From Laetmonice hystrix (Eukaryota), in the NCBI GenBank assembly GCA_965235115.1, contig OZ249436.1:36582001-36646000 (forward strand): 64,000 nt of DNA. Direction: 5' to 3'. The notes beneath the pieces were generated by a model. That model was given only the letters and a program-made list of their open reading frames with translations. It ran no database searches and was not told the origin of the DNA. Numbering within the stretch: position 1 is the stretch's first letter; each line of letters starts with the position of its first letter. The translations under genes were made by a program, and so were the position numbers. This document shows, in pieces, positions 1-64,000 of this stretch.

Positions 1-3000
1 GCGTTTCCTCGCCTACCTGAAGCAGCATTTCACAAGAGATTTAGCACAGACTGGCTGGAATTGTGAACCTGTCGCTGGTCCTTACCTGCTCCAAGATTCA
101 GAGCTTGGCAGTGCAATATGGCTTACCGGGGCATACCGGTGGGCCCACAGGGGGAAAGAACATCGCATCATGTAGGAGAAACCTATTAGAATCGCAACCT
201 TATCCCTAGTATCAGTCTTCAGTTGTTACAAAGGAAGTGGGTTATCAAACAGTTACTCTTGAGATAAGGCGGCAAGACGAAAATAAAAAGTATGATAGCA
301 GTGATTATGTCAAATAAAAAGTCTAATAGCAGTGATAATGTCAGGGTTATCATTAGGCTCCAAATTCGCTTTTTCTCTGCCTGACGCCGGACTGGATGAG
401 ACACGTACTGCTGTGTCAGTACAAGCAGAACAAGGTCATGATGAAGTACTGTGTCCTGACAGTGCAAACTTCAGATGTACACGATTTTTTTTCAAGTTAA
501 AACAACTGTAAATTTCTGTTTGGCTTTTTTCATCCACTGGCGCGAAGGAACAGTTCAGACAGCTTAGATCTTGAATGAAAATTGGCTGAAGCAGAACGCT
601 CCAATTTCGAAAGTTTGCTCAACAAATGTGATCAGATCCATGGTGAATGTAGCAAGTACATGTAGTTTGCCTGCAGCCTTTTGGCAGCGGCAGGCCTTCA
701 ATGAGCGACCTGATAGCACCTGTGAACGTGGCAGCCAGATTTTATTTGACCCAGGGAGAAGGCGGAGGAGAACAGTGCACACCATCTGTATACTGTAGGT
801 GAGGACCGGGGGCGGTTAGGTTCCAATACGTGCGCACGCTCCTTGCCACGGTAAGATGGAATATCATGTCATGTTCTAGGATTTCATTAGAGGAACAGGA
901 GAGAGTCCCCAGGGACACCTTGCAGTGTCTTGTCACATCATAATCACGTTGAGAACGGGTGACGGTCACAGCAGCAACAACAGCTGCTCTTCACGGGGAA
1001 AATGGCAAGGGGATTGGCTGAGCTTCTACAGTATGTCCAAAAAAAAATGATAGTCTTTAGGTGCGCAATACACTTAGATATTTTAGAGGATTGTCGAATT
1101 TTGAAGTTGAAGTTGAACATAAAGTTTGATCCCCCTAGATAACTCTCAGAAGGTTTGGTGTTGACAGGGTCACGCATTACTGATCACAACCAGTATCTCT
1201 TTTTGACATTCAGACAATGGAACACAGACTATCAATTTTCTGGGGACATACTGTATATTGGCGATTTGGTGAGGTGTTGCTTTATTGTAACATCCATGAG
1301 AAAGTAAGAGGTCAGCAATGGATCTGTGGTTGGAGGCACGGATATCGGGCTAATATGTAATGGACAACATTCCGAGAATCGTTGCCCGGAGAAAAAATGT
1401 CAGAATAAATAGAAGCACCCCTTGTTAGGGACGGTAAGTATTTTCCATAAATCCAGGAAGCCCCGATAGCAATACATTATAGTCAGAGGCTGTTTGGATA
1501 ACGGTGTTTTTTGTGTTTTGTCTGGCAGTAGTGGGCGTGTGGACTATGCTGATAAGTTAGAAGTAAGAACAGATAGGTGCCTAGACTATTTCCATCGTAA
1601 TAGAAAATCAAATCAAATATAATCATTCCGCTTATTTTGTCGGTATTATTAATGATAGACTGTGTGCACCCCTATGGTGAAGAGAAAGAAGTTTGTTAGA
1701 AGCTTCAGTGTTTTAGCCAGATGGACGGAAGGGGTGTGGGTGGGGACCGATGGATGGAAGATAAGGGTGGGCTGATTTATGGCACCTCAATATGTGCTAT
1801 CCCCCATGTGTGGTCCATGTGGATCAGGCCATCTCATGCTATTACCCATGTACAATGCTACTGTCAGCCTCCTCATAAACAAGCTTTCACTGAGCGAGAA
1901 CTTATCTCGCCAAGGGCCAGCCATACTGCATCAGTTTAGACATGTTTTTCTCTGCTTGTGCTCGTGTCAGGTTGAATGTTGATTACAAAAAACCATCTGG
2001 CCACCGCAGACGGAGAAAGAAATATAACATTTGGGTTTGGAGCACAGCTGGTATTGTGGCAAACTGGACAGGACTGTGACTGAGTGAGGAAAATTGTGGT
2101 ATTGATTTTATAGACGGATTTATCACGTTGTTGAAAATGATTAAGCATTTCTGGTCGATGGCTCAATCCTGGAGAAAGTGCTGATGAAATTGGTCCAACC
2201 AATTTCACAATAAGAAGAAAAGAAGCAGCATAAATATTAGGAGGGATTCAGATTGGACATAAGGCGCAATAAAAGGTTGTTATCCTAAGAAAGATACTTT
2301 TTTTTAGGGGGGGGGGTATTATTTTTTGTTCGCAGCTGATGCTTTGTCAACTGCAACCAATTTCAGTAGAATGTTAAAGTGGCTATTCCGACTCAGAGCT
2401 CATCACATCACAGATTTTTTTGTCGTAGTTTGCAGTTTTGTAGTGTAATACATGTAACATGACAAATTAAAAAGAAATAAGCCGGATATTTGGAGTTTCC
2501 ATTACTCAAGAAATTGTATGGATATATTCCTATTCCATATACAGATGGTAGGTCAGGCTGGGTCTTAGCCAGCCAGCTAGGAAAATTATTATTTCTGAGG
2601 TTGATGAAATTGGTAGTCACTCCATAACTCAGTATCCTCATAGGGAACTCCATATTTTAGTTGAATTGTGCGGACTGCTTCAGAACGTGGTAATTGTAGC
2701 TAGTCATTGAGGCTCTCCGTTTTTGTACCTTTCAGCGATTTGCAGCTTGCCAACATCGAGGAGTGCACTATAAACGCCGCACTGGCATTGACTAAGTGCC
2801 ATAGATTTTGTGTGAACCCATGCAGGTTATGTGTGAAGCATTAAAAAAGTGTGAAGTAAGAGGAGTAAATGCTGAGATATTGCCAATATAAACTGACTGG
2901 CAGTTAAACTGTTGCTGACTGTGAGCAGGCGAGCCAGGCAGTCAGGCGGTGGGGGGTGCACAGAGCTGCATGCAGCCAGGCGTATTGCCTCAGATTCCGG

Positions 3001-4913
3001 CCTCCAATTCTGGCCGCCGGCTGCCGTTTCCTCAGTGGAGGTCAGCAGTGCCAATGACAAATCCTAGATTGAATTTCGGGTTATTTAACTGGTAGTTGAA
3101 CAGTTTAGTAGAAGCGCTGATGGGGGTTGCAGACCTGAGATGCGTGCCCCAAGTGGCTGTCAGGGGCAGATATACAAGGCAAGGCGCCAGGCTCCAACCC
3201 CTCAGGCCCGCCTGTAGTTATTGCCAGTCATCCCCAGGAGGTACGTATGTCTGACTCCTGGGCCTGTATCAGACCCTCCTGGAACGCTGAACCTCCAGCT
3301 CGCCCATACAGCCAATCCTCCTCTGGTCTTATCCTGTTACTGTAGACGAGTCTGCCTATTTGCACCCTTTTAAAGACAAAACCTTGCATGCTTCAGAAGT
3401 CTTTTTTCAGGACGATAGGAATACATAGTGACACGTACGAAGTAAGCGAGGAGAGCTGCTGACAATAGAATTTCAACAGCGTGCCCACAGGCAAGCTACG
3501 TTCACAAATTTACCACAACTGTCCCTGTTCACTAAACATTTTTACCGTAATTAAGCTGTCGATGAGTTTGTAATTTACAAAGGAAAAATTAAATGCCCCA
3601 TCAGTGAAGCAGAAATACCGGTAAATACTGTAAATTTATCGTGTCAGAAGATTGACTCTTTTGCACCAACCCTTTAAAACAACATAGAAGAAGCTCCAGT
3701 GGCTAGGATTCGCCCGTTGAGGGTGTGCGGTCCCCAGACACCAGGTTCACCATACATAGGATGACTGTTCCCGGTGTACAGAACACTTAGTTGTTTTTCC
3801 TGGTTAGCCAATTTCATCAAGATGCTGTACCACATAGAAATATGAAGCTTCTCTACTTGAGCTTCAGAAGCTCTCACAAACAAGCTTCTCATGTATCGGT
3901 GGGAAAAATCCGATTTGTCATCTCATATTGGATCGATGGAAAAGATAATGGTAAAAAGATATGAGCTGATTAATTCGAGGTGGCAGGATTAATGATCGAC
4001 AGCAGTTTGGGTAACTGATGAGATGTGAAATGCCAGGAGTGTCAGGGGAGAGTGTCGGTTAGTAGTAAACCCAACCCACCCACAGTCCTCATCTCGTCTG
4101 CTCGCGGCACATTTCAATAAATAGCTCGCAGCTCCTGTTGCAGTGACAATAAGCAGAACAATTTCAAACACCATATTTGATGTTGGAGTTTGGTCCACTG
4201 TGGCATTAATAAGTTGTTTTTTCATTTGTTGAAGATGAGGTTACAGGTAGGATATCATCTGACATGAGCCGGGGGGGGGGGGGAGAAAGCTGCTTTGGGT
4301 AAAAATGCTTTCAGTTACTTTTTTTTAGATGCACGGGCATCAGGTGTAACACAGTTACTTTCAGAATATACAAAAATAGAAATGTTGTCTAGTCCTCTAA
4401 TGGAATTGAACCCCAGCCCCAAGATTACTACACCCATTCGCGTAGCATAAGTTATCAACGCCCATGCCCACTCGGCCACCGCCACTTCCCTACAAAGAAA
4501 GATTTGGGGGTCGAGCAGGTCAATGTACCCTCCCCCTACACACATCTTCCCAGATGAGACGGTATCCATGATTTCCTCGATAGAGCTACACATGATTTCT
4601 ACGGAACATTCCTCATTATGGCACTGGCTAATTATGTGAATTTTTTTAACATGAACGGGCATCACGCGTAACCCAGTTACTTTCAGAATATCCGGAAAGA
4701 GAAAAGTTTTATAGTCAGTCCTAACCTCAGGGCGAGAATATATTTCGAACTTGTTCCATAAGAACCTGTTATTTCTCAAAGACTCAGGGGTCTTTTATGT
4801 GCTTTGAAGAATTAAGGCGCTCCAGATAAATATAAAGTTGGAAACAATATTTACAGGAAATGTGAAGCGACATGGAGGCATCATTTACATTTTTCTTTGA
4901 TGTATATTTGCAG

Positions 4914-5003
4914 GTGAAATGGTTGGAGCAGCAGATTGTTAAAAAACGTGTGAAACGTGATAATATGTTCAACGACCCGATGTGGCCGAGAATGTGGTAC
5001 CTG
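4914..5003 (+). CDS. FURIN: Furin-like convertase exon: end of prodomain with RVKR autocleavage site and start of catalytic domain
   Basis: Acceptor tttgcag ends at 4913 and donor CTG|gtaagt starts at 5004. The 90 nt encode VKWLEQQIVKKRVKRDNMFNDPMWPRMWYL, with the WLEQQ..KR.KR and DP.W..MWYL motifs of furin. RVKR is at 4947-4958. Confidence 0.95.
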
Positions 5004-8000
5004 GTAAGTAAAACTGTCTTTATAGACTTACTACTACATCTAACAAAATTCTTATGTTGATCGCCGAGATTTTTGTGATAACATTGGAATTGATCTGTTT
5101 AATATCTTGCAATGTCATTTAGTGAATAGTATGGAAAGAGCATAGCTGTTTAGGCAATATTTCTTGGCATAATTAAAAGCAAAGAAGAGGAAAGGAACTT
5201 GAAAATTTCAATGAATGAGAAATATTTCTATTATATTTCACGAAATCCAGGCGACAATAAAAGCTGTATGTTCCCAATAGAAAACGTCTAGACCTGTGTG
5301 AGATGAACATCCCTAGAAATGTAGATTTATATTTAGAAGAAGACGTCAAGGCAACCTTTCGTAGACATTTGTCTGACACTGTAAATTGGTAGGGTGAATT
5401 GACGGTATTAAAAGGATCAACCAAATACTAGCCAATAGTAATGCTGATGAAAACCTAGCATGGTCTGAGAGGAGTGTTGACAGATTGAGTGAGCGATAGT
5501 ACACCAGCAGGAGTTGGGCCCTGTGGGATATTAGCGTGATGTCTCAGTGTCCAAAGGCCATGTCCACTGTAGTTGTCTCCTCACCCATCCGTCGGTTCCT
5601 GTGACGAACACACCTCGTATTGTGTCTCCTCGTCTCCCCACATCCTGACTGCACCGCCACCTCCCATCGAGGAGTTCTCAGTTGGAAGTTGATAATGTCT
5701 GCATAGAATACTGTATGTAATGGTCTTCTGGAGCTAGGAATGGCACAGCATGTAATAGAAAGTTGTGAGCCTGTGTGTGATTCATTTTAGATGGTTAAAT
5801 GGCTCCTCTGAGTGATATCTGTCTGCCGGGGCCCGGTATTGTGTTGGTGATTACAACCCTCAGGCGCCTATTAAAAGCGGCAGCTGCCCTACAAGTTTCT
5901 TCAATATTTAATCAAATACCTGATGCTGTCATTCTAATAGGCCTTTTCATTATGACGCTGGAGACTGAACTGAAATTAGGAGACATTTCCGGAGCATTTC
6001 CTGAACCGTTCCTGCAAATTTACACCATGATGGAACTTTTGGGGAATTTTGAAAATTTCACGGAGGATTTATTCATGTTTTGTGTGAGAAGGGAAGGTGG
6101 CGCAGATTTCGTGCCATAACGGTTTTAGTCATGAGGAGTCAAACGCACAAAGTTCAAGGGTAAGGTTATTTCCATACAACCGGTGCCACGTATAATTACG
6201 CTGGTAGAATGAGGACAGTGTGTAACAGCTTGTTTAGGCTCCGATAGCATATTTTACAGTAGCAAAAAATAATCTTTACCAATCTGTACATATAGCTTTA
6301 CAGCCTGAATTATTTTAATATGGTATATCTGCTAGTTGTGTGAATCCAAGAAACTGAAACAATTAACTTGCCTTAAAATTACCAGTAATAAGGTAAGCAG
6401 GTTGCTGGGCGTAGCAATTTTTTAAACTAACCCTTTTTCTGAAAACTGCATATCACTGAGAAATGTGTTGGAAAAAATTTTATAGACAGATCGACATTTC
6501 GGTACGAACCGTCACAGATCGCCATGCACAGGGAAGGCCGGATACAGGTTGGTGTATTTACAATGCCACCGGGTTACAGCAGGTGAGCAAGTATTGGTTT
6601 TTCTGTTAGGAAACCAGTTATGGTGCGCTGACGCCACCACCCAGAACGAGATACGGAGATAAAGGTAGGGTTATTAGACGTCGGCCTGGAGGGTGCATGC
6701 CCACACCTGACAAACGTCCGCTGGTGTGATGTTTGGTCGAGGCTACGATCGTTTGGAGGTGTCAACTGTTAGGGGATCTCTACTCGCCGGGTCGGTCGGT
6801 GCAAACACACCAAGAACATTCACCACAGAAACCCTATTGCACCTGTGTTTACTTGCATGGTAATCTGCTTCAACGTTAAACACACAATTTCTCATCCCTG
6901 TTGATCCTGACAAGAAATCTGACAATAAACCCTGACAGGCGTCTTTTCATGAAGGAGAATCGGATGTTGTATTGGTGTAAACTACTACACGGGTGATGAC
7001 TTCGCACCTTAGGAAGGATCCTGGGGCACTTGGCCTTGAACTGGTTTCGTCTCTGAGTGTTTGGTCTGAGTGAGTCATTAGAAGCCTCACGCGGGTGGAA
7101 CCGAATCAAAGGCGACCTAAAGTGCTATCAAGATAGAGAATGGTCCAGATCGATGAAGTATCGTACGGTCTAAATTAGATAAGTGTGACCCTCTACGTCA
7201 CGAGCGGCCAGCCGATATCAAGGCGAAATTGTTAAAATATGTTTCGCATAGTGAACAGTTTTGTATTAAAAAACGTCTACGTGATGAAGAGATCAGGAGA
7301 TTTGCCTGGCTGGTCACGTTGATGTCCTGGTCATTGTGAGAAATCTCAGTGTCAGTAAGACTAAGAGCGCGGGTGATGACAGGACAGGAGGACAGGCAGT
7401 GCCGTGGACGTTATGCTGCCCGTCCACCACACGCCTTGGGCTTTGGGAGATCTAAACGTGCCATATGACTGCTTCTATTAGGTTTAGAGGCGGCGGTGGC
7501 AGTTAATTCACTTGGTCGTGATGGATGGCTGGTGACGACGGATGTCTCGATGACTGGTTCCCGTTCCTTGTCTCCGTGACCGTTTGCCAGCGGTGCCCCA
7601 ACCCGGCGGGCGGGAACGCGGAGAGATTATGGCACGCCCACTGCCTCATATGGCCACTCTGCCCGCCAGCGGCATCATGTAGCAGGCACCACAGGTCCAT
7701 CACATGGCGATGGAAGAAGATCAATTCATCACTAGGATGGTGAATAAAAGATGGGGCGGGGAGTGGAGAGTTGGCATCACTGTGTCAGGGACAGCAGGTC
7801 AAGTTTAGTCTCTGGTGTCGGTAGGAGCACAGATCAATCAGAGAACCCACAGTGGTCCAGGCAGACGTCGACACGGGCAGAGTGTCGGTGAACAAGTCAG
7901 ACTGGCCCCCTCCCAACAACGACTGGCTTTAATGTCCACCTCACTGATTGTTCTTATCCCATAACTAGGCCACTGAGGAAAGTCAGCAACTCTTGAACTT

Positions 8001-11000
8001 TTAGTTTCTGGAACGTTCAGAAAACTGTTTATGAGAGAAAGAATTTTAAACATTTATTAAATGAACAGTGCTTAGAGTTCCCCCCGCCCAACAGACAGAA
8101 TCGTGATTAACAATTTCCAGGAAGTGTTGGGAGAACTGCGATTGAAATATATATGTCGTTGACCTCCAGAGCAGGTTACACAGACAGCCCCAGTGGGAGT
8201 CAGTTCCCTGAATCCGTGAAGGCAGGAGGCAGTTTGTGGTGCCGAGTATCTGAGCTATAAACATGAGAGAGGACTATTGGAATTGCCGCCCGAGTTCCCG
8301 TAAAAAGGGCGCCGCGATTGTCCAGAGTGGCGGGTTGATCTTGAGTAGCGGCGGTGTGAGAGCGGGCGGGTGGGTGGGCGGCCAGCAGCAACACTTGCCC
8401 GCATCCAGACCAATGATACATCGGGCCTGATTGGGTCGGACCCGTGCTCGTTGGTCGGACCAGTGATAGACCGTCAACACTGCAAGGCACACGATTGTAC
8501 CGCAGGCGGATCAATAGCGCGGTCACCAGCCGGCATATTTAGGGTAGCCACCGAAGATTAGTTTATCCCTGATGACATGCGGCCTGCATTAGAGCAGGCA
8601 ACTCTTGTAGAGTGCGGTCACCTCTGCTTAACGTCATTGTCATCAGCAGCAGCAATGCTCATGCTGAGAGACAGCTGTGAATAATTCTCACACTTCCTCC
8701 AAAGTTCAGCTCTGCCTCGAATGACTCGGTGAACCGAATGTAAGCCATGGTTTTCATTAACCAAGTATTTCAAGAAATGTTTTGCTGATATGGTGTAAAG
8801 ATGAAGCTTGGTATAGATTGCAGTATAAGATATAGTATACAGTATAACGTAAATCAGTGTCGGTCGCCTAGGTTTTTATGTGTTCCCTTCTACGAAATTG
8901 AGTGCAATTGCGTCGGCTTTGTCCTAGCTTGACGTATGTCGTCATAAAAGAGCGAAAAGCACTCAAAACTACACCCATAAGAGTAACCCCGGAAAAGACT
9001 AATTAAATTCAGAAGGCGTTTGAAGGCGATTGCACTCTGCATTGGAATTCTAGAATTAGTCCAGAAACTTAGCTGTGTCTAATTTGGTTTCCAGAAATTA
9101 AGGCCGGGAATGAGCTGTTATAAGTCCCATTCTTATATTGATGGAGTCTCAGTGGTGGCAGGGTGAGGCATGAATTGCCTCAGACATCCTACGGCAGAGA
9201 ACATAGTATGTTCAACACAGACCATCAATGATTTCACATGGACACATATTCTTCTTGTTGGCCGGGTTCAATATAAGCCTTGCATAGAACCGGTGGTAAT
9301 GTAACGAGATACGTTCATGTTGCTCTTGATAATGCATCCTTCTAAAGCCTCCTGGAGGCTCCTCTTTGAGTTACACGGGGTATTGTCAGTTTTAGCGCCC
9401 TGCAAGATCTCACAATAATGCGAAAGCAATGATGCGTGGTTGGCATTCAGTAAAAATCCCGGGGATCTGTCTCTTCTGTGATTGATATAATTCCCTTAAA
9501 TATAGACGCACACATAGAAGGAAGCTGGTATTGAATGCCATGCTTTAACTGTGCGGGTTTATGAGACTTTAGAAAGTTCACTGCTGTTCTGGGCGCGACT
9601 GAAAAAGATGGGACAGCTTTTCATTTGTTTCTCTGAAAACCTTTTTCTAAATGACAAGATGGAAGTACGACTACACCAGCGCGTTTTGTCCTGACGTAAT
9701 TGTTAAAGAGCTAGGAGTCGCCTTAAGTAAATCCACGGCAGTTGGAAGAGAAAATAAAACTCGGCAGAAATAAAGTCGTCTTAAAACCGTTGTAAGGACG
9801 TTGACAAGTTCTGCCTGGAGCACTGGGACTCTATGAACAAAGCTCAGTGGACCGTTCTAGAGGAGCAACAATAAGAGAGGACCTGGCATCTTGTTTCACG
9901 TCGGTTCATTGTGCTTTATTCAGCATCCTTGCACACGACAGTGCTAGGTCGAATTCCGAGGCGAACACCTCATCAAGTATACGAGGGGGACCTCCAATAG
10001 ATGACAGGCATCAACTAAATCCCCGGACCTGATCCGTTGGGGGTAGAGGAATCCCTGGTGTTGGATTGGATTCATGATTTGGATGGCCACTGTTCTCTGT
10101 GGCTCTTCAATTGTACTTATTAGTCTGCTTCTTCATTTCAAGTGCTGGCCATTTATTGTAGGATATTCAGTCTATAGATGTGTTGGGTAAACCCAAGTTG
10201 ATTGCAATGGGGGATATGTGTGATATATACCGCTGACGCGGTGTCGTAAAATATAATTGACTGGATCGGTGTTTGCTTGTGTAGTAGGAATACAGAAAGG
10301 AAAGGAGTGTACCGAAGTGCAAGCGGGGAAAAAGAAGCGAAGCCTTATTACATGTAAATGAAACCTCGGTCTCTATCTATGAGAGCGACTCGGTGCCGCT
10401 AGAATTGCTAGCCCCACTTAAATGTTTGAGAATTGCCAGAAGCCTTGGAAGCGGTGTGGCCATGCCGTGCCCCTAACCTAACCTTGACTTTGCGGGGATT
10501 CCTCAACTTGAGGTGCCGACTGCAGGCATGCCGCTGCTTCATAAATCGTGCTCAGGGGTCAGATAGACCTGTAAATTGTGCATCCATTTCCACTTGCTGC
10601 TAGACACCCCATCCCCATTCTATCACCCTCGCCTCGTACATCAGGCCTTCTTACCGCAGTATCTTTCCTTTTTACCGATCTTAATTTCAGGAAACAAAGT
10701 GAGGGGCCATAACCTAATACTAACAAGTTTGGTCGGCGGGAGAAGGCCGGGGGTGGGGGCGGTAGAAAGGGCTTCCTCCACATCAAACCATAGGAAGAAG
10801 AGAGCAGTGGGTGGGGGTTTATAAGAGACCATTTTACAGGTGTGAGGTTTGGGTATTTTGGAGAGGAACATGGTCAGTGGACGGGCTCCTTTCATGCGTA
10901 TAAGCTTTAGTTGTGTTAGGTCGGGAAAGGTTCTCCAGAGAGACCTCGTGGGTAGATACGAGTGGTGCATATAGAGGAGGGAGGCAATGTTAGGAGGGAA

Positions 11001-11969
11001 AGGGCGCCGTAAAGAGATAATGTAGGAGACATGGCATGACATTAGTCTTACTGGTATTCATCTAGGCGTGCACGTACCACAGATTATGATGATTAACATT
11101 GGAGTGCCAGGGGCATGCCAAGACAGGACGGTCATGTCAGCCTCCTAGACCAGAGATAATGAAGACAAGTATAACCCAACGTATGCTGCACCTGCACTCT
11201 CTATAATCAGCGGCTTTCGGCGGGGAGGAGAGAGAAGGCTTTGGTGGCCACTCCTTACGGTTAGTGTGCATCATCAGGAAAATACAGTAGTTTTCTTTTA
11301 AATTTTTGCAAGTTAAATCAGAGTGGATTTGCCACTTCATTAGAAACGTCAACATTAATTTTTGGCAAGAATAATGAAGATGAGCTTGTCTGCATGCATG
11401 ACAGCAATATTATTGTAAAGTTACCAAATTTGAAGTAAAATCCTGAATGAGAAGGGAACTGGCTTCGCGATGGTGTGACTTATTCAAGTAATTGGTAATT
11501 CAACATGCAAAAACAGGAAACTATACTACAGCAACAGAGGCAGCCAGGCTGTTATTGTCTGAGATATGCTACATTCATTTCCGGTGCGGCGTCCCTGCAT
11601 TCATTAGGGCAGGATTTGGCTGTAAGCGTCTCTTTTGGCTCTCCGTAACTCATCTAGCCGTCTGCCATGCAAGGTCAGTTCAAATAGGCAAATCACCCTT
11701 TGGTGTGCAGGCATTAGATGCACCAGTTTGCCGTATCAGTTGATGACAGGAGAAACTGTTTTTGGAAATATGGTTTTATGTCGTTCTTATATAGCAATTG
11801 TAATTAAGGAAACGCTGTGCCGCATCATGGCGTGTTTGTGCCGGTGGAGCGAGCGAAGTGAGAAACTAGCTTCTCTCTTACAAACATTTTGAATTTTATA
11901 ATGTTGGAAGGCCTGGGTAGTGTCGAGACGTTATTCAAGTGGTCGAGGTCATTAGGAAGATTCGGAGAG

Positions 11970-12150
11970 CAGGGGCGGATCTAGGGTCTATTTTCAGGGG
12001 GGGGTCCGGCATAAAAAGGGCAAATCGAGGGGGGGGGGGGGTCCGTTGTAAAATCAATAAGGCATTTTGGTTATAAAAAATTAAATTTGGCTAATCTGAG
12101 GGGGGGGGGGGGTCCGGACGTCGCCGACACCCCCCCTGGATCCGCCACTG
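11970..12150. mobile_element. 181-bp MITE / non-autonomous DNA transposon (CAG-ended TIR, 5-bp TSD)
   Basis: Left end caggggcggatctaggg matches the reverse complement of the right end, cagtggcggatccaggg, at 15/17 positions. GAGAG flanks both sides (11965-11969 and 12151-12155). The interior has G-runs and no coding capacity. Confidence 0.75.
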
Positions 12151-12319
12151 GAGAGACACTGAGGAGGGTGGGTGTTGGGGAGGCGAGATCGAAATCTGTC
12201 TGGCTGGGTGTCCGGACATCTCCGAATGTGTTGGCAGAGACGCTGGTTGGAGCATAAGGAGGGCGGTGAGAAGCTCAGGTCTGACCTGATCTGTGATGGT
12301 GGCCGGAGTGGTCAGACGG

Positions 12320-13570
12320 GGTCAGGTTTTGGCTGAGGTCACACCGGTCAGGGTCAGATATTGACTGAGGTCACAGACTCACACCGGTCAGGGTCAGATA
12401 TCGATTGAGGTCACACCGGACAGTCGGGTATTGGCTGAGATCACTCTGGACAGAGTCAGGTGTTGGCTGAGGTCACATCAGTCAGGGGTTGGCTGAGGTC
12501 ACACCAGACAGAGACAGGTATTGGCTGAGGTCACTCTGTACAGAGCCAGGTATTGGCTGAGGTCACTGGACAGAGTCAGATGTCACTCTGGACAGTGTTG
12601 GCTGAGGTCACACCGGTCAGGGTCAGGTATTGGCTGAGGTCACAGAGTCACACCTGTTAGAGTCAGATATCGATTGAGGTCACCCTGGTCACAGTCAGGT
12701 ATTGGCTGAGGTCACTCTGGACAGGGTCAGGTATTGGCCCAATTTGGCTGAGGTCACACCGGAGTCAGGTATTGGCTGAGGTCACTCTGGACAGAGTCAG
12801 GTGTTGGCTGAGGTCACTCTGGACAGAGTCAGGTGTTGGCTGAGGTCACACAGAACAGAGTCAGGTATTGGCTGAGGTCACACCAGACAGAGTCAGTTAT
12901 TGGCTGAGGTCACTCTGGACAGAGTCAGGTGTTGACTGAGGTCACACCGAACAGAGTCAGGTATTGGCTGAGGTCACTCTGGACAGAGTCAGGTGTTGGC
13001 TGAGGTCACACCGAACAGAGTCAGGTATTGGCTGAGGTCACTCTGGACAGAGTCAGGTGTTGGCTGAGGTCACACCGAACAGAGTCAGGTATTGGCTGAG
13101 GTCACTCTGGACAGAGTCAGGTGTTGGCTGAGGTCACACCGAACAGAGTCAGGTATTGGCTGAGGTCACACCAGACAGAGTCAGGTATTGGCTGAGGTCA
13201 CACCGAACAGAGTCAGGTGTTGGCTGAGGTCACTCTGGACAGAGTCAGGTGTTGGCTGAGGTCACACCGAACAAAGTCAGGTATTGGCTGAGGTCACTCG
13301 GGACAGAGTCAGGTGTTGGCTGAGGTCACACCGAACAGAGTCAGGTATTGGCTGAGGTCACACCAGACAGAGTCAGGTATTGGCTGAGGTCACACTAGAC
13401 AGAGTCAGGTGTTGGCTGAGAGCACAACGGTCAGGGTCAGGTATTGGCTGAGGTCACACCAGACAGAGTCAGGTATTGGCTGAGGTCACTCTGGACAGAG
13501 TCAGGTGTTGGCTGAGAGCACAACGGTCAGGGTCAGGTATTGGCTGAGGTCATACCAGACGGAGTCAGGT
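12320..13570. repeat. Minisatellite with 32-bp unit (ttggctgaggtcactctggacagagtcaggtg and variants); degenerate copies continue to ~13915
   Basis: Tandem periodicity read directly. In the central part two variants (ctctgg and caccga) alternate. Confidence 0.95.
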
Positions 13571-14568
13571 ATAGAGGTTATCAGTGACGTCATTTTGAAG
13601 GGAAACAGCATGGTTATGTTTATGTGCATGGCCATTGGCGGAGTCGGGTCACGGTTCATTGGCTTCTATTGTCATCGCCTATTTATAAATGTACCTCGGT
13701 TTGTTGTCCCTCCAAAATACAATTGGCTGAGATCAAAGAGTCGGTGTTGTCTGATCTCGGACCAGATTGGGTCGGTTTTGGCTGAATTCAGACCAGACAG
13801 GGTCAGGTTTTGGCAGGTCAAATGCCATATCAAAGGGTCGGTTTGGGCTGAGGTCACAATATCGGTGTTGGCTAGGTCACATCAGACCTGGTGACTTATT
13901 GGCCCAGGTCAGACTGGGAGATCACTTGCCCTGCACAGAAATCCTGGCTGCAGGCCTAAGTGAAACGTTTCGACGGAGTTCAGGACCACAGTTTGTGAGG
14001 AACGACTGTTGATCGCACCATCAGTTTTAACTAGGCTAACAGCTTTATCAAGCCGGATGACGAATAGGGCTTTGTTTTCGTCCTACAGGATGTAGCGGCG
14101 CGAGTAAACATGCAGTCTTTGTGTGGGAACCGTTCACTGTGTGGCATGTACCGGTAACAGTGTGCTGATAGCAGGGAGAGCGGAAGGAAGGCCGACACCG
14201 TCAGTACTCTGACTAGCAGTTTAGATAAGAATGGTGTTGGCTCAGACCTACTCTGTCAGAGTAACACCTTATTATGTCAGGCCGTTCTGGCCTAAAACGT
14301 TGTGAACATCGGTATGTGAATACTTTTCCGACATTGGCCACTTTGTGTTTTAACACATCATGTTCGCAGCTAGATATGATTGGTGAAACTGGAAACAGCT
14401 GTAATTGCTCTTGCTCATCGAGCCAACAGAATAAAACTGAAAATTGGACCCCTTGGAATGATGCATACTATGAGACTTAGGCATTCAATCAATATTAAAA
14501 AAAATATGTAATGTCTTAGTCATTCGCCGGAATAAAGAAAGGTGCCGTGAGTAGAGTTAGTGTCGTCT

Positions 14569-15449
14569 GGTGCTGGAACTGGTTGCACGAAGCGTACGGT
14601 GATGGAATTGGTTGCACGAATTAGCGTATATACATGGTGCTGGAACTGGTTGCAGCACAAAGCGTACGGTGCTGGAACTGGTTGCACGAAGCGTACGGTA
14701 CTGGAACTGGTTGCACGAAGTGTACGGTGCTGGAACTGGTTGCACAAAGCGTACAGTGCTGGAACTGGTTGCACGAAGCGTACGGTCCTGGAACTGGTTG
14801 CACGAAGCGTACAGTGCTGGAACTGGTTGCACGAAGCGTGCGGTGCTGGAACTGGTTGCATAAAGCGTACGGTGCTGGAGCTGGTTGCACAAAGCGTACG
14901 GTGCTGGAGCTGGTTGCACAAAGCGTACGGTGCTGGAGCTGGTTGCACAAAGCGTACGGTGCTGGAGCTGGTTGCACAAAGCGTACGGTGCTGGAGCTGG
15001 TTGCACGAAGCGTACGGTGCTGGAGCTGGTTGCACGAAGTGTACGGTGCTGGAACTGGTTGCACGAAGCGTACGGTGCTGGAACTGGTTGCACAAAGTGT
15101 ACGGTGCTGGAACTGGTTGCACAAAGCGTACGGTGCTGGAGCTGGTTGCACAAAGCGTACGGTGCTGGAGCTGGTTGCACAAAGCGTACGGTGCTGGAGC
15201 TGGTTGCACGAAGCGTACGGTGCTGGAGCTGGTTGCACGAAGTGTACGGTGCTGGAACTGGTTGCACGAAGCGTACGGTGCTGGAACTGGTTGCACAAAG
15301 TGTACGGTGCTGGAACTGGTTGCACGAAGCTTACGGTGCTGGAACTGGTTGCACGAAGCGTACGGTGCTGGAACTGGTTGCACGAAGCGTACGGTGCTGG
15401 AACTGGTTGCACGAAGCGTACGGTGCGGGAACTGGTTGCAGGAAGCGTA
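14569..15449. repeat. Minisatellite with 29-bp unit (ggtgctggaactggttgcacgaagcgtac), ~30 copies
   Basis: Direct tandem periodicity. The ORF-track peptides here repeat every 29 aa (3 x 29 nt) in all frames. Confidence 0.97.
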
Positions 15450-18400
15450 ATGTACAAACAGTCATGATATCGAACAGGCGGCAGAGGGAGTATAAAGATG
15501 CCTTTGATCTATTGTCTTACATCCGTATGAAACATATCGTGGTATTGCCGCAGAGTATATCAGTCCGCAGAACGACAAAGAAGGCCACGAGGGTTGAATG
15601 AGAGGTTGCGAAGTCCTCTAGATGCCTGGTGTAGTTGAGAATTCAAGGGAGGTTTTGCATTCACGAGGGCCATTCTAGGGCTCCTTCCCCATCAGTGGTC
15701 ACCGGGGTCATCACATGCGGTCGGCCCGGGTAGGGGTCTCCAGCTGGGAGCAAGTCTATAAGTACCGGTACTTTCCTATAATATAACCACCGGTCCTACA
15801 GATGGCACGAACATGTCTTCAAGTCTGGATGACTTCATTTATATGTCATCTTTCACGACCTTCTGAGTCCAACAGCTGGCCGAAACACCACACCATACCA
15901 CACTGTACCAAGAGAAATGTTTCTAGCTTAGTGAAGGCACAACTTCTGTGGGAGTTCGGTCAATAAGTGGTGTAATTCGGGGGAAGGATTAGTGGACCCA
16001 AGTGGGCGCCCGGGTCACATACAGGCCAGCAGGGGGACCACCTGGGTTGGCATTGCTCACCATCACCTTCAAGTCACCCGCCACCGTATGGCACTTGACC
16101 TCTACATGTTGGGACGGCGATCTTTTCACCTCACTGCAATCAGTGCAAGTGGTTGCCAAACAAGGAATAGACCTGTTTGTTGTTGTTTGGACTAACAGTA
16201 ACATGTTAGAAAGCATTGGTAGATGGCAGCTGGCCGTCAGTGACCAACTATTCAGGATTCAACTTACAACACTAGATGTACAGTTAATTTTCAAGTTTAA
16301 TCTTTACATGCATTAACCTTAGTGATATTCTAGATGTTAACCTGAGAAGAAAGTTGGTAAAGTCTTCGGAAGTATAAGTTAGTCTATAAAGCCAAGAATA
16401 ACAATTAGAGTCATTTCCTTCGTTTCTTGCCCACTGAATGTAAGTAATCAGTGATGGCCCATAAAAGATATTGCAGTATGTTAAAAAGGTGCCAATTCTA
16501 ATCAGAATCTGAGCAGCCGTGAAGCTTTATGTAAGACATGGCACCTTGGAGGTCAGAACATCTCACAAGTTTACGATAGCTCCGGGCGAGTCTGCAAGGT
16601 GTCCCCTGGCCAGTTTGACAGCTGCAGTGACTTTTTGCCCAAGTCCGTGCCCTTGGTTTCAACAACTACTTGGCAGACCGAGGCCGAATGCCACCTATAT
16701 TGAGTGCCCTCAGAGTGTTTATTCTACTGAGATCGGACGTTGATAACCCGCATCACTTGGGCAGCACTTGTTGGTTGGGGGGAGATCCTGGTGGCAGGGC
16801 ACATTCAACCAGAATAGTTCCTAACCTGAGGATAGCATCTTTGTTTCTAATGTGTATAACCAAGGGGGCTAATCTACAACAACGCATTTTGTAAATCTGT
16901 GATTCGACATATTTTGTAATCTAACCAGAAATCCAATGAGCGTGTGTATTTGTGTAGGTAGGATGGTTGGATGGCATGTTGATGGAAGGCATGTAGATTT
17001 TGACTTATGATGCAAACTGCAAAGGTTTCCACTAATCAGTTAGGAGTGGTGAAGATGATGGGATGAGGCGGAGGGGATGGGTTCACTTTGCTTTGAATGG
17101 TATCATATGTGTGTCTCCAAGTAAATAACCAAGCAGCGCTGCAGTCATTCGATGTGTCTTTGATGGCAAGGATCGTTGTGGCTTATGTCGCGTACACAGG
17201 TATCCAGTTTACGTTGTTTTACTACGTGATGGGCAGACATAAAACGGTGGTTACCCATGAGGAGTTTCATCTGTTCAAATGGCTTGATTTCATGAAGAAA
17301 AGGGCTGGAACATAGCGTAGCAATGCGGGGAGGAATTTGTACAGGAGGTTTGCTTATAGTTTGAGGATGTGTGACAGCACATGTTGAGACCTACTGGTTG
17401 GCGGGTACTGTAGATTAATTAAGTGTCGAGAGTTTTGTGAAAGCAGGGCTAGGAGGAGTTTGGGTGACGGTTCGAGCTATTTTTGGCCGTGTTTGCGCTG
17501 ACCACTAGTCGTGCCGGAGTCTGGGTGTAATAAAGTGGGCAGTGGCCAGACGGTTCTGTCTGGTTATCTCCGTGGTGGGCAGTGGCCATTACACGGGGAC
17601 AACTCCTAACTGCATACGGTCTTATGAACCCATTTGCTGGATCGTAGATCAATATTGATTCGTTCTCCTGGCACGTACGGATATGTTTGAGGTGAAAGGC
17701 AATGAGAGAGAAAAAGGATGAGCACGGGTGCTTATAATAACAGGCCTCAGGGAGGGAAAGGAATGGCTGAAACCTGGTGGCTGCCAGACGGTAATGTAGG
17801 CATTACTGTCAATACTCTTTTCATTACCATCAAATATATGGCGGCTGCATTGTCATTATTTCTGAAGGTCCCAAGTGCAATGTTACCCTGTTTGGAAAGG
17901 CCTTCAGAAGTCCACGGGATGATGGCTTTGAAGCGTATCAAGCCTTGCGTGAAAGTACTTTTAGACAACAGAGACTTGTTGTCATGAGTTGCACATGAAG
18001 AGTGGAGTCGACATTCAGCATAGGATTTATAGGAACTAGAAAGGTCGGGTGGCAAGAAACATCAGAAGTAAAGAGAGAAGCAAATCTACAAATGGTTTTG
18101 TTGTCTGTTGCTGGATGGATCACGTATGTATGAGGAGTGGTGAGGACCTCTGGTGATGAGTTTGGCCAGTTCAAGCTGAGAGACTCCAGGCGTTGACAAT
18201 ACACACGGGGGTGTGTATTCACTGTGTGTATTCACTGTGTCCCCTCGGCCCGGCCCCCTTCAAGCTGCCCGAACTCGACTTGAGGTTCGGTACCGGCCTG
18301 ATGACTTATTGCCCACTATAGACGATTGGTGCCGCCGTGTGGCGGGGCCAGGCGGCCAGCTGAGCAGGGTCCAATTAGCGGGCCGTCGAGCAGGAGAAGG

Positions 18401-19972
18401 GTGGCAATGATGAAGCAGTCATTGTCAGCGGAAAGGACCCAGGTGGTCTCCTCCCAGAAGTGGCCTCCGTCCGAGATCAGCGGTGGCGGTCGGTACGCTG
18501 GTGGCGGCATCACGGGCCCACGGGGAGGCGGAAGACTTGCCGTCCGGCATTGTCATATTGGTGCTGGTGGGGAGAAGGAGAAGGGTGGGTGGGGGGGGGG
18601 GGGGCGCTAGCCAATCATACCGCGACTCCCCACAAGATATTAGAAGTTTCACAGAGCAGCCATCACTGACCCTATCCTGAACCTGCCGACCACCTTTGGG
18701 CTAGGAATAGAACATTCCATCTTCGTGACAGCAGACCGTAACGTCTTGGTGACAGCAGAATATCACGTCCTGCCTCTAGAGTCAGATTGAGCAAAGAGAG
18801 TTTACAGTGGGGATGCTTCTGTAAATTACTTTTCATAAAGTGATGAAATCTGACAGAAGAGGCCTTGGAATCTGACGGGAAAGGTCATTGAAAGTTCTTG
18901 ACTATACACTGGTGTGTTGTTAATGCGAGCGTGGGAGTCTTGTGGTATTCATGTTAATATTTCATGGAAAGATATGGTAATTTGACTCTATGAGTCGTTC
19001 AGAAACAAGCTGCGGGCTGTTCCACTCTACTCCCAGAGGGACGTAGAGCCTGGCGGTATGTACTGGGAATATTGTAATGGTGCCCGCCCGTGGTCTCTGA
19101 CTGCCTGGGAGCGAGTGGGTCGCATAAAACCACAAGTCCGCTTCGAGAAATAATTACATCCAATATATTCGTGTCCCGGAAACATTTTCAGTGTGATCTG
19201 TCATCGTGGTGATTAGAAGAAAAAGAATGCTACTTTGAGTGCAGTGGCGTGGGTGACCTTTTAACGGCACTGAGGTTATGACGTTCTTGTCTTCAGCACA
19301 AGAGGGGAGAATGAGCGACACAATATGTCCATTGATTCTAAGCCCCAAACAAAGGGTAAATAGTTGCGGGTAGGTGTCATACCCTGAGGCGGGCTGGATC
19401 TATCAATGTGGTCCAGTGTCCTTTAAACCGCAACCACTTCACCTCATTAGCCCCACTCATCAATACCTAATGTCCATATCTGTTCAAGGCCCCCACACTG
19501 ACCGCAGCGGTCAATGGGCGGCCCGTGTGGACACAGCGTGTTTGAACCCCCGCATTGAGTGGCCCTGAAATCCGCGGCCTTCTCGACCTGTCTGACTCAT
19601 CCTGTAGACGGCAGCATTAAACCAGGCCAAGTGTTCCATCCTTGGGCTCTTCATGAGCAAGGGGTCATCGGCCTAGGGGCAGTAGCTCTCGTCAAGCTGT
19701 CTTTCTAAGGTCTCAGCTGTGAGTGGTGGAATTCCAGCCTCGGCCAGCCACCCCGAAGGCGATGACCCCCTTCCTAAGCACAGACCCGCCATACCACCCT
19801 GATCCGTACAGTCGCGGCTAGCATCAAGTCTTCATACAGTTAATGGTCAAGAATAAAAGAAAAGCCCGATGGAGATTTTGTTTGATTTTGCCGATGCTTA
19901 GCTTTTTAGGACGTGCTTACCGTGTCCAGAGAAGGATAAAGATGCCCGCATGCTTTTGAGGTTTCTTTCAGT

Positions 19973-22021
19973 CACTGGCTACACACTGATCATCGTAACG
20001 CGCGTTACGCTGATCCAAGATGGAGGAAGGCAGGTCTCGCTTCAACTAAAACTAGGCGTATTTCAAGCAGTTCCGTGTCTCTGATTCATCTGTAAGACGT
20101 CAGAGTTGTTTATTGTAATGGTGGCATCATGTTTGGTGAACCTCGGCGCCTGAGATTGCCTAGAAATCTCAAAAATCGCTCCGAAAATTTTCGCTGTGAT
20201 ACCCGTAACGCGGACAAGCATGTTGACAAATGATACCCGTAACGCGAATTATTGATACCCGTAACGCGACTCATTGCTGGTTAGCCTGCCATTCACTCGT
20301 AAGCTGTACTGCCTTTATTCTTCGTCTTTCAAGTAGAAAAACCATTCTCACCAGTTTTCGTTTGAAGGGAATTTAATTGTTTGTGTTATTTGAAATCTTG
20401 TGCAGGTTGTGGCAGAGTTTTGACAGTTTAACTTCATCAAGTTCATGTAGAACGAAGTACGTTAGCGGTAGCCACGCTTGCAAACGCGAATACTTCCAGC
20501 CTGTGGCGAGTTCCACTGCCAAAATAAACCACCAAATTCGCCACGCCTGCAAATTCCAGCTGTCTCCAGTTTATAGCCCAGGTCCTCCCCCCCCCCCTCC
20601 CCCATGCACGCCTGATCCACCACTGACTGTGGTTGGAGCACGTGTGTCGGTGTGACATGTGGGTGGTCAGAGACCAGGGTGACCGACCCACCCGACCCGG
20701 TCTCTCCGCCAGGCCAGCCGCCCGTATGCGTCTGTTCCCCCTAGTCTACTACGGACTACCCCAGGTCAGGCCGGCCCTCAGTACTGGCCCGTCTCCCCGG
20801 CCTGGGTCCAGTCCATCTGGGGTGAGTTTATGACAGATGCCAGTCAGCCTGAGTAATACAGGCCTAGTTTAATCTATTCCGATTACCTGGCAGGCTGAGT
20901 GTACCAGGAGAGGACAGGCGTCACATGGCATGAAGGTGGGGAGGCAGCTCTGCCGCTCAGTACGGGGGTCGGGGGTGTGATGGGTGGGGGCTGTCAGGGG
21001 GGGATCGCTGTGATGAGAGGGTATTATAGCCTAGGTACCCGTCAATTTGGGCCAGGCCTCCTCTGAGGTGTAGGTGTACTGTACTGGATCCCAATATTCT
21101 TGCTGCTCAAGAGGGCCACTTGTGTAGAGTTATCCTCGAGATATAGGACAGCTTATTCCCCCAAAAACGTTCACTAGGCCTACACACATGCAGCTGGCAA
21201 ATGAAAGTACATGTACTTTATATTATACAGAGAAATTAAGACTGTATAATACATGTATAATGAACTCTGGTTACCTAAATAAAAAACATTAAAACAACTG
21301 TGGCTAATCCTTTTCCCTGTGGCTAGTTCTTTTCCTCAGTTGTTAGCCACTGTGGCTAATACCCAAAATTCACTAGCGTACTCCCTGTCGGAGGAGTCAG
21401 GGTGCTCTACCCCGGGGTACTGGGGAAGGACAAAGCATCTCGATCTCTCATGGTGCCTGCCAGGCATGTCTTAGATTCGTGACCCCGCCCTGGGGTCCAC
21501 ACACACTCTGTATGGTAACACTTATAGTATAGTATAGGTAGTATCACACACGCTGTTAATCCGGGCCCTATTATATACGTGTACCTCATGGTTTTACCTT
21601 CATACTGAAGTAGATAATGCTCATTACAAAGTTGAGATTCATTATCAGATCACGAGCCGATGTTGAAAGTCGTCTACTCGTCTGTAGACGTAAAAACCTT
21701 TAGGCTCAGTGAAAGGTTTAGGTGCCGCGTTACGCCTATCCTGTCACCAAATTAAACTTGCGTTACGGGGATCAGCGCTGCGCGTTACGGGTATCATCGC
21801 CAAATCTTCTGCGTCCATTTTCTCTTAATCTACGCCCGTCTAGGACCCCAAACTGAGACAAACGGCAGGCACACATTGTTATCATGATATTCAGATGTTG
21901 TTTTATGTTGTTGATGCACCGTAGCCCTTGTAACTTGAACAAAAACACGCGAAGCGAGCATCGGGATCGTCCATCTTGGATCAGCGTAACGCGCGTTACG
22001 ATGATCAGTGTGTAGCCAGTG
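19973..22021. mobile_element. 2,049-bp non-autonomous DNA transposon with 52-bp perfect TIRs (CACTGGC...) and 5-bp TSD; tentatively Transib/RAG-like (CMC group)
   Basis: 19973-20024 (cactggctacacactgatcatcgtaacgcgcgttacgctgatccaagatgga) is the exact reverse complement of 21970-22021. TCAGT is duplicated at 19968-19972 and 22022-22026. Subterminal tgatacccgtaacgcg repeats are mirrored at both ends. There is no transposase ORF. The element itself is well supported; the superfamily call is inference. Confidence 0.9.
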
Positions 22022-23814
22022 TCAGTGGCATCTTCATGTGAGATGAGCCAGTAAGTAGTATAAAAATTTGGAATTTGGTGTAGGATGATAATTGCAACTT
22101 GACAGGCCTATAACCTTTCGTTCGGTTCTTATATTCAAAAATATTTTTAGCTCAGATATTGTTAAGGCGCACCTTGTAGAAAACGTTGTGTGATCAGCCG
22201 CTGAATGTGCACATTGCACTTTCTGTCCACCCCACACAGAGTGTCTCTGTGCATGTAACAGACAGTAAAGACACGTCCGGAGGTTTCCTAGGCTAAGAGC
22301 AACTCCCAAAGGACCTATATTGATTGGCCTAGCGAGCCAAAGGCCACCGTAAGGTCTTCATGTAAGCCTAGCCATTCAGCCAACATCCCTGAGCTCGTCG
22401 GAATGAGACGCTTTGACAGAGGTCTTCGTCTTCACAACGGGGTGATTAGGTGTACGTAGACAAACGCCTCCAATTGGAATGGCTCTCAGGAAGTTACATT
22501 TCCATATGGCGGCAGCGACAGAAATGGAATCATTACCATGTAAACTGATGTCGTCGGTGTGACAATAGATGCCATTTACTCACGCAGGTTGTCATGAAAA
22601 TCAAGCACATTTTGTCCTTTAAGTAGTAAACCAGCTACGTCCATTTCAGACGGCGATCCGATTGTGTAAACAGGTTCGAATATTGATTCATGTGGACGAG
22701 GAAAATGTCATTGACGATCAATTGACGAGGGAGAATAGTTACACTGCACCAGAGAGAAATAGGAGCTTGACATGACGATGTGTAAGTGGGGATTGTGTAG
22801 CAAGGACAACAGACCGACTTCCATGTTGCCTCTGGAATATGATCCTGAACGGACTGATCGCTGTCGTGCATTGCATCTGAACATAAGAAAAATGGCGCCC
22901 CGCATACCGGCAACCACCCAATGTTAGCTTCCTGGATGTAGGAGACATTGTACGGTAGACTGAGGGTGGAGGGTGGGGGTGATTCTGTGATGGGGGGTAC
23001 CGACGACTCGGTCACCAAGTACCGGTTCCACTCGCCAACGTTATGTGCCAGCTGCTGTCCCATCAGGCCCATTGAGAACACGACCACAGAGCCACACTAA
23101 CCCACTGAAGCCATGTGTTCCAATAAGGATTCCTCTGATCTTCTCTCACTAACACTAATAGCTCACTAACTGTTTCCGGCAACCATATGTAGCTTCCAAC
23201 GCTCTCAAAGCGGTTTCTTACTTCAGTCATACTAGGATGGAATTTTGATGATGCCTGTTATTTACCAGTACTTCTCATTACCGGCGAGTTAGAACTTAAC
23301 CAGGCCCATCCAGCTGGCCCGTCTAAGGCCCGGCTGGGTGAGGCTGGGTGAGGCTTGGCGGCTGGAAGCAGTCAGCTACGCCACACCCCGGCCACACACT
23401 ATGTGGCTTGGTGGAATTGTACCACTACCACGGTGTAAATAGGACTGCGTTACGTGAGGCTAACTTCAGGTGGACTTAATAAAAGTAATCAATAAATGAA
23501 TAAATCTTTCCTGCTACCATGGCAACTAATGAAGAGTAGCCTTACATAAGCAGGTTGAAGAGGGTCATAGCTCAGAAATGATTGAAGACCCAGTTGGTCT
23601 CACTCAAAGTAAATAGTGTCTAAATTCACCTTGAGTGGCTTTGCTAAGTTTCACTGTAACTTGATTAGAAAATTTTGTTGAGGCTTCAGAATTTGCACCA
23701 GCGTGTTTCTAAAATCCCACTCTGTGCTCAGTCGCTCTACATGTAGTTGAGTTAAAGTGCTGGCAGCTGTTGTATTGATCGTGATCACCTGTGACGTATA
23801 AAAAAGGGGACGAG

Positions 23815-23925
23815 AGCTGTTTGTGAGGTCAGAAACAGCATGTTCTCTAACAGCTGTTTGTGAGGTCAGAAACAGCGTGTTCTCTGACAGCTGTTTGTGA
23901 GGTCAGAAACAGCATGTTCTCTAAC
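23815..23925. repeat. 3 x 37-bp tandem repeat, each unit with a gctgttt...aaacagc hairpin
   Basis: Units start at 23815, 23852 and 23889. Confidence 0.9.
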
Positions 23926-26900
23926 GATTGGACGAGTTGTTTGACCAGAAGGAGCATTCAACAGGCACATGACAAACGAAAAGAGCCCTTTTTAAAATTA
24001 TTTTTCTAAATATATATAAAACATGCAAGCCTGTAGGCTAGGTACTGTGGGTAAAAGATGGTTACACTTGAATGTCAGATGGTTACACATTGATTGTATG
24101 GTTGTTTAGAGAAGTTATTTTGACTAAAAGAAAAATTATTTTATGATAGGTAAATAATGGAAACCTTCCATTTGAAGAATTTTGTGCCAGCTGTGTGCCC
24201 TTGTATTGTCAAATGAAAAAAAAGGTTAATCCCAATAATGTCGATCTACAGAAGTGTCAAGAAAAAAAGCCGGAAATGTTGGTCAGAAAAAAGCGCCGGT
24301 AATGACGGTTCACGTTCCACAAACAGGAACCATTTCTTAGTATGATAGCTGTCACGACGATGTGCGTGCCCTCAAACCACTCAAACCGCCCACTGAATTC
24401 ATGAGGTTAACAAGAGGTTAGTCCTCCAGTTGTTTAATATAAAAAGTCACATAAATCTCTCGTGAATTCTTGTTATTATACATGTACCGGAAGAACACTG
24501 GTGTTTAGTTGGCAGTGGTGTTTGCTATGTTTTGACTTTTCGTCTGTCACAGCTGTGATCAGAGGTCCACTGCCGAGCTCTTTTGGCTTTTTTCCGTAAT
24601 TGTCATGATTTGCCGGTTTTATACACCAGACCCCGGCCTGCATATAGGCAACCTTTCCAATCATATCCAACAATAAAACACTTACTGTTGATTCATGGCT
24701 CCTGGTGGTCTATACCGGCTTTCCTAGAATTCTCGGCCATCAATGTGTAAGGCAACAAGACCCCCTGAGCTTTCCAAATTAAATGTACAACAGCGTGTCT
24801 GGCCACTGTGGGAAGCATGCCGAGGGTCCTGCTGAGGGTCGGCGCAGTATGGTATCGGCTATCTGCTCTTCCAACTGAGTTGGGACTCACCTATTTAACC
24901 ACAGTATCCCATTCTCTCATAACTCTGTGCCCTTATAGCCCACGCACCATCGGAACATGCTGCAATACAGTCAGGACGTCGGCACGGGCCTGTAGAATGT
25001 GTGTCTCCAATTACGACTGTTGAAGAACACGGCTAAATCACACGTTTGGTATTTTACTGCTTCATGTTGGTGCTTTAGTAGAAACTACTGCTGTACACTG
25101 TTTTCGTTGTATGTTGCAGTTTGTTCTACTCTTGCTACCATACTTGTCCTCCGATACAGTTAATGGTTCCAATCGTCGGACGATTGCCAGCTGAGAGGTG
25201 GTAGTACTTGTAGTGGGTTGCTTTCTTTATCTGGTTATCAGGTTTGAGCGCCGGAAGTGAAACATTGAGGTGCTTGAAATTCTCATCACGGAAAAGTCTG
25301 ATCTTGATTTCAGAAGATGTGTCTAGAGAACTACGAGCCGTTTTGAAAAATCCTCAGTTTGTGGCTCATGCAGTTAATAGGATTTTCGTGCACTGAAGGC
25401 ATTAATAATAAACCTTGCTTCTCCAAGGAATGCGAGGAATATTCGCCATGCTGTGCCCAGCCGTCCAAGTAACTATATGTTTCATGGTATGATATACTGA
25501 TGTTCAGGCCGACCGAGTCGAACGTGCGGTTTGATAAAAAATGCCTGGTTAAGTGATGGTGCACAGGGCACTGGTCCTGGTTCACCGTCAGGAGAAAGTT
25601 CACCAGAAGACTAGATCTGCTAGACCTATGCTGGTCGGCACTAGGGTCTCGCCTGCTATTGGATTAGCCATTTCTCTTTGCCAGTCAGCGGGGTTAACCT
25701 ATCATCATTCAGGCAATAGGTGTGCAGGGCGTGCCGGCGGCCTGGGTCGGCCGGGGGGGGGGGGGGGGGCAGGTGCAGTAGAATACCCTCGTTCCCTGAG
25801 GGAGACTTTAAGCTGACTTTGCCTACAGGCCCAGACGGGGGTTACAAATCATTGTAAACTGAATCTACTCTGGGCCTGGGGAGTCCTGAGGGATTGAAGG
25901 CATTTCATCCCATGCAGGTCAATACTGTGCCCTGAACAATATTAGTAAACGCAGAAGTGAATCCTAAAATTACGAATGAGAAATGTGCAATGAGACTGCT
26001 GTCCACTTGTTGTGTCCCCGTGTTTAATGCCCAGTAGTAATTTTGAAGTACGGGTGGGAGAGAGGGTACTGAAATATAGACTTTTATTATCTATTTTGTT
26101 TGGTTGAGTAATTGTCTCCACAAGTAAATTGAGATGATGTATTTAGACCAAGCCGGCTCGCCATATTGACAGGCAGACAAAGCATGTCAATCCGTAACTC
26201 CAATCTCTGTCGTTAGAACCTGACAGCGACCAGGTCATGTCATTATACAGCAGTGCAACCAGACGGTTAAAAGCATTCTACTAGGTTATTCACGTCGAAT
26301 GGCCGTCGTACAGGTACACGTTCCCACTCCGACAACAACCTCCATTCAGTAGCCTTTTCAATTTCCATAATTTCTACTCGCAGGAAATAAGAGCTTTGTT
26401 GGAATGGGTTGAGCTCAACTGAGATCGATGTTGGGATGTTGCATGTCTGCATGCCATTCTCACATTGGGCCGTCTGGCCACATCAAGGGGTCTACAGACT
26501 TCCTGCGAACATGTGTTTCTCAAAATGATCTGTTCAAGAGAAGCTCTCCTCAATCATCAGGATCAGGTACCTTCCACTCTCCACCATGTGGTCAATGTGC
26601 ACCTTGGCGCTACACGGGCAGCACATTTTCTCTGTCGTTTAACATCGTAAATCTTAAGTAAGCCTTAAAGGGATATCGGACTGCGAGGGCAGACAAGGAG
26701 AGAGAAAAACAGATTGTTCCACTTACACTGCGACTGAAGACGTTAATAGGTTATTTTACCCCGACTCTCTGAAACTGGAGGTTCTGTTTTAAGTGTTCGT
26801 ACCCGAGACATAAACGAAAAACAAATTAGGGTTGTCTGAGTGTGTAACTTGGCCGCACAAGTTCCCATCAGAGAAGTCTCTGGTTTGATGGGGCCTATTT

Positions 26901-29900
26901 TGTGGAGGCCGCAGCTTATCCAGGATGATGCATTGGAACATGGGAATGGCGTGGATTATCAAAGTGCAGAACGGTATGGATGACCCCGGCAGAGATAATC
27001 CCCAGCCAGATTCCCTGTCGACCCCTGATAATCCAATCCAGGATTTAGCGCTAAGAATAATGGCGCTGGTTTTGGCGTTGGTGAATTTAACCTAGCATTG
27101 ATGGTGCTAGGCCGGCGCCGCACGTCACAAAATGTGGGAAGGTTTTGCTATTGAACGTCTAAAATTATTGATAACAAACTTTCATCTTAGATCTTTGGTT
27201 TGCGTCCAGGTGGGAAGGAATAAAATATTTGCCAATATCGCCCCCTGTGGGAGGCAGTAAAGGGAAGGGAGGGACATGTGTGCGGATCCAAAAAAAATAT
27301 TTAAAAAAATTAAAAAATTAAAAACCAACATTATATATATAATTGTCAAAGCTGCGGGAGGGTAGCGTTAATCAGTGTTTAGCAGGAATTTAGCATCAGA
27401 TAGCCAAATGGGGTTCCAGTGGCTCTAACAGCTCCTACTCGCCAAAACGTTGGAATTGAAAGTATCTGTAGAATGCAGGACCCACGTAAACTACCACTAT
27501 TCTGACATACATTGTATATTCAAAACAACGGACTATTTCTCTAATGAGTAACACTGTAGCACAGTCACCGGCAGGGACAATTTAATTCTCAATGTCTCCA
27601 TAATTAATAGCACATTCTCACATTGTCACCGCGTAGTCTGAGACGACATGAATGTGGATGTTTTGGATGTCGTAGTGGTAGTCTCAGAGTGGGGAAGGTG
27701 AACTCCCGCGGCCATGTTGCGTGGACCGCATTTCATATTGAGAGGATCTGGCGCTGGGGATGATCGGGGTGCCCACCAACATCATGAATTAGTATGAGCC
27801 TGATTACACGGACAGAATAATTACTCTGTCTCCAAACAAGGCCCCGCCAAACGGCCGTCCGCTTGGAGAGCAGTGAGGGACCATTACAACATTGTCCGTA
27901 TTACGTTCGACATGGCCAACACGCCCGGCGCGGCTTGTGTTGAAGCTGTACCTCAGACTCATTGGTCTTGGTACAACAATCTAACTGGGACTTGGGAATA
28001 ACAGACTCATTTTGTATTTACCAGTGATTTAGTTCGTGTTGGCGGCTTTTCTTTTTACAACAGAACCTAATGAACGTGTAGATATTGGATAACCTAGGCA
28101 TTGGCTTTCAATTCTGGTGTCGGATTATTGTGTTTAGATGGGAACAAGGAAAGCCACTCTACTGCAGCAAGCCAGCTGTAGGGTTCATTGATAGAGACAC
28201 ATGCGGCAGCAGGCAAAGCATATGCTAAACCATCTGGGGTCCATAATTTATGTTGAGGGGGATGCAAAAAGGGAGGGGAAGAAAGAAATAGTAGGAAGAT
28301 GATTAAGTATAAGAGTCAGATCCGTGTGTATTTACTCGTTGAGGGAGAACTAATTCCTCAGTCATGTTGGGCTAATGCTTCTGGTGTAAGGGAAAAAACC
28401 AAAGACGTTTTTACAGTGTATAGCACGATGTTTCTCAGCTTTTGATGATAAATCCAGTAAAAACTTAAGCGTTACCCCTGGAAAAATGCTATCCGTCGAG
28501 GCAGTTCGGGCTGTTTGCCAATGGCTGCGGTTCACACTCAGACAATTCAACCAGAAGTCCACGTACAGCGCCGATTGGAAACAAGACACTTACCAACTAG
28601 AAGCATGAGGTTTTTTTCACCTGTGGTTAATTTTAATTGCAGGATAGAGAAGCTGTACCTATATACCACCTGCGGTCGTCGAGTAACCACCATCAGGTAA
28701 TCGCCTCACCTTAAGGTCTTCCAACGCCAGTTAGGCGGCAGCCAGTTGGCAACTCGCTCAGTGTGACCGTGCTTATGTGCCCAATGTGCCTGGCCTTATG
28801 TTCTCTCAGTCCCAGTGTGGATCTTTCTTCAGTTTTTCGCAAGCTCTCCTGGACCCATCACTTTGGTTAAGTAATAGCAGTGAGGGGAGGGCAAGGTCAG
28901 AGTTGAATGTGGGTCTGATATCAAGTAGCTCAGAGACGTAGAAACGAATCCCGACCAGACCACCTAAGATCTTGGTATCTAACAAAAATGGCCCACGTAC
29001 ACCAGGGGGATAAAAATTTAGTCTCGGCCCCCCAAACTGATGTAAAATAGTCACAAGGAGATATATTGCCGGATTCGCCAGCCTGGCTTGAATCGTTTTA
29101 CATTAGACTTCAATCAGAGATAGCTCAAGCTGCTTTGTTGCACTGACCCCGGTTTGTGAGCAGCATGATGATCTGGTCGATGCTTTGATTGGGGGACCTA
29201 GAACATGGTGAGTGAGGGTTCAGCTGGCCGGGGTAGTTGGGAGGTGTGGGTGGGTAGGTGGGTGGGGTGGGGGGCTCGGAGTGACACCCTCAGGGGGTAC
29301 GATAGGAGAACCCCTCGAGATGACGGGGGCCAGGTCAGGGAGGGCTGGACTGGAGCGGCGGCCGACCCTCAGCCAGCAATCAGTGCCCTCAAATCCGGTA
29401 GCTCCTTATCTCTCGCCGGTTGGTCCTTTATTTGGCTTACCCGGGCTCTGGCCTTCTCTCTCTGTGGCCGCCAGTCCGAGTCTGGCCATGATGAGCACGC
29501 CACCCTCCTTCAGATGGGATCACCTGACACACAGATCTGTCTGCAACAGCTGAGCTGGGCGCAGAAATTGGGTTAGACTTTACCTTCCTACTCTCAGATG
29601 TGATGTGCTTGCTATTCTATCGTTTGTATTTGGTTGAAAGGCAGACGCGCCTGTTATCTCAAAGGCTTCATGTTACTCTGTATATCTGCGGCGATCTGTC
29701 CACTAGCTCTTCATTCACTACTGTGCAGATAGCTGCCAGCATGAGTTTTACATCTAGTATCTTTTTCTCCGTGTTATTCGCCAAGGAGCCATACTGTGTG
29801 TGTTGTGGCCTCTCGATTAGAGATGGACCGATTGGTCAGCTTGCAACGTCCAGATGCCCTCTTCTCAGACCGGTTATTTAAAAAGAGAATTAAATACCTA

Positions 29901-30397
29901 CTCTTCAACATTTGTCTCAATTAAGGCAAACTGTAGCTCCTGGGGACTTTTAGGCGACATGATCAGCGTCTAATACCTGTGTGACAGCACACTGCACACA
30001 GATATGAATTATGATGCATGTGTACATGTGTTGGTTTTTTTGTTGGTAATCCTGGTGTGGAAAAAACATTTTCGTTGTAAATTATATGTATGAAAACCTC
30101 ATCAGTCGAGATGGCTGGCGGGTTGATTTGTTTAAAATGATGTTAGCTGTCATGACTCAACGTGTATTGGGAGCAGTGTCCTTCCTATTTCAGCATTAAC
30201 CGGTATAAATTGAGTTGGATATATGTTTCCCTCTGAGAAAAGCCAGACATGTTTTAATTTTGTTTATTGGATTGCACCAGACAAGAAAGTCTGTGCTGTA
30301 TAAGAAGAATGTATTTTATACCGAGTAACTAGACAATGCTTGATGAAAACGTGATGGCACATAGATACTAAATGTTATGTTTGTTTTGTGTTTGCAG

Positions 30398-30436
30398 GTA
30401 GGTAACCCAAGTTTCCCGTCAGCACAGTCCCGATCG
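30398..30436 (+). other. Candidate 39-nt cassette / recursive-splicing (RS) exon of the furin gene (VGNPSFPSAQSRS)
   Basis: Branch-like tactaaa at 30366-30372, U-rich tract and tttgcag acceptor ending at 30397, 39 nt without a stop in phase 0, and a consensus donor gtaagt at 30437. The exon itself begins with gtaggt. No transcript evidence is available. Confidence 0.55.
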
Positions 30437-33400
30437 GTAAGTCCTAGACCTCACTGAATGTTTTTGTCAAACCTTTACCTTTATTAAACCAATGAGTCTT
30501 TATTTCCAGGATTGCACAGATTCACATGTTCATTTATTCATGTTAACTGGTAACAATCATGTACCATAATTCACCAACATAAGCATACGGAAGTGCCTAA
30601 CATCATTTTCTTTAACACAAGAAATTAAGATTGATTATACCTATAGGGGATTGCCAGTTGTAGCCGAGAGAATGCAGAGATAAAGCCAGTAGAGGAAGAC
30701 CTCTGATTGCTGGAAATTCTCTCCTGGTTATATGTCAATAACACAATCAGAATCTGAACGCCAAGTCGGTGGGATACCACTCAACTCTTGGCCTCACCAG
30801 TTATCTCGCTATGCCACGGGTTGGAATGTAGGTTGTGGTATCTGGCTCACTATCCTTCCTGGAATAGACCAAGTTTGAACCTTTGGATTTTGAGGACAGC
30901 TTTCTCAAAGAAAGAGTTGAAATCCGTGCCTGGTGTGGTCCTTTGGAGTGGCTGAACTAATAAACAAGCAGACAGCGTGACAAGGCGGTTAACTGACAGA
31001 GATTCCCTGAGGTAGAAACTGATGCCGACTTATCCCGGCTTCCCACGAATCTATCCCCTCTGGGATCTACCAGATACCAGCAACATTCTGAAGCTAACTT
31101 TCAGTGCTGATCGTTCTTAGAAATACTACTACTACCAGCCAGGCTGGCGGCCCAGGACTAACAGCAGATGGAGACAACCGTACGGACAGGCATGCAGGAG
31201 ACACGCAGCTCAGAGTCCAGCAGCATCCTCAATTTGTTCAACATGTTAAGTTCCCCCTCTCCCCACCTGAGGCTTCGTCCTAAAGATATCTTCGAAAAGA
31301 AAAGTTATTGCTGAATCCATTCTGTTGACTGTGTGAGCGACCATTAAAGAAGGCAAACACTCGGCCACTTTGGGTTGTTGGTCTAAGCTTTTAGAATTGT
31401 GTGATTTGACTTAGACGGATTCTTCATATGCATAGCTGTGAGAGAGATTGCAGTGATCAGGAAGTAAGGGGTGAGGTTTAGGTAGAGTTGTACTGATCCG
31501 AAATATTGACACCTCTTAGTTAAGTATGGTGACACCAGTCTCGGCCCCCACTCTCTACAAGTGTTTACTGAATATAAGTGGCAGAGGTATGCGAGTGGTA
31601 GGCACGTTTGGAATAATGTTGGTCCCACACACAATCGTCGCTGTATTTATCCAGTGCACAACGGTTTTAAGTTCAACACTAGACCTGTTGAGAAATATTC
31701 TTTGTATGGGTACTCGTTGACAACCAGGTGAAGTGGTAGTATTTTTGAAGTAAACAATGCGGGTTCTTGGCTCTCTTCGCTCGTGGACTTGAAGACGACG
31801 GTTACAGCTAGGGAAGTCGATTGCAATAAATATTTCATGGTATGGCTTACCAAAAGGTCATACATGTCTTAGCTAATATGCAAATTCTTACAAGGAAAGT
31901 ATTCGGAATAAATGCTATAAGTCATAAATTCGCACACTCAGAATGGTGCTGCCGCCGTTGTTGGCCTCAAACATTTTGGAAGAATTTTTCACGCCAAAGT
32001 TTCCACAATATTGCTCCTTGATAAGTGAGTTTCTTAATGCAATCGGACGGACCTCTCCATAAAACATTACTCTACCAAGTCCTACCACCAGGCTGACTTT
32101 GCAGCGACTTTTAGCGGTAAATCATATTGTCACATTTCTGTGAAGTGCGTGAGGGACAGTTGGCGGGGTCAGGGTTGGCGGTGTGCTGGCAGAATGCTTG
32201 CCATCTGCGGCTGCCGACCCTGGCTGGCTGCATGGCCGCCCGCTCGCCTGCTCCAGGGAAAGTAACCGGCCTGAGCCGCCGCCAACACGGCCGCCAGACT
32301 CTCTGATCAGTACGGTAGAAAATGTCGTGTGGATTTGACTGCCATGTTGAATGGGAAGATGAAAAGGTGCATTGAATGAGCCGAGCCGCCAGTATGTGGA
32401 AGAGGTGGGCAAAGGTGAGGAGAAGACCAAGGATGAGGAGGCCAGGAGGGATGCTGCCCTCTGTACCTCACTGCTACCAGATGGTGGACAGTCAGGACGG
32501 AGACGCTGGTTAAATCCAGACCCCCCCCCCCCACACCCTTCCCAATCTTTCTTTTGCATGGCCATACTGTAAAGGATACAGTGCCGCAGATGGCCATGGC
32601 AGCGTTTTGAGCCCGACCACATCCCCTGACTTGAAACCATCCGAAGGAAACCAGCACTAAGTGCTGTTCTATAGCAGGTCGGCCGTTTCCTGGAATAAGA
32701 AACGGTGGGGTTATATACAGTAAAGGCATCGTTGTAATCTATCCTCTCTTCATGCAACGATGCTACTTCAGTGTCGTCTCGTGGATTTATCATTAGGTCG
32801 TTTGATAAAAAATCGCCCCAAAGCTAGCTGAACGGCTGTTAATGGTGTTCGTTAACAGAAGTGTCAGACAGTGTTACGCTGTTGACCAGTGATGCGGTTG
32901 ATAATGAAGTAACTGTCTCAATGTGTTTTACACGTTAGCCGTGTTCAACCCACTACAGTCGACCTGACTCAATCGAGACGTTAGCTGTCTGGGAGTTCTT
33001 ACACCGCGCTGTCATTTTGCCAGCAGTTGAGTGACCAGTTTTCTTGTACAGTGCCTGTCGAAGTGTTAATGGACGGCCAGTCAACAATAGTTGTCCTCCC
33101 AGAACAAGGCTGAATGGCTGAAAGCAGGGGACGGAGATCACATCCTAAGTAGCACTTCTGACAAGTCGAAAAACCTTTTGACAAATTGGTTGACAGGAGA
33201 TGGTTTAAAGAAATGGGAAGGGGCAAAGGGATGGAATGGAGAGTGCTGCAGCCATTAACCAGGGCTGAACCAGGCTACCTAAAGCTTATCTCTGGGCAAG
33301 AGAAATGGCCCGCCGGAAGAGCAGATCTGTGGATTCAAAGTGATTGTTGATAGGATCAGATGGCATCATCTTATAATTCCGAATCCACTCTCTTGGTTTC

Positions 33401-36400
33401 TGACAAATAAAAGCCGGCTTTCATGGCTCTGGTGTTAAAATGAGTGCGATTATAGTTATCTTTTGATTAATTTTCGCTGTAAACGGACAGTGTTTATCAG
33501 TAGCAGGGGCACCCCCCCCCCCCCTCCCTTCACAATATCGGCCCTTGTTTTGTTAATGAGGTTGGTTGATTTCTGACAACTCCATACGATGCTGGTATTG
33601 CTGCCGACTCCCTGAAAATTAAAGATGCTATCTGTACTGGTAAGGGCTAACAATTATACTTATAGCGCTGCGGGTCCATTCAAGGGTCTTGCAATCGGAG
33701 ACCATAATTTGGGAGAAGAGATGATTTGTTATTGATTCACTTCAGGGTAGATAAAACGGCTGTTTTGCAGTTCAGAAGTCTAGGCGGATGTGTTTCTGTC
33801 TTAAAGCAAGTTGGAGTTTTGAACAGGTGATTCTGCTTCCAATTTCGATTAAAAGTGAACAGGAGAGCAAGCCTCGGTCATTCTGACTAACAACCAAAGG
33901 GCTTCACAGTAATATACCATTCATTGTGAATTCTTCATTCACCAATCATGTGGTCTTCGTACAATGAATCAATATGTTATACATTAATAAACTGGTACTT
34001 ATTATCCAGTTGTCACCCATCTCTTAAGATAAAGAGAAGAAAGGTTTTAGAAGGTAGATTGGGTCACGGTTATACCAAATATAGACGTCAGCTCTGTTGC
34101 TAAACACAAAATATTATTGAAATGAAAATAGCAGCTTTGTTGTGCAGCAGTGTAGCAAGCGTCGGAAGTGCGCAAGTAACCATTTATAAATGCACGGTAT
34201 TTGTAACACTGCTGATATAGAATATCCACTTTCGACCAGGTATAACGGAAATCGTTGTCAGCTTTACCTAGGCTCCATTTACTGGATGTCTGTGCTCCTA
34301 TTACTGAACCACATTATAAGTCTGGCTGTCTGTCATACTGGGAGAAGAAGATGAAAGATGTATCTAAAGTGTCGTAGAGGAAGGGTAAGCCAAGGTTATT
34401 TGCTGGGTGTGGTTTCTGTCTTCATTTATAAGGGCACAGGATGCTTACCCGATGGAACTTTGACGTCTTCCCTCGAAATCCCAAGTGGACATTATGGAGG
34501 AAATCCGACTGATCCTTCTGTTCTTCCGCCTTCTCCTGTTCTTCAGACGACTCCTGCCTGCCCCCCCCGTACCCACAATCACAGCTGGCTACCATAGACC
34601 CGTCTCTAGTGAGTTAATTTGGGCTCCAAGCGTAGGCGCGCCGCGTTGTCATCTCTGATCATCTTTATTGGCATAGCGATGGAAGCGTGTCTGATCATGT
34701 AGGCAGGGGGTGTCGGAACAGTCGGAGGCTTAATGTGTCGTGGATACATCTCTGTGGTTGCCGCTAGATCTTATTGAGACATGGAAATGATAAAAGCTTG
34801 GGCTTTATTTCCAACGTCACCTCTTCCGGAGAGGCCTTTTGAAGGATGTAATGAATATGAATCACCCAGAAGACTTTGGGATTGTTGGAGCGACAATGTC
34901 TGCTTGATTTGATGGGAGTTGTAAACCTGATGGCCTGAAAGACGAGAGTAAAGTCTGTGTGCAGACTTCCAGAGAATAAGCACGAAAAATTGTAACGGAG
35001 ATCACGGAGGAAACATCTAAAGGATAAACGTGTTTGAAGTTGGTGATAGGGGAATGAGATACAAGAGGGCCGATCAAACCTCGACCAATCAAAATCCCTG
35101 TGAGAAATGCCTTTGGACATGTTGCCTACATTGAGCAGCCATTTGTATGTTACGCTACGTATCTATTTCCGACAAATTTTTAAAATGATCCTGTTGAAGT
35201 GACTTTTCGTCGGTGACTCGGGATATGTGTAAGAAGGATAGAAGTTGACTTTTTTGTCTCTTGTATAAATTTCTATTTGTACCTGTTCCAGTTGTCATGT
35301 CAGAGATAACGATTTTCTTGACTTGTCTCACTATACAATGAGGAGGACGTTCAGCCATATATCGGGACCCCGTCTTGTTATTGGTTATCTGAGCCTTCCT
35401 AACTCCGACGATATGAGAGACATATTCGTAGACTAGCCGTGGTTAGTGGGGGCTGGCCAGGACTTGGCCCAGCCGAAAACGCTTTGAGAAAGTTATACGG
35501 ACAGGTCGTTCATGCAACCAAAGCAGCTGGAATTATTGATTACATGTGTCTTATGGTTTTGATAACTTTGAGTCCCTTAACCTGCCATGGTGACTAGAAT
35601 CCGAACTCAGAATGTTTTGTCAGGAGGTCAGGGAGAATTTGAAAGAACGTTGATGAACAAGTCTCTATATTTTTTACAGGTCGGTCCTGAACTATCGCCA
35701 GTGGTTTTCTGCCACTTGAAGTCCATATCCTGCTCCTTGTCCGATACTATTTCTGGACTAGTGCGACTTGGACGCAGTGAGTAATAAACCCAAAACACTG
35801 ACTTCTGCAATGTTGCCTACTTCAGAATCCAATAACCCTCCCACCACTTGGCGGCAATCGTAGGTGCTTTCAACTCCCCGCTGCCAATCAGGGGGACCTG
35901 CAGACTCTGGCTAAGTGCTTTGTTTGCCATCGGTTCAATCGTGATAAGAGTCGACACGGATAAGGTGCAAAAGGTCCCTCCGAAACCGGCGCTGTGAATG
36001 TGGTTGCCATTTTACAGCTTCATTTCCTGGCCGGTTTGTGACCAGCGCGGTGGCTGGCCGTCTTGCCAATGCCAAATGAGCGTTTTTTTGTTGTGCATTG
36101 TCGTCTGAACGAGATGGAGATGTTGATGCCAAATGAGCTCTTTTTGGTGTCGCCTGTCTGGAGGGGAGATGTGGATGTCCGAACCATCTTGACAGGACGG
36201 AGTGGAGAGAGCAGTGGATAGCAGCAGCCCTTGGGAAACAGGGCAGTCAGCTTACAAGTCTTTGAACGGCTTGTTGCTTGACATCCAGGGCTTTTATTCT
36301 TGCTCTACCTTCTAATGCCTGGCGTTGGGTTCAATACTTTCCCTCTGCCACTATGGTATGGAGATGTATGCCTAGGGGGGAGAACCCCCCCCCCAAGTAA

Positions 36401-37207
36401 TTTCACATGATTATTTTTAAGACGTATCAAATAGGCCTAGAAGTAAATAACAAATTATATGAAGCCTTGATAAAATAAATCACCTTTTTAGACACGCACT
36501 GTTTTCCCAGGGAGTTGCAGAATCTAGCTGGCAGAAGTGTCCTGTAGATTATTATATTGAGAAGATAGATCGACTGCATTTGGTTGGGTTACTCGTAGGA
36601 ATAGAGTGGTCAGGTTTATAGTGTCTCAGCATCGATCAGTTGTCTGGGGTGTCTTTGTCTACGTTGATGCAAGCAGCGCCGGTCTGGAGATTGTTGTAGT
36701 GTGGTTCCATTCTGTTTAGGCTCAGAATCCATTATACCGCTCTCTGTAATATACTTGGCATGCGACCAGTTCGTAGTACTCTTGAGCCTCCCTATATAAA
36801 ATTGCTGTGTGAGGAGGACCAGCCAACTAGGAATGAACGGTAGGACATAAGGGGATAGGGCGGGATCTGGGCGAACCGCAAGCGGGCCAACGTCCCAGGC
36901 GGGCCGGGGGATTGGGCGTGGCGTTAGATCCCGCCCCGTGGGGGTCGGGTCGGGTCGGGGTAGATGAGAGTTTGAGTGGCGGGGTGGGAGCTGACCGAGA
37001 GGTCAACACCCCGGCGGACCACCCTCTGGCTGTAGACTCAGACTGAGCAGTCTTCAACCACCTCTACCCTACTCCAACCGGTAGGCAGGCTACACGATTA
37101 TTGAGGCAGTCAGTGTCTGGGCCGGAGCCAAGGCCACCTCCAGCCAGACTACAACTGTCGCTATACACCTCCCGGTCAGATTTCTAATCCTGTAATCGAG
37201 ATGTTCA

Positions 37208-39400
37208 CCGCATGGAACCATCTTCTTATAGTCATCTACAGCCAACCAAAGCTGGCGGCATCTTCTGTCTACAGCAGGTACTTCCAGTCTCCTCGCAGAC
37301 CGCATGGAACCATCTTCTTATAGTCATCTATAGCCAACCAAAGCTGGCGGCATCTTCTGTCTACAGTAGGTACTTCCAGTCTCCTCACAGACCGCATGGA
37401 ACCATCTTCTTATAGTCATCTATAGCCAACCAAAGCTGGCGGCATCTTCTGTCTACAGTAGGTACTTCCAGTCTCCTCACAGACCGCATGGAACCATCTT
37501 CTTATAGTCATCTACAGCCAACCAAAGCTGGCGGGATCTTCTGTCTACAGCAGGTACTTCAGTCTCCTCGCAGACCGCATGGAACCATCTTCTTATAGTC
37601 ATCTATAGCCAACCAAAGCTGGCGGCATCTTCTGTCTACAGCAGGTACTTCCAGTCTCCTTGCAGACCGCATGGAACCATCTTCTTATAGTCATCTATAG
37701 CCAACCAAAGCTGGCGGCATCTTCTGTCTACAGTAGGTACTTCCAGTCTCCTCACAGACCGCATGGAACCATCTTCTTATAGTCATCTATAGCCAACCAA
37801 AGCTGGCGGCATCTTCTGTCTACAGTAGGTACTTCCAGTCTCCTCACAGACCGCATGGAACCATCTTCTTATAGTCATCTACAGCCAACCAAAGCTGGCG
37901 GGATCTTCTGTCTACAGCAGGTACTTCCAATCTCCTCGCAGACCGCATGGAACCATTTTCTTATAGTCATCTACAGCCAACCAAAGCTGGCGGGATCTTC
38001 TGTCTACAGTAGGTACTTCCAGTCTCCTCGCAGACCGCATGGAACCGTCTTCTTATAGTCATCTACAGCCAACCAAAGCTGGCGGCATCTTACTGTCTAC
38101 AGCAGGTACTTCCAGTCTCCTCGCAGACCGCATGGAACCATCTTGTTATAGTCATCTACAGCCAACCAAAGCTGGCGGCATCTTACTGTCTACAGCAGGT
38201 ACTTCCAGTCTCCTCACAGACCGCATGGAACCATCTTCTTATAGTCATCTATAGCCAACCAAAGCTGGCGGCATCTTACTGTCTACAGCAGGTACTTCCA
38301 GTCTCCTCACAGACCGCATGGAACCATCTTCTTATAGTCATCTATAGCCAACCAAAGCTGGCGGCATCTTTCTGTCTACAGCAGGTACTTCCAGTCTCCT
38401 CGCAGACCGCATGGAACCATCTTCTTATAGTCATCTACAGCCAACCAAAGCTGGCGGCATCTTCTGTCTACAGCGGGTACTTCCAGTCTCCATGCAGACC
38501 GCATGGAACCATCTTCTTATAGTCATCTACAGCCAACCAAAGCTGGCGGGATCTTCTGTCTACAGCAGGTACTTCCAGTCTCCTCGCAGACCGCATGGAA
38601 CCATCTTCTTATAGTCATCTATAGCCAACCAAAGCTGGCGGCATCTTCTGTCTACAGTAGGTACTTCCAGTCTCCTCGCAGACTGCATGGAACCATCTTC
38701 TTATAGTCATCTACAGCCAACCAAAGCTGGCGGCATCTTCTGTCTACAGTAGGTACTTCCAGTCTCCTCGCAGACTGCATGGAACCATCTTCTTATAGTC
38801 ATCTACAGCCAACCAAAGCTGGCGGCATCTTCTGTCTACAGTAGGTACTTCAGTCTCCTTGCAGACCGCATGGAACCATCTTCTTATAGTCATCTATAGC
38901 CAACCAAAGCTGGCGGCATCTTCTGTCTACAGCAGGTACTTCCAGTCTCCTCGCAGACCGCATGGAACCATCTTCTTATAGTCATCTATAGCCAACCAAA
39001 GCTGGCGGCATCTTACTGTCTACAGCAGGTACTTCCAGTCTCCTCGCAGACCGCATGGAACCATCTTCTTATAGTCATCTACAGCCAACCAAAGCTGGCG
39101 GCATCTTCTGTCTACAGCAGGTACTTCCAGTCTCCTCACAGACCGCATGGAACCATCTTCTTATAGTCATCTACAGCCAACCAAAGCTGGCGGCATCTTC
39201 TGTCTACAGCAGGTACTTCCAGTCTCCTCGCAGACTGCATGGAACCATCTTCTTATAGTCATCTACAGCCAACCAAAGATGGCGGCATCTTCTGTCTACA
39301 GCAGGTACTTCCAGTCTCCTCGCAGACCGCATGGAACCATCTTCTTATAGTCATCTACAGCCAACCAAAGCTGGCGGCAGGAACTTCCGGTCTCCTCGCA
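37208..39400. repeat. Minisatellite with 92-bp unit (ccgcatggaaccatcttcttatagtcatctacagccaaccaaagctggcggcatcttctgtctacagcaggtacttccagtctcctcgcaga), ~24 highly similar copies
   Basis: Direct periodicity (ORF starts at 38411/38503 and 39055/39147 are 92 nt apart). The last copy has an internal deletion. Confidence 0.97.
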
Positions 39401-41153
39401 GTATCGTCCTGCTGAAGGAAGAATCGTCAGCTTCAAACATACTGGCCTTTTTAAAGAAATCTCCAAAACGAGAGAATGTCTGTTGTGTTGATTCCGTTCG
39501 AAATCCACGGAAATAGCAGCAGGCGGGTTCTATTGATTTTCGTTGTTGGCGTGTTATTGATGTAAACATGTTGTCGGGGATGGCCAATTGGATGATTGGC
39601 ACCAGTCAATACCTGTCAGGTTCAACCAGGCGTGTTCTCTCAGGCAGAGAGGTATTACCGTCCCCAGGTCACAGATTGTTTATTGGTTGGTGTAATTACC
39701 AAAGTAAAATAAATGTCATGCAGTAGTCATTGGTTGATCATATTCACCTTACGTTATGATAAAGGATTCTAACGAAAATATATTAAAGGGTAGAGCAGCA
39801 TTATCAGAGGATTGGGTTATTGAAATGTTCTATATGTTCACACCTCTGTCTCCCCACAGGAGGGGCTAAGAGACAAACCTAACCAAGGCTTATGGCACAT
39901 TATTGACTTAGCAGCTGATGAATACCCAGCTATGAGCCAAAGGCATTGCTGATAGGCAAAGCCTGGAACCTTTTGTATAAACCGGGGCTTGGAGAGGGTT
40001 GTTTCATGTAGATGGCAGTGCTGTCGAGTAGAGAGAAGTATGGTTATCCGATGGGCACATTATGCTGGTCTGCAGTGGGCACGACATTCAAGCACTGCCG
40101 ACAAGGGTGGTAGACTGCGTGGCCTGTACAGAAGCCTTGTTTTTTTGTGAACCTGCCAAGTTCTATGGGCAGATAAAGGGGCGCTTTTTGTGACGCAGTA
40201 TTGATTCGAGTTTGATGTGTTGACGGCGAGAAAATGCCCGGTGAACTATTCTATAATGTCTACCTAACACTGTAGCGTGACATACAGCAAACGGTATTGG
40301 ATTGATTGAGAATGGAACTGTATTTTGTTCTAATTATAACGGTAAATCTCAGAATTGCAGGGATGTTCAGAGTTGTAGACCAACATTGATTGTCGGTGTC
40401 GTATAAAACATGAGGGAAGTTATATTGCTGAACCCTTGTGCATTCTTTCCGTGATCTTCAGGAATAAACACCCTAGCTTTCAAACGCAAAATTCCAATAA
40501 AATAGAATTGTTACATGAATCCCCCCCCCCCAAAAAAAAAATGTCAGTGCCAGCGTGGTTTTCTGCAGGCCCGTTTTGGGCCGCAAAGTCTTTTTTTTAA
40601 TTTATTTTTTCAAAATGCTCAACCCTAGGTCCCCCCCCAAGACTTTCACCCCCCCCCCCCCCAAGTGAAATCCTCCAGAAAGCCTGGCCACTCAGAACAA
40701 ATATTTGATCGACATATTTAGGGTATGGATGATAACATTGCTGTACCCTTGCGTCGTCTTCGTGTAGTGACAGTGTTCTGATTGAAAACAGGTACACGTT
40801 TAATGATGCGGTCTCGGTAGTCACAGTTATTCTGAAAGGAAAAGTTTCCTTTAGACCTGAGGAGGTTTTGTCCTGGAGGAGGATTATGGACGTTGGAGAC
40901 TGCAAGGAACAATTGTCAATCCCAAGACAAACGATGGCAGTTACACATAAACAGGGCCCGTGGGTTCAACCTTTACGGTTCCTCCAGGTTAACGGAAACA
41001 GTGTTCTCAAATATCGCCGAGAAAGTTTACAGGTGAGCATTTTATCACCTGCACTTTGCTATCAGCTTCTAATAATTACATATGTACTTAGAGAATGACG
41101 TCGACTTACACTGGTAAGAGAGGTCTTAGCAAAGTGCACCATTCTAGCATTAA

Positions 41154-41242
41154 GTTTCTGTCGCCTGTATCAAAGATACCAGGTTTCTGTCGCCTGTATC
41201 AAAGATACCAGGTTTCTGTCGCCTGTATCAAGGATACCAGGT
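41154..41242. repeat. 3 x 29-bp tandem repeat (gtttctgtcgcctgtatcaaagataccag)
   Basis: Units start at 41154, 41183 and 41212. Confidence 0.9.
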
Positions 41243-43164
41243 GAGAGAGTTGGTATAGTTGTAATGGTAGGAGGCAGTGCACATGTAAAGGTGGCATTCT
41301 AGTAAAACGGTGAGGTTCGGGAGGCGTGTTATTTAAGCCCACTTTGTTCATTCCAGTGAAGATACATCTAAACCTCGTGCGGCAGTGCATATCTTCAATA
41401 AGATATATGGGAGGCAAAGCTGGTATTGTCACCACAGATGTCTGTCAGCATCTTCTCTTGGATTACAAAGACTTGTGGCTGGCATAACGTCTTTGTGTCA
41501 GGTCTCGGGGTGTCGGGTTGAGGTCAGGGTGGATGGTATATGTAACCTTCCCTTGAAGGTACCTCGCCTTGATAGTTTACGTCTCCTCACCATCACACTT
41601 CCCGGGATCTGTAAGAGGTGATGTCCTCAGTGGGGTTTGTTTCATCATTGCCTGCCGACAGACTACAAAGGACGGGTTCTTCCAGAGGCTGCTTGCTGGC
41701 GCTCCTCTGTTGGCCAGGTGAGGTCAACATGAAGCCACTGGAGGACTCCAGCGTGACATGACGAACAATCTCCGCTGACGAACGCCTCTTACAATTTTAC
41801 ATGTTGTCAACCTTTTTGACCACTGTCACAAAACGGACTCGTGTCTGGCAGAGCAGCTGTTAAACGGGAAGGTTGCCATTACCAAATAAACAGGGGAAAT
41901 AAAGCAAGGTTTGCTTTCCCTTCAATGAATGCTTAGTTGTTTTTGGTAGATTTGAATATGTTTGATTGAGGGCCTTTATATAGCACAGGATGTAAGGTAG
42001 CAGCATGTTCAGGATTGGGTGCTCGACCGTTCTCTTGACTGTACACCACATAGTGCTATCTATCTAGCCTAGAGGAAAGTAAAAGTTGCCACCACGTTCA
42101 GTAATGTAGTTACCCGTACCGAGGTCTGACGCTGTTCTAAGACGGGTCAGCCGGTGAACCTATCCAGACAAGCCGGCCAGCTGACCCCATGGGCCAGGCT
42201 GCGGCCCGGCTGGCAGCTGTGATGATGAAAAATGTATGCCTCTGTCGGTGTTTTAGTGGGGTCAGTATCAGCAGCCAGCCACAGGTGCACAGACTGTAGG
42301 GAATTAGCATTGAGTACCTGCCGCACCTCTCCCTAATATCAGCCACCGATCTGGTGTTGCCAAGGTGATAGGCTGCCCCTTCCCCCACCACCCTCGGCAA
42401 ACCCTACATCCCGCACCCAGCCTCCCAGGAACCCATATCTATAACCTTCACCTTCATCACTTCAAATGGCAAAGGCCACATACATGACCAACCGGGTTAT
42501 GACGCCCGGGGCCTGGGAACCAGCAGCCAAATGTCACCTTCACTGAGGGCCATGTCAACTTCACTGAGGGCCAGTGGGGATGGGGGTATGGGACCTTCAG
42601 GGTGTCGCCATGGGGGACCGGGAGGATGCTGCTTCCCACGATATGGTCGTTTGTGCCCCGTGTTAGTCCCTCACGCCGGCGTTTGCCTTTACATGGTGCG
42701 CACCACTTGAAGGAATAACCATCAGTCATTGATCCCTGATACCGTGCCATTTTCCATCCTTTCGGGTTGAAGGGCAAATGTAAGGGCTATCCGAAAAAAA
42801 TGTCCGGTGGTGTACGGTTAATAAGATTCGGCATTTCTAATGGGTTCCAGGTGACTTGACGCTGAGGTAAAAAGGAGAAAGTTGGTTGTTTTGACAGAAT
42901 ACAACCTCGGCCGTGGAGAGGACTTGTCCCTTTCCTCTGGTTGCATTCGTCAGTGTCAAAGGCAGGGCAGTGAAGAGTTTATAACTGACACCTTTCTTCA
43001 GGAACGTGCGTGTTGAACCGGCATAACGTGATATTGTTTTCATTGGTTGCTTGTCGGAAGTGTTAGTGGTTAGTGATCTATCATGGAGAACTATCAGTGG
43101 TTTATTGCTGCGGTCTTGGCCGTGTGAGTTCTATCAGAGGCGCATAGCTGTGGCTAGAGTCAGT

Positions 43165-44132
43165 GAAACCGAAGAAATATGTTCATCGGAGGTGTTGAAG
43201 CTTTGGTCAGGGCCTGTGTGAATAAAGGAGTTGTTGCTGTGGTCACAGTCGTTGACTGAAGGAATAGTTCCATCTGATGTGTGGTGGTCTGTGGTCAGGG
43301 TCTGTGGAAATATAGGAAGAGTTCCATCGGAGGTGTTGTAGCTGTAGTCAGGGTCTATGTGACTGAAGAAATGGTTCCATCGGAGGTGTTTAGCTGTGGT
43401 CAGGGTCTGTGTGACTGAAGAAATGGTTCCATCGGAGGTGTTTAGCTGTGGTCAGGGTCTGTGGGAATATAGGAAGAGTTCCATCGGAGGTGTTGTAGCT
43501 GTAGTCAGGGCCTGTGTGACTGAAGAAATGGTTCAATCGGAGGTGTTTAGCTGTGGTCAGGGTCTGTGTGACTGAAGAAATGGTTCCATCGGAGGTGTTG
43601 TAGCTCTAGTCAGGGCCTGTGACTTAAGAAATAGTTCCATCGGAGGTGTTGTAACTGTAGTCAGGGTCTGTGTGACTGAAGAAATGGTTCCATCGGAGGT
43701 GTTTAGCTGTGGTCAGGGTCTGTGTGACTGAAGAAATGGTTCCATCGGAGGTGTTGTAGCTCTAGTCGGGGCCTGTGACTTAAGAAATGGTTCCATCGGA
43801 GGTGTTGTAGCTGTGGTCAGGGTCTGTGTGACTGAAGAAATGGTTCCATGTGACTTAAGAAATGGTTCCATCGGAGGTGTTTAGCTGTGGTCAGGGTCTG
43901 TGTGACTGAAGAAATGGTTCCATCGGAGGTGTTGTAGCTGTGGTCAGGGTCTGTCTGACTGCGGAAATGGTTCCATCGGAGGTGTTGTAGTTGTAGTCAG
44001 GGCGTGTGTGACTGAAGAAATGGTTCCATCGGAGGTGTTATAGCTGTGGTCAGGGTCTGTGTGACTGAAGAAATGGTTCCATGTGACTTAAGAAATGGTT
44101 CCATCGAAGGTGTTGTAACTGTTGTCAGGGTC
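43165..44132. repeat. Minisatellite with ~51-53-bp unit (gtgactgaagaaatggttccatcggaggtgttgtagctgtggtcagggtctgt), ~18 copies
   Basis: Direct periodicity (ccatcggagg at 43324, 43377, 43429 and onward). The left edge is degenerate and two units are truncated. Confidence 0.95.
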
Positions 44133-46717
44133 CATTGGGCCGAGACTGGGGTAGTCCTTTAGGCCGAGAAGAAGGAGGAGGAGGAAAAGAAGTGGTGATA
44201 GGGTCAGTGGGGCTGGTCAGACAAGGCTTGGTATGGGCAAAGTTGGAAGCAGGTGTGGCCCAGCACGGGCAGCAGGCCCGTGAACCAAGAGGGCCGTCTC
44301 CCTGCCACATTCATCCTCGGTCGGAAGTTACTCACTGAATGCATAAAAGGCCTGCCTAGATAATTACATTCCATAAGGACCTTGCTCATAATTACATTCC
44401 GACCTAAAGGTGCATAAAACGGCCTTTCTGTCCTTGATGGAGCTGGTCGTGCTGCGGTCTGTTGTGATCTAATGGCTGCCATAGGCAGGGGACCTTTTGA
44501 GCATCAAAGGAACAGGGCCTGTGTTAAAGAGATCTGTTTCCTGAAGTGCACTACTGAAACGGTCCTAGCCTGGGCCGCGTATCGACGTGAGATAGGACGT
44601 GGCAAAATTTATTCGATGCACTTGGTTAGCAGAATGAGTGAAGGTAACTTATTTTGTACGGACATTTATAGTAACTGACAATTCATTTCAGCTCTACTGA
44701 AGCTTCTAAATGTAAAATAAAACTTAAAAGGGGATATGTTTATTTTTTTTAATCAAATCGATAAACCTGGAGAAAATTCAGGAGAGTATTGCAACGAGGG
44801 ATGATAAGATGTGCAGGGAAATGTGTATGTGAATGATTGGCTACGGACTGTTGTGTTGTGTCTAGTGAGTGAGACAGGGATTTTATATATAGTTGTAACG
44901 TAAAGCATTCACAGACTGGATAGGGGTCCCGGCTTCATGCATCGTGCATGATCCGAATACGAGATGTAAACCGTATACCATCTGAGGAGCGAGCGCGACG
45001 CCCGTTGACATGCGATGAGTACAACTGGGTATCTTTACCAGCGTTCACTTCCCTCTCAGCATATTGCTACAGCACCAAATGTACAGTACTGGTCAGAGGG
45101 AACATCTTCTAACCCAACGGATTGAGTCTGTGTATGGCAATGGCCCGTTGTGGGATTTCCCTTCCTATAGGTACAATGGCATTGGGACATTTAACATTAT
45201 AAAAATTTCGATTCTGGTTGTAGTGACCCGAAGCCACCAATAAATCTCAATGAATGCTGCAGATTCTCAGTCGGCAAACCCCGCAGGCCACTGGGTATCA
45301 TTCAAATTGAAAATGATGTCAAAGCAGGAGCTCTAAGACAGGTAATCGTCCCTTTGTGTGTATGTATAAGGCATCAGAATCCTACATTTATACAGATCTA
45401 AAGTGATTGACTGCAGAGGGAATTCTCTGCTTAGAAAAGGCCAGAATTCAGGCGCCAGGAAAACCGTGCAGTGACTGTGAATGATGATCGGCAGAGTCAG
45501 AGGTCATGAAATATGTTTGTTGTCAAGATATAAAACCTCTCGTACGTACATCTTCTTGTTTTCCATCATAACTGCATTTATGCAGTTGTAATGAGATTGT
45601 TTTAGTGTTTTGCCCATAGAATTGCCACAGGGAGGCTGAATTCGGCTATGCTAATGGCAGTCTGTTGCCATGAGGCACGGCGGTGTGATTTGAGAGGCCC
45701 CGTCCTGCACGTGCATTGTCTGACTAATTTAGTGTGAAGAGACAGAGAGGTATAACATTCGATAAGGCAGGGAGAGCAGGCAACACCGTCCATGGCTGGT
45801 TAACCTTGGCAGGCAGCGACCTCTGCTATGATGATATGTGGACCCTCTGCAAGGCCTTGGGGCTGTGCAATATCGAACTAATCATTTGCAATAGGAACAA
45901 GACATCAAGGACTTATTGTCTTTTCTCGGAACGCCACTAAAGGATCAAGCCTGTTATCGTTACTGAATGCGGTCTGTGATTTGGCTGTAGCATTGGAACA
46001 GTCTGTTTGGCCGACAGAATTGGGCCTCCAAGCACTTAAACATAAGGATTGCCTGCATCGGGTTTTGTTTGTCATGCTTGAGTAAAATTGGTGAATCGCA
46101 AACAACAGAGGTGCCTGAGCAAATCACAGCTAGGGGAAGAAATTCCTCATGCCTGCTGCCTCCATTGCCATTGACCCCTCTTGGAACCGATTGCCTTCCA
46201 TGTCTCATGTGATGAGACCACCCGATGTTTCGTCTGTCGACATCACGTGACAGGTTGCTATAACTACATGAAGCCGACCCCCACCGTCACCGTGTATCAC
46301 CGTCATTATCAGACGTTGTCATAAAGTCGGTAGGATGTTGGAATGCGTCACGACGTCCCTCATTACGCGCTCCTTCCCCTCCTCCGAGTTTGCCTCTCAT
46401 CCTGCAGCTGGAGCTGAGTCCAAATAAATTTAAGAGAGGCCGTCAGTCCATAGAGGGCGCTGTCGTTGTATGGTCCGTCGTTGGACTTGTTGTTCCAGGT
46501 ACATAACGGAAGAATCTCCTTCGAACGTGTGGGCCTCCTTACCAAGGCTTCAGGCGAATTGAAATTTCTACTGCGTCATATTTTACAAATGATGAGTTGT
46601 TTTCTTGCATGGTGGGTGACCTTGATGCTGAAACCAAATATATCTGCCTTCGTCTCTCATCACTCTTCAAAAGCATCATGTTTCAAACCATTTTTAAAGC
46701 TAGTGGGCAGAAGGTTT

Positions 46718-48554
46718 TTTAGCCCCCAAACCCATCGGGTTTTGGGGGCTTATGATTCACCCTCTGTCCGTCCGTCCGTCCGTCCGTCCGTCCGTACGTC
46801 CGTACGTCCGTCCGTCCGTCCGTCCGTCCGTCTGTCCGTCCGTCCGTGAACAGCGATATCTCAGAAACGTGCGGAACAATCATTTTCATATTTGAACACA
46901 AGATCAGGTACCATCCTGGCATGATGCACGTCAAAGGATTTTTTGATACGATCCAAGATGGCCGCCTGGCAGCCATATTGGTGAAATACACATTTACAGC
47001 GATATCTCTGTTAAAAGAATACCATTTTCATTCAAACTTGGCACAACGATAGGGGTTCATGGGGCAAACATACACGTCATTTTGTTTTCAGTTCGGATCC
47101 AATATGGCCGATCGGCAGCCATGTTTGTGTTGTTGGCAATGTCATTAGACTTTAGTGGCGTATAACTTGACAATGGGGCGAGGTGTGGGTAAAGTTACTA
47201 TGGGGAGCGAATAGGAAGTCATATATGAGGAATCTTTTGACACCATTATATTTGACCTTGGGTTGACATTTCAAGGTCATTTGAGGTCAGGGGTTTATTA
47301 AGGATCACTATGTCAGAAATGGTGTTCTTCAAGTCCTATGGTGCTACGATGCATTATGCAAAGGGAGACTTATATTACAATTCACCATGATCAAGATTTT
47401 GAAGAGTGCGTCCAAGATGGCCGCTCGACAGCCATAATGGCAAAATAGACATATACAGGCATATCTCTGTTAAAAGAATACCATTTTCTTTCAAACTTGG
47501 CACAACGATAGGGGTTCATGGGGCAAACATACACGTCATTTTGTTTTCAGTTCGGATCCAATATGGCCGATCGGCAGCCATGTTTGTGTTGTTGGCAATG
47601 TCATTAGACTTTAGTGGCGTATAACTTGACAATGGGGCGAGGTGTGGGTAAAGTTACTATGGGAAGCGAATAGGAAGTCATATATGAGGAATCTTTTGAC
47701 ACCATTATATTTGACCTTGGGTTGACATTTCAAGGTCATTTGAGGTCAGGTGTTATTTATAGATTAGGAAGTCATATAATTATGAAGTTTCATTTGGCGC
47801 CATTTTCCATGACCGTGAGCGACCTTGAAAGGTCAATCACGGTCATGCATTTTTTCAATAGCCTGGATCTTCAAAACAATTGAAGATGCAGGTCAATGAT
47901 ATTTTTGACATCAGTCAAAATGGCCGTGTGGTGGCCATCTTGGATATAAACACATTTGGAGCAATACCTCAGACAAAACGGTCCTGATGTCTTTAAAATT
48001 TGGTGGAAAGAAGGTGCATATGAGGGGCAATGTGTGTGCCAATACATTGCCAGATCAGAGCAAATATGGCGACATGGCGGCCATATTAATATTCCCCCCC
48101 CCCCCCAATAACACTGTTTTGGCTCATATCTCGAAAACGGTGCAATATAAGGCAATAGTTACTATTATTGACAGATAGGAAGTCATATATGAAGTTTGAT
48201 TTGGCGCCATTTTCCATGACCTTGAGCCACCTTGAAAGGTCATGCATATTTTAATGGCCTGTACCTCCAAACCAGTTGAAGATAACGGCATCTAATCTTG
48301 CGTGAAACATTACATAACAACCAGGGACAGTCTATAGGAAGGACACAGGTCAAACATATAATAAAAAATGGCTGCTTCGTGGCCATCTTGGATATAAAGA
48401 AATTCGAAGCAATAACTCTGACATTTTCTGGATTTCGTTCTTGCTGACAGAAAGCATGAGGGGTAACAAGCGTGCCAAAAGTACAAATAGTTCCTGGACC
48501 CACAGAAAATTTGTTCCTACTCAGTTGGGGGCTGTGACTCCGACGGGGTCTAGT
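46718..48554 (+). mobile_element. Non-autonomous Helentron-type rolling-circle element (HINE / DINE-1-like)
   Basis: Both boundaries are T-rich. Features in order: 5' hairpin agcccccaaaccc-atc-gggttttgggggct (46721-46750); (TCCG)n microsatellite 46763-46847; internal ~459-bp tandem duplication (47002-47291 vs 47461-47750); 3' subterminal inverted copy ttgggggct (48525-48533); short stem-loop gactcc-gac-ggggtc; terminal CTAGT. This order is the established HINE/DINE-1 architecture. Confidence 0.8.
46763..46847. repeat. (TCCG)n microsatellite inside the HINE-like element
   Basis: Read directly from the sequence. Confidence 0.95.
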
Positions 48555-48599
48555 TTCTTTTCCTTTTTTTTTTGCTGGTGCAGTCATATTGTAGTTTGA

Positions 48600-48850
48600 G
48601 TGGCCGGTTTTTTGTTTACTTTTCCACCGTGAGCAAGGGTGACAGTGGCTGAGCAAGGGTGAGCAGAAGCTCATGCTCACCGTTTTGCTCACTGTTCTCG
48701 TTTTTCCGTGAGCTTGCTCACCATGAGCACACCTCATGGAAAAAAGCAACCAAAAAAACCACGGAAACGGTGAGAATGAGCTCATGCTCACCCTTGCTCA
48801 GCTCAGCTCACCCGTGCTCATGGTGGAAAAGTAAACAAAAAACCGGGCCC
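48600..48850. mobile_element. ~250-bp foldback MITE (PIF/Harbinger-like GGGCCCGG end)
   Basis: 48604-48628 (ccggttttttgtttacttttccacc) is the exact reverse complement of 48822-48846, and the arms continue imperfectly for ~85 nt. The possible 3-bp TSD (tga/aga) is imperfect. Confidence 0.75.
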
Positions 48851-48933
48851 AGAACGAATGGGGAAATTCTTGTAACCCTCTGCTTTAGGAGTGTATTTTT
48901 GTAGATGACTAAACTCTTGTGTTTGCTTTCCAG

Positions 48934-49062
48934 CGACGAGGAGGTGGCGTGGATATGAATGTCAAGTCAGCATGGAGAAAAGGTTACACTGGCAAAAATG
49001 TTGTCGTCTCTATCCTTGACGACGGCATCGAAAAAAACCATCCGGATCTGAAAAAGAATTAT
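48934..49062 (+). CDS. FURIN: Furin-like convertase exon containing the catalytic Asp (ILDDGIE)
   Basis: Acceptor ttgctttccag ends at 48933 and donor TAT|gtgagt starts at 49063. The 129 nt encode [43 protein letters not shown]. Confidence 0.97.
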
Positions 49063-52000
49063 GTGAGTACACGCTATGTTGCCGTCTTTGTGTCTGGTCT
49101 AAGTGAAAACGTGATTGAGAAGTCTTGGATATTGTTTTCGCCAAGCAGAACCTCACGACTAGTTCACATGTTATAACCAACATATTGTTCACGTTTGACT
49201 TGTGAATGTCGAAAAACTTTTTTTATAGCTTTATAATGCCAGGTCAGTAGAAGCATTGTTTGGCGTCATATAACATTATTTTTGGAAGGCCATGTCGGAA
49301 CAGTAACCGAAGCCCTCTCAGGGAAGATGTGGCCGAGAGGTCGTTCAGTAGCAAGGAGCGCCACAAACCAGTAGGAAAGGCCCAGTCAGTAATATTTGCT
49401 AACTTTGAGCGTTACGTCTTACTGAACGTGCCGCAGAGCTGCTCCTCTGGCAACTACCGGGTACCAGTCTGTCATTAACGTATCACAAGGCGATAGCAGC
49501 AGCTGGCTGCTACAGCTACGGATCATAGTCTTTGTAGATGTCAGCGGGTCTCGTAACGTCAAGGTCTGGCGCTCCTCTGTGGTTCTCTACCACTGCTATT
49601 TATAATATGAGGACGACAAAGTCTGGTCTCTCACCGTGCGCTCTATTATTTTTTTTTTGTCCACACTAATAGTCCCGTTTGTTGCGGCTTTAAGCATACA
49701 ATAACTGGTAAGATGGTGGGAATAGTTACGAGCTCCGAGTTTGAAAGGTCACGTTGACACATTTTATATCTGACCATGTGCTTTGAATTATATGTGTGCG
49801 CAGTTGGTGGATGTTGAGAAGGATTTATGACATATGAGATGGGGATATTTATCTCATGTAGATCTACAGAGCTGGTCATGTCGCGATGGATGCAAATTGA
49901 AGGGCCAAGGCAAGGTCTGCAGACAGATTGTATTCAGATGCATAATGGATATTGCTTTTGTTGGTCCGTATGTACGCGTTGTTCTTAAATCGACTGTATC
50001 CAGTGGGGATCCGATGCAGAATCCCTTGGTCGGATTAAACGTCCGCCATCCACGTATTCGGCAGGCTTTATCTAACATGCGGTGAACGTCATGTGGTGGC
50101 AAGACCAGTTAATCATTTCCAAAGAAGCGGGCAGAGATGACATCTGATCGGACGGTGAGCTAGGAAAAAGGCTGTCGGCGTGCACAGATTTGATCGGGTC
50201 TCGTTTCGAGAGAGATTAGTTTGCCTGCGTCAGTGATGTTTATCATTATGGTAATATTGCCCATGATTTCAAGGTCTGTCGATGACCATGGTCCACGTGA
50301 AGGGATCCTGACTCCAGACATGATGGTTATGTTAAACACATATTATGAGGCTCATGTCGACGATTATATTGCTGTTTGTTCCATTCGTCTAATCTCGATT
50401 ATTGACTGGTTGAATCGGCAGTCTAAAGCTAATATTAATACGGCAAGGGGGATTTCATCTAAAAATTGCGGTTCCTTTAAAAAATAACCTGACAGTTTAC
50501 ATTGCCAGTAAGTGCCTTTGTGGAGTTAGTATTATGCTCCTGGTCAGATAGGTATATCCGAAAGGGACAGTATGTGACAGACAGAACGCTGAAAGCTCAC
50601 TTAACCTTCTGCCCTTTCCTCTCAGCATGCAGCAGACAGTATTGCTATGATGCTCACATATCTAGGATCTACCTTAGGCTTCCAGCAGCAGCATCTTTGA
50701 CCCTGATCTTAGTAAGACCTAATTGGATGGCGGTGATCAGTTCCCACAATGGTCTCAAGCTGTGCTGGGTGGGGCGGCGCCGGCCCGGAATGAATCGGGC
50801 GGCAGTATAACCCAGTAATCCCCAGAGCGGACTAATTTATCACTGCCTTCCAGATATTGATCATCGCAATATTAGCTGCTCCTCCGCATCGTCTTCATCA
50901 GCATATGTGTAATTATCATGCCAAGCCTCCCATATTATCTCAGCAGACTGCTTACTTCAAAGTCGATAAATACGCTGCGTAGTGCAGTGGCCATTTCCCA
51001 ACTCGAAACAAGCCGTTAAAAAACTTGGAAGGAGTTATATTTTAATATACCGTTAGTGAGCGAAAGGCTCTATTGCATGATACCTAGGGTATTAACATAC
51101 GTGTGATATTAATTAGTGGTCGTACGTGGCTAGGAGACAATTGTGACATGGGTGTTAGTGGCGAAGGTTTGTGAGGTGACATGGTTGGTAGGATAGGTGA
51201 CAGTTCACGCCCAGACTCAGGATGTGCATGTTGAATGTGTAAGGTTAGAGTTGGAAGTGTGACCGTCACACTGTTCCGTTAGCTGACCTCCGATATCAAC
51301 TTCAGTTGGTGCATTCCCAAGTCACACTGTGATAAAACTGTTTCCATTGGAATAATAGTGGCCAACGCTTCCTGATTAGGAGGTTGGTTGTAAAACAAGT
51401 TTTGAACCGATTATGTTGTAGAGACAAGTAAAACATAGGGGTTGTGGGAAATGGCAGTGGTCATTCTGTGTCAATTAATTCTGTAAAGGCTGATCAGTGT
51501 GTTGTTTTGCTCATCCGCCTCAGGTTAACGGTGAGTGGGCAAAAAATGGAATCACAAATATGTCAGGACGTAATATCGGTCAGCTGTACGTAACTGCACG
51601 GCATATCCTCGGGATGCAGGTTGGCTGATGCACTGTTTACCTTACAGTAGTAGTTGTTTCACGACCGTCTGACTGACAACCAAGAATAGTAAACATCTCA
51701 GCGCCTCATTCCTCATGGTTCCCGACACATAGGTGTTCAGGTGTTAAACGAGGATTGAAGAGATCGTTTGGTATAGAGGTCCTGACTGCCAGACTTGGGA
51801 CCGGGAATAAACGATGAGACAGTTGCACAAGTTGGCAGTCATCCATCGACTCCATGGTCGTTCTTTGATCAGGTTGTTGTAAGGGAAAGAATCGACCGAA
51901 CGTAAATCGGGCCTGTGGCTGGGTGTGTAGGGCGGAGGTGGTGGCGGGAAGTAGAGCGCATGTTGTAACTCCACATTGTTCTGAAGGTCGCATGGTCAGT

Positions 52001-52691
52001 GATATATTGCTCAACAATTTGTAGTGTGACTGGAGTCGATGGGCCTCTGGTTATGTGTTAGGATAGAAATAAATGTAAGAGTAGTATAATTAAGGGCCCC
52101 AACAGATTGGCATTTCCAAATTGCATGTTCCCGAAGTGCTCAAGGACAGGCTCCCCAAGCAGATCAGTCTGAAAGTCAATTATGGAGATTAATGCATGTT
52201 TATTTTGAGATATTGACAATCTAATCTCTTTAATTTGGCGGTGGGCACTGCCCTCAAGGAATATAATCGTGCCCTGTGTTCGGGTCTGTATGCTGTACAA
52301 TAGCTCCAATGTCGCAGAACATGGACAATGTTTCACATAGGCCGTTTCCATTTTTTATCCGCCGGTCAACATTCTCTAACAGTACAAAAACGTTTTCCTT
52401 TGCGGTAAGACCAGGAAGTTCGCTGGGATCATTTGTTTCCATAAAAGATATTGGCACATGAGCATCACGTATGTCAATGTAAACTAAGCTGAGACGGAAT
52501 TGGGAATTTTATGGTCGGAGATGGGCGGTCAAGGGGTGGTATGATAGATCGGGTGTGACCTGCCACCTACCAGTCAAGGGGCGGGTGGTTGTGACCAGAT
52601 CGATCAACAGTTGGTGACACGGCAGGAGAAGTTAACAACTGCGCAAGGTGACGGCACATGATAAAAACACAAACAGCAAGGGACGCCTGTC

Positions 52692-53195
52692 AGTGAGACA
52701 GGCAAGTAGGAATGAGGTGGTCAGGGAGACAGGGAGGTAGGACCGAGCTGGTTTTGTCAATGAGACAGGGAGGTATGACTGAGGTGGTTTTGTCAATGAG
52801 ACAGGGAGGTATGACTGAGGTGGTTTTGTCAATGAGACAGGGAGGTATGACTGAGGTGGTTTTGTCAATGAGACAGGGAGGTAGGACTGAAGTGGTTTTG
52901 TCAATGAGACAGGGAGGTATGACTGAGGTGGTTTTGTCAATGAGACAGGGAGGTATGACTGAGGTGGTATTGTCAATGAGACAGGGAGGTAGGACAGAGG
53001 TGGTTCTGTCAGGGAGACAGGGAAGCAGGACTGAGGTGGTTTTGTCAGTGAGACAGGGAGGTAGGACTGAGGTGGTTTTGTCAATGAGACAGGGAGGTAT
53101 GACTGAGGTGGTTTTGACAGGGAGACAGGACTGAGGTGTAAGTGTCAATGAGACAGGGAGGTAGGACTGAGGTGGTTTTGTCAATGAGACAGGTG
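52692..53195. repeat. Minisatellite with 36-bp unit (gagacagggaggtatgactgaggtggttttgtcaat), ~13 copies
   Basis: Direct periodicity, with 12-aa repeats in the overlapping ORF-track entries. Confidence 0.95.
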
Positions 53196-56100
53196 GTGTT
53201 GTCCGGGAGAAGTGGTGAGACAGGAAGGCATGACTGAGAAAGAAGACCTTAGTAATGATACAGGGATTTAAAACCCTGAGAAATGTTGTCGTTAACAGTG
53301 AGACAGCGAGGTATTACTGTGCTGTCGGCAATGCTGAGGTAGCGTTGTCGATGAAAAAGACAGATATAACGTATATTTACTGAGGTGGTGTTATCGTAGA
53401 GAAGAACTGCTATGAGGTCATCTGTGGGACATGGAACTCGTCTAGAGTTGGGATCATCAGGAAAACACCGAGGCAATACTGAGATGGCATATTCGATTAG
53501 ACAAGAAGACAATGCTGGTTATATAGGGTTATCAGTGAGGCGAAGGCTGTAGTGAGCTAGTGCTATAAATGGCAGGGGAAAACAGTGGTGGAATGGAGCT
53601 TTCAGGGAGACAATGCTAGCACGGTACTATGAGCACACCAGGGCGACATTAGTGGGATAGAACTGTCAATACAAACACGAACGTAGTATTCACACAGAGA
53701 TGCACACTATGTGCCACACACAGGCACAATACCGAAGGAGGTCTCCTCACCCCGGCTTGATGCAGTTATTCCAGTCGGCATCCTTACCACGTCATGAAGG
53801 AGAGCTTGCTCTTAGTCCGATTGATGAGGGTGATGTGGACTGGTCACCCTGTCGGCGGCCCTGACCCCTCTCTCACCCCACCACAGGGATAATCAGTTCA
53901 GTGAGCCGAGAGTGGCCTGGTGTGATCTGCTACCCAACAATCGCCACCTAAAGCCACCAGATCAACCTGCTAACGTCCACCTAAAGTAAAAACAGCAGAC
54001 TTTATTATATGAAGAACACCGTACTTATACGTTTATAGAAAACGGAATAGTCAGCACTGTAAGCGCATATGTAGCCCATCGAGTGGTGCAGTCTGGTCGT
54101 GTTGGGGCCATTTTATTTGGTAATCCCGTCCCATCTATTTGTGTCTGTTTTCTCAATTATTAGCCGTAGGTAGAAGTATTCGATGTGGCTAGGCTGATGG
54201 ATGTGGACCGTAATGGAGGACGGAACGCCAGCGCCACCCCCACTGAAATATTCTGATGGTGATGGCGGTGGCAGAGGGACGGGGGTGAGGGGCAGTAGGA
54301 ACAGGAGACCAGGCTGCAATCTGTGCCAGTAAAACGTGTCCTCGGGCCACAATAGATGGATCCCACAACAAATAAAGCATACAAATGATTGTTGCAGCAA
54401 GCATGGGAACAGCCCAGATGCCATTTGTAACAACGTTACATCGGTGAGGGGCGTAGCCTTAACCGTGGTTCTTGTCTCCATCAGCGTGGCCAGAATTGAG
54501 GGAATTGCCGCCCGCCAAGGCTAACCAGGTGGTAGGAGTGGCAGCCCCGGCAACCCAGGGTGGCTGGCAGCGGGCGGGAATGGATGGAGCAGATAAGGAA
54601 AGTCTTAGATCCCGGGATGTCGACCCTAAGTGGCGCGGCCCAGTCGGAGCCAGCAGCAGGAGCAGTGAGCTTCCTGACGGCTCCTACTGAGGCAGTAGAC
54701 AGCATCTTGTGAAAAATAAAACCACGAGATAAAGGAACCGGCTCCTTCGAGAACTCATCACTCCGGTGGAATCTGCTTCTAATTTGCCTGTCAGACGGGA
54801 ACGCATCAGTTGAAACCTTTCGGGATTTCTGGTCTTGATTTCATATGAAAAACGGTGGGTTTTCAAATCCAGGTGAAGTAAAGTTCTGTCATCACACTCG
54901 TTTTTTTAAGGATCACCTTTTCAATCTCACAGAAGAAAAAAACATCGACCTAAGAAATGAGGAACAGGTGTTGGGATGAAACGCTGTGATTTTATGCCCA
55001 GCTGTAAGAGTCTTGGAAAGGGAAATAGTCAACATTTCACCGAGGATAAACAGGTTGTTTATCATGAGGTCCTCACTACTGTAAACAAGCTGGCTTTGGT
55101 GATACTGTAAGGAAAGAAAAGGAGTAGGCGTTCAGTTAACAGGATGTGTGAAAGAGAGCAGCTTCAGCTGTAGAATAGTTAAAGTCAGTTGGTGACAGAA
55201 AATGACAAGAGGCCTGAGACAAGCAGAGGCCAAGAAAGGCAGGGGCCCACTGAAGAGAAAGAACCAATTTTGCCATCTAGGTCTTTACGCTCTTATAGTC
55301 AGCACCCCCTTCTTTGTATTATGGTCTGGAGGATCGGAAAACGGAGTAGGAGTAGAGAAAGAAGTAGGGATTGAATTCTGTAGTTGGGGATCTGGTAGTT
55401 GCTTTAGATGCTCTGAAGATGACACTCCCTGGCCAGGTGGATCTAGGTACTGTCCCACCTCAGATTTAAGCCTTAGTCTAGGTGGACCTTGAAACCAGCA
55501 CGTTTTGGTGACGTGCCGTATCGCTATTTGATAGAAATGGGTAGGTGTAGGTGGCAGCACGGCTACTCTTTGTCTTGTTTTCATTCGGTTTGTATGTGTT
55601 TCAAATCGGGTATGTTTCAAAGGGAAGACCGCCAGCAGCTCGTGTAGGATATAGGCCTACATGTACCTGTTCTTCTCTCTACGAGTTCCTCCTGATGGTA
55701 GGTAATCCTACTCCCCAGGTCAGGTTTATCATGAACTGTCTGTGCATTTACCTCAGACATGAGACTGAACAAGAGGAGTCCTTTTGCAAACAGTAACATA
55801 ATCCATATATTTGAGACCTAATAGAAGTTGCCTTATGTCTGATAATGTTAAGTTGTTTGGAGAAGAAATGACCAATATAAATGTTGAAAGCTCCCCTCCA
55901 CCCCCATCCCCCACCCACCCTACCCGTGTCTCAGTCGCAGGCTGATACAGATACTGAAGTAAGGTCGTGTAGACTGAACATGCTCCGTCAATTTGCGACA
56001 TGCCAGCCGGTGGTCGCAGCCGGGCGGCAGCCTCCCCCCAGCCACCACTGCTCGTTAATCTCAGGTAATTGATTCAGCAGCCACCATCGCCCAGGAGAGT

Positions 56101-58530
56101 ACCACGTCCAACACTGAAACAAATAGGTGTACACTGGAGAAGTACTTAGTGTGGCCTCCGCCCGGACAGGTAGCCACACCTGGCCAACAGGTGAGGTACA
56201 CTTGACACGGGAGATAAGGAGGCTTAAGTCGGTTCGGGACGCGAGACAGTGTGGGGAGACTGTCACTCATGTTCGGTGGGTTCGGGACCTGAGACAGATT
56301 CAGTGAACGAATGAACCGTTTACACAGCGGAGGAAGAATTTTGATTCCAAAACCCCAAACCCCGTTTTATACCCCCGCGTCCACGAGACATTGTAAGGGA
56401 CTCGAAAATATGAGTTTGATATTATCAATACTTGAGTGCGAGGTCCAGCTGGTTATTCGGCAGTTCGATGTAAACGTTCGAGGGATTCACAGGGAATGCT
56501 GACAATGAGAAGATATTGCTTGTTCAGCAACACCACGTGCCGTGTTATTGTTGTTGTGCATTGCACCACCGCACACAAACTGGGAGCCATTGACTCGCCT
56601 GTCTTGAAGGTTGTCTGCAGTATACCCGCTGTAAACCAACAAGAAGGTGGCCATTGTGTTGACTATAAACATTTCCAGTTGTCTTCCACAGTGGCCGGTG
56701 CCACCTGGCTGTCCTCCCAAAGAATGCTGACATCGCACGCCTTCAGTTCACCTGGTACGTGCTGTGTGTGGTCAATACAACATCCAGAAACTGTTCCCGA
56801 AATGTCCTGTGATACAGTGTCCTATCTAATGTGATACAGTGTCCTGTCTGACGCCAGCGCAATGCAGAGGGAGATCGACCAGCGGAACTTGTTATTGACG
56901 ACCGGGTTCAAGACAGAAGGTGGTATTTTTTTGTCAAATATGAGGAATTGATTTGGTTGTAATAGAGGCCTAGACGTACATGTTTGACGGGCCTAGTCAA
57001 GGAGGAGTATGAATGTATGGAAGCAAATACCATGCTTGTTATTCCACGATGTTGCCATCAGCTGGAAGGTGGCGACTGAAGGCTGCTTTCTGTTAACGTA
57101 TGTCCTCCCACTAAAAAAGTGGCCCAAAACAAGCAGGGCCAGCAAGGCTGACAGGCCGTCGTTATGGTGATAGAGCGCCAACGGCTGGCTCTAGACATGA
57201 TTTTTATACCGAGCGTGTCGTATCATAACGAGCTATATAACGGTAATACAGAGATCAGTGACGGAACCAGTCCTTATACAGTTGTCGGACCGTCATCCGC
57301 TGCCGTCACTGGTATCGTCAGCGGTAAGCGGGCAGTATAAGGTGTGGCCCTTTTGTTTGTAAACTGGGGGATACCGACTGGGGGAGGTGAGGGTTTGTAA
57401 ACAACACCTATCTGAAAACGTCGCAGGTGTCAAAATACCAGGTTTATTGGCTTTAAAAACTAGGCAGGGAGTGTGTAATCATCTCACCTGTCTTCGCATG
57501 TTGGATAGTATATTAGTCGAATGTTTTTTGTGGGTTTTTTTTGGTGCCACCCTAAATCGGATTTATCGTGAAAGTTGATGTCAACTCCAAAAAGTTCTAC
57601 AATCGTCATTCTTAAAACACATTTAAATGATGATTTTGGGGTATATTTTTTTTCCTTGTGAAATTTGGAGGCAAAATCGGATATTTTCTATTAAATTGAA
57701 AAAGACGATCATCTTTTATCCGGGTTGCTTTGATTTTTTGGTCATTAGTTTCAGCAAAACGATGATATTATGTACCTTACAAGAAGAATATATCTTATCT
57801 GTGATACACGTTGGCCACTAATTGGATAGTCATACGAGGGTCGTATAATTAGAGGGAGAAGTATTTTCCAATACTTCCTGCACATTGTCGTGTTCTAACT
57901 TCCCTTAGTTTATGTAAAGGTGATCGGTAAGAACGAACGCCCCAGTATGACGTATTATATCTGGATATCAGAGTTGTTAGAGTGCTGCTTTAAAGTTAGT
58001 AACATGATGTCAAAACGTTGACAGAACAAAAAGATACCTTTATTTGAACCTTCAGATCAGCCCTTGCTGCCAATACGACAGGATTTCTCTTATTGTGTCG
58101 TGATTTGAGATGGTGCTGGTGTAATTCTCACCTACAACTGGATGGCTGCCCAGATTGCCCCTAGCAACACGAGGAACATCATCAATACCAGCATAATATA
58201 CACAGCCCAACACTCTCTAGTCGGCATGCAAGGTCTAGTGTCCAGCAACATTTTGCCAACACTAAACTGGGATACAAAACAAGATACAACCTGTATCTAG
58301 CAGGTTAGGGTTGGACACAGCGTCAGAATATCAAACCAAAACAGCTCCGGGGTCATCCTCCCTTTGCTAAGATTTAACAGACAAGGTTATTCCGCTCAGG
58401 CTTAAAGCATAAAGCAAAACTGAGGATCAGAGTGTAAGGTGTCGGAAACTAGGGCCCATGTCCACCAGTTTAAATACTCAGGGAATGCTCGAGTGCAGAC
58501 TCACATAATTAAAGCCTGGATTATGGAGTT

Positions 58531-58553
58531 AGGCTCAGGCTCAGGATCAGGCC

Positions 58554-58624
<71 letters not shown>

Positions 58625-58692
58625 CCAGGCCCAGGCCCAGGCCCAGGCCCAGGCCCAGGCCCAGGCCCAGGCCCAGGCCCAGGCCCAGGCTC
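58531..58692. repeat. Compound hexanucleotide microsatellite (AGGCTC)n(AGGCCC)n, 27 units
   Basis: Read directly from the sequence. Confidence 0.97.
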
Positions 58693-60524
58693 AAGCTGAG
58701 ATAATGGACCCACATTAAATCAGGCTCTGAATACGAAGCCACAGTGTATGAAGCTCTGGTTAAAAGCATGAAGCCACAGTAACCGAGACTGGAGGATTAA
58801 GCGAGGTCGACCGATCCATACAGCTGGTTGCAGGAGTACCAAACAGCCTAGCTTCCCACGATCAATATAGTTGCTGGCCTATAATCACAAGAAGATTGCC
58901 TCTGTAGTTTCACTTGCGACAGTGCATGGAGAGTGCCAAAACCGATGGTTGCTTGTAGCGGTTCCCAACAAGGGCCAGGAGACGACAGTGGGGGGAAGAA
59001 TTGATGTCATCGCAGCGTTGAAGTTCGATGCTTTTGTAAGGGTGGATTAGGATTATCAGGATTATCTTTCGACAGGTTGTGCAGAATGACCAGGTCGACT
59101 GAAACCTGTGGTCAAATTTCCCTGAAGTTTTACTTGCCGTGTTGGTTAAATACATCCACCGTACCAATTTTTCGGAAGAAGATCATAGATCTCGAACAAA
59201 ATTGAATGTCATTGTCATGAAAAGAACTTGTTCAGTTGTTGTTTCGAAAAAAGAGGGTTGAAAATACTGAGATGGATAGAGAAGGCAGGTTCCTGAAATG
59301 CAAACACGAGGGGAGATAGACGACTCCTAACATCTTTTACAGGCCTGTTTTCATCCCAGGTTTATTTCCACGAAAATATTCAAACCGATTTTATGCGCTG
59401 GCTGGCCAATTCTGACGCCGACAGTTTTCATCCACTTTTGAGACATTGGGATCTTGACCTGGTTCCTGGAGGAGCCGCATGATGGCGCGGTATTTCCAAT
59501 TTCGTGATTGACGAGGCCTCCCAACCTCTTCCTCCTCCTGCTCCTCCTCTTCCCGGAAAAAGCCTCAGTGTTGAAGGAAGCTCAGAGTAGGGCTTCATGA
59601 AACACTGGGGAAATTGGGTCTTTTTGTGTTTGTTCAGTGACATAAAGAAACCCCGAATGTAAAAGGTTTGGTTATGCCAGTAGGAATGAGTGGGGGACAA
59701 GAGAGATGGGCACCGGTAAGATTGTGAGGTTGTGCTGTCGGAGGGCGGGCGCATGCCTGTCGAGCCGGCGGTCCGGGAGGCGGGTCTGTGGGTGTGGGTG
59801 TGTGGGTGCGAGCCCCTGGCCCGGCGAACCTCCACTATCTTGGTCCCATCCTGATTCTGTCTGGAGTAATGGCCCGAGGCCTGCTGATTTATGCCATCAT
59901 AGAATGGGCTGCCAACAAATTAACTTGGGACTCTGTGCTGGGATGCCAGTCAAGGGTGCCGGGATGAGGCTGGGGCCGGGATTATCAGGATCCGCCAGGA
60001 TCAGCCTAATGGCCGGCCACAGATGGTCCGGATTGATGTGATCAGGGATTGGAAGGGCCCCCGCTTCACAACGAGTAGGCGGCGGCACGCTGACAGCGCG
60101 CTGGTGGTAACGGTTGTTATGACCCGTGTAACCATCTTACTACCCAGCCACGGGTCGTCACTACTCACTACCTCCAAACGGGCGAATCTACTCAACCCAT
60201 TTGTAAAGACTACCTGCTCTAGGGTCCTTTGTCCCACCCCTCCCTCCGACCAATTCCCAGCGACGGGCCGACTGATTAAATCTTGATGCGCACATTCTGA
60301 TAAAGCATTCTGAGCAGTAGACATTGTTACAAACATTCTTCCACTTCTGGATTGTCCCGATGTCTGACTCACTGGACCACTTGGGATGCCAGATCTGGGT
60401 GTCCAACCGAAGTTGAAATTGCAGGCGACCCAGTATGGACCAAAGGTTGTACGTTACACAATGGTAAATGCCCGCTGGCTGAGTGACCTTTGTTTACCGT
60501 TGGTATACCGTGCATATGTTGTAG

Positions 60525-60601
60525 GATCCACAAGCCAGTTACGACGTGAACGGCCATGATCCCGACCCCCAACCTAGGTATGACTACACCAATGAGAACA
60601 G
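60525..60601 (+). CDS. FURIN: Furin-like convertase exon (DPQASYDVNGHDPDPQPRYDYTNEN-R)
   Basis: Acceptor gttgtag ends at 60524 and donor AG|gtatgt starts at 60602. The exon is 77 nt, phase 0 to 2, and carries the DP.ASYDVN..DPDPQPRY motif of furin. It is absent from the ORF track. Confidence 0.96.
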
Positions 60602-60959
60602 GTATGTGGCTTCATACATCTAGAAATGTTTTCACTTCTAGAATCTGAGTAATTTAAGTAGGCCCCTAAAATTTAAAGGAATTAACTCCTAGATTATTAT
60701 TTTGATTTCTTTGTCCTAAAAGTCTGCCAGTTTCTATGTCCGTTTTTTTTTTATATTCAATGCAGCGTCATGCATATTAATCACAAATTCAGAACAGTTT
60801 TCAAGGCATACGTAAGGGCAAACGGGTGGTGTATAAGGTAAACATCGGGTCGTAAATCGCAACCAAAGTAACAGTAAGTGTATCATTTGTATGCATTGTG
60901 GCACCTTTGTTCGAAGTAGAATTAGATAAAGAAAGGCGTGTGCCTTGTGGTTATTTCAG

Positions 60960-61048
60960 GCACGGAACACGGTGTGCGGGAGAGGTAGCTGCTGAGGCTA
61001 ACAATGGAATCTGCAGTGTGGGTGTTGCCTACAATGCCAGGATCGGAG
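60960..61048 (+). CDS. FURIN: Furin-like convertase exon containing the catalytic His ([11 protein letters not shown])
   Basis: Acceptor ttatttcag ends at 60959 and donor G|gtgagt starts at 61049. The exon is 89 nt, phase 2 to 1, and encodes [29 protein letters not shown](G). Confidence 0.97.
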
Positions 61049-62188
61049 GTGAGTGTCACCAACTACCACCTGTCTCTATAGATTAATCAAACATTCTACC
61101 TTCCGGAGCTGTGCAAATGCTGCTGCAGCAATTGTTCGTTTCTTTTGTGATATTTTAATTTCAACGGTGGAGTGGTTTCTAAGTGGTGATGGTAAATTAT
61201 AAGTTGTATAAAATTGATAAAAACGCATGCATCAAAGAGCATCAAAGGTGCTGGTGAGCGACCGTTAGCGGGGACAGGACTCGGTAGACTGTCTGTTGAA
61301 ATATGTCTAAGTGGGGCTTTACTTTGATGGACAGACGTCTCCATGTCGTTCCAAAAATTGACCAACTGCTTTACCTTCTTATTTGATGCTGTGGTATCAA
61401 TAGTATATAATCTATACAAATAATGTACTGTCACTTGAACAGCAGAGATGTGGTAACTTTGTCACGGGTTATACTGTTTCAATGTTGACAATGTGCGTAA
61501 TCGACAATATTGTCAGGTAAATAAAAACATTGTCCAGAGTGCGTTTACACCCGAACAATTCGTTCCCACGTCAAGATTACACTACCCTTTCTCTGCCTTG
61601 AGCCAAATTGGCCACTTAGCCAAAGACAGGGTAGGCTTAGGGTTGGTTTTACCCACGCCAGACTGATGCACGCAAGCTTGGAGAGGAGAGGAGAAAAGCT
61701 AATTTGCTAAAGCCATGGATTATACCTGACATTTCACTAAAGATGTTGCGCATCTAGTAATGGAGACGGGTCCTTGTACTCGTACACATACAGCCGCCAG
61801 GAACCGCGAATAGCTTTTGCCCAAATTGATAGACCTTTGGGCGTATCTGTCAGACCTTACTAAAAGTACTGGTACTATTCGTTTTTATGTCATGGACAAA
61901 TATTTGATCAGCACTTTGGAAAGAGATTTGGTGAATGCGAGTTGTTAGCCGTTTGCCTTTAATTAGATTGTACAGGATGTAGGTTCTATTATATTCGGTT
62001 CTGAAAGATTAGAATATAATATTCTTATTACTGGTAAATTACGAGAGTACACAGCAGGGCTGTTGTGTCGAGTGCGTCTCGTCACGGACGAGTGGTTACA
62101 TGAGTTGTAGTGGTCAGGGTCCGAGGAGCGACTGGTCATTCTGGCCTTGTTCTCCGCTGACAAACAACGTGGTTTCTGCTCCCTCAGA

Positions 62189-62666
62189 ATGGACGAAGAA
62201 CGATTTTTGCAGCTCTTGGACGCCAAGTTAGATAGTAAAATCGACGGACTAAAAAGGGAGTTGGCCGAAGAGAATAAGTCTGAAAACGCCAGACTATTGA
62301 AGAAATTTAAGCCAGTACACGAATTTCGGAAGAAAGGGCACAAAGTGCAATGGGAGTTCAACACGTCCGTGAAAGACACCATAAACGAGGCGTGTAGAGC
62401 AGTAGAGGTCAGTAGCAAGAGCGAGAGGCGGTAGAAGAGCGTTTTCGGCGGGGCGAGGTTTCGTTCAGGGAGGCACTGAATTTCCTTCTGCCGGAGGTCC
62501 ATTTCAAGGCGGACGCGGTTTCTTCCGAGGTCAACGAGGAGCACTCGGGCGTGGCATGCAGCAGTCAGGCCAAGCGTGGCCCGGCAATTGTTTCTTGTGC
62601 GGAGAAGAAGGGCATTGGAGGATTTCATGTCCAAGAAATAGGCCTAAGGCGGACGGCGCAGTGTGA
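62189..62666 (+). pseudogene. Disrupted gag-like ORF of the DIRS-type element
   Basis: MDEERFLQLLDAKLDSKI...EFRKKGHKVQWEFN starts at ATG 62189 and stops at 62434. An RG-rich tail with CFLCGEEGHWRISC (CX2CX4HX4C, from 62589) lies in a different frame, open 62406-62666. This implies a frameshift or deletion near 62405-62410. Confidence 0.75.
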
Positions 62667-64000
62667 GCGGCATAACACGAAATATCAGGTGACGGAATGC
62701 TTTTGCGCTAACTCATTGGGTTCTGGTAGCGAAGATTTGTTTGAGATAGAACTAAATCAACAAGCAGAAAAAGTAAAAGGTTCTCTTAAGAGCAAATTAG
62801 ACTGGTGGAGCGCAAATATTGCGGACAGTAACGTAATTGAAATAATCAAGGACGGATATAAGATCCCTTTCATAGATTTGCCATGTTCGGTTGAACTTAA
62901 AAATAACAAATCTGCTCGTGATAATATTGAATTTGTTCGAGAAGCTGTTGATGAGTTGTATAATACTGGCAGGGTGGTACTGTGTAACTCAAAGCCTAAG
63001 GTGGTGAGTCCTCTAACTGTGTCAGTCAGCAGTAAAGGTAAGAAAAGGCTGGTTCTCGACCTTAGGCACATAAACAAGGCTATTTGGCATGACAAAAGAA
63101 AATATGAAGGTATAAAGACTTTTCTCAAGTATGCGGTTAAAGATGGATATATGATTTCCTTTGATTTAAAATCAGGTTATCACCACGTGGATATTTTTGA
63201 TAAGCACCAAGAGTATCTTGGATTCGCTGTGGACTATGCAGGGGGTAAGCGCTATTACAAATTCACAGTGTTGCCATTTGGTATGGTGTCATCAGGGTCG
63301 GTGTTTACAGATGTAGTTAAGGCAATCGTTACATTTCTAAGAAAGTTAAATTGTTGTCTAGTGGCATTTTTAGATGATGGCATTTGTGTGAGTAATTCCA
63401 GGCTCGAAGCGGAGGAGCGGTCGAAGATCATCATTGCCACGTTCAGTAAAGCGGGTTTCGTTATCAACTGGGAAAAGTCACAGTTTAGACCCGTCCAACG
63501 ATTGAAATGGTTGGGTTTTATATTTGATTTGAATCAAGGCATTGTTGATGTGGATATATGCAAATTGAATAATGTCCTGGCAGAAGTGAGGTCTCTAAAA
63601 TCATCCTTTTGGCCGACAACAAGATATATGGCATCAGTAGTGGGAAAAATTACAGCATTACATCCCGCATTTGGCGACATCGTGTATGTGATGACGAAGG
63701 CAATTCAGCAGGACATTGCAGGTAGAGCGTTTTGGGATCAAAGAGGAAGTTGGTCGCAAAAAACAGTTGAGAGCTTGGAATTTTGGGAAGAGAGATTGCT
63801 TAATATGCCTAAAGTAAAGCTGTTTGAAAAGTTGACTTATACAAGGATTGTTTACTCTGATGCAAGTGACAAAGGTTGTGGCGGTTTCATCACAGACATT
63901 AACGGTTCAGAGACATTTGTTAGGTGGAGTGAAGAAGAAAAGACCAAAAGCTCCACATGGAGGGAGTTTCAAACTGTCGTGTTGTTATGTCAGGCAATGA
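62416..64000 (+). CDS. Reverse transcriptase-RNase H (pol) of the DIRS-type retrotransposon, 3'-partial
   Basis: Stop-free frame from 62416 to the window end, missed by the ORF track because it has no stop. Motifs include VKGSLKSKLDWW..IIKDGYKIPF, KKRLVLDLRHIN, FDLKSGYHHV, FTVLPFG, AFLDDG (FLDD at 63367-63378), GFVINWEKS, WLGF, and RNase H YSDAS (63853) and SSTWRE. Confidence 0.93.

Follow-up and report, generated by a model that had tools for sequence, protein, structure and literature searches.

Is the 43,930-nt intron of a lophotrochozoan furin gene removed in one piece, or is it taken out in two steps at an internal site where a strong acceptor is fused to a donor? The question is raised by position 30397/30398 of the window, the whole 64,000-nt stretch of Laetmonice hystrix DNA that was analysed. 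The initial annotation read this position as a recursive splice site (ratchet point) with an RS-exon. On the evidence assembled below, recursive splicing probably occurs at this furin site. Ratchet points in Drosophila introns are reportedly also the subject of a preprint by Duff et al. (10.1101/006163). As far as the available text of four published reports goes, recursive splicing has been demonstrated in flies and mammals and has been deduced from motif counts for other insects and the sea urchin (Joseph et al. 2021, PMC8605326; Pai et al. 2018, PMC6110457; Blazquez et al. 2018, PMC6224609; Shepard et al. 2009, PMC2773006). A literature search on recursive splicing in annelids, molluscs, other lophotrochozoans and planarians gave no relevant report among its top matches, with subscription journals largely outside its coverage. 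The mechanism as such is already known, and the furin site appears as a strong candidate example of it in a lophotrochozoan.

Host gene and long intron

The furin exons were mapped over 124 kb and give a stop-free model of 527 aa. The model is 78% identical to its nearest protein (P0055) and 74-75% identical to named annelid and mollusc proteins. In a quick tree it falls inside the protostome Fur1/kpc-1 clade (SH-aLRT 97) and outside the mollusc and arthropod subclades. The host is read as a lophotrochozoan, probably an annelid. An S8 prodomain, an RxKR site and the S8 catalytic and P domains are all found, and by these domains and its grouping with protostome Fur1 the host gene is identified as a protostome Fur1/kpc-1 furin.

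The upstream exon (4914..5003, plus strand) encodes the end of the prodomain, the RVKR cleavage motif and the start of the mature enzyme. It ends in ...WYL at the boundary CTG|gtaagt, and its CTG would complete the regenerated donor. The Pfam S8_pro-domain match to the region of this exon is weak and lies below the cut-off. The downstream exon (48934..49062, plus strand) holds the start of Peptidase_S8 with the DDG catalytic-Asp motif. The phase-0 intron between them (5004..48933, plus strand) is the longest among the 11 called furin introns and ends with a branch-like gactaaac, a tract and the terminal acceptor (48907..48933, plus strand, 12.3 bits). The initial annotation had expected the terminal branch near 48911; a branch-like motif does lie there, with 48912 being the likelier branch A.

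Architecture of the candidate site

The candidate site sits in sense in the middle of the intron, and its elements follow each other closely on the plus strand. A branch-like TACTAAA (30366..30372) can be read directly in the sequence and may act as the branch point; its putative branch A is 30371, 26 nt 5′ of the splice junction. The acceptor (30374..30397) is composed of a T/G tract (30374-30394) and a CAG (30395-30397). The zone between TACTAAA and the acceptor is free of AG, and the nearest upstream AG lies at -35. Directly behind the CAG, the ratchet-point donor GTAGGT (30398..30403), which would be regenerated upon joining to exon 4914-5003, opens the 39-nt RS-exon (30398..30436). The exon has a GC content of 56% compared to 32-37% in its flanks, is in frame and contains no stop. 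The donor of the exon, TCG|GTAAGT (30437..30442, 8.16 bits), lies at +39 from the junction. The features that mark a recursive site are found together here: a long intron read in sense, a strong acceptor with branch and tract, an AG directly before a GT, a regenerated donor of normal strength and a second donor within 100 nt.

The positions of TACTAAA, CAG|GTAGGT and GTAAGT and the spacing of 39 nt all agree with those first annotated. The two segments proposed there, 25,394 and 18,536 nt, were recomputed and add up to the intron between exons 4914-5003 and 48934-49062.

In runs X1 and X2 (one sample, contigs with DNA-like cover), the letters over the site are identical. The contig of run X3 (one sample) differs somewhere along its length, at positions that are not listed. 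None of the three runs shows a joint. A search for RNA runs with 29900-30900, an intronic stretch ill suited to finding mRNA, gave no match and carries no weight as evidence. With a polymorphism of about 1 difference per 100 nt, less than one difference is expected in 77 nt, and the comparison has no power as a test of constraint. RNA structure at the site does not exceed that of shuffles (z = 0.0).

Strength of the splice sites

Acceptor and donor matrices were trained on 25 introns from four convertase genes of the same genome (28 were called, and 3 doubtful ones were dropped). This is a small training set, and 11 of the 25 introns come from the furin gene itself, including the true ends of the 43,930-nt intron. 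On this scale, acceptor 30397 reaches 15.1 bits and ranks first among the 3,041 AGs of the intron, ahead of the acceptor at the intron's true end (12.3) and of every one of the 25 in the training set (maximum 14.4). The initial annotation had proposed that the exon ending in CTG regenerates the donor CTG|GTAGGT when joined to 30398; with 8.85 bits, this donor falls in the upper half of the 25 true donors, which range from 5.3 to 10.4. GTAGG begins 4 of the 25 training introns.

Acceptor and regenerated donor together amount to 23.9 bits; the runner-up on the sense strand has 16.9 and the highest-scoring antisense site 13.9. The lead over the next candidate is 7 bits; the initial annotation had described the site as the cleanest acceptor-donor pair it found in the intron. 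The same score was reached in none of 200 simulated introns from a block-local Markov model. Across the 124 kb around the furin gene the site is the sole one that scores at least 17, and the opposite strand has none. No such site was found in the other long introns of furin (20 and 16 kb), nor in the Fur2 paralogue, where the scan covered a 27-kb intron and a ~35-kb gap.

The two donors that would compete at the site are close in strength. As 9-mers, the ratchet donor scores 8.85 bits and the RS-exon donor 8.16 bits, on matrices derived from 25 introns. When the six intronic bases are taken alone, the scores are 7.7 versus 9.2 bits, and the RS-exon's own donor, a perfect GTAAGT, is the better match.

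A genome-wide class of acceptor-donor sites

The motif tract-CAG|GTA has 287 matches in the genome, 42 of which lie in one array. The form tract-CAG|GTAAGT accounts for 18 of the 287 (16 independent), compared to 2 of 277 (1 independent) when CAG is replaced with AAG (Fisher p=3.4e-4), a control that retains a good donor context and has a poor acceptor. Many of these 18 matches carry a second donor 35-58 nt downstream. The full-layout pattern, with a second donor 30-60 nt further on, was written after these 18 had been seen and was chosen to include the furin site. It yields 83 matches, 60 of which form one tandem array, leaving 23 independent sites. Three controls gave smaller numbers. The AAG acceptor has 7 matches, 4 of them independent (binomial p=0.0003 versus 23); a donor placed at 90-120 nt has 67 matches with 8 outside the array (p=0.011); and the non-donor exon start GTTRGA has 8 matches, 5 of them independent (p=0.0009). 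A wider pattern mostly gained repeat copies and was left out of the counts.

Positions -25 to -10 are free in the pattern, and the acceptor-tract score there is above 0 in 20 of the 23 sites. Its mean is 2.8 bits in the class versus -2.0 bits in 162 antisense background sites (p=1.5e-10). In 8 of the 23 members the number of exon nucleotides is divisible by 3, which is the expectation for random frame, and 17 of the 23 exons are richer in GC than their own flanks. The ratchet donor is GTAAGT in 20 of 23 members, making the furin GTAGGT atypical. The enrichment is carried by these GTAAGT sites, a point against the furin site. The motif tract-CAG|GTAGGT has 3 matches in the genome and is not enriched, base composition predicting about 4 by the present estimate. 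The two other GTAGGT members of the class have no tract. At the furin site, tract and branch-like motif reach well beyond the search pattern, unlike most control matches.

Several members lie in identifiable genes. In Pbx/exd, one site is found in sense in the 49-kb intron between two PBC-domain exons, with a frameshifting exon of 46 nt. A second gene, which its L27 match and the translations of adjacent exons suggest to be CASK, has three sites in sense in the 100-kb intron that follows the first L27 exon, dividing it into segments of about 23, 17, 38 and 22 kb. A fourth site is located in a further long stretch of the same gene. Over the 544 kb scanned, one strand carries 10 sites that score at least 17 and the opposite strand carries 0; the regions were partly pre-selected, 7 of the 10 sites being known when they were fetched, and the independent finds number 3. 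Of 16 loci, 14 have a positive GC skew on the upstream side and 11 on the downstream side, which leans weakly toward a sense orientation.

Taken together, the genome-wide class, the RS-exon layout and the strength of the splice sites argue for recursive splicing, and the reading of the initial annotation is supported in part.

The 39-nt exon and its protein loop

The 39-nt exon encodes 13 aa, VGNPSFPSAQSRS, which would extend the loop that links WYL to DMNV. The peptide may resemble the same loop of yeast Kex2, a likeness that is given no weight here. The chance that such an exon is both in frame and stop-free is about 0.2 (1/3 x 0.59). The loop has 6 residues if the exon is skipped and 19 if it is included. 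In 182 of 182 parsed proteins (of 208), WYL and the catalytic-Asp strand are 25-31 residues apart; skipping gives 26 and inclusion 39. A loop longer by 13 residues occurs in 0 of these 182 homologous proteins, and a Fur1-type homologue with an insert occurs in 0 of 54 parsed metagenome loci (of 80), where all loops have at most 11 residues. The homologue sets behind these counts are redundant, ranked in favour of insert-free sequences and devoid of close relatives, the nearest protein being 78% identical.

Long loops of divergent convertases were missed by automatic parsing and were found by eye. Inspection of 14 unparsed loci revealed 3 with loops of 17-23 residues, and their existence elsewhere suggests that the enzyme may tolerate the 13 additional residues. 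Two Ostrea isoforms, X1 and X2, were considered as an example of the insert and rejected, as their 13-residue difference falls elsewhere in the protein.

RS-exons of the cryptic type are typically, though not absolutely, out of frame or interrupted by a stop. The furin exon is in frame and free of stops and is therefore not assigned to the cryptic subclass. It shares the frame-preserving, stop-free character of the expressed type, represented by Ubx m1/m2, and partial Ubx-like inclusion of the 13-aa insert is plausible. According to the initial annotation, the intron could be removed without a trace in the mRNA. The two-step layout behind this claim holds, whereas its tracelessness is uncertain owing to the in-frame stop-free exon, the atypical GTAGGT and the near-equal donor scores, three features that had been overlooked.

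Proposed mechanism and alternatives

The splicing steps proposed here would follow the Drosophila and mammalian models, fitted to a layout and to statistics that were observed. The reaction would be of the exon-definition type. U2/U2AF at 30366-30397 and U1 at TCG|GTAAGT (30437) would define the 39-nt exon at a time when the last 18.5 kb of the intron have yet to be transcribed. Subsequently, exon 4914-5003 would be joined to 30398 with release of a 25,394-nt lariat, and the new junction would yield CTG|GTAGGT, a rival of the exon's own donor. The regenerated donor would mostly be joined to 48934, which would release 18,536 nt and leave WYL and DMNV connected by the canonical loop of 6 residues. 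A fraction of the transcripts may proceed via 30437 and give a furin with 13 extra loop residues. Such a leak through 30437 would keep the frame and be harmless, so that the ratchet donor could afford to be weaker. Recursive splicing in which the exon is mostly skipped comes close to an even chance, and recursive splicing with regulated inclusion is a lesser, somewhat doubtful prospect.

Regulated inclusion would make the furin exon an expressed RS-exon of the Ubx m1/m2 type. It would always be spliced first and then, in a tissue-specific manner, either retained or removed by re-splicing, giving isoforms with 6- and 19-residue loops shortly behind the N-terminus of the mature enzyme. This is a sub-case of the probable recursive splicing and, taken by itself, clearly less likely than not. 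The in-frame, stop-free exon with 56% GC fits it, as do a ratchet donor weaker than the class consensus next to a perfect GTAAGT exon donor and the 17-23-residue loops at the same position in 3 of the 14 inspected loci (divergent convertases). Its models, Ubx m1/m2, are frame-preserving RS-exons of 51 nt, according to the available text of PMC8605326. The absence of the insert from all 182 proteins and 54 metagenome loci, a biased sample, speaks against it; furthermore, 8 in-frame members of 23 correspond to chance, and GC enrichment is common in the class (17/23). In Drosophila, fewer than 50 expressed RS-exons stand against more than 500 cryptic ones, and in-frame conversion left skipping intact, as stated in the same available text (PMC8605326).

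An ordinary alternative cassette microexon is unlikely. It would be included through 30397 and 30437 or skipped in one step from 5003 to 48934, and GTAGGT would encode Val-Gly and never act as a donor. Exons that start with GT are indeed common (5 of the 25 used for training, exon 4914 with CAG|GTGAAA being one of them), but a full donor at the exon start is rare, and GTARG begins 0 of these 5. The missing genome-wide enrichment of the GTAGGT subclass is in keeping with a cassette, whereas the full layout has 23 sites and its counterpart with a non-donor exon start has 5. The frame, the lack of stops and the strong flanking sites would suit a cassette; the length of the exon, its mid-intron place and its very strong acceptor fit the ratchet class.

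Still another reading is an unused pseudo-exon, whose origin could be a motif formed by chance, an exon that has decayed or a splice junction copied by way of a repeat (a ‘mirage’); the intron would then be removed in one step. This is quite improbable. The site was chosen from many windows for its look, copied splice junctions do form arrays in the genome, one of which supplies 60 of the 83 layout matches, and the controls still yield 4-8 look-alikes per genome. Chance, however, is countered by the 0 of 200 simulations and by the tract and branch-like motif, which extend past the search pattern in a way that most control matches do not. A copied junction is countered by the genome search, in which the 301-nt region around the site is single-copy, by the absence of a tandem repeat at the site and by a comparison with the other fetched convertase junctions, which revealed no likeness beyond 20 nt. 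The site is thus neither a copy of these junctions nor a tandem or duplicated version of an exon-intron junction of its own gene.

Decoy-exon and cryptic-last-exon mechanisms reportedly exist. The acceptor is stronger than the true terminal acceptor, and a stop follows within 7 codons past 30436. In principle, the acceptor could have another use in which 30398 is never re-spliced, for instance to open an alternative last exon or to form a decoy exon through which excision of the long intron is modulated. Such uses are very improbable, as the consensus donor 39 nt downstream and the regenerated donor favour onward splicing.

Comparison with known recursive splicing

Recursive splicing at the furin site would resemble the Drosophila type in most of its layout. 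Ratchet points with cryptic RS-exons are described for kuz, Bx and Ubx-RP in the available text of PMC8605326. As in these, a long intron contains a strong acceptor fused to a donor and a short exon (about 50 nt in the fly) with a donor of its own; several sites spaced along giant introns, here in CASK, are a further likeness. The fly orthologues Fur1 and CASK are also recursive hosts, a match at the level of the gene that does not imply orthology of the introns. In the available part of PMC6110457, Drosophila Fur1 (FBgn0004509) is given 5 recursive sites of high confidence, which lie in two introns measuring 38.6 and 40.5 kb, and CASK (FBgn0013759) has two recursive rows, one of high confidence. 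None of the 5 fly Fur1 sites given there has GTAGG. The present case differs from Drosophila in its lophotrochozoan host, its GTAGGT ratchet donor, an exon that is in frame and a donor hierarchy that does not clearly promote skipping; the furin site is moreover known from its DNA letters alone.

The Ubx exons m1 and m2 provide the closest parallel to the furin exon, each being a short, frame-preserving exon of the coding region whose 5′ end regenerates a donor (PMC8605326, available text). They are ultraconserved and demonstrably included according to that text, in contrast to the furin exon, which is a genomic reading. With the vertebrate RS-exons, as the available text of PMC6224609 presents them, the furin site would share exon definition followed by competition between two donors on part-spliced RNA. 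Mammalian RS-exons are mostly annotated and included, and the exon junction complex represses them, as set out in that text. The random frame of the class resembles the cryptic type of the fly, unlike the mammalian RS-exons.

The available text of PMC2773006 reports an enrichment of the RP-site motif in long introns of four insects and the sea urchin, 4- to 22-fold in sense over antisense. The 10-to-0 count in the partly pre-selected 544 kb is a similar sense excess of acceptor|donor motifs. The 13 species named in that text include no annelid, mollusc or other lophotrochozoan, and no test for a downstream RS-exon donor appears in it.

With a statistically clear class of acceptor|donor…donor sites in its giant introns, the lophotrochozoan genome closes a taxonomic gap. 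The class allows the ancestral state to be asked for, which may have been fly-like (cryptic and skipped) or mammal-like (included and repressed by the exon junction complex). The furin site is an informative outlier in this regard; with an exon in frame and a ratchet donor of lesser strength, it lends itself to testing donor competition and bears on how cryptic RS-exons turn into coding exons. The most far-reaching proposal is twofold: that fly-type recursion via cryptic RS-exons works genome-wide in this lophotrochozoan and affects genes that it also affects in Drosophila (Fur1, CASK), and that the furin RS-exon has been recruited as a regulated, in-frame Ubx-like exon whose re-splicing sets the length of a catalytic-domain loop at either 6 or 19 residues. 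In this combined form it is distinctly doubtful. If it were true, recursion shared by flies and lophotrochozoans would suggest that the mechanism arose no later than in the ancestor of the protostomes.

The 23 pattern matches and 4 further high-scoring sites constitute a resource of candidates. The Hox cluster was considered as host of the site clusters on contig C10 and rejected, as the top-scoring homeodomain run lies on C21 and none was found at the C10 sites. Class sites also cluster at 8.0 Mb on C10.

Ratchet-like sites elsewhere in the genome

The layout pattern, which consists of a tract, an acceptor directly followed by a donor, and a second donor 30–60 nt farther on, matched 83 positions in the genome under study (G000). 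A single tandem array of ~37-nt units (G000:C12:26313499–26316374) accounts for 60 of these genome-wide matches. It carries CCCAG|GTAAGT in every unit and is a repeat of a copied splice junction.

Three ratchet-like sites lie inside the ~100-kb intron of a CASK-like gene (G000:C10:12541569–12641331; loci L083–L091 and L192–L193), at C10:12564315, C10:12581497, and C10:12619003, with exons of 37, 58, and 46 nt, respectively. A fourth is located farther along the gene (C10:12679035, L196; 57-nt exon). At G000:C8:4409224 (L101), a ratchet-like site divides the 49-kb intron in the PBC domain of Pbx/exd into about 17 and 32 kb; its 46-nt exon is frameshifting. Co-oriented sets also occur: four sites at G000:C10:8015450, 8018048, 8039946, and 8059301 (L094–L098), around which no exons were recognizable over 80 kb, and a pair at C30:6216791 and 6229267.

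Other acceptor-like sites and repeats in the furin introns

Within the 39-nt candidate RS-exon (window 30398–30436), a second AG is found four bases in, at 30401 (CAG GTAG|GTAACC; matrix score 7.4 bits). It is a candidate weaker tandem acceptor, whose use would yield a 35-nt frameshifting exon. The acceptor-like sites at 25119 and 48583 (13.1 and 12.6 bits) match the true terminal acceptor in strength, and their next bases are not GT. The same intron (5004–48933) harbors large minisatellite arrays (12321–13572, 14569–15449, 37207–39379, and 43226–44132), and donor-like CAGGTA words are present in its 32-nt and 92-nt minisatellite units. Its sense strand shows a G-over-C skew of about +0.1 in most 3-kb bins; such skew is a rough pointer to transcription direction in this genome. 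A later furin intron contains a long sense-strand ORF (62416–63999) that, by eye, reads like a retrotransposon reverse transcriptase/RNase H.

The loop after WYL in other convertases

In Ostrea edulis kpc-1, the annotated isoforms X5 (P0196) and X3 (P0202) leave out the entire exon after WYL, which bears the catalytic Asp motif. In molluscs, splicing at this junction may be variable. Three divergent convertases encoded on metagenome contigs (L163, L172, and L176) have loops of 17–23 residues at the candidate insert position.
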